Positions 1-64,000 of a DNA stretch of 64,000 bases are shown here, piece after piece (position 1 is the first letter of the stretch; every line of letters starts with the position of its first letter). The notes under the pieces are model-generated. The model was given only the letters and a program-made list of their open reading frames with translations. It was not told where the DNA came from and did no database searches. This DNA is from Lacibacter sp. (GTDB lineage: Bacteria; Bacteroidota; Bacteroidia; Chitinophagales; Chitinophagaceae), in assembly GCA_049240625.1 (NCBI GenBank), contig JBMLSG010000004.1, positions 41,351 to 105,350 on the forward strand, given 5' to 3'. The position numbers and the translations under genes were made by a program.

Positions 1-283
1 TAAAGAAGATTCTTTGTATATCAGCATCACTACAAAAAATGTGGGCAAGAGTATTCGAATCCTGGTTGAAGATCACGGAATTGGGATGAGTAAAGAAACA
101 TTGGGACGGGTTTTTGAAAAATTCTACAGGGCCCATACAGGTAATGTTCACAACGTAAAGGGGTTTGGTCTTGGCTTGAGTTATGTCAAAACGATGACCG
201 AAGCGCATGGGGGAAAAGTAAAAGCTGATAGCGTTTTGGGGAAGGGGAGCACCTTTACCGTGGACCTGCCTCTCAAGAACTAG
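1..283 (+). CDS. Sensor histidine kinase, C-terminal HATPase_c domain (5' partial, runs off window start)
   Basis: Frame is open from base 2. G1, F and G2 boxes are visible: [31 protein letters not shown]. Confidence 0.9.
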
Positions 284-310
284 GCACAAACTGTATAATT
301 AAGGTTATTT

Positions 311-337
311 AAGGGGTCGGATTTCGGCCCCTTTTTT
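311..337 (+). terminator. Intrinsic terminator after the kinase gene
   Basis: aaggggtcg-gattt-cggcccctt stem followed by a T-tract. Confidence 0.75.
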
Positions 338-494
338 AGTGCCTAAAAGTGGAATTCACATTCTTTTTGGGCTTATCCACATCTAATTCACCGCTATTCA
401 CATGCGTTTTCGGATTAAAGGTCAAAAAATGGCCTCAAATCCTTTACAGCAAAGGGTTTGAGGCTTGTGGAAAAATTAAGGGTTCCTGATTTAG

Positions 495-525
495 GTGACA
501 AAGTGGGAAAATGTGTTAATTTGTG
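495..525 (+). promoter_or_regulatory. MraZ-box-like GTG repeats upstream of mraZ
   Basis: GTG cores at 503, 513 and 523 (10-bp period; first is GTGGG). MraZ is known to bind 10-bp-spaced GTGG(G) repeats at its own promoter. Confidence 0.6.
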
Positions 526-560
526 TAAGAATATGGAAATAAAACCATGTTTTGAGATAA

Positions 561-1016
561 ATGATTGGTTTTCTAGGAGAATATGAAGTAACAATTGACG
601 CTAAGGGGCGTTTCCTGCTCCCGGCCGGCTTTAAAAAGCAGGTTCCGGAAGAGTGGGGAGGCCAGTACGTCATCAGCAGGGGTATTGAAACCTGCCTTAC
701 TTTATATCCTATGAAAAATTGGGAACCCATTTTTTCTGAAATCAGTCAACTCAATGATTTTGACCCTAAAGTAAGACAATTCCAACGGTATTTTTTAAAC
801 GGTGCAACTACAATTGAGCTGGATTCGGCCGGTCGTCTTTTGATTCCCCAGAATTTAAAAGATTATGCAGGTTTAGAAAAAGATGTGGTTTTGGTTGCTG
901 CCGTAAAAAAAATCGAAATCTGGGATAAGCGTAAGTATCAGCAGTTCTTTGAAAGTTTTTCACCCGATGCTTTTAGTCAGCTCGCAGGAGAGGTTATGGC
1001 AAAAAAAGAGCAATAG
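561..1016 (+). CDS. mraZ: Division/cell wall cluster transcriptional repressor MraZ
   Basis: 151 aa with two AbrB-like repeats (IDAKGRFLLP, LDSAGRLLIP); first gene of the dcw cluster. Confidence 0.97.
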   Translation: MIGFLGEYEVTIDAKGRFLLPAGFKKQVPEEWGGQYVISRGIETCLTLYPMKNWEPIFSEISQLNDFDPKVRQFQRYFLNGATTIELDSAGRLLIPQNLKDYAGLEKDVVLVAAVKKIEIWDKRKYQQFFESFSPDAFSQLAGEVMAKKEQ

Positions 1017-1022
1017 TCGGAC

Positions 1023-1979
1023 GTGATGGAAGCAAAAAAGCAAATAAGCGGTCATGATGAGCAACAGGGTAACCCCAAGAGCGATTATCATGTTCCTGTG
1101 TTGTTGCAGGAAGCGATTGATGCTTTGAAGATTCAGCCTTCCGGTATTTATGTGGACTGCACATTTGGAGGCGGCGGACACAGCAAGGCCATTCTTGAAA
1201 GATTAGGGCCTGCCGGAAAATTGGTGGCGTTTGATCAGGATCCCGATGCGCGGAAAAATCTTCCTGATGATCCCCGTGTGCTGTTTGTTCCGCACAACTT
1301 CAGGCACTTGAGCCGTTTTTTAAAATTGCATCAAATCGGTCAGGTGGATGGCGTTTTAGCTGATCTGGGAGTTTCCAGTCATCAGTTTGACGAACCGGAG
1401 CGCGGTTTTTCCACACGCTTTGAGGGTCCATTGGATATGCGAATGGATCCGGCTCAGCAATTAACTGCATCGTTTGTGCTTCAAACCTATTCCGAAAGCA
1501 AGCTGCATAAGATGTTTGAGTTGTATGGGGAGGTTACCAATGCCAAAACATTGGCCGCTACTATTGTGGCGCAACGTCATCAATGTACATTTCAAACCAT
1601 CCAGCAATTGAAGCAAGCGTTGCAGGGAATAGTCAAAGGCAATCCTCATAAGTATTATGCACAGGTGTTTCAGGCTTTGCGGATAGAGGTCAATGACGAG
1701 TTGAATGTTTTAAAAGAATTACTGGAGCAATTGCCCGGAGTTCTGAAAAAAGGAGGACGTGCTGCTCTTATATCCTTTCATTCGCTGGAAGATCGATTGG
1801 TGAAAAATTTTTTTAAGCAAGGAAGTTTTCAAGAAGAAGTATACAATCCATATACAACGGGTAAACCCGAAAATCTGTTCCGAATCCTAACGAAAAAACC
1901 GATAGAGCCCGGCCCTGATGAACTGAAAAAAAATCCAAGATCCAGAAGTGCACGCTTGCGTGTGGCTGAGAAAATTTGA
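1023..1979 (+). CDS. rsmH: 16S rRNA m4C1402 methyltransferase RsmH
   Basis: HVPVLL, DCTFGGGGHS, DLGVSSHQ, PLDMRM, FHSLEDR and NPRSRSARLR motifs. Confidence 0.98.
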   Translation: MMEAKKQISGHDEQQGNPKSDYHVPVLLQEAIDALKIQPSGIYVDCTFGGGGHSKAILERLGPAGKLVAFDQDPDARKNLPDDPRVLFVPHNFRHLSRFLKLHQIGQVDGVLADLGVSSHQFDEPERGFSTRFEGPLDMRMDPAQQLTASFVLQTYSESKLHKMFELYGEVTNAKTLAATIVAQRHQCTFQTIQQLKQALQGIVKGNPHKYYAQVFQALRIEVNDELNVLKELLEQLPGVLKKGGRAALISFHSLEDRLVKNFFKQGSFQEEVYNPYTTGKPENLFRILTKKPIEPGPDELKKNPRSRSARLRVAEKI

Positions 1980-2030
1980 CCCTGTAAAAGCACGACCGAA
2001 ACAACAACACAGTACTTACAAACTAGCCCG

Positions 2031-2354
2031 ATGACTCTTAAAGAGCCGAAATTTGAATTCAGAAAATGGTTCAATTATCAGTGGATCGTCAAAAACGTTC
2101 CGTTCTTTCTTTTTCTCGCTCTATTGGCTGTACTGTACATCGCCAATGGTCATTATGCCGACAATACCATCCGGAATATCAATAAAACAACCAAGTTGTT
2201 GAAAGAGCAACAATATGAGTTCAAAACACTGAACGGCAAATTGATGTTCCAAAACAGACTGACCGAAGTTTCACGCGTGGTGGAATCAATCGGCTTACGT
2301 GAAAACATTCAGCAACCAATATTATTGACGGATAGTGCAATAGCGACAAATTAA
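2031..2354 (+). CDS. ftsL: Cell division protein FtsL-like
   Basis: One TM helix plus a coiled coil; lies between rsmH and ftsI. Confidence 0.8.
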   Translation: MTLKEPKFEFRKWFNYQWIVKNVPFFLFLALLAVLYIANGHYADNTIRNINKTTKLLKEQQYEFKTLNGKLMFQNRLTEVSRVVESIGLRENIQQPILLTDSAIATN

Positions 2355-4456
2355 TGGAAGTTAAAAAGGACATATTGTGGCGTGTTTACCTCGGATTTCT
2401 GGGGTTGATCGGTTTTGGAATCCTTGTCCTGGGAAAGGCGTTCTACACTCAAAAATTTGAAGGAGGTTATTGGAAAAGTATGGGTGATAGTTTGCATACC
2501 AAAATCATTGATTTGGATGCGGAGCGCGGTACAATTTATAGTGAAGATGGAAGCATGTTGAGTACATCAATCCCTCAGTTTGATATCTATATCGACTTTG
2601 GTGCAGAGGGTTTGCGTCAAAAAGATGGCGAACGTTTCTTTACGCACATTGATTCTTTATCGCTTTCATTAGCTCAATTGTTTCAAGATAAAACAGAGGC
2701 CACGTACAAGCAGGAATTGGTTCAGGCTTACAAAGACAAAGACCGTTATTATTTATTGCGTAAAAAGGTTTCATTTGAACAATACAAATTGTTGCGTGAT
2801 TTTCCTCTGATTCGTTTGGGCAGAAATAAAAGCGGTTTTATTGCAGAGGTAAGGACCAAGCGCTTGAATCCGTTCGGTGAACTGGGATTTCGAACCATCG
2901 GACTTTATCGTGAGCATTCCAAACTGGTTGGTTTAGAGCGCTCTTTCGATAGTGTGCTGCGCGGAACTTCCGGCAAGCGACTGGTTCGTTTTGTGGCAGG
3001 AGGGGTTATGATGCCGGTGGAGGGATTTGAAGTTGAACCGGAAAATGGACAGGATGTTTATACAACCATTGATGTAAATATTCAGGATATAGCAGAACGT
3101 GCTTTGATGCGTAAAATGCAGGCCAACCAGGCTTTGGAGGGTACTTGTATCGTAATGGAAGTGGCAACAGGCAAAATCAAAGCTATGGCTAATTTAGGCC
3201 TCATGCCGGATGGCACTTATTTTGAATCTGATAATTATGCATTGCGTACCTCTGAGCCCGGCTCTACCATTAAACTGATTACACTCTTTGCAGGGTTAGA
3301 AGATAAATTGATAACAATTCAAGACAGCGTTGAGATCAATGGCGGCAGATGGACCAATGGCGGAAGAACAATCCGTGATGATCACCATGGCCCACATAGT
3401 GTTTCGTACAGAACCGCGTTTACGCAAAGTTCCAACGTTGCCATGAGTAAGCTGGCTTATAATTATTACATCAACGATCCTAAGAAGTATTATAATCATC
3501 TTAAAAACTTACACCTCACGGCTAAAACAGGAATCGAGCTTAACGAAGAATTTAAACCTCTGGTTAAAAATCCACACACAGCAACTTATTGGCATCCGCA
3601 AACGTTGGCTTCCTGGGGTTTTGGATATGAGATCATGTTGTCGCCTTTACAAATATTAATGGTATACAACGCTGTTGCCAATAACGGGAAAATGATGAAG
3701 CCTTATCTGGTAAATGAAATCAGAAGTTATGGTACGCTGGTTAAAAAGAACCAACCTGTGGTATTAAACAACAGCATCGGAAGTAAGGAAACGATCGCAC
3801 AATTACAGGAGTGTCTTGCCGCTGTATGCACAGAAGGGACCGGTAAAAATGCATTTGCTACTGCACTCTATAAGGCGGCCGGAAAAACGGGAACGGCGAA
3901 AGTAAACGACGGTCGGTTTAAATACAAAGACGGGGTTTATCAGTCGGCGTTCGTAGGGTATTTTCCCGCAGATCATCCAAAATACTCGATCATTGTTGTT
4001 GTGAAAAACAAACCGCACGCTTCCAATTATTATGGCGGTTTAGTTGCTGCGCCCGTGTTCCGTGAAATTGCAGATCACCTGTACAAGTATGGTATGGAGG
4101 AGCAAACTCCTTTTGTTGTGCCAACGCTGCCGGATTCAATGCTATACACATTTGGAGGACTAAAAACAGATATACGAAACATTACAAATCAGTTTCAGTA
4201 TCCCTACAGTGATTCCATTGCCGGCAACTGGAGAAAGGTCGAGATGCAGAAGAATACAATACGTCCGGGAGCTTATAGTTACGTACGTTCAACGGTTCCT
4301 GATTTGCGCGGTATGGGTTTGAAGGATGCCGTTTACATAGCTGAAACAGCAGGCTTGAAGGTGCAGGTCAACGGAAAAGGAAAAGTTGTAAGTCAATCAG
4401 TCGCTGCCGGATCGCAAATGGTGCCGGGTCAACCAATCATTCTTGAATTGAATTAA
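2354..4456 (+). CDS. ftsI: Penicillin-binding protein FtsI/PBP3 with C-terminal PASTA domain
   Basis: SxxK (EPGSTIK), SSN and KTGT motifs; PASTA-like tail VPDLRGMGLKDA. Confidence 0.93.
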   Translation: MEVKKDILWRVYLGFLGLIGFGILVLGKAFYTQKFEGGYWKSMGDSLHTKIIDLDAERGTIYSEDGSMLSTSIPQFDIYIDFGAEGLRQKDGERFFTHIDSLSLSLAQLFQDKTEATYKQELVQAYKDKDRYYLLRKKVSFEQYKLLRDFPLIRLGRNKSGFIAEVRTKRLNPFGELGFRTIGLYREHSKLVGLERSFDSVLRGTSGKRLVRFVAGGVMMPVEGFEVEPENGQDVYTTIDVNIQDIAERALMRKMQANQALEGTCIVMEVATGKIKAMANLGLMPDGTYFESDNYALRTSEPGSTIKLITLFAGLEDKLITIQDSVEINGGRWTNGGRTIRDDHHGPHSVSYRTAFTQSSNVAMSKLAYNYYINDPKKYYNHLKNLHLTAKTGIELNEEFKPLVKNPHTATYWHPQTLASWGFGYEIMLSPLQILMVYNAVANNGKMMKPYLVNEIRSYGTLVKKNQPVVLNNSIGSKETIAQLQECLAAVCTEGTGKNAFATALYKAAGKTGTAKVNDGRFKYKDGVYQSAFVGYFPADHPKYSIIVVVKNKPHASNYYGGLVAAPVFREIADHLYKYGMEEQTPFVVPTLPDSMLYTFGGLKTDIRNITNQFQYPYSDSIAGNWRKVEMQKNTIRPGAYSYVRSTVPDLRGMGLKDAVYIAETAGLKVQVNGKGKVVSQSVAAGSQMVPGQPIILELN

Positions 4457-5922
4457 TGCGTTTGTTAAAAGACATATTATACAAGGTTTCAATTCGCAGC
4501 GTTCAGGGAACGACGGATCTTTCTGTATTGGACATACAGATCGACTCCCGTCTTGTGACGCCCGGATGTTGCTTTGTTGCTGTTAAAGGTGTTGGTGCCG
4601 ATGGTCATCAATTTATTGATGCGGCTATTACTTCCGGAGCAACTTCTGTACTATGTGAACGAATTCCCGATACTACACATGCATCTGTTACGTATGTGGA
4701 AGTTGAAAACAGTGCCATCGCTGCCGGAGAAATCGCTGCAAATTATTTCGGTCTTGTTTCAGCTACAATGAAAGTGGTGGGTGTAACCGGTACAAACGGG
4801 AAAACTACCATTGCTACGTTATTGTTCAAATTGTTTTCGTCTTTGGGGTATAAATGCGGACTTATATCTACCGTTCAGAATCAAATTGGTGAACGAGTTA
4901 TTCCCGCCACACATACAACACCCGATGTAATTCGTTTGCATCGCTTGCTGAAAGATATGCGCGACGAAGGCTGTACACATGTATTCATGGAGTGCAGTAG
5001 TCATGCCATTCACCAGCACCGAATTGCAGGGATTTCGTTTGCAGTTGGAGTATTCAGTAATATTTCGCATGATCATCTGGATTATCACAAAACCTTTGAT
5101 GAGTATATAAGAGTCAAGAAAGCGTTTTTTGATGGCTTACAAGCCGATGCCTTTGCAATCAGTAACCTGGATGATAAGCGTGGTGAAGTCATGCTGCAGA
5201 ATACGAAGGCCAAAAAGCGTTTTTACAGTCTGAGAAATATAGCCGACTATAAAGGGAAAATTCTTGATAACAGTTTGGCCGGTTTGCACATGACCATCAA
5301 TAACGAGGATGTACATTTTCGTTTAATTGGTGAGTTCAATGCCTACAACTTGTTGGCTGTTTATGCTGCAGCCGTCTCACTCGGCGAAGAGCGTCAAAGT
5401 GTTCTTCAAATTCTTAGTGGGCTTACCGGTGCTGAAGGTCGTTTTGATTCAATGTGTTCTTCAAAAGATCAAGTTTTGGGAATTGTAGATTATGCTCATA
5501 CACCTGATGCACTCGAAAATGTTCTTTCAACGATTTTGAAATTAAGACGGGGGTACGAACAGGTAATCACGGTTGTGGGCTGTGGGGGCGACAGAGATAA
5601 AACCAAGCGTCCTGTTATGGGTGAAGTAGCCTGTGCTTTGAGCGACAAAGTGATTTTTACCAGTGACAATCCAAGAAGTGAAGATCCGCTTACCATTTTA
5701 TCCGAAATGGAACAAGGTTTGAATTCGGCTGCAAGAAGAAAAGTGATTTCAATTCTGGATCGAAAAGAAGCAATTAAAACGGCCGTTACACTGGCCAAAA
5801 AAGATGATATCATTCTGGTTGCCGGGAAGGGACATGAAAAATATCAGGAGATAAAAGGTGTGCGATATGATTTTGATGACAAACTGGTTTTAAAAGAAAT
5901 GTTTGACTGGTTGGAACGATAA
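4456..5922 (+). CDS. murE: UDP-MurNAc-L-Ala-D-Glu--2,6-diaminopimelate ligase MurE
   Basis: GTNGKTT, HTTPD, MECSSH, DYAHTPDA, DNPR (meso-DAP type) and AGKGHE motifs. Confidence 0.97.
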   Translation: MRLLKDILYKVSIRSVQGTTDLSVLDIQIDSRLVTPGCCFVAVKGVGADGHQFIDAAITSGATSVLCERIPDTTHASVTYVEVENSAIAAGEIAANYFGLVSATMKVVGVTGTNGKTTIATLLFKLFSSLGYKCGLISTVQNQIGERVIPATHTTPDVIRLHRLLKDMRDEGCTHVFMECSSHAIHQHRIAGISFAVGVFSNISHDHLDYHKTFDEYIRVKKAFFDGLQADAFAISNLDDKRGEVMLQNTKAKKRFYSLRNIADYKGKILDNSLAGLHMTINNEDVHFRLIGEFNAYNLLAVYAAAVSLGEERQSVLQILSGLTGAEGRFDSMCSSKDQVLGIVDYAHTPDALENVLSTILKLRRGYEQVITVVGCGGDRDKTKRPVMGEVACALSDKVIFTSDNPRSEDPLTILSEMEQGLNSAARRKVISILDRKEAIKTAVTLAKKDDIILVAGKGHEKYQEIKGVRYDFDDKLVLKEMFDWLER

Positions 5923-5979
5923 GAGGAAGATGCTCTGCATCATGTAAGCAGTAGATTGTAAAAATGTAAATAGATACAC

Positions 5980-7257
5980 ATGTTGAAGAACTTGTTTGAT
6001 TGGTTAAATGGAATCGGAATTAAGTTTCCGGGCGACAATCTGTTTCAGTTTATCACGAGTCGTGTTATGTTGGCATTTTTACTCTCGTTATTGATATCAG
6101 CGGTGTTCGGAAAAAAGCTTATTCAATTTCTGCAAAAGAAGCAGGTTGGTGAAACGGTCAGAGATCTTGGTCTTGCCGGTGAGCAACAAAAGAAAGGGAC
6201 CCCAACAATGGGTGGAATCATTATTATAATGGCCATTGTTATTCCAACGCTTTTACTTGCCGATGTAAGCAAAGTGTATATTCTGTTGATGTTGTTTGCA
6301 ACGATCTGGCTGGGTTTTATTGGATTTGTTGATGATTATTTAAAATTAAGAGCAAAGCGAATCGCACAACAAAAAGGAATCGCTTATAAAAAAGGGGATA
6401 ATGATGGACTGGCAGGATGGTTTAAAGTATTGGGGCAGGTTGTTCTGGGTATTGCGGTAGCAACCACTTTGTTGTTCAACGATACCATCAGTGTCTACCG
6501 TGAATTTACAGGTAAAGAAATTCCTTCTGACGCAGTTGTCAAAAAAGTTACTTTGGACGGCAAAGAAAAAGTAATGGTTAAGGCCGATGAGCCTATTACA
6601 ACGATCCCGTTTGTTAAAAGTCACGAGTTTAACTATTCCAAACTGCTTCCTGTTGCATTACGTGGACTTACCTGGTTGCTGTATATGATGATTGTAATAT
6701 TTATTGTAACAGCTGTATCAAATGGCGCGAATATAACCGATGGTATTGATGGATTGGCAACCGGTGTTTCTGCATTAATTGGAATCTGTCTTGGCATTTT
6801 TGCGTATGCCAGCGGCAACATCAGGGTTGCCGAGTATTTGAACATCATGTACATCCCTAATCTTGGAGAGCTCTCGATTTATATTGGTGCGCTGGTAGGA
6901 GCCTGTATTGGATTTCTTTGGTACAATACCTATCCTGCTCAGGTTTTCATGGGCGATACCGGAAGTTTAATGCTGGGTGGTGTTATTGCTTCCCTTGCAA
7001 TTATTGTTCGAAAGGAGTTGTTGATTCCCATTTTTTGCGGTGTGTTTTTGGTTGAGAATCTCAGTGTCATGTTACAGGTAGGATATTTCAAATATACCAA
7101 ACGCAAATTTGGTGAGGGGAAGCGCATCTTTTTGATGAGTCCCTTGCATCATCATTATCAAAAGCTGAATTATCATGAAAGTAAAATCGTGACACGTTTC
7201 TGGATTGTAACAATTTTATGTGTTGTGTTTTCAATTGTTACGCTCAAGATTCGTTAA
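5980..7257 (+). CDS. mraY: Phospho-MurNAc-pentapeptide transferase MraY
   Basis: KKGTPTMGG, NGANITDGIDGL, FMGDTGS and PLHHHY motifs. Confidence 0.97.
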   Translation: MLKNLFDWLNGIGIKFPGDNLFQFITSRVMLAFLLSLLISAVFGKKLIQFLQKKQVGETVRDLGLAGEQQKKGTPTMGGIIIIMAIVIPTLLLADVSKVYILLMLFATIWLGFIGFVDDYLKLRAKRIAQQKGIAYKKGDNDGLAGWFKVLGQVVLGIAVATTLLFNDTISVYREFTGKEIPSDAVVKKVTLDGKEKVMVKADEPITTIPFVKSHEFNYSKLLPVALRGLTWLLYMMIVIFIVTAVSNGANITDGIDGLATGVSALIGICLGIFAYASGNIRVAEYLNIMYIPNLGELSIYIGALVGACIGFLWYNTYPAQVFMGDTGSLMLGGVIASLAIIVRKELLIPIFCGVFLVENLSVMLQVGYFKYTKRKFGEGKRIFLMSPLHHHYQKLNYHESKIVTRFWIVTILCVVFSIVTLKIR

Positions 7258-7466
7258 AAATATTCTTGAAAAACCAGAGGGTTTTCAAACCAGATCCAAT
7301 CCTTGAAAAACAAAATGTGATTTTGCCTGTGTGGCACCCTTACTAACCCATACTTGTGAAGAACCGTTTTTTTTAGCTATCGGCGATTAAGACGGCGAAA
7401 AACCAAACCAAAAATGCCCCGGATTTCCGGTACCGTGGGTAGAACTTAAATCCGGATTGGATCAAT

Positions 7467-8807
7467 ATGAAACACAAATGTTACATACTCGGCGCAGGTG
7501 AAAGTGGAACCGGCGCTGCCATACTTGCTAAAAAGCAGGGGTATGAAGTATTTGTGAGTGATGGCGGTCCCATCAAAGCAATTTACAAGGAAGAGTTGCT
7601 GGAACACGGTATCGAGTTCGAAGAAAGCAAGCACAGCGAAGAACGTATTCTGGAAGCGGATGAGATCATGAAAAGTCCGGGTATTCCCGAGAAGAGTGAT
7701 TTAATGAAAAAGATTCGCCGCAAAGGAATTCCCGTGATTAGTGAAATTGAATTGGCCTGGCGTTTTAAAGGCGACAGTAAAATTGTTGGCATAACGGGAA
7801 GTAACGGAAAAACAACGACGACTTCGCTGACATATCACATCTGTCATCATGCCGGACTCGACTGTGCGCTGGTTGGTAATATTGGTGTAAGTATCGCCCG
7901 TCAGGTTGCGCTTGATCCGAAAAAAATATACATCGCTGAGATCAGTAGTTTTCAACTCGATGACATTAAAGATTTTCGCGCCGATGTGGCTCTTCTGCTC
8001 AATATAACGGAAGACCATCTTGATCGATACGAGTATAAATTCGAAAATTATATAAAGGCAAAGTTTAAAATTCTCAATAATCAATCCGGGAACGACTTTT
8101 TTATTTATTGTCCCGATGATCCTGTTACAGCTCAGTATTTAACGAAACTTACTATACACTCAACCCCATTACCATTCACCATGAAGCAGCAACCACAAAA
8201 AGGAGCATTTATTAAAGACGGCACCATGACAATAGCCTTGAACGACGATAAACTTACCATGAGTGTTGATGATTTTAAAATTAAAGGGAAGCACAACCAA
8301 TACAATACTATGGCAGCAGGTATCGCAGCAGCAACACTTGGTATCCGTAAGGAAAAAATCAGAGAAGCAATTACCACTTTTGAGAGTCTGGAGCATCGTA
8401 TGGAACTGGTTGCAATGGTGAAGGGGGTAGAATACATCAATGATAGCAAGGCAACAAACATCAATTCGACCTGGTTTGCTTTGGAAAGCATGACGAAACC
8501 TACGGTGTTAATTCTGGGAGGTGTAGATAAAGGGAATGACTACGAAGTATTGAAAGAGCTGGTAGCAGAAAAAGTAAAGGCAATTGTTTGTCTGGGTCTT
8601 GAAAATCAAAAAATCCATGATGCGTTTCGTGGTGTTGTGCCGTTTATCGTTGACGCAAACAATGCATCAGAGGCAGTTCATGCGGCATACAGGTGCGCAG
8701 AAAAAGGTGATGCTGTACTGTTGAGTCCGGCCTGTGCAAGCTTTGATTTGTTCAAAAATTATGAGGATCGCGGAAACCAATTTAAAATGGCCGTTCGGGA
8801 GTTGTAA
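7467..8807 (+). CDS. murD: UDP-MurNAc-L-Ala--D-glutamate ligase MurD
   Basis: GAGESG, GSNGKTTT, EISSFQL, NDSKATN and SPACASFD motifs. Confidence 0.97.
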   Translation: MKHKCYILGAGESGTGAAILAKKQGYEVFVSDGGPIKAIYKEELLEHGIEFEESKHSEERILEADEIMKSPGIPEKSDLMKKIRRKGIPVISEIELAWRFKGDSKIVGITGSNGKTTTTSLTYHICHHAGLDCALVGNIGVSIARQVALDPKKIYIAEISSFQLDDIKDFRADVALLLNITEDHLDRYEYKFENYIKAKFKILNNQSGNDFFIYCPDDPVTAQYLTKLTIHSTPLPFTMKQQPQKGAFIKDGTMTIALNDDKLTMSVDDFKIKGKHNQYNTMAAGIAAATLGIRKEKIREAITTFESLEHRMELVAMVKGVEYINDSKATNINSTWFALESMTKPTVLILGGVDKGNDYEVLKELVAEKVKAIVCLGLENQKIHDAFRGVVPFIVDANNASEAVHAAYRCAEKGDAVLLSPACASFDLFKNYEDRGNQFKMAVREL

Positions 8808-8826
8808 AAAATAAGATCAGCTTTTC

Positions 8827-10068
8827 ATGAGTAATATTGCCAACATATCATCACGTTTTTCTGCAGAAGGTTTGAAAGATAAAACCCGTGGCGACAAAGT
8901 TATTTGGGCGCTTGTGATTGTTTTGTCTCTGGTAAGTCTTCTTGTAGTGTACAGTGCAACCAACTCGTTGGCGTATAAATTGTATAAGGGAAATACATTC
9001 GTGTATTTGTTCAAGCAAATTGCATTTATTACACTGGGGATCTTTATCATCTATTTTGCACATCGGATCAACTATACATTTTACTCCAGGTTTGCCAAGA
9101 TTTTGTTTTTGCTCTCCATACCTCTTCTGATTTATACACTCAAATTCGGCACAAATTTAAACGAGGCCAATCGTTGGATCAAGTTGCCGGTTATCAATCT
9201 CACATTTCAAACATCGGATCTTGCGAAACTGGGATTGTTTATGTTTCTCTCCCGTTTGTTGTCAAAAAAACAGGATGTGATTAAGGAATTTAAAAAGGGT
9301 TTTATTCCCATGATGATTCCCGTTATTGTAATCTGTGCGCTCATTGCTCCTGCAAATCTCTCTACGGCCTTACTAACCGGCGCAACCAGTATGTTGCTGT
9401 TGTTTATTGGAAGAGTCAGTACGCGACATATTTTATTGGTAGCAGCAACAGCTGTTATTCCGCTTATCTTTTTGATCGTTATGGCAAAAACCTATTACGA
9501 TAAACAGGAAGGTAAAATGAAAGAGTTGCCTGCGGTTTTGTCGGTTGGTCGTGTTCCTACATGGATCAAGCGTGTGCAGGATTTTATGTATGCAAAAAAT
9601 GACGAGTCGCCCTATCAAGTTCAACAAGCAAAAATTGCAGTAGCGAAGGGTGGTATTTTAGGTCTGGGTCCCGGAAACAGCCAGCAACGAAATTTTCTGC
9701 CTCATCCTTATTCTGATTTTATCTATGCTATTATCATTGAAGAATATGGTCTGTTGGGTGCGGCATTCATCATATTTATTTATCTGGTGTTTCTTTACCG
9801 CAGCATTTTATTGTTTCGAAAATGTCCCTATGCATTTGGGGCGTTTCTTGCCTTGGCATTAAGCTTTACACTGGTGATACAGGCAATGACTAATATGGCT
9901 GTGAATGTGGGTCTTTTCCCGGTAACAGGTGTAACACTTCCGCTAGTAAGTATGGGCGGTAGTAGTTTTCTGTTTACATGTTTTTCAATTGGTATTATAC
10001 TCAGTGTTGCCCGAAATGTAGAAGAATTAGAAGGTGGTCCTAAACCTGTAAATGAAGAATTGGCATGA
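8827..10068 (+). CDS. ftsW: SEDS family peptidoglycan polymerase FtsW
   Basis: Multi-TM protein with RWI, FQTSDLAK, SDFIYAIIIEEYG and LPLVSMGGSS motifs. Confidence 0.95.
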   Translation: MSNIANISSRFSAEGLKDKTRGDKVIWALVIVLSLVSLLVVYSATNSLAYKLYKGNTFVYLFKQIAFITLGIFIIYFAHRINYTFYSRFAKILFLLSIPLLIYTLKFGTNLNEANRWIKLPVINLTFQTSDLAKLGLFMFLSRLLSKKQDVIKEFKKGFIPMMIPVIVICALIAPANLSTALLTGATSMLLLFIGRVSTRHILLVAATAVIPLIFLIVMAKTYYDKQEGKMKELPAVLSVGRVPTWIKRVQDFMYAKNDESPYQVQQAKIAVAKGGILGLGPGNSQQRNFLPHPYSDFIYAIIIEEYGLLGAAFIIFIYLVFLYRSILLFRKCPYAFGAFLALALSFTLVIQAMTNMAVNVGLFPVTGVTLPLVSMGGSSFLFTCFSIGIILSVARNVEELEGGPKPVNEELA

Positions 10069-11165
10069 GTTACAGATACATCATAGCAGGTGGTGGAACA
10101 GGAGGACATATCTTCCCTGCCATTGCTATTGCCAATGCATTAACACTTCAGGATCCCGGATGTGCGATTTTGTTTGTTGGGGCAAAAGGGAAAATGGAAA
10201 TGGAAAAAGTGCCTTCAGCAGGTTATGCTATTGAGGGATTAGATATTGCAGGGTTTAACAGGAGCTCTTTGTTTAAGAATGTTACACTTCCGTTCAAATT
10301 GGTCAAAAGTTTTTTTCAGGTTCGGAAAATTATAAGTGCGTTTAAGCCGGATGCAGTTATTGGAGTTGGTGGTTATTCCAGTTTTCCCGTTCTACGAGTG
10401 GCTCAGGCGAAAGGAATTCCAACTTTTATCCACGAGGCCAATTCTTTTGCCGGAAAATCCAATCAACTGCTTTCGAAAAAGGCAAGCATTGTCTTTACCG
10501 CAATCGATGGAATGGAGAACTATTTTCCAAAAGACCGAATTGTGATTTCCGGAAATCCTGTTCGGAAGTCAATTGTTGAAGCACGTGTGACGCGTGAAGA
10601 AGGTATACGTTTTTTTGGTTTGAATCCGGATTGTACAACGGTATTGGTTGTTGGAGGTAGTTTGGGTGCACAGCGTGTGAATCAAGCCATTCAAAATGGT
10701 TTGGCTGAGTTGGAACGAAACGGAATCCAGTTGATCTGGCAAACCGGAAGGCCTTTTGCTGATCAGGCAAAAAAACAGGCGCAGGGGAAACGCAATGTAT
10801 GGACCGGAGATTTCATTGCACAGATGGAATATGCTTATGCAGCTGCAGATCTGGTTGTTTCAAGAGCAGGAGCTATGGCGATTGCAGAATTGTGTGTAAC
10901 AGGTAAGCCAACGCTGTTTGTTCCTTATCCTTATGCGGCCGAAGATCATCAAACCGTGAATGCTATGCGGTTGGTTGAGAAACATGCCGGTTTGATTGTT
11001 AAGGATGAAGAGGTTGAGGCAAAGCTCATTCCTGCAATTTTGGATTTGGCGATGAACCGGGAGCAACAGGCAGTATTACAGGGAAACATTTTGAAACTGG
11101 CCATCAAAAATGCGGATGTGATTGTTGCCCAAAAAATTATGGAACAGTTAAAAGGAATTAAATAA
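10065..11165 (+). CDS. murG: Undecaprenyldiphospho-MurNAc-pentapeptide GlcNAc transferase MurG
   Basis: GGGTGGHIFP, HEAN, GNPVR, GGSLGA and RAGA motifs. Confidence 0.98.
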   Translation: MSYRYIIAGGGTGGHIFPAIAIANALTLQDPGCAILFVGAKGKMEMEKVPSAGYAIEGLDIAGFNRSSLFKNVTLPFKLVKSFFQVRKIISAFKPDAVIGVGGYSSFPVLRVAQAKGIPTFIHEANSFAGKSNQLLSKKASIVFTAIDGMENYFPKDRIVISGNPVRKSIVEARVTREEGIRFFGLNPDCTTVLVVGGSLGAQRVNQAIQNGLAELERNGIQLIWQTGRPFADQAKKQAQGKRNVWTGDFIAQMEYAYAAADLVVSRAGAMAIAELCVTGKPTLFVPYPYAAEDHQTVNAMRLVEKHAGLIVKDEEVEAKLIPAILDLAMNREQQAVLQGNILKLAIKNADVIVAQKIMEQLKGIK

Positions 11166-11187
11166 AGGTGTTTAAGTAGAATTTGAA

Positions 11188-12603
11188 ATGATGATTACGC
11201 TTAACGATATCAAGGCTGTTTATTTTATTGGAATTGGTGGTATAGGCATGAGTGCACTTGCCCGTTTTTTCAATGAAAAGGGTGTTCGTGTGAGTGGATA
11301 CGATAAAACTCAAACGGCTCTAACGATGCAGTTGGAGCAGGAAGGACTTTCAATTGATTACGTGGATGATGTTACACATGTGCCCAAAGATGTTCAATTG
11401 GTTGTTTATACACCGGCCATTCCCAAAGACCACAAAGGCTATCAATATTATTTATCGAATGGTTTTCGTGTTGTAAAACGGAGTGATGTGCTGCAAATTA
11501 TAACACAGGATACATTCAATATTTGTGTTTCCGGAACGCACGGAAAAACAACTATCAGTTCCATGGTTGGATATCTTTTACGTCACAGTGGTTTTGGGTG
11601 CAATGCTTTTTTAGGTGGTATTTCTGTTAACTATAATCGTAATTTTTGGGCGCAGGAGCAGTCTTCAACACATAAAGATCAGGTATGTGTAGTCGAAGCA
11701 GATGAATATGATCGTTCGTTTCACAAGTTGAGTCCGGATATAGCTGTACTTTCTTCAATGGACCCGGACCACCTCGATATTTATGGAACTCCCGAGGCAA
11801 TGGAAGATGCATTTATTGAGTTTACGGGAAAAATTAAATCCGGTGGCTGGCTGATACATAAATACGGACTTTCCCGTTCCGGTGAATTAAAGGGAACGCA
11901 TCGGTTAACATACAGCCTGAGTAATGCCTCATCGAATTTTTACACCGAGAACTTAAGGGTTGAAAGCGGTACTTATTTTTTTGATGTTCAATTTCAATCC
12001 GGAACTGATAATTGGAGATTGAGTGATGTTCACTTGCAGGTTGGAGGATTGCACAATGTAGAAAATGCAGTTGCTGCAATTGCTGTAGCCCGAATTTTAA
12101 AAATTGATGATGAAAAGATCAAAGCCGCGTTGAAAGATTTTAAAGGTGTGAAACGCAGATTTGAGTATGTAATCAATCCGGCACCGAATTCAGTTACGCT
12201 TATAGATGATTATGCTCATCATCCTGCCGAATTGAAAGCGCTTATTTCAGGAGCAAGGAGTTTGTTTGGAAAGCAAAAGTTGATACTGGCCTTTCAGCCG
12301 CACCTTTTTTCACGTACCAAAGATCTGGCTGATGCTTTTGCTGAAAGTCTTGATGCTGCAGATGAAGTGTTGTTGTTACCAATTTATCCTGCAAGAGAAC
12401 TTCCGATGGAAGGTGTTACGAGCGAATTGATTTTTAATAAAATGAACTTAAAACAGAAGCAGTTGGTTACGCGTGAGACATTGCTGCATTATGCCGCAAC
12501 GCTTCAGAGAAACGAACCCAAGCCATTTGTTTTTATCACAGCGGGTGCCGGTGACATCGATTCACTGTTGTCGCAATTAAAAGAAAAATTAACTGGAGCA
12601 TGA
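11188..12603 (+). CDS. murC: UDP-MurNAc--L-alanine ligase MurC
   Basis: GIGGIGMSALA, GTHGKTT, EADEYDRSF, DDYAHHP and FQPHLFSRT motifs. Confidence 0.97.
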   Translation: MMITLNDIKAVYFIGIGGIGMSALARFFNEKGVRVSGYDKTQTALTMQLEQEGLSIDYVDDVTHVPKDVQLVVYTPAIPKDHKGYQYYLSNGFRVVKRSDVLQIITQDTFNICVSGTHGKTTISSMVGYLLRHSGFGCNAFLGGISVNYNRNFWAQEQSSTHKDQVCVVEADEYDRSFHKLSPDIAVLSSMDPDHLDIYGTPEAMEDAFIEFTGKIKSGGWLIHKYGLSRSGELKGTHRLTYSLSNASSNFYTENLRVESGTYFFDVQFQSGTDNWRLSDVHLQVGGLHNVENAVAAIAVARILKIDDEKIKAALKDFKGVKRRFEYVINPAPNSVTLIDDYAHHPAELKALISGARSLFGKQKLILAFQPHLFSRTKDLADAFAESLDAADEVLLLPIYPARELPMEGVTSELIFNKMNLKQKQLVTRETLLHYAATLQRNEPKPFVFITAGAGDIDSLLSQLKEKLTGA

Positions 12604-13763
12604 AAGGCGAAACAAAAATATGGAAGCGGGTGCTGTTCATGACAGTCTGGTCTCTGGTAGCTTCGGGCGTACTTGTTTTGCTGATAGCAGCTGTCAGAAA
12701 GCAATCCGAACAGCTGTGTAAGGATGTCGTAATTACAATTAAAGGTGTTGATGGCGTTGAGTATGTCAGTAAAAAACAAATTCTGTCAAAAATATCCGGT
12801 GGCAAACCGGAGTCTTTGATTGGTTCCAGAGTTCGGTCGTTTCAATTGAATAAAATCGAAGAACAACTGGAACAACATTTATGGATCAGAAAAGCAGAAT
12901 TGTTCTTTGATAATAAGGAAGTCTTACATGTCGAAATTACCGAGCGACAACCCGTAGCTCGTGTGTTTAGCATAAACGGGGAGTCGTTTTATGTAGATGA
13001 GATGGGGGAGATCTTGCCGATCAATACCGATCAGGTTGCTCGTGTACCGGTATTTACTTCATTCCCTTTACTCTCGATGCCGTTTCACGAAAAAGACAGT
13101 TTGCTGTTGCTGGATATACGAGAAATGGGTCGCTACCTGATGAAACATGATTTTTGGATGGCACAAATTGAACAAGTCAATATTTCAAATTATGAAATGG
13201 AACTGATTCCGAAATTAGGTCGGCATACGATTTTATTTGGGAATGGTGCCATGTTGGAACAAAAATTCAATCGTTTGCTTTTGTTTTATAAGAAAGTAAT
13301 GACAAAGACCGGTTGGGGCTATTACAATTTGTTGGATGTGCGTTACAGCAAGCAATTGGTTGCAGCGAAAAATGACAGTACTACATTATTGGAAAGCTAT
13401 GTTTTGCCTAAGGATACCATCAAAATAAATCCTGCCATCAATTTGAATCATTTGCCACAAGATTCAGGATGGAAGAAACCTATTACCGACGATACAGTAG
13501 CATCTGTGCTTACCTCTGAACCAGTAAATGTTCGTCCAAAAGGGGGTGTTGCCACAGTAAAAACCAAAACTGCAGCAAGCGTTCCCGGAAGCAAGGTGAA
13601 CAATCCCAACCCTTCCAAAACAAGTTCAGGTGCTACTGGTAAGTCGGTTCAATCTTCAAGCAACGATGAAGATCGCGTGTTAAGGGAGGCAAGACAAAGT
13701 AATGAGCAGAAAAAACAGAGTACAAAGCCTAAAGCTGTCATGCAAAAAAACAATCAACCATAA
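12600..13763 (+). CDS. ftsQ: Cell division protein FtsQ/DivIB with long low-complexity C-terminal tail
   Basis: N-terminal TM helix, POTRA-like region, ERQPVAR and LDVRYSKQLV motifs; lies between murC and ftsA. Confidence 0.85.
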   Translation: MKGETKIWKRVLFMTVWSLVASGVLVLLIAAVRKQSEQLCKDVVITIKGVDGVEYVSKKQILSKISGGKPESLIGSRVRSFQLNKIEEQLEQHLWIRKAELFFDNKEVLHVEITERQPVARVFSINGESFYVDEMGEILPINTDQVARVPVFTSFPLLSMPFHEKDSLLLLDIREMGRYLMKHDFWMAQIEQVNISNYEMELIPKLGRHTILFGNGAMLEQKFNRLLLFYKKVMTKTGWGYYNLLDVRYSKQLVAAKNDSTTLLESYVLPKDTIKINPAINLNHLPQDSGWKKPITDDTVASVLTSEPVNVRPKGGVATVKTKTAASVPGSKVNNPNPSKTSSGATGKSVQSSSNDEDRVLREARQSNEQKKQSTKPKAVMQKNNQP

Positions 13764-13798
13764 TCAGAAAATTATTACACAACAAACAACATAAAGCT

Positions 13799-15226
13799 AT
13801 GATCACAGAAACAATGAACAACAAAACGGAGGTAGAAATTCCCGTCAGCGAGCCTCAAGTTTCCAAGAACTCAAATCCAATCATTGTGGGCTTGGATATT
13901 GGAACGACCAAAATTGCTGCCATTGCCGGAAGAAAAAATGAGTTTGGAAAACTCGAAATTCTCGGATTCGGACGTGCCAATTCAAGTGGTGTGCAACATG
14001 GAATGGTGTTAAATATCGACCAAACCATTAAAGCGATTGAGCAGGCGCTTCAAAATTGTTATGCCAGCAATCCGAATCTTGAAATCAATGAGGTTTACGT
14101 TGGCATTGCAGGGCATCATATCAAATCATTGCAAACACGCGGCGACATCGTTCGTCAAAACAATGAGGATGAAATTTCTCAACGTGAAATCGATCAGTTA
14201 ATTGGAGATCAGTTTAAAACATACATTCCGGCAGGTGATCAAATCATTGATGTGATTCCACAGGAGTTCACGGTTGATAATTTTCATAATATTCCAAATC
14301 CCATTGGTTATAGTGGAGTTAAGGTAGGGGCCAACTTCCACATCATTACCGGTGACAAAAATGCGATTCGCAACATCAACAGAAGTGTTGAGAAAAGCAA
14401 ACTGAAGGTTAAAGACCTTGTGTTGCAACCCTTGGCTTCTGCTGCAGCCGTCATGTGTGAGCATGATCTGGAAGCAGGCGTAGCCATTGTGGATATTGGC
14501 GGTGGTACAACCGATCTGGCTGTGTTTTACGAAGGGATTTTAAAGCATACGGCTGTAATACCATTTGGAGGTGAAAATATTACCAATGACATTAAAATGG
14601 GGTTGGGTGTATTAAGAACTCAGGCAGAGCAAATGAAAGTGCAATTTGGAAGCGCATTGTCTGATGAAGCTAAGTCTAATGCATTCATTACGATACCGGG
14701 TATACGTGGTATGCAGCCCAAAGAGATCAGTGTAAAAAATCTTGCTAACATCATCCAGGCTCGTATGAGTGAGATTATGGATTTCGTGAGCTATCATCTG
14801 AAACAGGTTGGACTCGACAACCGGATGCTCAATGGTGGTATTATTCTAACAGGTGGCGGATCGCAGTTGAAACATTTGATTCAATTGACCGAATATGTTA
14901 CAGGCCTCAACGCACGCATTGGATTCCCGAATGAACATTTGTCGTCAGGTCATATTGATGAATTAGCCAAACCCATGTATTCAACGTGTATCGGTTTGAT
15001 CTTGAAGGGTTACAATGTTTATGAGAACTCTCAAAATAAATTCAGGACCGTCGAAATTCCAGAGCCAATTGTGTCTCCAGAACCGGTGTTTGGAATTGAT
15101 GATGAAGAACCGAAATTCATTCCGGTAAAAACGAACAGCAGGAAAAATCTGAAAGGCTTCTTGGATAGTTTTAAAACCGGATTGATTGATTTGTTTAAAG
15201 AAGAAGAAGATCGAAAATTTAATTGA
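13799..15226 (+). CDS. ftsA: Cell division protein FtsA
   Basis: GLDIGTTKI, VDIGGGTTD and LTGGGSQL motifs. An alternative ATG lies at 13814. Confidence 0.97.
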   Translation: MITETMNNKTEVEIPVSEPQVSKNSNPIIVGLDIGTTKIAAIAGRKNEFGKLEILGFGRANSSGVQHGMVLNIDQTIKAIEQALQNCYASNPNLEINEVYVGIAGHHIKSLQTRGDIVRQNNEDEISQREIDQLIGDQFKTYIPAGDQIIDVIPQEFTVDNFHNIPNPIGYSGVKVGANFHIITGDKNAIRNINRSVEKSKLKVKDLVLQPLASAAAVMCEHDLEAGVAIVDIGGGTTDLAVFYEGILKHTAVIPFGGENITNDIKMGLGVLRTQAEQMKVQFGSALSDEAKSNAFITIPGIRGMQPKEISVKNLANIIQARMSEIMDFVSYHLKQVGLDNRMLNGGIILTGGGSQLKHLIQLTEYVTGLNARIGFPNEHLSSGHIDELAKPMYSTCIGLILKGYNVYENSQNKFRTVEIPEPIVSPEPVFGIDDEEPKFIPVKTNSRKNLKGFLDSFKTGLIDLFKEEEDRKFN

Positions 15227-15292
15227 TTGAACTCTAGATGTTCATTCCAAAGATCAAACTAACTATCTCATTAATTTATAACCCATACGATT

Positions 15293-17089
15293 ATGATACA
15301 TTTCGATTTGCCAAAAGAAAAATCTTCAATCATTAAAGTAATTGGCGTTGGTGGCGGCGGAAGCAATGCCGTTAACCACATGCACGCACAAGTGATTGAT
15401 GGTGTCAATTTTATTATATGCAATACGGATGCACAAGCAATTGCACAAAGTGCTGTTCCAAACAAAGTACAGTTAGGTCCACATCTTACTCAAGGTTTGG
15501 GCGCCGGTGCCAATCCCGAAATTGGTCGTCAGGCTACTGAAGAAAGTCTGGAGGAAATCCGCCGCATCCTGGAGGTGAATACCAAAATGGCATTTATCAC
15601 TGCGGGCATGGGTGGTGGTACCGGAACCGGTGGTGCGCCCATTATTGCAAAGATTTGCCGGGATCTGGGTGTTCTAACCGTGGGAATTGTTACAACGCCA
15701 TTTGGTTATGAGGGGAAAAGGCGTATTCAGCAAGCCGAAGACGGTATTTCAAAACTTCGGGAATATGTCGATACGTTACTGGTAATCAGCAATGATAAGT
15801 TGCGTCATCAATTCGGGAATCTTAAGATGAAAGAAGCTTTTTCAAAGGCTGATAACGTCCTCGCTACGGCAGCAAAATGTATTACCGATGTAATTAATAC
15901 TACCGGACAAATCAATGTTGACTTTGCGGATGTGTGCACGGTCATGAAAAACGGAGGCGTAGCAATTCTTGGCAATGCAAGCGCAAGTGGTGAAAACAGA
16001 GCGCAACGTGCCATTGAAGAGGCGTTGAACTCTCCGCTTTTGAACGACAATGATATTCGTGGAGCGAAGTGGATCTTGATTAACATCAATTCGGCTGAGG
16101 GTGAACATGAGTTTACAATGGATGAAGTTGAAACCATTCAAAATTATCTCATTCAGCAGGCAGGTGAAGGATCCGATGTGATTTTGGGTATGGGCTATGA
16201 TAATACATTGCAGGATCAAATCAGTATCACATTAATCGCCACAGGATTTGAGCAAAAAAATCCTTTTGATAAAAAACCTGATGTTCAGGTAGCAGCGCAG
16301 CCAAAAGAAGAGAAAATTGTAATGGTCTTAGGCGAACAGCCGGAAGAAAAAGCAGCGGTAAAACAAACGGTATTATTTACGGAGCCGGTAGCAGATCCTG
16401 TTGCCCCTCAGTTGATCGTTCCGCAGGTTGAAGAACCTGTTGTACGTCCTGTTGAAGCTGTTGAAACGGTGAGGATTGATTGGGTGCTTAGTCCCGAATC
16501 GTCATCAACACCGGAGCTGTCCGATGAGCCAAAGGCTCCATCTGCTGAACTGCCGGTTGCAGATAAAGGGATCAGCACAACGGTTGTGAGCGGCGGATAT
16601 CTTGAACGTCCTGCTAATATTTATGTTGTGTCAGGCGAGTCGAAACCTGTTCCTGAAATGAAAACGGAAGAGTCTGCTCCGGTCGTTCCAAGTTTGAACA
16701 TTGTTCAGGAAGCCGAAGAATCTTTTGAAATGCAACTGATCGAAAAGAGCGAGTCTGCGGAACAAAAAGAACAGGATGTAACTCCGGATTTGAAATTTCA
16801 GGTTTCCATGAACGAAAACAATCCGATTGCAGATGAGGCAGAAGAACAACGCCGTAAAGCAGCCGATCGTTTACAAAAACTCAGAAATCTCTCGTTTAAC
16901 ATACATGGCTCCGATTCAAACAATGAGTTTGATTCTGTTCCTGCTTATCTGAGACGGAATCTGGAGCTGTATAACACGATTTCGCCTGCCGAGAACTTTT
17001 ATAGTAACTACACTGTTCATAATGATGAAAACAATCAAGGGCCAATCAGCACAATCAATACCTATCTCGATGGGAAAAAGCCCGATTGA
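15293..17089 (+). CDS. ftsZ: Cell division GTPase FtsZ (long acidic linker)
   Basis: GVGGGGSNAV, tubulin signature GMGGGTGTG, NVDFADV and C-terminal VPAYLRR. Confidence 0.98.
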   Translation: MIHFDLPKEKSSIIKVIGVGGGGSNAVNHMHAQVIDGVNFIICNTDAQAIAQSAVPNKVQLGPHLTQGLGAGANPEIGRQATEESLEEIRRILEVNTKMAFITAGMGGGTGTGGAPIIAKICRDLGVLTVGIVTTPFGYEGKRRIQQAEDGISKLREYVDTLLVISNDKLRHQFGNLKMKEAFSKADNVLATAAKCITDVINTTGQINVDFADVCTVMKNGGVAILGNASASGENRAQRAIEEALNSPLLNDNDIRGAKWILININSAEGEHEFTMDEVETIQNYLIQQAGEGSDVILGMGYDNTLQDQISITLIATGFEQKNPFDKKPDVQVAAQPKEEKIVMVLGEQPEEKAAVKQTVLFTEPVADPVAPQLIVPQVEEPVVRPVEAVETVRIDWVLSPESSSTPELSDEPKAPSAELPVADKGISTTVVSGGYLERPANIYVVSGESKPVPEMKTEESAPVVPSLNIVQEAEESFEMQLIEKSESAEQKEQDVTPDLKFQVSMNENNPIADEAEEQRRKAADRLQKLRNLSFNIHGSDSNNEFDSVPAYLRRNLELYNTISPAENFYSNYTVHNDENNQGPISTINTYLDGKKPD

Positions 17090-17143
17090 TATTTACCTAT
17101 AAGAGTGTCTTTTGTTGTAGATCTGTTATGTTTATGTTGTGTC

Positions 17144-17174
17144 AAGTCCCCCGGAAACGGGGGACTTATTATTT
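17144..17174 (+). terminator. Terminator of the dcw cluster
   Basis: aagtcccccg-gaaa-cgggggactt: perfect 10-bp stem with GAAA loop, then an AT-rich tail. Confidence 0.75.
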
Positions 17175-17204
17175 AAAAAAAATCCCCCGTTGTGAAACAG
17201 GGGA
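17175..17204 (-). terminator. Terminator of the ECF sigma gene
   Basis: tcccc(c)gtt-gtga-aac(a)gggga hairpin preceded by A8 on + (U8 after it on -). Confidence 0.7.
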
Positions 17205-17229
17205 CAATAGGTTTTCGCCGGGAACTGAA

Positions 17230-17811
17230 TTAGAGGTTGATCTGTTTTTCCGTCATCATTTTTCGCATGTTGATCAATCCATAGCGCATTCTGCCCAAAG
17301 CGGTGTTGATGCTGCAATGCGTGAGCGATGCAATTTCTTTGAAACTTAAGTCGGCATAATGGCGTAAAACAATCACCTCCCTTTGTTCTTCAGGAAGCAG
17401 GTCCAGCATTTGCCGGATGCGTTCGTAACTCTGGTTTTTCATGATTTTTTGTTCCGCTGTATCGTCGCTGAAATTAATTAATTCAAAAATATCGTGGTTG
17501 TCGCTGGTCTTAATAGCCGGATTTCGTTTGACTTTTCTAAAATGATCAACGCATAAATTGTGAGCAATGCGCATTGCCCAGGGCAGAAATTTACCTTCTT
17601 CGGTGTAGCGATTACTGCGGAGGGTGTCAATCACGCGTATAAATACTTCCTGAAACAAATCCTCTGCAAGGTATTTGTCCTTGACCAGTAAAAAAATGGA
17701 GGTATACAGCTTGTCTTTATGGCGTAATACTAAAGTTTCCAAAGCTTCGGTATTGCCATCTTTGAACAGATGAATTAATTGCTGGTCAGTAAAATCTTGA
17801 TATATACGCAT
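17230..17811 (-). CDS. ECF-type RNA polymerase sigma-70 factor
   Basis: Region 2 (AEDLFQEVF, WAMRIAHNLCVDHFRK) and region 4 (LPEEQREVIVLR, SFKEIA, TALGRMRY). Confidence 0.93.
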   Translation of the reverse strand: MRIYQDFTDQQLIHLFKDGNTEALETLVLRHKDKLYTSIFLLVKDKYLAEDLFQEVFIRVIDTLRSNRYTEEGKFLPWAMRIAHNLCVDHFRKVKRNPAIKTSDNHDIFELINFSDDTAEQKIMKNQSYERIRQMLDLLPEEQREVIVLRHYADLSFKEIASLTHCSINTALGRMRYGLINMRKMMTEKQINL

Positions 17812-18052
17812 ACCATACTACTTTAAGGTTTTCCAATAAGAGGATCAGCGATCAGCGCTGATAGATTTAAGTAGAAATGGTTGCGATAGGCAGAATGGTT
17901 TGATAGATTAAAAATTCGTTTTAAAAATAAATGTAAATTTTGATAAAACCAATTCCGTTTTTAAAAATTAACGAATTACACTTAGCGGAGTTTCTTGTTC
18001 CATTCCATTGCTTCTTTATCGTATTGATTCACAGGATTTAGGCGAATCGGTC

Positions 18053-18060
18053 TAAATTTG
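18053..18060 (+). promoter_or_regulatory. Bacteroidota -7 promoter element of the UvrA paralogue
   Basis: TAAATTTG matches TAnnTTTG, 5 nt before the ATG. Confidence 0.65.
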
Positions 18061-18065
18061 TCCTT

Positions 18066-21005
18066 ATGGCAACAGTGGCAGGAAAATACAAAGGACAGAA
18101 ACAGGATTCTTCACATGGTGATGCAATCGTTGTACAAGGGGCGCGTGTCCATAATTTAAAAAACATCTCGGTCGAGTTTCCTCGAAATCAATTGATTGTT
18201 GTTACAGGTGTTTCCGGAAGCGGCAAATCCTCGTTGACCATTGACACGCTCTATGCCGAAGGCCAAAGACGCTATGCCGAAAGTTTAAGTGCGTATGCAC
18301 GTCAATTCCTCAATCGAATGGATAAGCCGGATGTCGATATGATTAAAGGATTGTGTCCGGCCATTGCAATCGAGCAAAAGGTAATTGCCCGTACTCCCCG
18401 AAGTACGGTTGGGAGCATGACAGAAATTTATGATTATCTACGTTTGTTGTTTGCGCGGGTCGGGAAAACCATTTCTCCCGTTAGTGGAGATGAAGTGAAA
18501 AAAGCCGACGTTCTTGATGTGCTCAATCGGATTCAAAATTTGGAAAAGAATTCCAAGATTTTCTTATTGATTGTTTTTCCATTGCATCCATCACGCAGCC
18601 CTAAAGAGGAGCTGCAACTCTTGTTGCAAAAAGGGTTTACAAGAATCTTGTTTCGGTCTCAGACGGGAGTCGGTAATCAAAAGGTATCCGGGGCAATAAA
18701 GACACAGCGTGCCTCTTCAAAAAGGAAAACGGAATCTGAAGGTGCGAATCAGTATGCCGATGAATTAGTCCGTATAGAAGAGTTGCTGGATCTTTCCGAT
18801 AAAGAATGCGATCAAAAGTTGAAAAATAGTGTTTCGCAAACGATTCCCTATATTTTGATCGACCGTTTTGTGACGAAAGAATTTGATGAAGATGAATTGC
18901 ATCGAATATCCGATTCCGTTGGGACAGCATTTTATGAAGGGGAAGGTGAATTGTATTTAGAAGTGCAATCTGCCGAAGGCGAAAAACAGTTGTTGTCTTT
19001 TTCCAATAAATTCGAAATGGACGGATTGCGTTTTGAAGAGCCGGTTCCCAATCTGTTTTCTTACAACAACCCGTATGGGGCTTGTCCTGTATGTGAAGGG
19101 TTTGGTCAGGTATTGGGGGTCGATGAAAATCTGGTCATTCCGGATAAACGATTAAGTGTTTATGAAGGTGCAGTCGCTCCGTGGAAAGGGGAAAAGTTGG
19201 GGTGGTGGAAAGACCAGTTCCTGAAAGGTGCTGCCAAAGCCGGCTTCCCGGTTCATAAATCGATCCAGAATTTAACGGAACAGCAAAAAACACAATTGTG
19301 GAAAGGTGTAGGTAATGCACTGGGAATCGATGATTTCTTTAAAGAAGTTGAATCCAATTTATACAAAGTGCAGTATCGCGTTTTGCTGAGCCGCTATCGT
19401 GGACGTACCACATGTCCGGAATGCAACGGATTCCGTTTGCGAAAAGAGGCGTTATATGTTAAAATCGCGGGTAAGCAAATCGGCGAGTTGTGTGAAATGC
19501 CGGTCAGAGATCTTAAGTTATGGTTCGATGAATTGAGTCTCACGTCCTACGATCAATCTGTTGCAAATCGGATTTTGATTGAAATAAAAAACCGCATTCA
19601 TACTTTGATGCAGGTTGGACTTGGCTATTTAACCATGAGCCGGTTGGCGAATACACTGAGCGGAGGAGAGAGTCAACGAATCCAATTAACCCGATCCCTC
19701 GGAAGCAATCTTACAGATTCACTGTATATATTAGATGAACCTTCCATTGGCCTCCATCCGAGGGATACAGCAAATCTTATTCAGGTTCTTAAGGAACTGA
19801 AAAAACTGGGAAATACCGTGATTGTGGTTGAGCACGATGAACTGATGATGAGGGAAGCTGATCATATTATTGACATGGGCCCATTGGCCAGTCACTTGGG
19901 AGGAGAGGTGATTGCCGCCGGCAACTACAAGGCCATTACAGAAAATCCTGAAAGTTTGACCGGAAGATATCTTTCAGGCGCATTGCAGGTGCATGATTTT
20001 GGGAAGGCCAGGAAGTGGACACAAAGTGTAACGGTACAGGAGGCTTGTCAAAACAATTTAAAACAGCTTGATGTAACGTTTCCGCTCCATGTTTTGTGTG
20101 TGGTTTGTGGCGTAAGCGGAAGCGGTAAAACAACGTTGGTGAAGAATATTTTGTATCCCGCACTTCTGAATTTGAAAGGCGAGTTTACGGTGCGTCCGGG
20201 TTTGCACACGCAGCTTACAGGAGACACCGAAGCCATTGCCCAGGTAGAGCTGATTGATCAAAATCCTATTGGCAAAAGCAGTCGTAGTAACCCGGTAACT
20301 TATATAAAAGCCTATGATGCAATTCGGGAACTGTTTTCGGATCAGCCATTGAGTAAAATCAGAGGGTTTATGCCGAAGCACTTTTCATTCAATGTCGATG
20401 GCGGTCGTTGTGATGCATGTAAAGGAGAAGGCGAACAAGTAATCGAAATGCAGTTTCTGGCGGATGTTCATTTGACTTGCGAAGTATGTGGTGGTAAACG
20501 CTTTAAAGAGGAGGTTCTGGAAGTATTGTACAATGAGAAAAGCATTCATGATGTATTGGAAATGAGTGTCGACGAGGCGCTTCAGTTTTTTTCTTCGGAG
20601 CAGGATCTGGTAAGAAAATTAAATCCTTTGGCAGAAGTAGGTCTGGGCTATATTAAATTAGGGCAGAGTAGTGATACGTTGAGTGGAGGAGAGGCACAAA
20701 GGGTCAAACTGGCGAGCTTTTTAGGGCGTGGATCATCTCAGGGTTCCATACTTTTTATTTTTGATGAGCCTACAACAGGTTTACATTTTCACGATATCAG
20801 TAAACTTTTAAAAAGTTTTCATGCGTTGATTGAAAACGGACATTCGGTACTTGTGATTGAGCATAATACAGAGGTTATCAAGCGTGCCGATTGGTTGATT
20901 GAGTTGGGGCCGGAAGCCGGTGATGGTGGCGGTAAATTGGTATATGAAGGTGTTCCGGGTTCCGTAAAAAAAATAAAGGAAAGTCGCATTGCTCCTTTCC
21001 TTTAA
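18066..21005 (+). CDS. uvrA: Excinuclease ABC subunit A paralogue (UvrA2-like)
   Basis: Two ABC ATPase modules (GVSGSGKS/LSGGESQR/DEPSIG and GVSGSGKT/LSGGEAQR/DEPTTG) with Zn-finger Cys pairs. More divergent than the copy at 48384. Confidence 0.9.
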   Translation: MATVAGKYKGQKQDSSHGDAIVVQGARVHNLKNISVEFPRNQLIVVTGVSGSGKSSLTIDTLYAEGQRRYAESLSAYARQFLNRMDKPDVDMIKGLCPAIAIEQKVIARTPRSTVGSMTEIYDYLRLLFARVGKTISPVSGDEVKKADVLDVLNRIQNLEKNSKIFLLIVFPLHPSRSPKEELQLLLQKGFTRILFRSQTGVGNQKVSGAIKTQRASSKRKTESEGANQYADELVRIEELLDLSDKECDQKLKNSVSQTIPYILIDRFVTKEFDEDELHRISDSVGTAFYEGEGELYLEVQSAEGEKQLLSFSNKFEMDGLRFEEPVPNLFSYNNPYGACPVCEGFGQVLGVDENLVIPDKRLSVYEGAVAPWKGEKLGWWKDQFLKGAAKAGFPVHKSIQNLTEQQKTQLWKGVGNALGIDDFFKEVESNLYKVQYRVLLSRYRGRTTCPECNGFRLRKEALYVKIAGKQIGELCEMPVRDLKLWFDELSLTSYDQSVANRILIEIKNRIHTLMQVGLGYLTMSRLANTLSGGESQRIQLTRSLGSNLTDSLYILDEPSIGLHPRDTANLIQVLKELKKLGNTVIVVEHDELMMREADHIIDMGPLASHLGGEVIAAGNYKAITENPESLTGRYLSGALQVHDFGKARKWTQSVTVQEACQNNLKQLDVTFPLHVLCVVCGVSGSGKTTLVKNILYPALLNLKGEFTVRPGLHTQLTGDTEAIAQVELIDQNPIGKSSRSNPVTYIKAYDAIRELFSDQPLSKIRGFMPKHFSFNVDGGRCDACKGEGEQVIEMQFLADVHLTCEVCGGKRFKEEVLEVLYNEKSIHDVLEMSVDEALQFFSSEQDLVRKLNPLAEVGLGYIKLGQSSDTLSGGEAQRVKLASFLGRGSSQGSILFIFDEPTTGLHFHDISKLLKSFHALIENGHSVLVIEHNTEVIKRADWLIELGPEAGDGGGKLVYEGVPGSVKKIKESRIAPFL

Positions 21006-21010
21006 TGAGT

Positions 21011-21427
21011 TTAACGTAAGCGATCCATACTTCGGATCAACTGCTCGTCTTTATGAATGCCCCTTAGGGTTAAAATCTGCAAGATCGGCACAAGAAAACT
21101 CAGTACCGATGTTAACGACAGAGAACCTTCTTTGTAACCGGAAAACAAATAAAAATAGAATGCTAATACTCCGGCCTGAAGTAAGATTCCTGCAAACGTC
21201 AATTGCTTTTGAAGTTTTCTGTTTTTGAACAGAAAAATAGTAATCAACGAAAGCAGGCCAACAGCAACTGTCAGTAGCATCAACAGAAAGTGAGACATCC
21301 CGTTTACAGATTTGTACAAGTTGTCACTATCCATCCCGCTAAAAAAAGAAATCTTTAATGATGCCAGGGATGCGATGAAGGCAAACAAGAGCCACAAGGA
21401 TTGAATTCTTTGAATCATAAAAATCAA
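21011..21427 (-). CDS. DUF4293-like small membrane protein
   Basis: MIQRIQSLWL N-terminus, LFKNRKLQ, and C-terminal GIHKDEQLIRSMDRLR; 4 TM helices. Confidence 0.8.
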   Translation of the reverse strand: MIFMIQRIQSLWLLFAFIASLASLKISFFSGMDSDNLYKSVNGMSHFLLMLLTVAVGLLSLITIFLFKNRKLQKQLTFAGILLQAGVLAFYFYLFSGYKEGSLSLTSVLSFLVPILQILTLRGIHKDEQLIRSMDRLR

Positions 21428-21438
21428 TTGGGTTCAAC

Positions 21439-22719
21439 TTATCCCAGTTCAGGGTAAAGAGGGAATTGTTCCATGAATGCGTTAACTTCTTTTCTGATTT
21501 TATCCAACACGGCTTCGTCATCTGCATTCATCAGACTGCGATCAATCACATCCACTACAAAGTCCATATGTTCTTCTTTTAATCCGCGGGTTGTAACGGC
21601 AGCAACACCTGTACGGATCCCGCTCGTCACAAATGCACTTTTGTCATCAAAAGGCACCATGTTTTTGTTGGTCGTAATGTCAGCCTTTCCTAAAACGAGT
21701 TCGGCTTTTTTTCCACTGATATTTTTATTGCGTAAATCAATTAGCATAAGATGGTTGTCGGTACCATTTGAGATCAACTGATAATTCCGTTCTACAAAAG
21801 CTTTGGCCATCGCTTGTGCATTTTTTTGTACTTGCTTGGCATAGATCGTGAAATCATCGGTGAGGATTTCACCGAAGGCGACAGCTTTGGCTGCAATGAC
21901 ATGCTCCAATGGCCCTCCTTGTTGTCCTGGGAAAACAGCCATATCCAGCAAATTGCTCATCATGCGGATATTGCCTTTTACGTCTTTAAGTCCAAAAGGG
22001 TTTTCGAAGTCCTTGTGCATCAAAATAATGCCTCCTCTGGGTCCACGTAATGTTTTGTGCGTAGTGGAAGTTACAAAGTGACAATGTTCAAAAGGAGAGC
22101 TTAATAAATTTTTAGCGATCAATCCCGCAGGGTGAGCCATATCGCATAAAACAAACGCACCCACTTCATCTGCAACTTTGCGGATCCGAACATAATCCCA
22201 GTCGCGGCTGTAAGCACTCGCTCCGCAAATAATGAGTTTGGGTTTTACTTCACGTGCTTTACTTTCCAGCATTTCATAATCAATCAAGCCGGTTTCTTTC
22301 ACCACGCCATAAAAATGTGCCTGGTACAGTTTGCCACTGAAATTCACGGGAGAACCATGGGTCAAATGTCCACCCATGCTGAGGTCAAGTCCCAATATGG
22401 CGTCGCCGGGTTGAATGATTGCATGCATTACAGCCGCATTGGCTTGTGCTCCGCTATGTGGTTGTACATTGGCGTACTCGCAATTGAAAATGGCTTTTAC
22501 ACGGTCAATGGCTAATTGTTCTGTTTGGTCAACAATTTCGCAACCACCGTAATACCTTCTGCCGGGGTATCCTTCGGCATATTTATTGGTTAAAACGCTG
22601 CCCATGGCTTGCATCACTTGAAGCGAAGTGAAATTTTCGGACGCAATCAGTTCAATACCGTGGCGTTGACGTTGTAATTCTTTTTCAATCAGGTCGAAAA
22701 TGGCTGTATCTCTTTGCAT
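21439..22719 (-). CDS. glyA: Serine hydroxymethyltransferase
   Basis: [28 protein letters not shown] and PLP motif [12 protein letters not shown]. Confidence 0.98.
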
Positions 22720-22868
22720 GTTTGCTGGTTTAGAATCTTTATAATTTGATACGATGTGCTGACAATTCCGGCAGTTTCAATTTCTCATTTCGTTCGTTGT
22801 ATTACGAATGAATCCAAAAAAAGGTTGAATCGTCCGGTATTTTTCCGAAAAGGGGGCTTTCCGGGGTG

Positions 22869-22876
22869 CAAAAATA
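22869..22876 (-). promoter_or_regulatory. -7 promoter element of glyA
   Basis: CAAAAATA on + is TATTTTTG on -, about 150 nt upstream of the ATG. Confidence 0.55.
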
Positions 22877-22999
22877 AGCCTCCCGACAAAGTTGCAGTGT
22901 TTTACAGAGATTTTTTTATGAACAAAGACCTTACACAGAAATGGACTGTTAGTCTAAAAAATCCTACTTTCATGGCTTCGATTCGACGAAGTAACGAAC

Positions 23000-23992
23000 A
23001 TGAAGGCAATCATTCCGGTAGCCGGAGCTGGAACAAAGCTCAGGCCCCACACATATACACAGCCAAAGGCACTCATCCCGATTGCAGGCAAAACTGTTTT
23101 AAGCATCATTGTAGAACAATTGCAGGATGCCGGTATTCATGATTTTGTCTTTGTCCTGGGCTATCTGGGAGATAAAATTCACGATTATATCCGGGAAACC
23201 TTTCCGAATATTCAGGCAAACTATGTCTATCAAAACGACCGTCTGGGTTTGGGGCACGCTATTTTGCTTGCAGAGGATTTTGTGAATGAAGAAGAGGTTA
23301 TTATTGTATTGGGCGATACGGTTTGTGAGTACAATTTAAAGGAAGTGCTTCAGCATGATGGATCGGCTCTGGGTGTCAAGAAAGTAGATGATCCTCGTAA
23401 TTTCGGAGTTGCAGAATTGGATGAAAACGGACGCATTTGTCGGGTTGTTGAAAAGCCGCAGATTCCTAAAAGCAACATGGCGCTTGTAGGAATCTATAAA
23501 ATCAAGGAAACCGCTTTGTTGTTTGAATGTTTGCATTCCAATTTTAACGTTGGTCTTAAAAGCAGGGATGAGTTCAATTTAACCGATGCACTGGAATGCA
23601 TGATTCAAAAAGGAGCTTCTTTCAATCCCTTTAAAGTGACCAATTGGTTTGATTGCGGCAATAAAGAATCCTTGTTGCAATCTAATGCAACGCTGCTGAA
23701 AAAATTCGGCAACACAATTTCCGAAGATCATCAGTTTGAAAATGTAATCATTGTACAGCCGGTAAGCATTGGAAAAAAATGCGATATCAGGAATTCGATC
23801 ATTGGACCCAACGTTACGATAGGCGAAAACACGACAATCAACTATTCCATCATAAAAGAGTCAATCATCGGATCCTATGCCGATTTGTTTGATATTGTCC
23901 TGGAGGATTCCCTCATTGGAAGTGATACGGAAGTGAAAGGGGAGTCGCGCAGTTTGAATATAGGCGACAATACAGAAATTCATTTGGGCTAA
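23000..23992 (+). CDS. Sugar-phosphate nucleotidyltransferase with C-terminal left-handed beta-helix
   Basis: AGAGTKLRPHT, KALIPIAGK, VEKP and WFDCG motifs; hexapeptide repeats at the C-terminus. Confidence 0.9.
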   Translation: MKAIIPVAGAGTKLRPHTYTQPKALIPIAGKTVLSIIVEQLQDAGIHDFVFVLGYLGDKIHDYIRETFPNIQANYVYQNDRLGLGHAILLAEDFVNEEEVIIVLGDTVCEYNLKEVLQHDGSALGVKKVDDPRNFGVAELDENGRICRVVEKPQIPKSNMALVGIYKIKETALLFECLHSNFNVGLKSRDEFNLTDALECMIQKGASFNPFKVTNWFDCGNKESLLQSNATLLKKFGNTISEDHQFENVIIVQPVSIGKKCDIRNSIIGPNVTIGENTTINYSIIKESIIGSYADLFDIVLEDSLIGSDTEVKGESRSLNIGDNTEIHLG

Positions 23993-24074
23993 CCGCTTTC
24001 TTTTGTTTTTAGTCTTCTGCTGATATCTTTGCAGGGTTCCACATTACGTTCTTTACAGAAGAAACTACATTGTT

Positions 24075-25031
24075 ATGACAGTTGCATTTCAAAATCGCAT
24101 CACCCATCTTTTTGGCATCGACAAACCAATCATTCAGGCCGGTATGATTTGGGCTAGTGGGTGGAGGTTGGCTGCAGCTGTGAGTAATGCGGGTGGACTT
24201 GGCATCATCGGCAGCGGTAGTATGTATCCCGATGTTTTGAGGGAGCATATTCGTAAATGCAAATCTGCTACCGGTTTGCCGTTTGGTGTGAATGTTCCCT
24301 TGCTTTATGCAGATATTGAAAAGCATGTTGAGATTTTAATTGAGGAAGGCGTAAAGATTGTATTTACCAGCGCAGGAAATCCCAAATTGCTGACCTCTCG
24401 ATTGAAAGAGCACGGCATGACTGTCGTTCACGTTGTAAGCAGTTCAAAATTCGCGGTTAAAGCACAGGAAGCCGGTTGCGACGCAGTTGTTGCGGAAGGA
24501 TTTGAAGCAGGTGGTCATAATGGAAGAGAGGAAACCACTACAATGGTCTTGCTTCCGGCAGTACGAAAAGCCGTTGATATACCGCTGATTGCTGCGGGAG
24601 GGATCGCCACCGGTCGTCAAATAATGGCTGCGATGGTTTTGGGTGCCGAGGGGGTTCAGGTGGGAAGTCGTTATGTTGCAAGTGAAGAGGCCAGCAGTCA
24701 CATTCATTTTAAGCAAGCGGTTCTTCAAAGTAATGAGGGTGATACCAAATTAATGCTGAAACAATTGGCTCCGGTTCGCTTGTTGAAAAATACGTTTTAT
24801 CAACAAGTGCAGGCAGCTGAAGATGCAGGCGCCTCTAAGGAAGCACTCGTGCAATTGCTGGGCCGTGCCCGTGCAAAGAAAGGTATGTTTGAGGGCGATC
24901 TTGAAGAAGGGGAATTAGAAATTGGTCAGGTGAGCGCATTATTGGACTCCATTCTTCCTGCAGGTGTAATAACGGAAAACTTATGGTCAGAATTCTGTCA
25001 GGCAACGAAACAACCTTTTTATCCATTTTAA
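24075..25031 (+). CDS. Nitronate monooxygenase / FabK-like FMN oxidoreductase
   Basis: PIIQAGM, AVSNAGGLG, EGFEAGGH, IAAGGIATG and GVQVGSRY motifs. Confidence 0.88.
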   Translation: MTVAFQNRITHLFGIDKPIIQAGMIWASGWRLAAAVSNAGGLGIIGSGSMYPDVLREHIRKCKSATGLPFGVNVPLLYADIEKHVEILIEEGVKIVFTSAGNPKLLTSRLKEHGMTVVHVVSSSKFAVKAQEAGCDAVVAEGFEAGGHNGREETTTMVLLPAVRKAVDIPLIAAGGIATGRQIMAAMVLGAEGVQVGSRYVASEEASSHIHFKQAVLQSNEGDTKLMLKQLAPVRLLKNTFYQQVQAAEDAGASKEALVQLLGRARAKKGMFEGDLEEGELEIGQVSALLDSILPAGVITENLWSEFCQATKQPFYPF

Positions 25032-25171
25032 GGATTCCCGTTGCCGTTCATCAAATTTAACATCTGTCACGGTATCATGTTATTGTAACATCCGTTCGGG
25101 CATATTAAATTCGTTTTCGGTTTCTGTAAAAGAAACTGCAATGTGTTTATTGCTCACTTTAAAGTAGGAAC

Positions 25172-25561
25172 ATGTACAAATTTTCGTTGATATTGTTGTT
25201 TTTCTTCGCAAATGCCACCCTGTCACAAGCCGGTAATGGAGTTGAAACCGGTACGGTGACCGGTACAATTGTAGATGCAGAAACTAAAAAACCTGTGGCC
25301 AATGTCTCTCTGTCGGCTATTTTACAAAATCGTGGTTACCGGAAAACAATCGTAACGGATGCACAGGGTAATTTTATCATGAGCCATGTTCCGGTAGGGG
25401 AACATATTCTTTTCATAGACAAAAGAGGTTATAAATTATATCGAAAAGAGGGCATTCAGGTAAAGCACGGTACACCGTTGAAGATGTACATCGAGTTGCT
25501 TCCGGATGAACCGGCCGGTCTACATTCCAACATGGTTCCAATTACGTTACATTCTATCTGA
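25172..25561 (+). CDS. Secreted carboxypeptidase-regulatory-like domain protein
   Basis: Signal peptide, then GTVTGTIVDAETKKPV and TDAQGNF beta-sandwich pattern. Confidence 0.75.
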   Translation: MYKFSLILLFFFANATLSQAGNGVETGTVTGTIVDAETKKPVANVSLSAILQNRGYRKTIVTDAQGNFIMSHVPVGEHILFIDKRGYKLYRKEGIQVKHGTPLKMYIELLPDEPAGLHSNMVPITLHSI

Positions 25562-25621
25562 TTCAAAAGCTGCGAATTCATTTCGGAAAAACGATCTCCT
25601 CCCAGTGTGATTTAGAGGCGC

Positions 25622-26950
25622 TTAATTTTTTCGAAACGCCCAACGCATCATTTCCTTCCATGTTGCTCTTTTCCCATACATCAAGATTCCGGTTCTGTAA
25701 ATTTTGCCACTTAGCCAGGTGGTAAAAAGAAAGCCTCCAATGAGTAAAGTCATAGATAAGGCCAGTTGCCAGTAGGGGACACTTTCCGGAACGCCGGACG
25801 GGATACGGGCCATCATAACAATGGGCGAGGTAAACGGTATTATGCTTCCCCAAAAAGCAATATCGCCTGTGGGGTTTTCTATACTTGAAGTCATCATCAC
25901 AAACCCAAGGATAATGGGAAGTGTTATGGGCAACATAAGTGATTGCGCCTCCTGCGGGTCCTCGTTTACAACACTGCCAACGGCCGCAAACAAGGCAGCG
26001 TAAAAGAGATAGCCACCCATAAAGTAAAACAAAAAGCATCCGATGATCAGAGGCCAGTTGGCCGATAAAACGATGTCGCGCACTTCGGCTGCTTTCAGAG
26101 CCATTGCCTGATTCTGGACCATAGATGGCATGGCTTCATTCGTTTGTTGCGTGTGTTGTAACAACTCCTGAGGAAGGAAAATGGAAGAAAGAGAAGAGAG
26201 CAGTACAAGTACGCCAATCCATAATAACAATTGTGTAAGTCCCACCGCGGCAATCCCAATAATTTTTCCGAGCATCAACTGAAAGGGTTTTACGCTGCTA
26301 ACGATAACCTCTGCTATCCGATTGGTTTTTTCTTCCATTACACCTCGCATGACGGAAGCGCCGTATACAAAAAGCGTGATGTATATGATGATTCCACTCG
26401 CAAATCCGATGGCATAGGCCAATGATTTGTTGTCTTCTTTCAACTCGCTTCCGGAAACTTTATAGGAACGATAGTTCAGCAGATCGTGCCGTTCGCTTGC
26501 TTTTCGTATGGAGTCTAAAACGAGTCGGTTAAGCCCTCTTTCAAGCAATAGTATATCTTCATTCACCTTCTGGATTTGACTTTTTATCGTCTCGTCCGTT
26601 GACAAGCCCATTTGCTGGTAGGAGTACAATCGGATGGAATCGGGTGTGTTTTGGTCCGATGAATAGACAACGAGCAGCCCTTGATAACCCAGTTCTTTGT
26701 AATTCGATTGCGAAACTTGTTCGGGATATCCAAAAAAAGTGGTGTTTGTGTTACTCAGTTGATTTTTGTAGCGGCCGGACTGGTCCTGAACAGCAATTTT
26801 GTTTTGCTGAATGCTTTTGGCTCCTAAATAGGCCGACCCCACGAAAAATAAAACCATGATCAGCGGGAAAAGAAAGGTGGACAACAAAAAAGTTTTGTTG
26901 CGAACTCTGGTCAGATACTCCCGGGTAACAATAATCCAAACTTTTTTCAT
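25622..26950 (-). CDS. ABC-2 type transporter permease (NatB-like)
   Basis: REYLTRVR, GVMEEKTNRIAEVIVSS, GKIIG and IPFTSPIVM motifs. Confidence 0.92.
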   Translation of the reverse strand: MKKVWIIVTREYLTRVRNKTFLLSTFLFPLIMVLFFVGSAYLGAKSIQQNKIAVQDQSGRYKNQLSNTNTTFFGYPEQVSQSNYKELGYQGLLVVYSSDQNTPDSIRLYSYQQMGLSTDETIKSQIQKVNEDILLLERGLNRLVLDSIRKASERHDLLNYRSYKVSGSELKEDNKSLAYAIGFASGIIIYITLFVYGASVMRGVMEEKTNRIAEVIVSSVKPFQLMLGKIIGIAAVGLTQLLLWIGVLVLLSSLSSIFLPQELLQHTQQTNEAMPSMVQNQAMALKAAEVRDIVLSANWPLIIGCFLFYFMGGYLFYAALFAAVGSVVNEDPQEAQSLMLPITLPIILGFVMMTSSIENPTGDIAFWGSIIPFTSPIVMMARIPSGVPESVPYWQLALSMTLLIGGFLFTTWLSGKIYRTGILMYGKRATWKEMMRWAFRKN

Positions 26951-26959
26951 ATTGAAAAA

Positions 26960-27895
26960 TTATAATGAAGGTGTTTCAAATTGGCGAGTGAGTGGTGTTC
27001 CTTCCACAAGACGGATGAAGATTTCATTTAATGAGGGAAGGATTTCGTGGAAGGCGACGATTGTTTGATGGTTTTGAATGCAATGCAGTAAAACATCATT
27101 TGTGCTGTAATTGTTATCGATTTTAATGATCAATTCATTGCCTTTTTTTTGAATGATGTCAAAAGATGGGTGTTGGGGTATATTTTCCGGCACATCAAGT
27201 GTAAGTTTAAAAAGGTGCTCCTTGAACTTTTGTTTGATTGTTGCAACACTTCCATCCAGAATTTTCGTGCCTTTGTTGACCAGAACAATGTGGTCACAAA
27301 TTTCTTCAACTTGCTCCATTCGATGAGTGCTGAAAATGATGGTGCTGCCATTTTGGGCGAGCTTAAAAATCTCTTCTTTGATGAGGTTGGAATTGATGGG
27401 ATCCAAGCCACTGAACGGTTCGTCTAAAATGATGAGATCGGGTTCATGCAAAACTGTTGTAACAAATTGCAGTTTCTGACTCATGCCTTTTGAAAGGTCC
27501 TCCACTTTTTTATTCCACCATCCGGTCATTTCAAATTTTTCAAACCAGTATTTGACCTTTTCGAATGCCTCCTTTTTGGAGAGGCCTTTCAGTTGCGCCA
27601 GGTAAAGTGCTTGTTCCCCGATTTTCATTTTTTTATACAATCCACGCTCTTCCGGCATATAACCTATTTTTTGAATATCGGTCGTGGGATGAAATGGGGA
27701 TCCGTTTAAAAGAATAGATCCTGAGTCGGGATAGAAAATGCCGGTGATCATTCGGATCAAGGTCGTTTTTCCGGCGCCATTGGGGCCAAGCAAACCAAAG
27801 ATGGATCCTTTTTGAATGGATAGGCTGATGTCATCAACTGCCTTTTGTGTAGCAAAATATTTTCGAAGATGTTGAACTTCCAGAATGGTATTCAT
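26960..27895 (-). CDS. ABC transporter ATP-binding protein (NatA-like)
   Basis: GPNGAGKTT, LSKGMSQK, LDEPFSGLD and STH motifs. Confidence 0.95.
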   Translation of the reverse strand: MNTILEVQHLRKYFATQKAVDDISLSIQKGSIFGLLGPNGAGKTTLIRMITGIFYPDSGSILLNGSPFHPTTDIQKIGYMPEERGLYKKMKIGEQALYLAQLKGLSKKEAFEKVKYWFEKFEMTGWWNKKVEDLSKGMSQKLQFVTTVLHEPDLIILDEPFSGLDPINSNLIKEEIFKLAQNGSTIIFSTHRMEQVEEICDHIVLVNKGTKILDGSVATIKQKFKEHLFKLTLDVPENIPQHPSFDIIQKKGNELIIKIDNNYSTNDVLLHCIQNHQTIVAFHEILPSLNEIFIRLVEGTPLTRQFETPSL

Positions 27896-27964
27896 AAGTC
27901 GTTAGATTTCTTTTGAAGAATCAGGTGTAAATTAAAAAAGAACGGAATGTGTTCTTGCGAAATA

Positions 27965-29572
27965 TTATGAACGGTTGAATTGTGCGGCTATTGCATCCGC
28001 AACGTTCTCTCCATCCATGGCAGCACTTACGATTCCGCCTGCATAACCGGCCCCTTCTCCACAGGGGTAAAGTCCTGCAATCTGATCATGTGCCAGTGTG
28101 TTTGCATTACGTGGAATACGAACAGGTGATGAGGTTCTGGACTCCGTTGCAACGGCAATCGCTTCGTTCGTGAAATAGCCCCTCATTTTTTTTCCAAAGC
28201 CCTGGAATGCGAGACGCAAGTCTTCGTATAAGAATGACGGCAAGACTTCATTCAAGTTGCTCGATTGCAGTCCCGGTATGTAGGAACTGGAAGGAAGTGT
28301 TGATGATGTCTTTCGGTCAAATAAATCTACCATTCTTTGTGCCGGAGCTATCATTTTTCCTCCTCCCGTTTCAAATGCTTTTTGTTCGATTGCTTTTTGG
28401 AAATACATTAATAGCAATGGATGATCTTCCGTTAAGCGCACTGTAGGTTGTTCAAGCAACGCTTTCTTTTTAAGGAATTGATAAGCATCTTTTTGACCCA
28501 CACTAACCACAATCCCGCTGTTAGCGAATGCATTGTTTCTTTTGGAAGGACTCCATCCGTTTACAACCAATTCGCCGGGTGCAGTTGATGCCGGTGCGAT
28601 GATTCCGCCCGGACACATGCAGAAACTGAAAACGCCTCTTCCGCGAACTTGTTCAACCAAACTGTAAGAAGCGGGGGGCAACAGGGTGTCTCTTGTTTTG
28701 CAATGATATTGAATGGAGTCGATGATGGATTGCGGATGTTCAACGCGTACGCCCAGTGCAAAGGGTTTGGATTCAATCAGAATCTTTTGTTGATGTAAGA
28801 GTTCAAATATGTCGCGGGCGCTGTGGCCGGTAGCAAGAATCAGTGCATCGGCTTTAATTGTTGTATTGTTTTGAACGGTTACACCTGTGAATTTTTGATC
28901 GTTTGTTAGAATCCTTGTGAGTTTGGTTTCAAAATGGATTGCTCCCCCACATTGAAGAATATGATTTCGTATGGACGTTATGATTTGAGGCAATTTATTG
29001 GTTCCGATATGCGGGTGTGACTGGTACAATATTGTTTCGTCTGCACCAAAGTGGTAGAAAAGTTGAAGAATTCGGTCGATATTACCTCGTTTGTTGCTTC
29101 GGGTATAGAGTTTGCCATCGCTGTAGGTTCCGGCGCCACCCTCTCCAAAGCAGTAGTTGCTTTCGGGGTTAACGATCCCTTCACGGTTGAGTAAAGCCAA
29201 GTCGCGTCGCCTTGCTTTCACGTCTTTGCCTCTTTCTATTATGATGGGTTGGATCCCCCATTCAATCAATCGGAGCGCGGCAAACAATCCTGCCGGACCC
29301 GCTCCGGCAATCACAATACGATGTTTTGATTGATGCACGTCTTTCCATTGTAGTTCCTGTAAGAGCCGTTCCTGATAAGGTTCGTTGATGAAGGCCATGA
29401 CAGTCACGTTGACCATTGCTTGTTTGCCTCTTGCATCAATCGATTGTTTCAGGATGTGGTATCCCTGGACGGATTGTATGGTCGTTCCAGCAGCATTGGC
29501 TATCTGTTGTTGAACAAACGACGGGTCTTGTGCTTCTGATGGTAATAATCGTAGGCTGATTTTTTGTTGCAT
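27965..29572 (-). CDS. Uncharacterised FAD-dependent oxidoreductase
   Basis: GAGPAGL, FGEGGAGTYSDGKL, FCMCPGG and GEGAGYAGGIVSAA motifs. Confidence 0.88.
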   Translation of the reverse strand: MQQKISLRLLPSEAQDPSFVQQQIANAAGTTIQSVQGYHILKQSIDARGKQAMVNVTVMAFINEPYQERLLQELQWKDVHQSKHRIVIAGAGPAGLFAALRLIEWGIQPIIIERGKDVKARRRDLALLNREGIVNPESNYCFGEGGAGTYSDGKLYTRSNKRGNIDRILQLFYHFGADETILYQSHPHIGTNKLPQIITSIRNHILQCGGAIHFETKLTRILTNDQKFTGVTVQNNTTIKADALILATGHSARDIFELLHQQKILIESKPFALGVRVEHPQSIIDSIQYHCKTRDTLLPPASYSLVEQVRGRGVFSFCMCPGGIIAPASTAPGELVVNGWSPSKRNNAFANSGIVVSVGQKDAYQFLKKKALLEQPTVRLTEDHPLLLMYFQKAIEQKAFETGGGKMIAPAQRMVDLFDRKTSSTLPSSSYIPGLQSSNLNEVLPSFLYEDLRLAFQGFGKKMRGYFTNEAIAVATESRTSSPVRIPRNANTLAHDQIAGLYPCGEGAGYAGGIVSAAMDGENVADAIAAQFNRS

Positions 29573-29849
29573 GTGTCAGGTTTTGATCCTAAAAACAGAA
29601 TGATGCAAAGTAAAACAGTTTCATGCGAATGCTTTAGTTTTTTAGATGTCGGGGTATGAGGAATTTCCTAAGGGGGCTGAATTCAGCGATGTAATTATAC
29701 ATCTAAGAGGTCGTTGATATTGGCACATCGTTTTTTGTTGTCACAGTAAACAGGTAATGAATTTTAAGTGAGTCCTGCTGTTAGTGATTAAACATTCATT
29801 TCAACAGATGTTAATAAGTGGATTGTTACATTTGTCTAAATCTGCGGAT

Positions 29850-30119
29850 TGTGGATAACGAAGTGATTTGTTTATACGAAAAGCATTTAATTTTTTTCTG
29901 CTTTTATATGAAAAGATCAAATTAAATTCATTTTTTTTTAGAAATAAAAGACGCAGCCGTTCTGTGTTAGTTCGGGCAAATGCAATATGGCTCTTGCTTT
30001 GGAGATTGGATACTAAAAAAAAGAGTTGTTTTTTTCAAAAAGGCGCTTCATAAAAGCGTAATTCACAGGTTGTTTTAATACGTAAAAAAACAAGCGAATA
30101 AAAAATTTTTTTTTCCACA
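29850..30119. promoter_or_regulatory. DnaA boxes upstream of dnaA
   Basis: TGTGGATAA at 29850-29858 (perfect TTATCCACA on -), TTTTCCACA at 30111-30119, and a one-mismatch TAATTCACA at 30059-30067. Confidence 0.7.
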
Positions 30120-30229
30120 AAAAGGTTTGATATTCGCCTTCCCCCCTCTGTTTTTTATAGTGACAATTACTTACAAGGGTGGTTGGTAGAAGGATAATAA
30201 ATTAAGCAACTTAAACTGTATTTTGAGAA

Positions 30230-31663
30230 ATGACTAAGACAGCTGATCAAGTTTGGAAAAATTGTTTGGCTATCATAAAAGATATTGTGGAATGGCAGCA
30301 TTTTAAAACATGGTTTGAACCGATTACGCCTGTTGAATTAAAAAATAAAATTCTAACCATTCAAGTACCCAGCCAGTTCTTTTTCGAATATCTGGAAGAA
30401 CATTATGTAACCTTACTGGCTAAAACATTGAAAAGGGAATTGGGCAAGGATGCACACCTGGAATATCGTATCATGATGGACAGCGGGAACAAAAACAACA
30501 GGCCTATTACAATGGATGTGCCCGGACAAGGATACAAAACCTATACGAACAATGAAATGGATTTTCCTTTGGTGATTAATAACCCTGTAAAAAATCCGTT
30601 CGTCATTCCCGGACTTAAAAAAGTTCAGATCGATCCTCAGTTAAATCCCAATTATACGTTGGAGACCTTTGTGGAGGGAGAATGCAATCGTGTTGCACGT
30701 CGTGCAGGCAAAACGGTAGCTGATAAGCCGGGAGCAACCTCTTTCAATCCATTGGTTATTTATGGAGGAGTCGGGTTGGGGAAGACCCATCTGGCACAGG
30801 CCGTTGGCAATGAGGTGAAACGGCAACATCCCAACAAAGTAGTGTTGTATGTAAGCAGCGAAAAATTCATCAATCAATTTGTAGATCACAGCCGCAACAA
30901 CGCCATCAATGATTTCATTCATTTTTATCAGTTGATTGATGTTTTAATTATTGATGATGTCCAGTTTTTTAACCGGGCCGAAAAGTCACAAGATGCATTT
31001 TTCGCAATTTTTAACCACTTACATCAAAGCGGTAAACAATTAATTCTTACCTCCGATAAAGCACCCAAAGATCTGGAAGGTGTTCAAGAACGATTGCTGA
31101 GTCGTTTTCGTTGGGGATTAAGTGCCGATTTACAAGTTCCGGATTATGAAACGAGAATTGAGATTCTGGAAAAGAAAATGAAGAACGATGGTCTGGATAT
31201 GCATAAAGATGTTGTAAAATACATCGCGTATAATATCAATACCAATGTTAGGGAATTAGAGGGTGCATTGATTTCATTGCTGGCTCAATCATCCCTGAAT
31301 AAAAAAGAAATTGATCTGGAGCTTGCAAAAAAAGTGCTCAAGAACTTTGTAAAAACTTCATCTAAGGAAATAACAATTGATGCCATTCAAAAAATGGTTT
31401 GCGATTATTTTGATGTTTCCTATGAGAAGTTGTTGCAAAAAACCCGTAAACGCGAAATTGTACAGGCACGTCAAATAACGATGTATCTGGCAAAAACCTT
31501 TACGAAAAACTCGCTCAAGACAATTGGAGAACATTTTGGCGGTCGCGATCATACAACGGTCATACACTCCTGTCAAACAGTTAAGGATTTAATGGATACT
31601 GATAGCTTGTTTAAAGAAAGTGTTCAGGAGCTCCAGCAAAAAGTTCAGTTAGCAGCGATGTAA
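30230..31663 (+). CDS. dnaA: Chromosomal replication initiator DnaA
   Basis: GGVGLGKTHL, IDDVQF, SRFRWGL, NVRELEGAL and GGRDHTTVIHS motifs. Confidence 0.99.
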   Translation: MTKTADQVWKNCLAIIKDIVEWQHFKTWFEPITPVELKNKILTIQVPSQFFFEYLEEHYVTLLAKTLKRELGKDAHLEYRIMMDSGNKNNRPITMDVPGQGYKTYTNNEMDFPLVINNPVKNPFVIPGLKKVQIDPQLNPNYTLETFVEGECNRVARRAGKTVADKPGATSFNPLVIYGGVGLGKTHLAQAVGNEVKRQHPNKVVLYVSSEKFINQFVDHSRNNAINDFIHFYQLIDVLIIDDVQFFNRAEKSQDAFFAIFNHLHQSGKQLILTSDKAPKDLEGVQERLLSRFRWGLSADLQVPDYETRIEILEKKMKNDGLDMHKDVVKYIAYNINTNVRELEGALISLLAQSSLNKKEIDLELAKKVLKNFVKTSSKEITIDAIQKMVCDYFDVSYEKLLQKTRKREIVQARQITMYLAKTFTKNSLKTIGEHFGGRDHTTVIHSCQTVKDLMDTDSLFKESVQELQQKVQLAAM

Positions 31664-31681
31664 AATATAAGTTGAAATGAT

Positions 31682-31729
31682 AAGCAATCCCCGGATTTCA
31701 TGAATTGTGGAATTTGGGGATTGTTTTTT
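31682..31729 (+). terminator. dnaA terminator
   Basis: aagcaatcccc...ggggattgttt long stem with G-U pairs, then a T-tract. Confidence 0.7.
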
Positions 31730-31751
31730 GGGATATATTATCTGTAATCTT

Positions 31752-31759
31752 TATTTTTG
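31752..31759 (+). promoter_or_regulatory. -7 promoter element of the tRNA pair
   Basis: TATTTTTG, followed by a GAAA-loop leader hairpin. Confidence 0.65.
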
Positions 31760-31787
31760 CTGCCCTTCCGGAAACGGGAACTGGGTT

Positions 31788-31878
31788 GGTGAGGTGGATG
31801 AGTGGCTGAAATCAACGGTTTGCTAAACCGTCGTACGGTTGTAAAGCCGTACCGAGGGTTCGAATCCCTCCCTCACCG
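31788..31878 (+). tRNA. tRNA-Ser (GCT)
   Basis: Acceptor ggtgagg/cctcacc, anticodon arm acggt-ttGCTaa-accgt, long variable arm, GGTTCGAATCC; CCA not encoded. Confidence 0.96.
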
Positions 31879-31957
31879 CAGAGTTCGCCGATGCAAAAGC
31901 GACGGCGGATTTTTTTCTGGCTGTTTTGAAAGGTTGTTACAAAACAGCATTTAGGAT

Positions 31958-32031
31958 CGGGAAGTAGCGCAGGCCGGTAGCGCACCTGGTTTGGGACCAG
32001 GGGGTCGCAGGTTCGAATCCTGTCTTCCCGA
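31958..32031 (+). tRNA. tRNA-Pro (TGG)
   Basis: Acceptor cgggaag/cttcccg, anticodon arm cctgg-ttTGGga-ccagg, GGTTCGAATCC. Confidence 0.96.
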
Positions 32032-32035
32032 CAAC

Positions 32036-32070
32036 AAAAAAACTTCACTATTAGACGGTGGAGTTTTTTT
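32036..32070 (+). terminator. Terminator after tRNA-Pro
   Basis: A7-cttcac-loop-gtggag-T7. Confidence 0.75.
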
Positions 32071-32083
32071 ATGTTCAAACTTT

Positions 32084-32141
32084 AGGTTGGTAGCGCATCC
32101 CGCTTGGCCGGGAGTGTCGAAGCTAGAAATTCTGTATCTCC
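32084..32141 (+). pseudogene. Degenerate tRNA-Pro-like relic
   Basis: 12/14 identity to the D-arm segment and 18/28 ungapped identity to the variable/T-arm/3' segment of the adjacent tRNA-Pro; the anticodon arm is replaced by tcccg-cttggc-cggga. Confidence 0.55.
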
Positions 32142-32364
32142 ATCAAAGAATACGAGTAAGCTTTCGATTGAGCATAAAAATATAGCCCTCTTATTGCTTT
32201 TAGCTTCTTTAACACGCTGTTTAAACATCTATCAGAATTTTAGTGAATCGTAAGGTGTAATGAATTGAAATATTTCTTACATTGGTGGGGGCATTTCAGT
32301 TGGAGTCGGTTTTGATTTCCAGTGGTTTGCAATTCTTTATTCATTCGCTAAACGGAACTAGAAA

Positions 32365-33234
32365 ATGTATTTACAGAAAACAGGATTTCGCATTTTATCA
32401 ACTTTGTTTTTTATTTCATCTTCAGTTGCTGTTGTTGCACAGGACCCCGGTCAGTTACAGGCACCAACTCCTTTTCAGGCGCCCAAACTTCAGCGGTTCC
32501 CTGAAATGATAAAAGTAGAAGGCGGCACATTCACCATGGGTGATGAAGAGGGGCTTGGTGATAGTTCCGAGTTGCCTTTACATCAGGTTACTTTAAAAAC
32601 ATTTCGTATTGCACGTACCGAAACAACCGTGGCGCAATGGAGAGCTTTTTGCCATGCCACGATCCGTAAAATGCCGGATGCGCCGGCTTGGGGTTGGCTC
32701 GAAAATCATCCGATTGTGAATGTTTCATGGCAGGACGCAATGGATTATTGTAAATGGCTGAGTGACTCATCAGGGAAAAAATACAGATTACCCACCGAAG
32801 CAGAATGGGAGTACGCTGCTCGTGGCGGAAATAAGAGTAAAGGGTTTTTCTTTTCAGGTGGACAATCCATGTACATGATCGGATGGTTTAATGAGAATAG
32901 CAGCGCAGGAACACAACCCGTTGGGTTAAAACGCCCCAATGAATTAGGTATTTTTGATATGAGCGGTAATGTATGGGAATGGTGTGCCGATTGGTATGGC
33001 CCTTATACATCCGATGCACAAACCAATCCTCTTGGCAGTAATGAAGAAGTGTTTCGTGTTTTGCGCGGCGGAAGCTGGAATTACATTGCAGAGGGTGGGC
33101 GTGTTGCCAACAGAGGATTCTTTACCTCTGATGGGAAAATAAGTGATTATGGTTTCAGGGTGGTTTTGGAATCGGATGAGGAAAAAACGGAAACAAAAGA
33201 GCCTGGCAAAGAGAAACCCAAGACGAAGAACTAA
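32365..33234 (+). CDS. Secreted formylglycine-generating-enzyme (SUMF1) family protein
   Basis: Signal peptide; GGTFTMG, PIVNVSWQDA, RLPTEAEWEYAARG, DMSGNVWEW, RVLRGGSW and GFR motifs. Confidence 0.9.
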   Translation: MYLQKTGFRILSTLFFISSSVAVVAQDPGQLQAPTPFQAPKLQRFPEMIKVEGGTFTMGDEEGLGDSSELPLHQVTLKTFRIARTETTVAQWRAFCHATIRKMPDAPAWGWLENHPIVNVSWQDAMDYCKWLSDSSGKKYRLPTEAEWEYAARGGNKSKGFFFSGGQSMYMIGWFNENSSAGTQPVGLKRPNELGIFDMSGNVWEWCADWYGPYTSDAQTNPLGSNEEVFRVLRGGSWNYIAEGGRVANRGFFTSDGKISDYGFRVVLESDEEKTETKEPGKEKPKTKN

Positions 33235-33321
33235 TTGCAATTGAGTTTTCCGAATTCAAAAGTTTCCATTGTATATCCTTCTTAAATGGATTCTTGTCAA
33301 AACCCGTACAATGGTTATGGG

Positions 33322-34977
33322 TTAGCCCGATATCATTTCTTTAGCTGTTATTAAAGAGGAAGTAGTAAGTTTATCTCCGCTCAACATGCGTGCGATGGCT
33401 TCAATTTTCTTTTCGTTTTGCAATACCTGAATCCGGGTATTCAGATGGCCGTATTCCTCTTCTTTGTAAACATGAAAATGCGTGCCGGCTTTTGCTGCTA
33501 TCTGCGGTAAATGGGTAATGGTAATGACCTGATGATTTTGCGATAAGCTTTTTAATAAAATACCGACCTGCAATGCGGCTTCACCACTGATTCCTGTATC
33601 AATTTCATCAAAAATCATGGTGGGTAATTCCAAAACAGAAGCCACCAGTGATTTGATGCACAACATGAGTCGGCTTAATTCACCACCACTTGCTACTTTT
33701 TCAATGGGTTCAAATCGGTTGCTTTTGTTTGCATCGAATAAAAAGTGGATGTTGTCTTTTCCGTAAGGGCCGGGTTGGGTTTCCTGCATTTCAATTTTGA
33801 TTTGAGCATTGGGCATCCCTACTTGAATCAGAAGTTCATTGATTCGCTTCTCAAAGGGATTGCATTGCTCTTTACGTTTGCTATGAAACCAATCTGCTTT
33901 TTTGTATAATTCTTGCTTCAATTGAAGTACATCCGCTTCCTTTTGTTCGATTTGCAGATGCAGATTTGAGAAGTTTAAAAGTTTCAATTCCAGTTCCTTT
34001 TGAACCGCCAGCAACTCATTGGTCGTCCGCACCTGGTGTTTCTTTTGTAAACGGTATCCTTCGGCTAGTCGCTCAGTGAGTAACTGAATTTTTTCCTCGT
34101 CAACCGATAGCGAATTTTCAAGTTGTCTGAGTTCAGATGCCAGATCATTCAATTCAATGCAACTGCTTTCGAGTCGGTCCGTAAGTTGATGAAGGGTAAC
34201 TGATAAGTCTTTGTAGGAATGCATTTTGGATAGCAGTTGCTTCAGTTGCTGTACAATAGGCATTTCTCCATCTTTCAGTACTTGGATTCCTTCTTGCAGC
34301 GTTTGTATGACGGAACCGGTATTGTTAAGCCATTTCAACTCTTGTTCCAGTGTTTCCAATTCATCTTCCCTGAATGCGACTTGACTTAGCTCGTCCACAA
34401 GAAATTGAATGTAATCCTGTTCTTTGGATTGCTGCTCTTGTTGTTCTTTTAAGGATGCTAGTTCTTTTTCCTGTTTGATGAAGGAAAGATAAGTTTGATG
34501 GTATTCGGCAACATCTTCTGTTATATGACTGAGCGCATCTATGGTTTCACGTTGAAAGTCGCGATTCCCGATTTCAAGGGTGTCGAATTGTTGGTGAAGG
34601 TCTACCAATTGCGATGTCAGGTCCTTCATTTGAGCAAGTCCGGAAGGGATATCATTAATAAAAGATCTGGACTTTCCATTGGATCCTATTTCGCGCCTTA
34701 GAATGAGTTCTTCCCCATCGTACAAATCTTCCCGTTTAAGCCATTCTTGGGCATTTAAGGCTTTTTTTATTTCAAAGACAACTTCAATAATGCACTTTGT
34801 TTCTTTTTGTCTGATGACGGAAGAGTCTGCCCGTTCACCAAGTACCATTCCAAGTGCCCCAAGCAGAATTGATTTTCCGGCACCGGTTTCTCCGGTGATC
34901 ACCGAAAGCCCGTTTGTGAAGTCAATTTCCAGGCGATCAATGATGGCAAAATTTTGTATGAATAATTTCTTCAGCAT
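33322..34977 (-). CDS. recN: DNA repair protein RecN
   Basis: QNFAII, GETGAGKS, ASGGELSR and FDEIDTG motifs. Start moved to the ATG at 34977 because the upstream ATG overlaps a TAGTTTTG promoter at 34987-34994. Confidence 0.96.
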   Translation of the reverse strand: MLKKLFIQNFAIIDRLEIDFTNGLSVITGETGAGKSILLGALGMVLGERADSSVIRQKETKCIIEVVFEIKKALNAQEWLKREDLYDGEELILRREIGSNGKSRSFINDIPSGLAQMKDLTSQLVDLHQQFDTLEIGNRDFQRETIDALSHITEDVAEYHQTYLSFIKQEKELASLKEQQEQQSKEQDYIQFLVDELSQVAFREDELETLEQELKWLNNTGSVIQTLQEGIQVLKDGEMPIVQQLKQLLSKMHSYKDLSVTLHQLTDRLESSCIELNDLASELRQLENSLSVDEEKIQLLTERLAEGYRLQKKHQVRTTNELLAVQKELELKLLNFSNLHLQIEQKEADVLQLKQELYKKADWFHSKRKEQCNPFEKRINELLIQVGMPNAQIKIEMQETQPGPYGKDNIHFLFDANKSNRFEPIEKVASGGELSRLMLCIKSLVASVLELPTMIFDEIDTGISGEAALQVGILLKSLSQNHQVITITHLPQIAAKAGTHFHVYKEEEYGHLNTRIQVLQNEKKIEAIARMLSGDKLTTSSLITAKEMISG

Positions 34978-35035
34978 GAATACGTTCAAAACTAATTCAA
35001 AACCGCAAACCTAGGAAGAGGAATTAAGGATAAAA

Positions 35036-35064
35036 AAAAGAGCATCTAGTTTAGATGCTCTTTT
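35036..35064 (-). terminator. Terminator of the nif3/zinc-ribbon operon
   Basis: Perfect 13-bp inverted repeat aaaagagcatcta-gtt-tagatgctctttt with an A-tract on the left. Confidence 0.8.
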
Positions 35065-35080
35065 CAAAAATCAATTTTGA

Positions 35081-35833
35081 TTAGATGGTAACGGTATCGT
35101 GAAGATCTGTGTCCACCAAAATACGTCCACAGTTTTCACAAACGATGATTTTTTTATGTTGTTTGATCTCGCTTTGACGTTGAGGGGGAATGGTGTTGAA
35201 GCATCCGCCGCAACTTTCGCGAACAATGGGAACGACAGCCAATCCATTACGGTAGCTTTTGCGAATCCGTTCAAAGCTTGTAAGGAGGCGCTCTTCGACA
35301 CCTTCACGTGCTTTGCTTACTTCTGTATTCAGATGCGTTTCTTCTTTTTCGTTTTCGGCGATGATCTTATCCAGTTCACCTTTTTTGTGCTCGAGATTTT
35401 TTTCCTTTACAGCAATTGATTTTTTTGCTTTTTCAAGTACTTCATTTTTTTCGATCAGCTCTTCACTTGCGTCCTTGATATGCTTTTCGGCCAGTTTGAT
35501 TTCCAGCGTTTGCATTTCAATTTCCTTATTGATCGCTTCAAATTCGCGGTTGTTCTTTACATTTTCGCTCTGTTTCTCGTACTTAACCGTTAGGGCCTGT
35601 GCTTCTTTGATCGCTTCTTTTCTGGATTCAATAAATTCTTGTATGCCGTTGATTTCTTCCTCAATACGGTGTTTACGTGCATGCAAACCTTCGATTTCAT
35701 CTTCCAGATCTTTTACTTCCATTGGCAATTCACCTTTCAGAATTTGAATTTCATCCAATTTGCTTTCAATTTTCTGAAGTTGAATCAGGGATTTTAATTT
35801 TTCTTCAACGGAATAATCTTTTGTCGTGGCCAT
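35081..35833 (-). CDS. Coiled-coil protein with C4 zinc ribbon (CT398/DUF164-like)
   Basis: Long coiled coil followed by CGGC...CENCGRIL. Confidence 0.9.
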   Translation of the reverse strand: MATTKDYSVEEKLKSLIQLQKIESKLDEIQILKGELPMEVKDLEDEIEGLHARKHRIEEEINGIQEFIESRKEAIKEAQALTVKYEKQSENVKNNREFEAINKEIEMQTLEIKLAEKHIKDASEELIEKNEVLEKAKKSIAVKEKNLEHKKGELDKIIAENEKEETHLNTEVSKAREGVEERLLTSFERIRKSYRNGLAVVPIVRESCGGCFNTIPPQRQSEIKQHKKIIVCENCGRILVDTDLHDTVTI

Positions 35834-35878
35834 ATAATTGAAATTTTTGATGCCTTTCCGAATTGTCTGAAATCAGTA

Positions 35879-36976
35879 TTACAGAAAATAACGGACGGGG
35901 TTGGTTACAACCTCCGTTTTAAGGACGGCAAAGGTAGGGAATTTTTGGGTCAACCAATCAAACAGTAAATCGATTGTAAACTGTTCACTTTCCCAATGCC
36001 CGATGTCGGCAATAAGGAGTCTGTTTTCGGTTTCAAAAAACGAATGGTACTTCACATCGGAAGTAATGAATGCATCTGCTTTTTGGGCTAGGGCATGCCT
36101 GATTAAAAAACTTCCAGATCCTCCGCAAATCGCAACCGTTTCAATCGGTTTCTTCAGAAAAGGGGAGTGGCGAATGACTTTGAGATTAAATTGCTCTTTT
36201 AAGTGCAACAGGAAGACTTCTTCGGTAGCCGGCTGTTGAAGTTTGCCCAGCAGTCCTGATCCAACATCTTGATAATCATTGTCTAGTGTGATAGTGTCAT
36301 AAGCGACCTCTTCATAAGGATGCGTCTTTTTAAGGGCTTGAATCACTCCTGATTCGAGCCAATGGGGAAAAATAACCTCCAGTTTTTCCTCGGGTTCTTC
36401 GGATCGGGTACCGATGGTGCCGGAAAAAGGCGTTGCGCCATGTTCCGGTTTAAAACTGCCGGTTCCGGCGCTTACAAAACTACACTCACTGTATCGACCG
36501 ATGTGTCCGGCTCCGCTGTCGAACAATGCTTTCTGTACCTGTTGAAGATGTGCGGAAGGAACAAATGTTATTAATTTTCGGAGCAAACCTTTGGGGGAAG
36601 TCAGGGCAGACAGATGCTGCAATCCGATTTTACGGGCCATATAGCTATTGACCCCGGTTACCAGATTGTCCAGGTTGGTATGAATGGCGTAGATCGCAAT
36701 TTCGTTTTTAATGGCCGCAATCAGTATCCGACCTGTTTCGGAGTTTGTCGTGATCTTTTTCAAGCCTTCAAAGATCAAGGGATGATGAGCTACAATTAAA
36801 TTGCATCCTTTGTTTTGAGCTTCGAGAATAACGTTTTCTGTTACGTCCAAACAAACCAAAACGCCGGTACAAACGTGGTTAGGGTTGCCGGATAACAAGC
36901 CGCAATTGTCGTAATGTTCCTGTAATTGTAAGGGGGCTTTTGATTCAAGAAAAGCAATGATTTCGTTGATTTGCAT
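35879..36976 (-). CDS. Nif3-like dinuclear metal centre protein (YqfO type)
   Basis: YDNCGL, HHPLIF, HTNLD, HPYEEVAYD and GHWESE motifs. Confidence 0.94.
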   Translation of the reverse strand: MQINEIIAFLESKAPLQLQEHYDNCGLLSGNPNHVCTGVLVCLDVTENVILEAQNKGCNLIVAHHPLIFEGLKKITTNSETGRILIAAIKNEIAIYAIHTNLDNLVTGVNSYMARKIGLQHLSALTSPKGLLRKLITFVPSAHLQQVQKALFDSGAGHIGRYSECSFVSAGTGSFKPEHGATPFSGTIGTRSEEPEEKLEVIFPHWLESGVIQALKKTHPYEEVAYDTITLDNDYQDVGSGLLGKLQQPATEEVFLLHLKEQFNLKVIRHSPFLKKPIETVAICGGSGSFLIRHALAQKADAFITSDVKYHSFFETENRLLIADIGHWESEQFTIDLLFDWLTQKFPTFAVLKTEVVTNPVRYFL

Positions 36977-37115
36977 GTGTTAAAATTAGTAAATAGCTGC
37001 GTATGTGATTATCTGGATCTCCAGCCATGCCGGGAAGCACTGGCTTCGCATGTTTTTAAACCAACGTTCTTTAAATATGTTGTATTTTTATTTTCTTCAT
37101 TTAAAAGCATATTCT

Positions 37116-38162
37116 GTGAAAAAAGCACTCGTTTTCGTTCTGCTGAGCACACTCGTTTTCGTCGGGTGTAAAAAAGCAATTGAAAAGAAAAAAGAGGAAC
37201 TGACTGAAAGCTTCATTGTCAAGGCGATGGTGGATGGTCGTTGGATTGTATCGGCTTACAACGTTGAAACATCATCCTATAAATCGGAATTTGATGTGTA
37301 TGAATTTCAATTTCTCGCATCCGGAAAGGTTAACGCGCTGAAAAACGATGTTATTGAGGCAACGGGTGATTGGGTGGGCGATATGGCTACTGCAACCATT
37401 CGGGCACAGTTTCCGGAAACTGCCAATGGAACACTTAAGCGACTGAATGCAGAATGGAAAATTGTACGTAACAGTTGGATATGGGTAAAAGTGCAACAAA
37501 CAATCGGGGGAAAATTGACGGACCTTGAGTTGAAAAAAATTGTTTCAAGTGTCAATCTGTTTCACCTGGCACCTGATGCTCCCGGATTGGATCTTTTTGT
37601 TAATACTACTAAACTGGCGTTGGCTCCATTTTTTTATTCCGATAGTACGGGTTATCTGTCCTATTCCCCTGGGGTATTTAATTTTCAATTCAATGAAACA
37701 ACTACAACCAATCAATTATTAACAACTACACTTGTAGGAGAAAGAGATAAAAGTTACTCCATGTTTCTTATTCCGGGTATTCCGGCAATTAATGCGATTA
37801 CAGTTGAGGATGATTTAACAATTCCTGCAGCCGGAAAGGCACATGTTCGATTCTTTAATTTTTGCAAAAATGCTCCATCGCTAACGGGTGCGATCGCATA
37901 TGGTGCTGCTACCTATTTGCAATTTCCGGATCGAGTTTTTGAGTCTCAACTCTCTGCTTCGAACGGACAAAACTGGTTGCCGATTACTTCAGGAGGATAC
38001 AATCTTGAAATACGTTCGACCTTAAACGGGACTGTTTTGATGTCTACTCCGGCCCCTTACTTTTATTTAAAGGCCAATAAGATTTACACGTTCATAGCAA
38101 TGGGAGACTACAACGCCACCGGTGATAAAGGATTGAAACTGAAGATTATTGTACACAATTAA
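37116..38162 (+). CDS. Lipoprotein: lipocalin-like N-domain fused to DUF4397-like domains
   Basis: GTG start gives MKKALVFVLLSTLVFVGC (lipobox). Later FHLAPDAPGLDLFVN and VRFFNFCKNAPSL repeats are typical of DUF4397. Confidence 0.7.
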   Translation: MKKALVFVLLSTLVFVGCKKAIEKKKEELTESFIVKAMVDGRWIVSAYNVETSSYKSEFDVYEFQFLASGKVNALKNDVIEATGDWVGDMATATIRAQFPETANGTLKRLNAEWKIVRNSWIWVKVQQTIGGKLTDLELKKIVSSVNLFHLAPDAPGLDLFVNTTKLALAPFFYSDSTGYLSYSPGVFNFQFNETTTTNQLLTTTLVGERDKSYSMFLIPGIPAINAITVEDDLTIPAAGKAHVRFFNFCKNAPSLTGAIAYGAATYLQFPDRVFESQLSASNGQNWLPITSGGYNLEIRSTLNGTVLMSTPAPYFYLKANKIYTFIAMGDYNATGDKGLKLKIIVHN

Positions 38163-38343
38163 TATTGACCTGAAAGGCTCGGATGTCGTTCGCTTTTGAT
38201 GCAAGAATGTCAAATTTCGTTTTTCGTTTTATGCTAAGTATATCCTATTAAATAGTTATGATTTTTGGTCTGTTTTTTGCATATATTAATTTTAAATGAA
38301 ATTTTCTTTGTTTTTTGAAAGCAATAAACATAAATTTGTTTCG

Positions 38344-38694
38344 TTGAAAAAATCCATTCTTATACTTGTTCTATTTCTGTCGTTTGGAGCGGTAGCCAAT
38401 GCTCAGACAGACCGTTCTTCTGAAACGGCACAGAAATCCATGGTTAAAATGGTTCGTTTTTATCCCAACCCTGCCTCTTCATTTATTAATTTCGATTTTC
38501 AAGAAAACCCTCCTCTCACAGGCTATTCCTTCAAGATTTATAATTTTATTGGGAAAAAGGTATTGGAAATCAATAATATAACTCCACGTACAGTTCTCAA
38601 CCTCAACGATTATTTTAGAGGGGTTTACATCTTCCAGTTAACGGACAGAAACGGCAAGGTGGTTGAAAGCGGTAAATTTCAAGTCGTTAAATAA
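38344..38694 (+). CDS. Stand-alone T9SS type-A sorting-domain protein
   Basis: TTG start gives a signal peptide, then FYPNPASS, IYNFIGKKV, GVYIF and KFQVVK with almost no cargo domain. Confidence 0.8.
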   Translation: MKKSILILVLFLSFGAVANAQTDRSSETAQKSMVKMVRFYPNPASSFINFDFQENPPLTGYSFKIYNFIGKKVLEINNITPRTVLNLNDYFRGVYIFQLTDRNGKVVESGKFQVVK

Positions 38695-38708
38695 TCTTCT
38701 TTTTAGGG

Positions 38709-39899
38709 TTACAGCACCTGAACAATTAGAAATTTCAGGTAATGTGTATTTTCCCAACCCCATATAATCGGGTGGTCCGAACTTTGTGTTTGAAAAGTAA
38801 CTTGTCGAAGCTGGCGTCTGGCATCTTTTGCCGCCATTTGAATGATATCCAGAAATAATTGGGGTTGCACTAAATTGGTACAAGACGAGGTAACCAAAAA
38901 TCCTCCGGGCTTTACCAACTTCATACCTCTTAAATTGATTTCTTTGTATCCGGTAATTGCTTTTTGAATCGTGGAACGTGATTTTGTAAAAGAGGGAGGG
39001 TCCAGCATTACAACATCGTATTTTTTCCCTTCTTTGACCCAGGTTTTCAATACATCAAACGCATTAACGCATTCAAAACGGCACTTGTCTTCCACGCCAT
39101 TCAAGACAGCGTTTTTGCGGCACATCGCTACCGCACTTTCACTGATATCAAGTCCATGAACCGATTTGGCGCCATAATGGGCGGCATGTATTTCAAAGGT
39201 CCCTGTATAGGTAAATGCGCCTAAAACATCAGCGCCCTCTACGATATGTCTGATCGCTTTCCTGTTATCTTGCTGGTCGAGAAAATAACCGGTTTTTTGT
39301 CCATTTGCCAAATCCACATGAAACTGCAATCCGTTTTCGCGAATGATAATGTTCGTGTCAAAGGGCTGACCTAAAAACCCTTTTTGTTGTTGCATTCCTT
39401 CCAATTCACGTACGGGAACGTCGTTCCGTTCATAGATTCCTTTGGGATTAAAGAGTTTTTCTATCGCTTTTACAATGGCCGGCTTCCATAAGTCGATTCC
39501 CAATGCCAGTGTCTGCAAAACGAAGTAGTCGTTGAATTTGTCAATAATCAGTTGAGGTAATCCATCCGCTTCGCCAAAAATCAGTCTGCAATTTTCTGTG
39601 TATCCCAGTTGTTTCCGATAATTCCATGCTTTTTCCAGACGTTGGAAAAAAAAGTTGTCATCAATGGTTTCGTTCTGTTCCCGGCTCAAAATCCGGACCA
39701 TGATTTGAGATTGCGGATTGAAGTAACCTTTGCCTACAAAACGCTGGTCGTATGTGTACACGTCAACGATACTTCCGGCCTCAGGGGTGGCGTCACCCAA
39801 TGATTTTAATGAAGATGCATTGATTTCATTGGCAAAAATCCAGGGATGCCCAAGCATTACCCGGTTGCTGATTTTCCGATTTAAGACTAATTTGGCCAT
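38709..39899 (-). CDS. RlmI-family SAM-dependent rRNA methyltransferase
   Basis: GHPWIF PUA-like start, GEADGLP, GQKTGYFLDQ and DPPSF motifs. Start at MAKL, 6 nt after TACCTTTG. Confidence 0.9.
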   Translation of the reverse strand: MAKLVLNRKISNRVMLGHPWIFANEINASSLKSLGDATPEAGSIVDVYTYDQRFVGKGYFNPQSQIMVRILSREQNETIDDNFFFQRLEKAWNYRKQLGYTENCRLIFGEADGLPQLIIDKFNDYFVLQTLALGIDLWKPAIVKAIEKLFNPKGIYERNDVPVRELEGMQQQKGFLGQPFDTNIIIRENGLQFHVDLANGQKTGYFLDQQDNRKAIRHIVEGADVLGAFTYTGTFEIHAAHYGAKSVHGLDISESAVAMCRKNAVLNGVEDKCRFECVNAFDVLKTWVKEGKKYDVVMLDPPSFTKSRSTIQKAITGYKEINLRGMKLVKPGGFLVTSSCTNLVQPQLFLDIIQMAAKDARRQLRQVTFQTQSSDHPIIWGWENTHYLKFLIVQVL

Positions 39900-40178
39900 G
39901 CGCGGCAAAGGTATCGTAATTACCTTGCTGAAGCAAAGAAGCATGATTTTTATCTTGTACTTGTTTTGGGATTCTGTTGGTATTTTGAAGGATTCAACAA
40001 GGTGTTTGTTTGTTACAGGCGTATCAATCCGGCTTGTTTTTGGGATTCAGCAGTTAATTGACTGTAATAAGAATTCAGTCATTTAGGATGATCCGTTTCA
40101 TTTAGTGAGACATTTTGTCCAACAAACCTTATTGGCAATATTCTTGACTGCGTAACTTTGCCATCAATTTTGAGCATT

Positions 40179-40757
40179 ATGGAAGAAAACAGGAACGATA
40201 TGACAGATACAAGTGCAAAAACAGAAACAACTGCAGCAGAGGGAATTGAACTCAATACAGATGAAAATGCAGCAGGAACAACTCATTTGAATGCTTCTGT
40301 TGGAGAAGAAAGCGAACTGGAAAAGTTGAAAGATGCTTTGGAGGAAGAGAAGAAAAAGTACCTCTATTTGTTTGCCGAATATGATAATTTCAGAAAACGT
40401 ACGGCAAAAGAACGGCTGGAATTAAATCAAACAGCAGGGAAAGAGGTGATTGTTGCCTTATTAGAGGTGTTGGATGATGCTTCCAGAGCAGAGGCCGAGC
40501 TCACAAAGAAGGGCCTGGAAAAGGATGCGGAAGGGGTTATGCTCGTTTTTCAAAAGCTGAAACGAATTTTGCAACAGAAAGGATTGAAAGAAATGGAATC
40601 AAAAGGGCTTGATTTCGATGCCGATAAACATGAAGCGATCACTGAAATTCCTGCCCCAACAGAGGAATTAAAAGGAAAGGTTGTGGATGATATTGAAAAA
40701 GGCTACCTCTTGCACGATAAAATCATTCGATTTGCAAAAGTCGTGGTGGGCAAGTAA
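40179..40757 (+). CDS. grpE: Nucleotide exchange factor GrpE
   Basis: AEYDNFRKRT, FDADKHEA and KGYLLHDKIIRFAKVVV motifs; TAACTTTG promoter at 40153-40160. Confidence 0.97.
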   Translation: MEENRNDMTDTSAKTETTAAEGIELNTDENAAGTTHLNASVGEESELEKLKDALEEEKKKYLYLFAEYDNFRKRTAKERLELNQTAGKEVIVALLEVLDDASRAEAELTKKGLEKDAEGVMLVFQKLKRILQQKGLKEMESKGLDFDADKHEAITEIPAPTEELKGKVVDDIEKGYLLHDKIIRFAKVVVGK

Positions 40758-40842
40758 TACAAACCGGTTTTAGAAAAAAGATAGCAGATTTCATGCAAGA
40801 GGGTATCATTACATCTAATGCTGAAATCATGTATAAAATGAT

Positions 40843-42006
40843 ATGAAAAGAGATTATTACGAAATACTGGGGGTCAGTAAATCCTCGACAGCTGATGAAA
40901 TCAAAAAGGCTTACCGAAAAGTCGCGATGCAATTCCATCCCGACCGAAATCCGGGCAACAAAGAGGCTGAAGAGAAGTTTAAAGAAGCTGCCGAAGCTTA
41001 TGAGGTATTGAGTGATGCCGAGAAGCGGGCGCAATACGATCGTTTTGGACATGCCGGTGTTGGAGGCAATGGACGGGGAGGTGGATTCAGCGGTGGACAT
41101 GGCATGAATATGGAAGACATCTTCAGTCAGTTTGGCGACGTGTTTGGCGATGATGTTTTCGGAAGTTTCTTTGGTGGCGGTCAGCGACGCAGTAGCGGTG
41201 GCCGTGCAAAAGGAACCAGAGGAAGCAATTTAAGGGTGCGGATCAAGTTGAATTTTGAAGAAATTGCCAAAGGGGCTTCCAAAACGATTAAAGTTAAAAA
41301 GCATGTTTCCTGTACAACGTGCAATGGGTCGGGCGCTAAGGACAAGAACAGTGTACAAACCTGTTCTACCTGTGGAGGTACCGGACAAGTACGTCGAGTT
41401 CAAAATACGTTTTTGGGTCAAATGCAAACGGTTACGACCTGCCCTTCGTGCAATGGAGAAGGAACCACTATTACCCATAAGTGTGGATCTTGTAAAGGAG
41501 AAGGAAGGGTATACGGCGAGGAAAACATCACAATCGATATTCCTGCCGGTGTACAAGAAGGAATGCAGCTCAACGTGGGGGGCAAAGGAAATGCAGGAGA
41601 GCGAGGCGGTTCTCCCGGGGATCTGATTGTTTTGATTGAGGAAGAAGCACATCCGCAATTACATCGCGATGGTTTAAATGTTGCGTACGATCTGTACATC
41701 TCGTTTCCTGATGCCGTTTTTGGCACTCAAATGGAGGTTCCAACAATTGACGGAAGAGCAAAAATTAAAATTCCGGCAGGTACGCAAAGTGGCAAAATTT
41801 TCAGGTTGAAGGGTAAAGGGTTTCCGGCGATTCAGAGCTACGAAAAAGGAGATCAGTTGATATATGTCAATGTTTGGACGCCCCAACATGTTTCTTCAGA
41901 AGAGAAAGCTATGCTTGAAAAAATGCAAGACAGTCCCGGGTTTCAGCCAAAGCCCGAAAAGAACGAAAAGGGTTTTTTTGAGCGCATTAAAGAAATGTTT
42001 AGTTAA
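40843..42006 (+). CDS. dnaJ: Chaperone DnaJ
   Basis: J domain with HPD, G/F region and four CxxCxGxG repeats. Confidence 0.98.
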
Positions 42007-42026
42007 ATCATTAAGGCAGAACGTAT

Positions 42027-42053
42027 GGCAGGTGTTGATTCGCCTGCCTTTTT
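42027..42053 (+). terminator. grpE-dnaJ terminator
   Basis: ggcaggtg-ttgatt-cgcctgcc followed by T5. Confidence 0.75.
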
Positions 42054-42149
42054 GTTTGCGCTCTTTTTTAATTAAATTCATTTTTTGGAATGTCAAGATC
42101 TTGCGATTCTGAATCCGAATAATAGATAAATGCTAAAGTCATGATATAA

Positions 42150-42587
42150 ATGAAAGACAGTAAGAGTTATACAATCCCTGCACGTTTTCGAAAGATCGAA
42201 AATCTGCATATTTTGTTTTGGTTATTGAAAGACGCCTGTTGGGCATTGAATTTTAAATACCCGGCTCTTTTTATGATCCTTCCTACTATGGGTGCAGCTT
42301 TCCTTATTACTTGGCAAACACGCAAATTGCTTTCGGAGTTCGTGCATAATTTGTCTGTCGTGTTTTGGATTGCTGCAAACTGTATCTGGATGGTTGGTGA
42401 GTTCTTTGGTTTGGATGAAGGCCGCTGGGGACTACGCAATATGGCCTTATTGCCATTTGGAATGGGGCTTTTGATATTGGGGGGGTATTATTTATTGTAT
42501 CTCATAAATCGGCCATTTAAAGAAAAGATTCTCCGTCAGACCGAACAAATCTCCGATCCTTTGCATGGTTCGGACACAAAAGAATAA
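42150..42587 (+). CDS. Hypothetical 4-TM membrane protein with internal repeat
   Basis: Four hydrophobic segments and a duplicated NLxxxFWxxxxxxW motif. Confidence 0.7.
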   Translation: MKDSKSYTIPARFRKIENLHILFWLLKDACWALNFKYPALFMILPTMGAAFLITWQTRKLLSEFVHNLSVVFWIAANCIWMVGEFFGLDEGRWGLRNMALLPFGMGLLILGGYYLLYLINRPFKEKILRQTEQISDPLHGSDTKE

Positions 42588-42715
42588 TAAAACATCTTAC
42601 CTTCCTTATCGACCCTTTTCAAATTCAAACTATCTTTGCCCACTTTAAAAATCGTACAGATGACCTGTATCGTGGCATCCACCCTGGTCCATCTTCAAAT
42701 AAATAGGAAATTACT

Positions 42716-44542
42716 ATGTACAGAACTCATACATGCGGAGAGTTAAGAATCAATCATGCAGGCATTAGTGTTACACTCGCCGGTTGGGTACAAACGATCC
42801 GTAAATTCGGAAGTATCACATTCGTTGATTTGAGAGATCGTTACGGAATTACGCAATTGTTGTTTGGTGAAGAGCTCAATCAACAATTGGAGTCCAATCC
42901 TCTGGGCCGTGAGTTTGTAATTCAGGTAAGCGGAACGGTAAATGAACGCAGCAGTAAAAATGCAAATATCCCCACAGGCGCGATCGAAATTGCGGTTCAG
43001 TCATTCGTGATTTTGAACAAATCGGCAGTGCCTCCTTTTACTATTCAGGATGATACCGATGGTGGCGATGATTTACGCATGAAATATCGTTTTTTGGATT
43101 TGCGCCGGAATGCGGTTAAAAGGAACATCGAGTTGCGTTATGCGGTCAACAGGGCTGCCCGTAATTATTTACATGCAAACGGCTTCATGGATATTGAAAC
43201 CCCTTTTTTAATAAAATCGACACCGGAAGGTGCCCGTGATTTTGTTGTGCCAAGCCGTATGAATCCGGGACAGTTTTATGCATTGCCGCAATCTCCACAA
43301 ACATTTAAACAACTGTTGATGGTAAGCGGATACGATCGATATTATCAGGTCGTAAAATGTTTCAGAGATGAAGATCTGAGGGCCGATCGTCAACCGGAGT
43401 TCACACAAATCGACTGTGAAATGGCCTTCGTGGAACAGGAGGATATATTGAACATGTTTGAAGGGATGATCAAATCTATTTTCAAAGAAGTGAAAGGGAT
43501 TGATTATACTGAAAACGTAGAACGAATGACCTGGGAAGATGCCATGTGGCAATATGGAAATGACAAGCCGGATATTCGTTTTGGGATGAAAATCTGTAAC
43601 CTCAAATTTCCTGCTCATACGTTTTCATCCAAAACGGGTTATGAACAATTGATCCATGGGGTGGATTTTAAAGTTTTTGACGAAGCTGAAACGGTCGTTG
43701 CCATTGCAGTTCCTGGTTGTAGTGAATATACACGTAAGCAAACCGATGAATTGACTGAATGGGTGAAACGTCCGCAAATAGGAATGAAAGGACTCGTGTT
43801 CATTAAGTGTAACGAAGATGGCACGTTTAAGAGCAGTGTTGATAAATTCTATTCCGAAGAGAAATTAAAAGCGATTGCGGATGCTTCGTGTGCCAAAGCC
43901 GGCGATTTGATTTTGATCCTTGCCGGTACCGAGGAGCGTACAAGAAAGGCAATGAGCGAACTGCGTTTGGAATTGGGCGAGCGTTTGAGTTTGCGTAAAA
44001 AAGATGAATTCAAATTGCTTTGGGTTCTGGATTTTCCATTGTTTGAATATGCGGAGGAGGAAAACAGATGGGTGGCAAGACATCATCCGTTTACCAGTCC
44101 CAAGCCTTCACAAATTGAAACGATGATTCAAAACAATCCGGTCATTGAAGATGCGGCTAATTATTTGAAACATCCTTATGCAAATATTAAAGCTAATGCC
44201 TATGATATGGTATTGAACGGAAACGAAATTGGAGGAGGATCAATTCGGATCTATCAACGTGAACTTCAGGAAAAAATGTTTTTGGCATTGGGTATGGATG
44301 CAGAGGAACAACAACACAAATTTGGCTTTTTATTGGGTGCTTTTGAATATGGTGCTCCGCCACACGGTGGCATCGCTTTTGGTTTTGATCGTTTGTGTGC
44401 GTTGCTGGGTGGAAGCGAAAGCATCCGCGATTTTATTGCATTCCCCAAAAACAACAGTGGACGAGATGTTATGCTCGATGCGCCTTCTTCGATTGATCAA
44501 AAGCAATTGGAGGAATTGCAGATTCGATTGCATTTAAAATAA
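42716..44542 (+). CDS. aspS: Aspartate--tRNA ligase
   Basis: [40 protein letters not shown] and PPHGGIAFG motifs; TATCTTTG promoter at 42631-42638. Confidence 0.98.
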
Positions 44543-44551
44543 TGGAACGTT

Positions 44552-45061
44552 ATGATTCAGCTCTATAAAGTATTGTCTTTTGTTATCATGCTAATTGCCC
44601 TGTTGCTTTCATTCATTGTGATTGCGGGGTTGCTTGTCGCTCTGGCCAATCCGGTTTTGCTGCTCAATGTATTTATTTTGGGCGCAGTTGTTATTTATAG
44701 TTTTACCAGTTTTTCTTTTTTGCAAAAAGGATTGATCCGCAAGCAAAAGGTCAAGTCCAGACTGAAAGACTGGATTAAAGTAAATGCCTATGTGTCCATC
44801 ACGTTTATTACGCTGGTGTTCTTTCAAACGATAAGTATTGTAATGAGCCCGACTGTTTTGAAATCGGTAATCGATCAGTTTCAGTCGTTACAAACTGCTC
44901 AAACTTCCCTTCCTAAAGGGCAAATCTTTCAGTTGATGCAAATTACGATGTATGCTATGATGATTTACGCATTGATGCTCGGTACTCATATTGCACTAAC
45001 ATTTCGTTTGATCAAACAGCACGGTGATCTGTTTGACGATACGATAAGTCAGAACAACTAA
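44552..45061 (+). CDS. Hypothetical membrane protein
   Basis: 169 aa with about 4 TM helices, tightly coupled to aspS. Confidence 0.65.
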   Translation: MIQLYKVLSFVIMLIALLLSFIVIAGLLVALANPVLLLNVFILGAVVIYSFTSFSFLQKGLIRKQKVKSRLKDWIKVNAYVSITFITLVFFQTISIVMSPTVLKSVIDQFQSLQTAQTSLPKGQIFQLMQITMYAMMIYALMLGTHIALTFRLIKQHGDLFDDTISQNN

Positions 45062-45155
45062 TTAGTAAAGGCGCACTTGTGCCCATTCCAATTTTTGCCA
45101 ATTAATTGTAACTTGTTACAACTTTGCTTTATATCCTTCGGTGGATCATTGCTTC

Positions 45156-46436
45156 ATGTCTAAAACAACATCTTTGAAACAGATTCCGTTGGCAGAACGC
45201 TTACGACCTTCGCGTCTCGAAGATCTGATGGGGCAGCAACATCTCACAGGCAATGGAAGTGTGCTGCAAAGAGCCATTACGGAACAACGTTTACCCAGTA
45301 TGATTTTATGGGGTGCTCCGGGTGTGGGCAAAACATCAATCGCCCATATTATCGCGCAAAGTGTACAAGCCGATTTTTTTCAACTGAGTGCCATCAGTTC
45401 CGGGGTGAAAGATATTCGGGAAGTTCTGGAACAGGCAAAATCCAAAGATGGAGCAGTCTTGTTCATTGATGAAATTCATCGGTTCAATAAAGGGCAGCAA
45501 GATGCATTGTTGTCTGCCGTAGAAAAAGGGGTTGTCACCCTGATTGGGGCAACAACAGAGAATCCATCGTTTGAAGTCAATAGTGCTTTGTTAAGTCGAT
45601 GTCAGGTTTTTCTTTTGAATCCACTCGCTGAAAAGGACTTGATTCAATTACTCAACAGAGCAATAAAGGAAGACGTTTTTTTGTCGCAAAAGCAAATTGA
45701 GTTGGCCGAAACAGAAGCATTGTTAAGGCTCAGTGATGGGGATGCACGCAAATTGCTCAATCTGTTTGAACTGGTTGTTGAGAATGGTTCAGCGGAGCCT
45801 ATTGTCATAACCAATGAGCTGGTGATGCAAACGATGCAACAAAAAATGGCGTTGTACGACAAAAAGGGAGAGCAGCACTACGATATCATTTCAGCCTTTA
45901 TTAAGTCCATTCGGGGTAGTGATCCCAATGCGGCTGTTTATTGGCTGGCAAGAATGATCGAAGGAGGAGAGGATGTGAAGTTCATTGCCCGAAGATTGTT
46001 GATTCTGGCAAGTGAAGACATTGGTAACGCCAATCCCAATGCGTTGTTGCTGGCAAACAGCACGTTCGATGCAGTGGTAAAAATTGGATTGCCGGAAGCT
46101 CGTATCGTATTGGCACAGTGCGCCACCTATCTTGCATCTTCTCCCAAGAGTAATGCCTCTTACTTGTCCATCAACAAGGCGCTGGAAGCTGTTCAAAGAA
46201 CGGGCAATCTTCCGGTTCCTTTGTCGGTACGGAATGCGCCTACCGGACTCATGAAAGGTTTGGGGTATGGCATGGGCTATAAGTATGCTCATGATTTTGA
46301 AAACAACTTTGCCGAACAGGAATATTTGCCTGAACCGATCAGCGGAACTGTTTTTTATGAACCGGGTAACAATCCGAGAGAGAATGAGATCCGACAGTTT
46401 CTGAAACGTTTGTGGAAGGATCGCTATAATTATTAA
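45156..46436 (+). CDS. rarA: Replication-associated recombination protein A (RarA/MgsA)
   Basis: PLAERLRP, GAPGVGKT, DEIHRFNK, ATTENPSF, IKSIRGSDP and ASEDIGNA motifs. Confidence 0.95.
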   Translation: MSKTTSLKQIPLAERLRPSRLEDLMGQQHLTGNGSVLQRAITEQRLPSMILWGAPGVGKTSIAHIIAQSVQADFFQLSAISSGVKDIREVLEQAKSKDGAVLFIDEIHRFNKGQQDALLSAVEKGVVTLIGATTENPSFEVNSALLSRCQVFLLNPLAEKDLIQLLNRAIKEDVFLSQKQIELAETEALLRLSDGDARKLLNLFELVVENGSAEPIVITNELVMQTMQQKMALYDKKGEQHYDIISAFIKSIRGSDPNAAVYWLARMIEGGEDVKFIARRLLILASEDIGNANPNALLLANSTFDAVVKIGLPEARIVLAQCATYLASSPKSNASYLSINKALEAVQRTGNLPVPLSVRNAPTGLMKGLGYGMGYKYAHDFENNFAEQEYLPEPISGTVFYEPGNNPRENEIRQFLKRLWKDRYNY

Positions 46437-46446
46437 TAAGTTTAAC

Positions 46447-46893
46447 ATGAAATGGATGCTTCGATCGTTTCAGGAGCTAACGCCCAAAGAGTTGTACGAC
46501 ATTCTAAGTTTGCGGAATAGCGTTTTTGTGGTCGAACAAAATTGTGTTTATCTGGATACAGATCACAAAGATGAGCGATCTTTTCACCTGTGGTGTCAAT
46601 CTCCTGACGCTGCGGTTGTAGCCTATTGCCGTTTGTTGCCACCGGGTGTATCTTATAAGGAAGCTTCTGTAGGGAGAGTCGTTGTGCATCCTGACTACAG
46701 GGAAAAAGGGTTAGGGCGACAATTGATGCAGGAAGCAATGTTGCAATGTTCTTCACTTTTTAATACGGACGCCATCGTGATTAGTGCGCAGTTTCACTTA
46801 GCGCGTTTTTACCGATCATTGGGTTTTCGGGAGCAAGGTGCAGTTTACCTGGAAGACGGAATCGAGCATATTGAAATGCATCGGTCCGGATAA
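46447..46893 (+). CDS. ElaA-family GNAT acetyltransferase
   Basis: LRNSVFVVEQNC, GRVVV, REKGLG, SAQFHL and YLEDGIEHIEM motifs. Confidence 0.9.
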   Translation: MKWMLRSFQELTPKELYDILSLRNSVFVVEQNCVYLDTDHKDERSFHLWCQSPDAAVVAYCRLLPPGVSYKEASVGRVVVHPDYREKGLGRQLMQEAMLQCSSLFNTDAIVISAQFHLARFYRSLGFREQGAVYLEDGIEHIEMHRSG

Positions 46894-47056
46894 AAAGTAA
46901 AAACACGGTTCTTCAAACGTAAAATCACTGAAAATCAAACTTCTGAGTAGGTGATTCCCAAGAAAACAAGTAAAAAATTTTGAAGATCAGGATTTGTTCA
47001 ATAATATTGTTCAGAGAATCCAATTTAGTAAACTGATAATCCAAATATCCAAATCT

Positions 47057-48052
47057 ATGAAGAATCGTACGCTTCGCACTTTTTTGTACGTTTTCTCCTT
47101 TTCAATATTGACGTATTCGGTGGCAAATGCCCAGATTGGGTTGTCTACCTCTAATTCCCGTTTTGAAATTGGTCTGAACATCGGTCCCATGAATTTTTTG
47201 GGTGATTTAGGGGGTAACCGCGGCAAAGGTACCATCGGTCCCAAAGACAATAATTTACCAGTTACGAATGTCATTGGCGGGATTGCGGTATCCTATTATA
47301 CGCGCGAATGGTTTGGATTTCGTCTTGCTGGAAATATTGGAAGAATGCAGGGGGATGATCGTTTAATCAAGCAAAATCAACCTGCCGACACGTATGAAGG
47401 TGCTCGCAAATACCGTAATCTATCGTTTCAATCTCCTTTATACGAGGGCTATGTAGGAATTGAGTTTTATCCTACAGTGCTTCTAAGTATGCGCAAGGAC
47501 ATGGGATTGCCCCGTTTAAGACCATATCTCATCGGCGGGGTCGGGCTTTTCAAATTCAATCCACAAGGTCTTTATCGTGATCCTTCCGGAAATGAATTCT
47601 GGGTTGATTTAAAGCCATTGCGATTAGAAGGGCAGGGGATGGCCGAAACCGGAATTCCCGAATACAAACTTGTTTCCTACAACATACCATTAGGGGTAGG
47701 TATCAAATATGATTTAACTGAACGCATCACATTTGGAATAGAATTGATTCATCGTATGACTGGCACCGACTATATTGATGATGTAAGTAATAAATACATA
47801 GATCCGGTTTTATTCGACAAATATCTTTCTCCGGAAAATGCAACTTATGCGAAATATTTGTGGAATCCTAGTGAGTATTACCCATCACAACTTCCCGGAT
47901 ATTTTCCTTACACTGCGGGCAAGAAACGCGGAAATCCAAAACGTAATGACTCTTATTTTGCCAGCACATTTCGGTTGACATGGAAAATCGGAGATGTTTA
48001 TGCCGACTGGTTCCGTAACAGGAATTCATTAAAATGTCCGGCCTATTTTTAG
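47057..48052 (+). CDS. Outer-membrane beta-barrel protein (DUF6089/PorT-like)
   Basis: Signal peptide, GPMNFLGDLGG, TDYIDDVS, alternating beta strands and C-terminal Phe. Confidence 0.7.
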   Translation: MKNRTLRTFLYVFSFSILTYSVANAQIGLSTSNSRFEIGLNIGPMNFLGDLGGNRGKGTIGPKDNNLPVTNVIGGIAVSYYTREWFGFRLAGNIGRMQGDDRLIKQNQPADTYEGARKYRNLSFQSPLYEGYVGIEFYPTVLLSMRKDMGLPRLRPYLIGGVGLFKFNPQGLYRDPSGNEFWVDLKPLRLEGQGMAETGIPEYKLVSYNIPLGVGIKYDLTERITFGIELIHRMTGTDYIDDVSNKYIDPVLFDKYLSPENATYAKYLWNPSEYYPSQLPGYFPYTAGKKRGNPKRNDSYFASTFRLTWKIGDVYADWFRNRNSLKCPAYF

Positions 48053-48098
48053 AGCTTTCAAATCGTAATCCCTATACACTCATCCAAATCCCTTAAAC

Positions 48099-48212
48099 AT
48101 GAAAACGCAAACCCACAAATTAAGCCCCGAAACTACCTTATGGTTACTTCGTATCGGACTGGTAGTACTGTACGTTTTGTTTTTTATTTACAAAAAGAAA
48201 TTATACCTGTAA
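48099..48212 (+). CDS. Candidate 37-aa single-TM microprotein
   Basis: MKTQTHKLSPETTLWLLRIGLVVLYVLFFIYKKKLYL; A at -3 and A-rich upstream; below the ORF-track cutoff. Confidence 0.5.
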   Translation: MKTQTHKLSPETTLWLLRIGLVVLYVLFFIYKKKLYL

Positions 48213-48354
48213 CGCTTTGAGTCTGGCTTGAAATCTGTTTTTAATTGTATGAAATCTTGTACGTCCACTTTCCTGTGAAGAACTATAAGATCTACTGCGA
48301 GCGATTTCAATTTCAAGAACCGGACTTGTTTCTTGGTCCGTACTCTATAAACGT

Positions 48355-48383
48355 TTGCCCCCTATTTTGGGGGCAACTATTTT
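48355..48383. terminator. Terminator at the 3' end of uvrA (probably bidirectional)
   Basis: ttgccccc-tatttt-gggggcaa. Confidence 0.65.
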
Positions 48384-51215
48384 TTATGACTTCAATTCAG
48401 GGATTAAAAAGCGAGCTGTGTGACTTTCTTTACAACGTGTTAAGTCTTCAGGCGTTCCTTCAAAGAGAATTTGTCCGCCACCATCTCCACCCTCAGGGCC
48501 AAGGTCTATAATGTGATCGGCAACCTTGATAACGTCCATATTGTGTTCAATCACCAAAACCGTATTCCCTCTTTCAACCAATTTGTTGAGTACCTGCAGT
48601 AGCAAATTGATATCCTGGAAATGCAATCCGGTAGTGGGTTCATCTAAAATATAGAATGTTTTTCCGGTGTCTTTTTTCGCAAGTTCTGTAGAAAGTTTTA
48701 CTCTTTGTGCTTCACCACCGCTCAAAGTAACGGCACTTTGTCCCAGTGTAATGTAACCTAAGCCTACTTCCTGCAGTACTTTGATTTTTCTGTACAGGTA
48801 AGGCACCGATTTGAAAAATTCGCAGGCTTCTTCCACCGTCATGTCCAAAACATCCGATATGGATTTGCCTTTATATCGTATTTCAAGTGTTTCGCGGTTG
48901 TAACGTTTGCCGTTGCATTTTTCACAATGAACGTACACGTCGGGCAGGAAATTCATTTCAATCACCCGCATTCCGGCTCCTTCACAAACGGCGCATCTGC
49001 CGGTTTTTACATTGAACGAAAAGCGGCCTGCATTATAACCCCTGATTTTTGCTTCGGGTACAGCAGCAAACAGTTGTCGGATTTCAGTAAAAAATCCGCA
49101 GTAGGTAGCCGGGTTGCTTCTGGGTGTACGACCAATTGGAGACTGATCGATTTCAATTACTTTGTCAATCTGTTCCAGTCCGCTTATGCTTTTGTACGGT
49201 AAGGGAGCTGTTTTGCTTTTATAGCAATGCTGATTGAGAATGGGATAAAGTGTTTCATTGATCAGGGTGCTTTTGCCGCTGCCACTTACACCTGAAACGA
49301 CAATAAATGTACCAAGCGGAAATGTTGCGTTAACACCGCGTAAGTTGTTTCCGGATGCGCCTTTTAAAACCAAGTTCTTTCCGTTTCCTTTTCTGCGTTG
49401 ATCCGGAACAGGTATTGTTTTGGTGCCATTCAGATATTTTGCTGTTTCGCTATCTTGAGTCAGTAGCTGATGTGGAAGTCCGGCTGAAACAACTTTCCCT
49501 CCATGCTTTCCGGCTTTGGGTCCGATGTCAATTAAGTAATCTGCCGCCAGCATGATGTCTTTATCGTGTTCAACGACAATGATACTGTTGCCCAGATTTC
49601 TTAAGTTTTTAAGTGCATCGATCAGCTTTTGATTGTCACGTTGATGTAGTCCAATGCTGGGCTCATCCAAAATGTAGGTAATGCCCCGGAGTTGAGAGCC
49701 TATTTGTGTGGCAAGACGTATTCTCTGGCTTTCTCCTCCGCTTAAAGTACGTGAGGTTCTGTTTAGTGTTAGATAGGAAAGGCCTACGTTGAGTAAAAAT
49801 TGCAATCGTTCCCTGATTTCTTTAAGAATATCTTTTGCAATGAGCGCTTGATTGCGGTTGATTCGCAGCTCAATTCCATCAAACCAGGCAGCGAGATTGT
49901 CGAGATTCATATTCCCCAATTCGGCAATGTTTCTGTCTGCTATTTTAAACCATAAGCTCTCTTTTTTGAGTCGGTCGCCCTGACAGGAATTGCAGGTGGA
50001 AAGCTCCATGAAACCTTCGGCCCAGTTTTGTACGGCTTCGCTCGTGCTGTTATGGAACCAGCGCCGAATTTGATTCACGATGCCTTCAAATGTTTTTTCA
50101 TTTTCAGTAGGCAGATCAGAAAAGTCGGAGTCTCCATGCAGGTCACCTTGTTCGTTTCCGTATAAGAGTAGGTTTTTTGCTTTGTCTGACAGGTTTTCAA
50201 ACGGGGTTTCAAGTGAAAATTTGTGCGTTTTGGAAAGGGAATGTACTTGTTTGAAAAAATAGCTGTCCCGTTCTTCACCCAGCGGTTGAATGGCCCCATC
50301 CTTAATACTCAAACTTTTGTCCGGAACGATCTGTTCCAGCGAAACATGATAAACAGTTCCTAATCCTTTGCATACGGGACAGGCCCCATAGGGTGAATTA
50401 AAGGAAAACGCATTGGGCGAAGGCTCTTCGTAGGAAATGCCTGATTCTTCACACATAAGTTGTTTGGAATAGGAAACGATGGTTCCGTTTTCTGTTTCCA
50501 AAAACATCAATCCTTTTCCTAATTTAAGTGTTTGCTGGATGCTTTGCCGGATGCGGAGTTGAAATTCGTCGCTAACTTTTAAGCGGTCGATCACAATTTC
50601 AATATCATGGATTTTGTATCGGTCAACCTGCATTTTGGGTGTCAGATCTTTGATCTCACCGTCCACACGTACTTTGACAAAACCTTTTTTTCGGATGTCT
50701 TCAAAAAGCTCTCGGTAATGGCCTTTTCGGCCTCTGATGATAGGGGCCAGAATAATGATTTTTTGATCCTGAAAGCGATCGAAAATATTGGATGCAATTT
50801 CTTCTTCGCTCCATTTAACCATTTTTTTGCCGCTGTTATAGGAATAGGCCTCTCCGGCACGGGCAAAAAGCAGTCGCAAGAAATCATATACTTCTGTAAT
50901 GGTGCCAACCGTGGAACGCGGATTTTTTCCGGTTGTTTTTTGTTCAATGGAAATCACCGGTGACAATCCTGTAATCTTGTCAACATCCGGGCGTTCCATG
51001 GAGCCTACAAATTGTCGGGCATAGGCACCAAACGTTTCCATGTAGCGTCTTTGTCCTTCGGCATAAATGGTGTCAAATGCCAGCGAAGATTTTCCGCTAC
51101 CGCTGATTCCGGTAACAACCACCAATTGATTTTTGGGGATGTTGATATCCAGATTTTTGAGATTGTGTTCTCTTGCTCCTGTCACTTCAATAAACTCTTG
51201 CGTATTTCCGTTCAT
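48384..51215 (-). CDS. uvrA: Excinuclease ABC subunit A (canonical)
   Basis: GAREHNLKN, GISGSGKSS, RTLSGGESQR, GRTPRSNPATY, RFSFNVKTGRC and LSGGEAQR motifs. Confidence 0.97.
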   Translation of the reverse strand: MNGNTQEFIEVTGAREHNLKNLDINIPKNQLVVVTGISGSGKSSLAFDTIYAEGQRRYMETFGAYARQFVGSMERPDVDKITGLSPVISIEQKTTGKNPRSTVGTITEVYDFLRLLFARAGEAYSYNSGKKMVKWSEEEIASNIFDRFQDQKIIILAPIIRGRKGHYRELFEDIRKKGFVKVRVDGEIKDLTPKMQVDRYKIHDIEIVIDRLKVSDEFQLRIRQSIQQTLKLGKGLMFLETENGTIVSYSKQLMCEESGISYEEPSPNAFSFNSPYGACPVCKGLGTVYHVSLEQIVPDKSLSIKDGAIQPLGEERDSYFFKQVHSLSKTHKFSLETPFENLSDKAKNLLLYGNEQGDLHGDSDFSDLPTENEKTFEGIVNQIRRWFHNSTSEAVQNWAEGFMELSTCNSCQGDRLKKESLWFKIADRNIAELGNMNLDNLAAWFDGIELRINRNQALIAKDILKEIRERLQFLLNVGLSYLTLNRTSRTLSGGESQRIRLATQIGSQLRGITYILDEPSIGLHQRDNQKLIDALKNLRNLGNSIIVVEHDKDIMLAADYLIDIGPKAGKHGGKVVSAGLPHQLLTQDSETAKYLNGTKTIPVPDQRRKGNGKNLVLKGASGNNLRGVNATFPLGTFIVVSGVSGSGKSTLINETLYPILNQHCYKSKTAPLPYKSISGLEQIDKVIEIDQSPIGRTPRSNPATYCGFFTEIRQLFAAVPEAKIRGYNAGRFSFNVKTGRCAVCEGAGMRVIEMNFLPDVYVHCEKCNGKRYNRETLEIRYKGKSISDVLDMTVEEACEFFKSVPYLYRKIKVLQEVGLGYITLGQSAVTLSGGEAQRVKLSTELAKKDTGKTFYILDEPTTGLHFQDINLLLQVLNKLVERGNTVLVIEHNMDVIKVADHIIDLGPEGGDGGGQILFEGTPEDLTRCKESHTARFLIPELKS

Positions 51216-51336
51216 AAAAGCAGCATTTAAAGAGCCGCAAAAACGAATTTACAGTCATATTCCCAGATGTGAGACAATCCTTTACTGTATTCGTGCGAAA
51301 CCGCTTCGGGTGTTTTGTTCGATATGAATTTTTCAA

Positions 51337-51344
51337 TAACTTTG
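51337..51344 (+). promoter_or_regulatory. -7 promoter element of the met/cys leader
   Basis: TAACTTTG, 18 nt before the riboswitch P1. Confidence 0.7.
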
Positions 51345-51362
51345 CACCAGTTCTTTAAAATG

Positions 51363-51475
51363 CTTATCGAGAAAGGCAGAGGGTAATGGCCCAACGAAGC
51401 CTTGACAACCTATCCCGTTGTTTGACGGGAAAAGGTGCCAATTCCATCTCCGTCCATAATGCGGGGAAAGATAAG
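51363..51475 (+). ncRNA. SAM-I (S-box) riboswitch
   Basis: P1 cttatc/gataag, GAGA, P2 aaggc/gcctt with kink-turn and pseudoknot bases, CAACC...GGTGCCAATTCC, and P4. Lies upstream of met genes. Confidence 0.92.
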
Positions 51476-51505
51476 TCAGATTCCAGCTTTATACTTCTAT
51501 CGCAG

Positions 51506-51546
51506 GCTCGTCTGATTTAATGGATGGGCTCTGGGTTTCTCTCTTT
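51506..51546 (+). terminator. Riboswitch expression-platform hairpin
   Basis: gctcgtct/ggatgggc stem with a pyrimidine-rich tail. Alternative antiterminator pairing agtcaga (51474-51480) with tctgatt (51511-51517) overlaps P1. Confidence 0.5.
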
Positions 51547-51723
51547 TCCGATTAAGACTATTTATCCGTTCTGCCCGTTATTGGTTTGCACACGAATTTT
51601 AATATTTGTTTAATGCAGATGTTTTATTGTTCGGCGAACGTTAAACAGGCTATGATAACAGGTTTTGTACATTATTCGGATAATGACGATTTAAAAGTTA
51701 GTAGATAAAAAATAAAAATTTAA

Positions 51724-53040
<1,317 letters not shown>

Positions 53041-53120
53041 AGACGTTGGATGGAAACAAACCGTTTTATTTAATGAGTCATACTGATAAAACGCGTTGTT
53101 AGAACAAGTATTTCAAGGGT

Positions 53121-54161
53121 ATGTCTACACATATTTTTACATATAGAAATGATTTTCGATTGGAATCGGGTGCTGTCCTTGAAGGATATCATCTTGCGTA
53201 TACGACCTATGGTACGCTCAATGATCGTGGCGATAATGTAGTATGGGTATTTCATGCTTTAACCGCTAACAGTGATCCGGCTGAATGGTGGGATGGCTTG
53301 GTTGGAGAAAATAAGTTATTTGATCCTTCACGATATTTTATTGTTTGTGTCAACATGCCGGGAAGTCATTACGGCAGTATTGGTCCTTTAGATCGGAATC
53401 CTGTTACAGGTGCCGGATATTTTCACGGATTTCCCTGGTTCACAACCCGCGACATGGTCCGTTCTTATGAACCACTTCGAAAGCATTTGGGTGTTCAAAA
53501 AATTAAGATCGGTATTGGCGGTAGTATGGGAGGACAGCAATTATTGGAATGGGCGATCGAGCAACCCCATTTGTTCGAATACTTGATTCCAATTGCCACC
53601 AATGCATTTCATTCGCCATGGGGAATTGCCTTCAACGCGTCACAACGGATGGCCATTGAAGCCGATCAAACATGGAGTGAGCATCATGAAAACGCAGGTA
53701 TGGACGGATTGAAAGTAGCCAGAAGTATCGCCTTGTTGTCTTACCGGCATTACGATGCATACACGAAAAGCCAGTTTGATGAAAAGGAAGATCGTCTGGA
53801 ACAATATCGAAGCGAATCGTACCAGCGCTATCAGGGACAAAAACTGGCCAATCGCTTTAATGCGTTTAGTTACTTTTTTCTGAGCAAAGGAATGGATGCC
53901 CATAATGTAGGGCGGGGGCGAATTTCTGTTAAAAATGCTTTGGAGCAGATTACGGCCAAAACATTGGTAATTGGAATCCGCAGCGATGTGCTTTTCCCTA
54001 TAACCGAGCAGCAGTTTCTGGCCGATTCAATTCCCGGGGCAAGATTCTGCAGTTTGGAATCGTTTTACGGGCATGATGGGTTTTTGTTAGAGTACAATCA
54101 GATACAGGAACATATTACAGATTTTTTGGAGAATGTTTCTATTGAATTATCAAAATCATAA
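53121..54161 (+). CDS. metX: Homoserine O-acetyltransferase
   Basis: HALTA, nucleophile elbow GGSMGGQQ, SDVLFP and YGHDGFL. Confidence 0.93.
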   Translation: MSTHIFTYRNDFRLESGAVLEGYHLAYTTYGTLNDRGDNVVWVFHALTANSDPAEWWDGLVGENKLFDPSRYFIVCVNMPGSHYGSIGPLDRNPVTGAGYFHGFPWFTTRDMVRSYEPLRKHLGVQKIKIGIGGSMGGQQLLEWAIEQPHLFEYLIPIATNAFHSPWGIAFNASQRMAIEADQTWSEHHENAGMDGLKVARSIALLSYRHYDAYTKSQFDEKEDRLEQYRSESYQRYQGQKLANRFNAFSYFFLSKGMDAHNVGRGRISVKNALEQITAKTLVIGIRSDVLFPITEQQFLADSIPGARFCSLESFYGHDGFLLEYNQIQEHITDFLENVSIELSKS

Positions 54162-54170
54162 TTAGTAAAT

Positions 54171-55433
54171 ATGGCAACACATAAACAATTGACAATTGGC
54201 TTGTTTGGATTTGGAGTCGTGGGTGAAGGTTTGTATCAGGTGCTGCAACAAACCCCATCGCTGAATGCCACCATTAAAAAAGTTTGTATTAAAAATCCGG
54301 AAAAAAAGCGCAATGCGCCGGCCTCTTTGTTTACAACCGATAAGGATGAAATATTAAATGATCCATCCATCAATGTTGTTGTTGAGGTTATCAATGAAAG
54401 TGAGCCGGCATTTGAAATTGCCAGCAGAGCTTTAAAAAATGGAAAGGATGTGGTGAGTGCGAGTAAGAAAATGCTGGCCGAACACATGCAGGAATTACTT
54501 GATTTGCAAAAGCAGACCGGACAATCACTTTTGTATGAAGCATCTGCTTGTGCTTCTATTCCTGTTATCCGGAATCTCGAAGAGTATTACGATAATGATC
54601 TGCTGCATTCCATTAAAGGGATTGTAAATGGCTCCACCAATTACATTCTTACAAAAATGTTTGAAGATAAATTGGATTTTAAAGAGGCCTTATTACAAGC
54701 ACAACAACTTGGTTTTGCCGAGGCAGATCCTACCCTGGATGTTGACGGATGGGATGCGGTCAACAAATGGGTATTGTTGTTGCTTCATGCTTATGGCATT
54801 CTTTCGCATCCTAAAAAACTGCTCTTCAACGGAATTCAGAATATTCAGGGAGCAGATGCTGTTGTAGGAAGAGAAAAGAATCTGGAAATCCGATTGGTAG
54901 GTCAGGCAAAGAAATTGCAAAATGGAAAAGTGGCTGCTTTTGTATTACCTCAATTTGTGAAGCATGACAATCCGCTATCGTTTGTAAAAAACGAGTACAA
55001 TGGAGCTGTGGTTGAAAGTTCGTTTGCCGACAAGCAATTTTTTTATGGAAAAGGTGCAGGTTCATTTCCAACGGCGTCGGCTGTTTTAAGTGATATTTCT
55101 GCTTTGACTTACCAGTATAAATATGAGTATAAAAAATTGTACTATCATAAACCCAATGAACTTTCAAATGATTATTATTTGAAAGTGTATGTAAGTTTTG
55201 ATGACTGGAGCTTTATTCCGCGTGACAAGTTTGAATGGATTGAAGAGTGGCATGCAGAAAACGATCGTAAATATCTGGTAGGCGTATTGCATGTACAGGA
55301 ACTGATGCAAAATGATTGGTGGAAAAAGAACAATACATCTCTGATTCTTACGCCGGAACCGCTGATTGAAGATGTTGAAATCAGAAATCTGAAAAAGAAA
55401 AGTCTGGAACTGGCCGGAATTGGAACGAATTAA
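54171..55433 (+). CDS. hom: Homoserine dehydrogenase
   Basis: GFGVVGEG, YEASACASIP, NGSTNYIL, GFAEADPTLDVDG and GKGAGSFPTASAV motifs. Confidence 0.93.
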   Translation: MATHKQLTIGLFGFGVVGEGLYQVLQQTPSLNATIKKVCIKNPEKKRNAPASLFTTDKDEILNDPSINVVVEVINESEPAFEIASRALKNGKDVVSASKKMLAEHMQELLDLQKQTGQSLLYEASACASIPVIRNLEEYYDNDLLHSIKGIVNGSTNYILTKMFEDKLDFKEALLQAQQLGFAEADPTLDVDGWDAVNKWVLLLLHAYGILSHPKKLLFNGIQNIQGADAVVGREKNLEIRLVGQAKKLQNGKVAAFVLPQFVKHDNPLSFVKNEYNGAVVESSFADKQFFYGKGAGSFPTASAVLSDISALTYQYKYEYKKLYYHKPNELSNDYYLKVYVSFDDWSFIPRDKFEWIEEWHAENDRKYLVGVLHVQELMQNDWWKKNNTSLILTPEPLIEDVEIRNLKKKSLELAGIGTN

Positions 55434-55525
55434 AGTTGGACCTTTCATTGTCCTGAATGAAACCGGGAATCAACTTGGTTTCGATGCGGGGCATTGGGAG
55501 TTTGGATAATCAGAAAAATATACAC

Positions 55526-56251
55526 ATGAGTCAATCTTCCTTATTGAATCAATTAAGAGAATCATTGGGCAAGGGTTTGGAGGCCGATCTGCAAACGTTA
55601 CAATCAATTTGCCCCGGTGAAACAGTTTTTTCTACCAGTTTTGGGATAGAAGATCAGGTAATTACACACCAGATATTTACGAACAATCTAAATATTCGTG
55701 TATTCACGCTGGACACTGGACGCTTGTTCCCGGAAACCTATTCAACCTGGAATCAAACCAGTGAAAAATACCGGCAACCGATCCATACGTATTATCCAAA
55801 TGCGGATTTACTGCAGGAGTTTGTAACCGCAAAAGGACCGAACAGTTTTTATGACAGCGTAGAGAACAGGAAAATGTGTTGCCATATCCGAAAGGTAGAG
55901 CCACTCAAGAGGGCATTAGTTGGTTTTAAGGTTTGGGTTACCGGAATTCGATCCGAACATTCAGGCAACCGACAGTCTATGGAACAGGTAGAGTGGGATG
56001 AAGCCAATCAAATTATAAAATTTCACCCTCTTTTGCATTGGAATGCCGAAGAAGTTAAGAACTTTGCGTTCCAAAATCAGATACCCTACAATTCCTTGCA
56101 TGATAAAGGTTTTGTAAGTATCGGATGTGCACCTTGTACCAGAGCTGTTCGTCCGGGCGAAGACTTCAGAGCCGGCCGGTGGTGGTGGGAGGATGCATCC
56201 AAGAAAGAGTGCGGCTTGCATGAGCACACAGTATCTGAGAAAAAGGATTAA
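55526..56251 (+). CDS. cysH: Adenosine 5'-phosphosulfate (APS/PAPS) reductase
   Basis: STSFG, LDTGRL, CC pair (MCCHIRKVEPL), CxxC (SIGCAPCT) and ECGLH: the 4Fe-4S APS-reductase type. Confidence 0.93.
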   Translation: MSQSSLLNQLRESLGKGLEADLQTLQSICPGETVFSTSFGIEDQVITHQIFTNNLNIRVFTLDTGRLFPETYSTWNQTSEKYRQPIHTYYPNADLLQEFVTAKGPNSFYDSVENRKMCCHIRKVEPLKRALVGFKVWVTGIRSEHSGNRQSMEQVEWDEANQIIKFHPLLHWNAEEVKNFAFQNQIPYNSLHDKGFVSIGCAPCTRAVRPGEDFRAGRWWWEDASKKECGLHEHTVSEKKD

Positions 56252-56301
56252 TTTTTTATTTATTAAACCTACTGGCATTGTAGACTAAATTGAACGATCA
56301 C

Positions 56302-57210
56302 ATGAGTTCTTATCATTTGAATTACCTGGAGCAACTTGAAGCAGAAAGTATTCACATTTTTCGTGAAGTTGCAGCTCAGTTTGAACGCCCGGCATTGTTA
56401 TTTAGTGGAGGTAAAGACTCCATTACATTGGTACAACTGGCCAAAAAGGCATTTGCTCCCGGCAAAATACCTTTTCCTTTGGTGCATATTGATACCGGCC
56501 ACAATTTTGAAGAAGCTTTGCAATATCGAGATTGGCTGGCAAAAGAGGTCGGCGCAACGTTGATTGTGCGGAAGGTTGAAGATACCATCAAACAACGCAA
56601 CCTAACGGAGCCTAAGGGTAAGTTTGCCAGCAGAAACTGGTTGCAAACCTACACCCTGTTGGATACCATCGAGGAATTTAAGTTTGATGCCTGCATCGGT
56701 GGTGCACGTAGAGATGAAGAAAAAGCCAGAGCAAAAGAACGGATTTTTTCGGTGCGGGATGATTTCGGACAATGGGATCCGAAATTGCAACGTCCCGAAC
56801 TTTGGAATATCTACAACGGACGGATTCACAAAGGTGAAAATGTACGTGTATTCCCAATCAGTAACTGGACTGAACTGGATGTTTGGAATTACATCAAAAC
56901 AGAAGCAATTCCGTTGCCTTCCATTTATTTTTCGCATGAGCGTGAGGTGATTGTACACGAGGGCCAGTTGATTGCGGTTTCTCCATTTATTATGATTGAA
57001 CCAACCGATGTCATTCTTAAAAAGAAGGTGCGCTATCGTACAGTTGGCGATATGACTTGTACAGCTGCTGTTGAAAGTTTGGCTACTACACTTGATGAAG
57101 TTGTTGATGAGATCAAGGCAACCCGAATCAGCGAAAGAGGAGAAACACGAATAGATGATAAAGTAACAGAAGCCGCTATGGAGGATCGTAAAAAAGGCGG
57201 CTATTTCTAA
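56302..57210 (+). CDS. cysD: Sulfate adenylyltransferase subunit 2
   Basis: LEAESIHI, FSGGKDS, GGARRDEEKARAKER and MEDRKKGGYF motifs. Confidence 0.97.
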   Translation: MSSYHLNYLEQLEAESIHIFREVAAQFERPALLFSGGKDSITLVQLAKKAFAPGKIPFPLVHIDTGHNFEEALQYRDWLAKEVGATLIVRKVEDTIKQRNLTEPKGKFASRNWLQTYTLLDTIEEFKFDACIGGARRDEEKARAKERIFSVRDDFGQWDPKLQRPELWNIYNGRIHKGENVRVFPISNWTELDVWNYIKTEAIPLPSIYFSHEREVIVHEGQLIAVSPFIMIEPTDVILKKKVRYRTVGDMTCTAAVESLATTLDEVVDEIKATRISERGETRIDDKVTEAAMEDRKKGGYF

Positions 57211-57258
57211 AAATATTTATTTCGATTTTAATTAACTGACTATTCAATACAAACCAAT

Positions 57259-58500
57259 ATGGACATTTTAAGGTTTATCACCGCAGGTAGTGTAGATGAT
57301 GGAAAAAGTACGCTGATTGGCCGACTTTTATACGACAGTAAAAGTATTTTAGCCGATCAATTGGAAGCAATTGAAAAAAGTACAAAAAACAAAGATAACG
57401 GTGAAATTGATTTGGCACTTTTGACAGACGGACTCCGTGCAGAGAGAGAACAAGGAATTACAATTGATGTTGCTTATCGTTACTTTACGACTCCTCGTCG
57501 AAAATTCATTATCGCCGACGCTCCGGGTCATGTTCAGTATACACGTAACATGATTACCGGTGCCAGCAATGCGAGTTTAATTATTGTTTTGATCGATGCA
57601 CGTCAGGGTGTCGTAGAGCAAACACGCAGACATTCGATCATTGCATCTTTATTGAGAATTCCCCATGTAGTGGTTGCTATCAACAAAATGGATCTCGTTG
57701 ACTTTTCAAAAGAAGTTTTTGATCAAATCGTTGCAGACTACTCAGAAGTTGCCCGTCAGCTGAATCTGAAAGATGTTACCTATATTCCGATGAGCGCTTT
57801 GCAAGGAGACAACATTGTAGATGCTTCAGCGAAAACACCCTGGTATCAGGGAAAACCTTTGTTGGAGTTTTTGGAAACCATCGAATTGACTGAGGATGTG
57901 AACTTAAAAGATCCCCGTTTTCAGGTACAGTATGTGATACGCCCTCAAACAGAAGATTTACACGACTACAGAGGTTATGCCGGAAAAGTAATCAGTGGTG
58001 TTTACAAAAAAGGAGACAAGGTATTGGTGTTGCCACAACAAATTGAAACAACCATTTCAAAACTGGAAATTGCAGGTGTGGAAACAGATGAGATCTTTGC
58101 TCCTCAAAGTGCAGTCATCCATTTACAGGACGATATCGATATCAGCAGAGGTGATTCTATTGTTCGGGCAGATAATGTGCCGGAAACAGCAACTGAAATG
58201 GAAGTATTGTTGTGTTGGCTCGATGATAAACCGCTTCAAACGGGGAATAAATATTTGTTGCAGCACAACAGCAGACTGGTAAAAGCAATGGTTCGTAATC
58301 TGGAATACAAGCTCGATGTAAATACTTTGCAACATCAGCCCGTAGAAGGATCGGTTAAATTAAATGAAGTGGTAAAAGCGACCATTAAAACTGCTGCGCC
58401 TCTGGTGTTTGATCATTATGAGCAATTAAGCAGTAACGGATCGGCCATCTTAGTAGATGAAACCAGCAACAGTACCGTGGCTGCTGTTTTGCTGAGTTGA
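57259..58500 (+). CDS. cysN: Sulfate adenylyltransferase subunit 1 (no APS-kinase domain)
   Basis: GSVDDGKSTLIGRL, REQGITIDVAY, DAPGH and NKMD motifs; 413 aa. Confidence 0.97.
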   Translation: MDILRFITAGSVDDGKSTLIGRLLYDSKSILADQLEAIEKSTKNKDNGEIDLALLTDGLRAEREQGITIDVAYRYFTTPRRKFIIADAPGHVQYTRNMITGASNASLIIVLIDARQGVVEQTRRHSIIASLLRIPHVVVAINKMDLVDFSKEVFDQIVADYSEVARQLNLKDVTYIPMSALQGDNIVDASAKTPWYQGKPLLEFLETIELTEDVNLKDPRFQVQYVIRPQTEDLHDYRGYAGKVISGVYKKGDKVLVLPQQIETTISKLEIAGVETDEIFAPQSAVIHLQDDIDISRGDSIVRADNVPETATEMEVLLCWLDDKPLQTGNKYLLQHNSRLVKAMVRNLEYKLDVNTLQHQPVEGSVKLNEVVKATIKTAAPLVFDHYEQLSSNGSAILVDETSNSTVAAVLLS

Positions 58501-58513
58501 TACAATTAATCCA

Positions 58514-59320
58514 ATGGGTATGTCGCAACAAGGTGGTAAGGGCGCAAAAGTGATTTTGGCAGGTGCAGGTCCCGGTGACGCGGAACTGATTACGATTAAA
58601 TTGCAAAAATATCTGGCTCAAGCCGATGTGATCATAACCGACCGACTCGTAAATCCCGAAATCATTGCTCAGAATGCTCGTAAAGATGTACGGGTCATCA
58701 TGGCCGGAAAGCAGGGATATAACGATGCATCCTTTACGCAAGAGCAGGTGAATGCTGTCATTTTAGAGTCTGCCAAAGAGGGTAAGCTTGTACTGCGTCT
58801 GAAAGGTGGCGATACGGCATTCTTCAGCAATATTCTCGACGAGCTGGAAATGCTCGTTCGTGAAAACCTGCCTTTTGAAATTGTTCCAGGTATAACGGCT
58901 GCTTCAGGAGCTTCGGCTTACACAGGAATCCCTTTGACCGCTCGGGGTTATGCTCAGGGAGTGCAGTTCATCGCATTCAACCCCAATGCGCATTTTTCAG
59001 ACGAGCAGTGGCGTTCACTGGCTATCACCAATGATACCAGGGTTTTTTACATGGGCGTTCAAAACCTGAAATTATTGACCGGGTTCTTGTTGCAATATCA
59101 ATGCAAGCCGGATACACCCCTGGCGGTATTGGAACAAGCGGCAACACCTTTTCAACAAGTACACATATCTACCTTGCAAAATTGTGTAGCCGATTTTGAA
59201 GGAAGGCATTTCAGTTCACCGTCTTTAATTCTTTTGGGAGATGTAGTCAGACTTTATCCCCGTTTTTCATGGTTTCAAATTTCCGGAACCGGAACTGTGT
59301 TTCGGGCCTTGGAAGAATAA
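58514..59320 (+). CDS. cobA: Uroporphyrinogen-III C-methyltransferase (SUMT)
   Basis: GAGPGDAELIT, RLKGGD, VPGITAA, GIPLTARG and YMG motifs; no CysG dehydrogenase/chelatase domain. Confidence 0.93.
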   Translation: MGMSQQGGKGAKVILAGAGPGDAELITIKLQKYLAQADVIITDRLVNPEIIAQNARKDVRVIMAGKQGYNDASFTQEQVNAVILESAKEGKLVLRLKGGDTAFFSNILDELEMLVRENLPFEIVPGITAASGASAYTGIPLTARGYAQGVQFIAFNPNAHFSDEQWRSLAITNDTRVFYMGVQNLKLLTGFLLQYQCKPDTPLAVLEQAATPFQQVHISTLQNCVADFEGRHFSSPSLILLGDVVRLYPRFSWFQISGTGTVFRALEE

Positions 59321-59324
59321 ATTA

Positions 59325-59353
59325 AAAAAGGGCGTCAACTTGACGCCCTTTTT
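59325..59353. terminator. Bidirectional terminator between cobA and sulfite reductase
   Basis: Perfect 14-bp inverted repeat aaaaagggcgtcaa-c-ttgacgcccttttt between convergent genes. Confidence 0.85.
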
Positions 59354-59373
59354 CGTTTGAAATCTTTTAAGTC

Positions 59374-61488
59374 TTATCCTTGTTTTTCGGAAAGAACAGC
59401 CGTTTCACGGAATTGCTTTGCAAACGCAATGAAGTTTTTAGCCTGTGCTAAATACGATTGCGCGAATTCTTCACTGGGGGCATGTTCATTCATACTTAAA
59501 ACCAGAGACTTGAATGAAGGGGCTGCATCGTAAAGCCCTGTTTCCGTAAAGTTTTTTTCAAAATCATTTAAAATACCGTGCTGCGTATTGCACTGTACGC
59601 CTTTTTGCAAGAGCAACGCCTTGGCCGTATGAACCTGAGCTGCATAAGCGTGATAAATGCCATCGGCCCATGCTTTGTTTTTCAAACATTCCTCGCTGTT
59701 TGCAATTTTCTCTTCACCTTCCAGTATCAGCGTGGCAACAAGGTCGATCATCACACCGGCACATTCGCCTACGCCAATGGCCGTAGCAAATTTCTCTTGT
59801 TGTCCCCAGTCAATGAAATCTTCATTTTGAAGTGTTTCGAGATCGGCTAAGGGCTTTAATAATTCGTAATAATAACGATCGCCTCTGCGTTCACTGTATT
59901 TGAGGAAGCTTTCACCTGCTTCGGCTTGTGTTTTATAATCATTCAGTACATACCGAACAACATCGGGACCTCTCTTACTGGGAACTTTGATGACTTTGTC
60001 TGAAATACGCCCTTCTCCACTTCCCAATACACCACCTCCAATCAATACCTGTAATGCGGGTAATACCTGACCTTTCGATTTTAAGGAACTACCGTGAAAT
60101 CCGATTGAAGCCATTCCATGCTGACCGCAACTGTTCATACAGCCACTGATTTTAATCGAAATATCTTTGTTGTAGAGCAATTCGGGATATTCTTCTTCAA
60201 TAACTTCCGAGAGGGCCAATGCAGTTCCTGTACTGTTACTGATTCCTAAGTTACAGGTATCGGTTCCGGGACATGCCGTTATATCGGCTACGCTTCCAAA
60301 TCCTGCGGCAGCAAGTTGTTCAGCTTCCAGAACACTATATATATAAGCCAGATGTTCTTCCTTGATGAAGCGGAATTGTAAACCCTGGTTGATGGTTACA
60401 CGCACGTCGTCTGCAATGACATCTTTGAGTTGTTCAATTAAGCGGCGACTAACGTCTGAACTGATGTTCCCGTTTGGTACGCGTACATAAACGGCAAAGT
60501 ATCCTGCTTGCTTTTGTGCAATTACGTTGGTGTTTTTCCATAATTCAAACCGCAATTGATCTTTGATCGCAGCATTGTTTGAGAGGGTATAGGAAGGTAA
60601 TGTTACCGGTTTAAAGTTGTCTGCATCAATTGGATAACGCTGATGGGTAAGCGCCATTTGTTCGGCCGCAACGAGTTCATTGAACGCATCGATTCCGATT
60701 TTTTGTACTAAAAACTTAATGCGCGCCTTGTGACGGCTGTTGCGTTCTCCATGACGGTCGAAAACACGCAAAACACTTTCAAGGTAGGGGATCAATAAAT
60801 CTGCTTCCAGGAATTCGTGTGTGGTGATCGCCAAATGAGGTTGTGCACCCAGTCCTCCTGCAATCAGGATTTTAAATCCGCGTACTTCTTTTCCGTCTAC
60901 GGTTTTCACACGCGGTATGGCGCCGAGATCGTGCATGAACGTTAAGGCCGTATCTTTTTCGGTATTACTGAATGCAATTTTAAACTTGCGCCCCATTTCC
61001 TGACAAACCGGTTTGCGCAGGAAGTATTCAAACATGGCATGCGCGTAAGGGGTTATATCAAACGGTTCTTCCGGATCGATACCGGCAGTGTCTGACGCAG
61101 TGATATTACGAACGGTGTTTCCGCAAGCTTCACGAAGGGTTACATTGTCTTTTTCAAGTTCGGCCCACAATTCAGGGGTGCGATCCAGACTTACAAAGTG
61201 AATTTGAATGTCCTGTCTTGTAGTCAGATGCAGATTACCCGTTGAGTATTCATCAGAAACATCTGAAATGCGTTTCCATTGCGCCAGTGTCATTTTGCCA
61301 TATGGTAACTTAATACGGACCATTTGAACACCTTGCTGGCGTTGTCCATAAACACCACGGGCCAAACGAAGACTTCTGAATTTTTCTTCCGAAATCGAAC
61401 CTTCTTTGAAGGCGCGTATTTTCTGTTCCAGTTCAATAATGTCTTTTTCAACTAACGGGTTCTCTAATTCCGTACGAAAACTTTGCAT
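59374..61488 (-). CDS. Siroheme/4Fe-4S sulfite (nitrite/sulfite) reductase with C-terminal HEPN-like domain
   Basis: LHLTTRQDIQ, CGNTVRN, RKFKIAFS, ACPGTDTC and SGCMNSCGQH motifs; helical HEPN-like C-terminus. Confidence 0.92.
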   Translation of the reverse strand: MQSFRTELENPLVEKDIIELEQKIRAFKEGSISEEKFRSLRLARGVYGQRQQGVQMVRIKLPYGKMTLAQWKRISDVSDEYSTGNLHLTTRQDIQIHFVSLDRTPELWAELEKDNVTLREACGNTVRNITASDTAGIDPEEPFDITPYAHAMFEYFLRKPVCQEMGRKFKIAFSNTEKDTALTFMHDLGAIPRVKTVDGKEVRGFKILIAGGLGAQPHLAITTHEFLEADLLIPYLESVLRVFDRHGERNSRHKARIKFLVQKIGIDAFNELVAAEQMALTHQRYPIDADNFKPVTLPSYTLSNNAAIKDQLRFELWKNTNVIAQKQAGYFAVYVRVPNGNISSDVSRRLIEQLKDVIADDVRVTINQGLQFRFIKEEHLAYIYSVLEAEQLAAAGFGSVADITACPGTDTCNLGISNSTGTALALSEVIEEEYPELLYNKDISIKISGCMNSCGQHGMASIGFHGSSLKSKGQVLPALQVLIGGGVLGSGEGRISDKVIKVPSKRGPDVVRYVLNDYKTQAEAGESFLKYSERRGDRYYYELLKPLADLETLQNEDFIDWGQQEKFATAIGVGECAGVMIDLVATLILEGEEKIANSEECLKNKAWADGIYHAYAAQVHTAKALLLQKGVQCNTQHGILNDFEKNFTETGLYDAAPSFKSLVLSMNEHAPSEEFAQSYLAQAKNFIAFAKQFRETAVLSEKQG

Positions 61489-61551
61489 GTTTGAGTTCGT
61501 TTTTTTAATGTAAAATCCTGATTCACAATTCCTAATGTCTTTATTTCCATC

Positions 61552-61725
61552 AGCCTATAGGGAAAGTAGACTAGAAGCAAAATTACATACTACTGCGTTG
61601 CCAGACAAAAACTTTGAAAAAAATAGGTCTCAGCGGCAGGAATGTTTCAACAAGACCCTGTAATGGTCTAATTTAGAAGAAAATCGGCATAAAGTCTACT
61701 GAAACGGTAGGAAAACTTATCTTTG
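61552..61725. promoter_or_regulatory. Divergent promoters with two inverted operator-like sites
   Basis: TAATTTTG (-) at 61578-61585 and TATCTTTG (+) at 61718-61725. AGTCTACT-N7-TAGG occurs at 61552-61572 (-) and 61693-61713 (+). Confidence 0.6.
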
Positions 61726-61755
61726 CGCCTCCTGTACTGAGGGGGAATCTAAGTT

Positions 61756-62997
61756 ATGTTCAATTATCATACATATTTGGAAGAACGGCTTTTGCAATTG
61801 AAGCAGGATGGAAATTATCGTTATTTCCTCAATGTGAACAAGAGTGCCAGACATTTTCCGAATTTTTACTACGATAAAAACGGCGAAACGAAGCGTGCTG
61901 TAAATTTTTGCAGTAACGATTATCTGGGCATGAGTGTCGAGGAGGAAGTGATTGCGAAATTGTCTTTTGTTGTTCATCAAAGCGGAACCGGAAGCGGAGG
62001 CACCCGCAACATCTCCGGCACAACCAATCATCATCAATCGTTGGAGCAGGCCGTTGCTTCCTGGCATCAAAAAGAAGCAGCACTTGTTTTTGGAGGTGCT
62101 TATCTGGCCAATTTAACGGCTTTGCAAACGCTGGGTCGTCAAATACCGGATCTGATTTTTTTGTCAGATGAACGGAATCATGCTTCGATCATTGAAGGTA
62201 TGCGAAGTACACGCAATCAAAAGTTGATTTTCCGTCACAACGATGTTTTGCATTTGAAAGAATTGCTTCAATCATTACCTCCGGATCAACCCAAACTGAT
62301 TGTGTTTGAATCGGTATACAGCATGAATGGTTCTGTGGCTCCTGTGAAAAAGATTGTGGAACTGGCAAAACAATACAACGCACTCACTTATATTGACGAA
62401 GTACATGCCGTTGGTTTGTACGGAGCAACCGGTGGAGGTATTTGTGAACAGGAATCCTTGCTGGATGCCGTTGATATCATCAATGGTACGCTCGCTAAAG
62501 CGGTAGGAGTGATTGGCGGCTACATTACTGCTTCACAAACAGTGATTGATTTTATCCGCAGTTTTGGAAGCGGGTTTATTTTTACTACATCATTACCCCC
62601 TGCAATTTGTGCGGCTGCCGAAAGAAGCATTCAGCTCATACGTCAGTCGGCACAACAACGAATCTATCTTAAAGGCAACGTTGCCTATTTGCGTTCTTTA
62701 CTAGCCGAAAACGGACTTCCATTTACAGACAATGCATCGCATATAACGCCACTGCCGATAGCGGGTGCTGAGCGGTGTAAAAGGATGGCTGATCTGCTGC
62801 TCCGCAACCATGGCGTCTATGTACAACCTGTAAATTTCCCCACTGTACCCGTAGGGGAAGAGTGTTTAAGGATCATTGTTACATCCAGGCACACACGGGA
62901 ACAGATTGTGCATCTTGTAAAAAGCTTAAAACAAATCAGAAGTGAAATCAATTCGGATTATTTGCCGGAAGAGCCGTCTCAGTCTGTTACAGGCTGA
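61756..62997 (+). CDS. hemA: 5-aminolevulinate synthase (Shemin/C4 pathway)
   Basis: ALAS-type motifs [55 protein letters not shown] (PLP Lys), [14 protein letters not shown] and [11 protein letters not shown]. hemA here means the ALAS sense, not glutamyl-tRNA reductase. Confidence 0.92.
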
Positions 62998-64000
62998 GTT
63001 GGTAAAACAACGGATACTCCTTGTAGCGCCGGATGCCGAAGTGATAATCATCGGGCGAAGCAGTAAAGGTGACCGGGAATTGTCGGTGCCCCTATCTGTA
63101 TTGGATGGAAGTGATTTTTTTACGGAAGAAATATTTGCTGCTCTTCAAAACGGCGAGGCGGATATCGCGGTTCATTCGTTGAAAGATATGAGCGCCCGTC
63201 ATTTTTTTAGTCATACAGCATTTGCAACTCCGGACCGTGAAGATTTGCGCGATGTGGCAATTTTTAATCCGGACATTGTTTCAAAGATTGAATCAGGAGC
63301 TACTTTAATTATAGGAACCTCTTCTCCCCGGCGCGAAGAGATGGCTGTACGGTTTTTGAAAAAAGCACTGCCGCAGCTCGGTCGTGAAATTCAAATAGAA
63401 ACCCGACCCATTCGTGGAAATGTTGAAAGACGATTACAATTGCTTGAAAGCGGTGCTTACGACGCAACAATTTTAGCAACTGCCGGCCTCAACCGTTTGC
63501 TGGGTAGTTCTGAAGACGCACCGGGAGTACGGGCACTGCTGAAAGACAAGAAATACATGTTGTTGCCATTGGTTGAATGCGTACCTGCTCCCTGCCAGGG
63601 TATTATTGTTGCCGAGGCCGACCCCGCAAATCAGGAAGCGGTTGCCATACTTTCAAAGATCAATGATGAACGTGTTTGGAAGGAAGCGATTTCCGAAAAA
63701 CAAAAAGGATCTGAATTTGGTGCAGGCTGCCTTCAAAAATTTGGCGTTGCAACATTGAAAACCAGGCACACGGCCCATCTTTATGCAGCAGGTGTCGACA
63801 GCAATGGCCGTGAATTCAGTGCATGGTCCGGCTTGCCTGAATTTTCTTACGAAGGAAAAAACTTCTTCTCTTCTACAGATTACATGCGCAACTTTTTTCA
63901 ATACCGTTGGGAGCAGGCGTTACCGGCTTTGAATGCACCGGTTGTTTTTGTTGCCAATTACAAAGCCTTGCAGCAACAGGGCTTGAAAGAGTTGTTGCAA
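62942..64000 (+). CDS. hemC: Hydroxymethylbilane synthase HemC, extended C-terminus (3' partial)
   Basis: Translated by hand from the GTG at 62942, open for 353 codons to the window end. [35 protein letters not shown] and cofactor Cys in GAGC are present. Absent from the ORF track. Confidence 0.9.

Follow-up and report, generated by a model that had tools for sequence, protein, structure and literature searches.

The window, i.e. the whole 64-kb stretch of DNA that was analysed, encodes an orthodox 5-aminolevulinate synthase (ALAS), the enzyme of the Shemin pathway, in an unexpected phylum, and the genomic surroundings of the gene are both unusual and informative. In our interpretation, to which we assign a probability of about 0.85, the gene is a genuine ALAS that heads a translationally coupled, siroheme-capable operon, belongs to a sulfate assimilation regulon, probably supplies all tetrapyrroles of the cell and is an old resident of its lineage. 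Among bacteria, ALAS is said to be confined to the Alphaproteobacteria (Chem Rev 2026, PMC13564367; Nat Commun 2024, PMC11480375), a statement that is contradicted by the large Bacteroidota clade described here. No paper on a Bacteroidota ALAS, and none pairing aminolevulinate synthase with Chitinophagaceae, was found in the literature searched, whose coverage ends at subscription journals. Automated annotations, the existence of which the initial annotation could only suppose, do exist, and both JGI and NCBI name the gene correctly. We regard as new: i) the ALAS-headed operon next to cobA, sulfite reductase and cysHDN, ii) the palindrome common to it and the sulfate assimilation genes, and iii) the ALAS::HemCD fusions.

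Identity of the ALAS gene

The gene under study is located as follows.
61756..62997, + strand: ALAS (alaS/hemA-type; EC 2.3.1.37), ATG to TGA, 413 aa, PLP-dependent alpha-oxoamine synthase

The open reading frame has the position, start, stop and length given in the initial annotation, and every ALAS motif named there was located in the translation: GNYR (aa 19-22, with Arg22 corresponding to Arg21 of Rhodobacter capsulatus), GGTRNISGT (aa 81-89, containing Thr83), SMNG (aa 189-192), GTLAK (aa 244-248, containing Lys248), PTVP (aa 362-365) and LRI (aa 371-373). The protein scores 517.4 bits against NCBIfam TIGR01821 (E = 2e-155; curated equivalog cutoff 338.55), whereas none of the sister-family models passes its own cutoff (BioF 332/426, KBL 309/460, SPT 268/500). 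ALAS chains in the PDB match it with E = 1e-113 to 1e-100, and other alpha-oxoamine synthases with 1e-63 or worse. A phylogeny, one of the checks proposed at the outset, was built with E. coli BioF and Kbl as outgroups (SPT being compared through the HMM and PDB scores only); it places the protein with characterised ALAS and splits ALAS off in 200/200 bootstraps.

All 14 of the catalytic and specificity residues checked are intact (R21, N54, T83, N85, S137, H142, E185, S189, D214, H217, T245, K248, T365 and R374 in R. capsulatus numbering), and each is invariant in 34 or 35 out of 35 members of the clade. The PLP lysine and cofactor ligands K248, D214, H217, H142, S189 and T245 are kept in all 35 as well as in the window protein. 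The succinyl-CoA carboxylate and specificity residues and the carboxylate-binding Arg are present as R22, T83, N85 and R373; BioF and Kbl deviate at T83 and N85, and Kbl additionally at R21. The replacement of SMDG by SMNG, the single notable deviation listed initially, is real but gives no reason for concern: Asn occupies this position in 29/35 clade members and is found in alphaproteobacterial ALAS too, while yeast Hem1, a proven ALAS, carries Ala (SMAGSVA, compared with SMNGSVA in the window). With dN/dS = 0.05 relative to the orthologue in locus L001, the gene is under purifying selection. By its sequence, the protein would join glycine and succinyl-CoA on PLP to yield ALA, with Lys248 forming the Schiff base and Arg22 and Thr83 binding the succinyl carboxylate.

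The R. capsulatus enzyme (HemA; PDB 2BWN) and the ALAS in PDB 7X98 are likewise single-domain proteins of ~400 aa, colinear with the window protein over its full length at 46-47% identity; R. capsulatus ALAS has identical numbering at Thr83 and Lys248, and its active-site residues are all kept. The differences from the alphaproteobacterial enzymes are the phylum, the Asn in place of the SMDG Asp, and the context, since the sampled alphaproteobacterial genes are solitary whereas the window gene heads a hemCD-hemB-cysG_N operon in a sulfate assimilation locus. The eukaryotic mitochondrial enzymes (yeast Hem1, PDB 5TXR; human ALAS2, PDB 5QQQ) are about as distant, with 43-44% identity, and unlike them the window protein is devoid of an N-terminal presequence, a C-terminal extension and the yeast-type internal insertion. 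ALAS beyond its textbook distribution is also exemplified by the phage enzyme vAlaS, which is ~55% identical to Pelagibacteraceae enzymes (Nat Commun 2024, PMC11480375).

Three other readings of the open reading frame were weighed. A wrong ALAS call on a different alpha-oxoamine synthase (BioF, KBL, SPT or the like) could arise from the shared fold and Pfam Aminotran_1_2 domain, and E. coli BioF and Kbl are indeed 31-32% identical to the window protein; this reading is very improbable and effectively refuted by the sister-model cutoffs, the 100% bootstrap separation from the two E. coli outgroups, the retention of Thr83, Asn85 and Arg21, and an operon context of tetrapyrrole enzymes in which in-frame fusions of ALAS to HemC occur. 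Even less credit is given to a cyclising ALAS that supplies a secondary metabolite with its C5N (2-amino-3-hydroxycyclopent-2-enone) unit. Such actinomycete paralogues, e.g. that of the asukamycin pathway, are the best-documented bacterial ALAS-family enzymes outside Alphaproteobacteria and are marked by T83S and T365S substitutions (PMC4525017), whereas Thr is found at both positions in the window protein, as the initial annotation had noted for Thr83, and throughout the clade (35/35 members). Nearby lie hemCD, hemB, cobA and cysG_N, and genes for an acyl-CoA ligase, an amide synthase or a PKS are lacking; the context is that of primary tetrapyrrole metabolism, and residues and context together effectively refute the cyclising identity. 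Equally hard to credit is a misjoining of an alphaproteobacterial gene to a Bacteroidota contig during assembly or binning. The window does come from a metagenome-assembled population, and some MAG labels within the clade are plainly wrong (e.g. the 'Bosea thiooxidans' MAG L021); against an artefact stand identical junctions in >30 independent assemblies, including the isolate chromosome of Lacibacter sp. MH-610, the tiling of the ALAS region by independent lake metagenome contigs, native codon usage, a Bacteroidota-type promoter box, and an identity of no more than 43-52% to any alphaproteobacterial ALAS, which together refute it. The orthodox ALAS is thus the reading that we retain.

The tetrapyrrole operon and its sulfur assimilation neighbourhood

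The genes surrounding ALAS in the window are listed below.
62942..64000, + strand: HemC-HemD fusion, 5' 353 codons of 508 aa, GTG start; the gene extends beyond the window
59374..61488, - strand: siroheme-dependent sulfite/nitrite reductase hemoprotein, NirA/Sir family, 704 aa, divergent from ALAS
58514..59320, + strand: cobA (uroporphyrinogen-III C-methyltransferase, SUMT), TIGR01469 225 bits (cutoff 185)
57259-58500, + strand: cysN, NCBIfam above cutoff
56290-57210, + strand: cysD, NCBIfam above cutoff
55457-56251, + strand: cysH, NCBIfam above cutoff

The conserved operon contains ALAS in the first position, followed by the HemC-HemD fusion, hemB and a CysG-N::TauE fusion. This ALAS-hemCD-hemB-cysG_N(::TauE) arrangement is shared by almost all Bacteroidota loci whose flanks are long enough, and is also seen in contig L090 (98% nucleotide identity to the window), reached via protein P0001 (99% identical to the window ALAS), and in Lacibacter. 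The GTG start of HemC-HemD at 62942 overlaps the 3' end of ALAS by 56 nt, and the operon would be translationally coupled. The adjacent hemC from which a tetrapyrrole role had been argued is confirmed by TIGR00212, although by a narrow pass (171.9, cutoff 164); stronger support for this role comes from the full operon and from natural in-frame ALAS::HemCD proteins (P0253 of 917 aa, P0254, P0317 and P0331).

The full-length orthologue P0132 (99% identical to the window HemC-HemD) gives a structural model with pLDDT 88.5, of which the N-terminal 300 aa match structures of hydroxymethylbilane synthase (HMBS, the HemC enzyme; Foldseek E ~1e-18; target-normalised TM 0.65-0.75), in agreement with its three-domain fold. 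Since the full-length model retrieved only HMBS entries from the PDB, covering its N-terminal part, the C-terminal domain was folded alone. The model of these 209 aa has pLDDT 90, and its 11 best Foldseek matches are without exception UroS/HemD, from five species (E = 8e-7 to 2e-4, probability 1.00); the next match is at E = 6e-3. The domain stays under the Pfam HEM4 gathering score (best E = 0.001, a hint in 9/17 members; 15 bits for the first member, cutoff 27.5), and its profile found nothing among PDB sequences, so the HemD assignment rests on the predicted fold. On this basis the domain is predicted to be a divergent uroporphyrinogen-III synthase with the two-domain UroS fold.

Some Bacteroidota, and also a Rickettsiales-like lineage, encode ALAS and HemCD as one fused gene. 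In the Rickettsiales-like relative the ALAS::HemCD-hemB block is found together with hemE and a HemN-like gene, i.e. in a heme operon. The HemCD proteins of the two lineages have a common architecture and are colinear (27% identity over 490 aa). A special kinship between them was considered and set aside, as the HemC part, at 30-32%, is no nearer to the Rickettsiales-like protein than to other alphaproteobacterial HemC; transfer of the block as a unit is for this reason proposed with caution.

The neighbourhood of the operon is devoted to sulfur assimilation. The cysH, cysD and cysN genes serve sulfate activation and reduction, and their synteny with ALAS extends to most Bacteroidota loci. The divergent reductase has NCBIfam matches to the NirA family and sulfite reductase as well as the Pfam domains NIR_SIR and NIR_SIR_ferr (x2), and its orthologue adjoins ALAS in type-1 loci with 77-97% identity, while in type-2 loci ALAS lies within a cysJI operon. 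The cobA product, SUMT, is the first enzyme of the siroheme branch. Judged by gene content, the operon and the neighbouring cobA would encode every step from glycine to siroheme, with CysG-N::TauE acting as precorrin-2 dehydrogenase/ferrochelatase, and siroheme is the cofactor of the divergently oriented sulfite reductase, with which ALAS shares its upstream intergenic region. The locus resembles E. coli cysG with cysJIH and Bacillus sirABC in placing cobA/SUMT and a CysG-N-type dehydrogenase/ferrochelatase near sulfite reductase and cysH/D/N. In contrast to these clusters it fuses CysG-N to a TauE-family membrane protein and adds the whole trunk of ALAS, HemB and HemC-HemD, which would make it self-sufficient from glycine.

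A candidate operator and promoter

Upstream of ALAS and between cysH and cysD we identified the following putative regulatory elements.
61694..61710, + strand: operator-like palindrome GTCTAC-N7-GTAG (half-sites AAGTCTAC-N7-GTAGACTT), intergenic region between the divergent sulfite reductase and ALAS
61718..61725, + strand: putative Bacteroidota-type -7 promoter box TATCTTTG (TAnnTTTG)
56269..56285, - strand: second palindrome copy GTCTACAATGCCAGTAG, 38-nt cysH-cysD spacer

The palindrome family has the consensus A-GTCTAY-N6-R-GTAG-R and recurs before ALAS, sir, cysD and cobA, including the equivalent position upstream of cysD in loci L003, L008 and L010. The window contains three matches compared with 0.03 expected, and 675 kb of Bacteroidota loci contain 53 unique sites, whereas 813 kb of ALAS loci of other origin contain none. 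The RNA fold around the palindrome (61680-61760) is no better than that of shuffled sequences (z = -0.8), and the Rfam search of the region before ALAS gave no leader or riboswitch. An RNA leader or riboswitch for ALAS was rejected on these two results, and the palindrome is accordingly read as a DNA site. Its conservation and enrichment make it a candidate operator; as an element common to cysD, sulfite reductase and cobA, it would place the ALAS operon in the sulfate assimilation regulon. The sole cis-regulatory match to Rfam is a SAM riboswitch at 51361-51477, upstream of metY.

The TAnnTTTG box, which we take to be the Bacteroidetes -7 promoter consensus, follows the palindrome after 7 nt and lies 38 nt upstream of the ALAS start codon, and it is present at the equivalent site in 11/14 loci with a divergent sir; a promoter role before ALAS is suggested by this position and recurrence. 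Three lake metatranscriptomes from the study whose metagenomes carry the locus gave no contig on it, a result that is uninformative because of the low depth of the organism.

Distribution, origin and the supply of ALA

The Bacteroidota host proposed initially is upheld by the nearest assembly, a Chitinophagaceae MAG (92% nucleotide and 96% amino acid identity), and the ALAS cluster is syntenic in the isolate chromosome of Lacibacter sp. MH-610, NZ_CP116002.1. The host population consists of freshwater Bacteroidota. The Bacteroidota ALAS clade is monophyletic in 200/200 bootstraps and remains so, with unchanged topology, among 108 unbiased representatives; it spans Chitinophagaceae, Saprospiraceae and Cyclobacteriaceae. 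The best 120 database matches each stand for a different 90%-identity cluster, and all have at least 64% identity to the window ALAS. The clade is deep and nested in no sampled alphaproteobacterial group in these neighbour-joining trees, which use a simple distance correction and leave deep nodes without resolution.

The gene had been proposed to be laterally acquired and now integrated. The distribution is consistent with acquisition, while the trees give neither its donor, nor its direction, nor its date. Integration is borne out by native codon usage (GC3 z = -0.08; codon-usage distance z = -2.0), by a core-chromosome setting (dnaA, ftsZ, uvrA) and by the lack of mobile-element genes among the ORFs checked. 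ALAS would have been passed down vertically in Chitinophagales-type Bacteroidota for a long time, as opposed to having been imported recently. A viral origin was set aside after a scan of viral contigs with query-derived peptide patterns confirmed no relatives.

Because the operon also encodes the trunk enzymes HemB, HemC and HemD, it is probable that ALAS, i.e. the Shemin (C4) route, replaces the C5 route (GluTR/HemL) and provides the ALA from which every tetrapyrrole of the cell, including heme, is made; ALAS may well be the only source of ALA. A search of the 64-kb window and of 80 ALAS loci (+/-10 kb around the gene) yielded neither GluTR nor a convincing HemL. Alternatively, the operon could be a siroheme-supply module induced together with sulfate assimilation, with a C5 pathway encoded elsewhere serving heme. 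The ties of ALAS to sulfur assimilation genes through position and the common palindrome, and its place inside the cysJI operon of type-2 loci, agree with such dual pathways, as does the fact that the absence of C5 genes was seen at the ALAS loci and in the window only. Nevertheless, heme synthesis also depends on the trunk genes of the operon, a duplicate of which would be uncommon, and the Rickettsiales-like ALAS::HemCD-hemB block sits in a heme operon; we therefore consider two routes rather unlikely and prefer ALAS as the general ALA source. A broader scenario is advanced tentatively, with the balance somewhat against it: a Bacteroidota branch (Chitinophagales and some Cytophagales) dropped the C5 pathway and makes all tetrapyrroles from glycine via a trunk operon under a previously undescribed palindromic operator of the sulfur regulon, the ALAS-HemCD-HemB block having moved between phyla as a unit. 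If true, the history of ALAS is not simply that of an enzyme born in Alphaproteobacteria and passed to mitochondria.

Chitinophagaceae, Saprospiraceae and Cyclobacteriaceae are abundant freshwater and soil bacteria, and pathway-reconstruction tools that expect GluTR/HemL outside Alphaproteobacteria could mis-score such genomes. Arguments from the presence of ALAS to an alphaproteobacterial or mitochondrial origin likewise call for a caveat. The compact glycine-to-siroheme locus provides a natural self-contained module to study or exploit, with ALAS, the HemC-HemD and CysG-N::TauE fusions and a candidate sulfur-responsive operator as its parts, and at least one carrier, Lacibacter sp. MH-610, is in culture.

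The ALAS gene and its Bacteroidota clade

The ORF at 61756..62997 (+ strand, 413 aa, ATG to TGA) is present as claimed in the initial annotation, and all sequence motifs named there were confirmed in the protein at the following residues.

ALAS motifs in the window protein
GNYR, aa 19-22
GGTRNISGT, aa 81-89
SMNG, aa 189-192
GTLAK, aa 244-248
PTVP, aa 362-365
LRI, aa 371-373

The protein matches TIGR01821, the NCBIfam equivalog model for ALAS, with 517 bits over residues 2-399 (cutoff 339), and the BioF, KBL, SPT and related models each score under their own cutoffs. The five top PDB sequence matches are ALAS (7x98, R. capsulatus 2bwn, human ALAS2, yeast Hem1; E = 1e-113 to 1e-100) with alignments running end to end, and the nearest non-ALAS alpha-oxoamine synthase follows at 1e-63. 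Global identity to the window protein is 46.7% for R. capsulatus ALAS and 42.6-43.7% for the human and yeast enzymes, in contrast to 31-32% for E. coli BioF and Kbl. We checked 14 R. capsulatus catalytic and specificity residues (R21, N54, T83, N85, S137, H142, E185, S189, D214, H217, T245, K248, T365 and R374) in an alignment of 86 sequences; the window protein keeps all of them, and each is also kept by 34-35 of its 35 Bacteroidota relatives. Neither T83S nor T365S, the markers of cyclising ALAS (PMC4525017), was found in the window protein or in any of the 35 clade members. The sole deviation, SMNG for SMDG, is the norm of the clade (Asn in 29 of 35 members, Ser or Ala in the remainder), and Asn at this position was also found in alphaproteobacterial ALAS, in a sample biased by the inclusion of FESVYSMN among the scan patterns. 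Yeast Hem1, which is a functional ALAS and has been crystallised, carries Ala at this position in a very similar SMAGSVA; the Asp is therefore not needed for ALAS activity. The window enzyme is an orthodox ALAS, as the initial annotation had interpreted it.

In a neighbour-joining tree (391 columns, 200 bootstraps, EcBioF and EcKbl as outgroups), all ALAS split from the outgroups in 200 of 200 replicates, and the clustering with BioF, KBL or SPT that would have spoken against this identity did not occur. The Bacteroidota ALAS form a monophyletic clade (200/200 bootstraps), which is nested in no sampled alphaproteobacterial subgroup and remained monophyletic after addition of 108 full-domain representatives, which an exhaustive HMMER search had retrieved from 1.84 billion cluster representatives. 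Among the results of this search, the whole clade shrinks to a few 50%-identity clusters, outside of which bacterial-length and eukaryote-length ALAS are interleaved at 43-49% identity, so that the clade is roughly equidistant from alphaproteobacterial and eukaryotic ALAS. The best 120 matches to the window protein in a collection of 5.8 billion proteins all share 64-99% identity with it. JGI or NCBI already lists many of them as '5-aminolevulinate synthase', and those that carry a name derive from Chitinophagaceae or 'Bacteroidetes bacterium'. A genome scan detected the clade at 58-96% identity in ~36 assemblies labelled Chitinophagaceae, Chitinophagales, Saprospiraceae, Cyclobacteriaceae, Lacibacter, Flavipsychrobacter and Taibaiella, among them the chromosome of an isolate, Lacibacter sp. 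MH-610. Next, at 43-52%, come alphaproteobacterial ALAS. The window stems from an uncultured lake or freshwater population; contigs L089 and L090 share 97-98% DNA identity with it, and the Chitinophagaceae MAG contig L001 shares 92%.

The clade is old, because synonymous sites are saturated between genera and synteny extends across families. Lateral acquisition, as proposed initially, would fit the patchy distribution. The gene is now a native one, set in core chromosome: the window carries dnaA, ftsZ with a cell-wall cluster, two uvrA, glyA, aspS, recN and met/cys genes, and no mobile-element genes were found among the ORFs examined, in line with the first reading. The GC content of the ALAS gene (0.44; GC3 z = -0.08) is typical, the gene departs less in codon usage from the window average than most others do (z = -2.0), and dN/dS against its 96%-identical orthologue is 0.05. 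A chimeric contig was ruled out, because the junctions on both sides of ALAS recur in >30 independent assemblies.

Several other features of the window were recorded. The UvrA-family paralogues lie at 18066-21005 (+) and 48384-51215 (-), and glyA (21439-22719, -) encodes serine hydroxymethyltransferase, the cell's glycine source. The dnaA gene (30230-31663, +), directly followed by two tRNA genes, is located ~30 kb upstream of the ALAS operon; cumulative GC skew climbs almost monotonically across the window, with no switch at dnaA.

Some database labels disagree with this distribution. Chitinophagaceae-type ALAS/HemCD clusters or proteins occur under 'Bosea thiooxidans' (MAG contig L021), 'Chitinophaga pinensis' (MAG contig L009) and 'Pseudomonadota bacterium' (P0205), which suggests mis-binned or mis-named MAGs. 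Alphaproteobacterial-type ALAS, 45-47% identical to the window protein, were found under gamma proteobacterium L18 (L079), a Chloroflexota MAG (L080) and a Pseudobdellovibrionaceae MAG (L071); either sporadic transfer or a binning error could explain them. The L080 gene has hemC and hemB close by and clusters with a Roseobacter sequence.

As anticipated in the initial annotation, automated annotations exist, and databases already name the gene correctly. In the searchable literature, whose coverage leaves out subscription journals, we found no description of a Bacteroidota ALAS and no paper containing both 'aminolevulinate synthase' and 'Chitinophagaceae'. The Shemin pathway is attributed to alphaproteobacteria and most non-plant eukaryotes, and the C5 route to all other bacteria (PMC11480375, 2024). 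The location of ALAS in a whole Bacteroidota branch is noteworthy.

HemC-HemD fusion and the route to siroheme

The adjacent hemC proved to be real: the frame 3' of ALAS bears a HemC signature. It opens after a stop at 62927-62929 and has GTG 62942 as its only possible start, so that hemC overlaps the final 56 nt of the ALAS gene.

Genes and fusion proteins of the ALAS loci
Window 62942-64000: hemCD, 5' part only (full length in L001 3504-5030 and P0132)
Window 59374-61488 (-): type 1 reductase, a single NirA/Sir-type protein of 704 aa, C-terminal extension with a weak HEPN match
L004 6597-9983: type 2 reductase, CysJ flavoprotein and 552-aa CysI hemoprotein
L001 6080-7573, L087 12568-14067, L090 5483-6964: CysG-N (NAD_binding_7 + Sirohm_synth_M)::TauE fusions
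L092 8001-10754: P0253, 917 aa, in-frame ALAS::HemC-HemD inside a Bacteroidota type-2 sulfur/siroheme operon
P0254 (Saprospiraceae): in-frame ALAS::HemC-HemD
P0317: ALAS fused to HemC-HemD in a single polypeptide
L091 8001-10685: P0331, 894 aa, ALAS::HemCD, with hemB, hemE and a HemN-like radical-SAM gene downstream

Across the Bacteroidota loci the 'HemC' after ALAS is 490-545 aa long, usually with overlapping stop and start; Pfam matches only its first ~230 residues, and NCBI labels several members 'hypothetical protein'. In an AlphaFold model of a full-length orthologue (99% identical; pLDDT 88.5), the first ~300 residues form a complete three-domain HMBS. For the final 209 residues modelled alone (pLDDT 90), the top 11 Foldseek matches are all uroporphyrinogen-III synthases, from five species (E = 8e-7 to 2e-4); beyond these, match quality falls sharply. 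On these models, the long HemC is a HemC-HemD fusion, whose very divergent HemD is missed by Pfam.

In nearly every Bacteroidota locus the order is ALAS, long HemC, hemB (porphobilinogen synthase; NF006762, 344 bits, cutoff 297) and a protein with the N-terminus of CysG, a Met8-type precorrin-2 dehydrogenase/sirohydrochlorin ferrochelatase (TIGR01470, 111 bits, cutoff 62); it was confirmed in L090, a contig of the window's own population. In most cases the CysG-N protein carries a fused TauE/SafE membrane domain; in four loci no such domain was detected. The TauE/SafE family is annotated as sulfite exporters, an odd partner for a cofactor-synthesis enzyme. Upstream of ALAS are cobA (SUMT), a siroheme-type sulfite/nitrite reductase and cysH-cysD-cysN. 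The locus encodes every step from glycine and succinyl-CoA to siroheme (ALAS, HemB, HemC, HemD, CobA, CysG-N), adjoining the siroheme-using reductase, and the attachment of ALAS to such a self-contained locus with a HemC-HemD fusion is a second noteworthy feature.

Two architectures were distinguished: type 1, found in the window, has the 704-aa reductase divergent from ALAS, whereas type 2 is one co-directional string, cobA-cysJ-cysI-ALAS-hemCD-hemB-cysG_N; their hemoproteins are only ~25% identical. Among the sampled alphaproteobacterial ALAS none of these neighbours occurs within 10 kb, apart from three loci with hemC or hemB nearby (two alphaproteobacterial, one labelled Chloroflexota). 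In an outlier Chitinophagaceae locus (L026 7369-11275), ALAS lacks hemCD and hemB and adjoins a NIR_SIR_ferr/rubredoxin protein together with a MobA-like gene; these surroundings may serve nitrate/nitrite assimilation, again a siroheme-related function.

The in-frame ALAS::HemC-HemD fusions are Rosetta-stone evidence for a functional link between this ALAS and the tetrapyrrole trunk. P0029, which combines ALAS and porphobilinogen-deaminase Pfam domains, is probably a further fusion of the Bacteroidota clade. The L091 contig is Rickettsiales-like (GC 34%; nearest named relative 'Candidatus Deianiraeaceae'). Its HemCD and the Bacteroidota HemCD align colinearly (27% identity, E = 9e-41) along 490 residues that take in the HemD part; because of this colinearity, the order HemC-HemD-then-hemB may be ancestral to both lineages. 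In its HemC part, the Bacteroidota protein resembles this relative no more than it resembles other alphaproteobacterial HemC.

We favour ALAS as the general source of ALA (probability of roughly 0.6), because the trunk enzymes HemB, HemC and HemD are encoded in its operon and because the Rickettsiales-like locus places ALAS::HemCD with hemB, hemE and a HemN-like gene. Dual pathways would be the alternative, and we consider them rather unlikely. A tblastn search with E. coli GluTR gave no match in the window or any of 80 ALAS loci, which represent a small part of each genome, and HemL gave only weak (~25%) class-III aminotransferase matches in three alphaproteobacterial loci of the same set.

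Candidate sulfur-regulon operator

A conserved palindromic element was identified upstream of ALAS.

Candidate regulatory elements in the window
61694-61710 (+): palindromic element AAGTCTAC-N7-GTAGGAAA, in the 267-nt reductase-ALAS spacer
61718-61725: putative Bacteroidota-type -7 box TATCTTTG, 7 nt past the element and 38 nt before the ALAS ATG
56269-56285 (-): second clear motif copy, in the 38-nt cysH-cysD spacer
55975-55991 (+): third motif copy, inside cysH, which may be a chance occurrence

Against an expectation of 0.03, the window contains three copies of the core GTCTAY-N7-GTAG. The consensus is A-GTCTAY-N6-R-GTAG-R, with the perfect form AAGTCTAC-N7-GTAGACTT, and has many sites in L001-L055; unique sites number 53 in 675 kb of Bacteroidota loci versus 0 in 813 kb of other ALAS loci. 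Sites precede ALAS, the reductase, cysD, cobA and the gene that follows the TauE fusion, and some are perfect 8+8 palindromes, such as AAGTCTAC-tgtaaaa-GTAGACTT in L004. The element region folds no better as RNA than shuffled sequence. The palindrome is probably the operator of a dimeric regulator, controlling a sulfur-assimilation regulon that would include the ALAS operon; such apparent control of ALAS by a shared candidate operator is also noteworthy. Elsewhere in the window, metY (O-acetylhomoserine sulfhydrylase), metX and hom stand in this order, and a SAM riboswitch (Rfam RF00162, 74 bits; 51361-51477, +) is located 250 nt ahead of metY.
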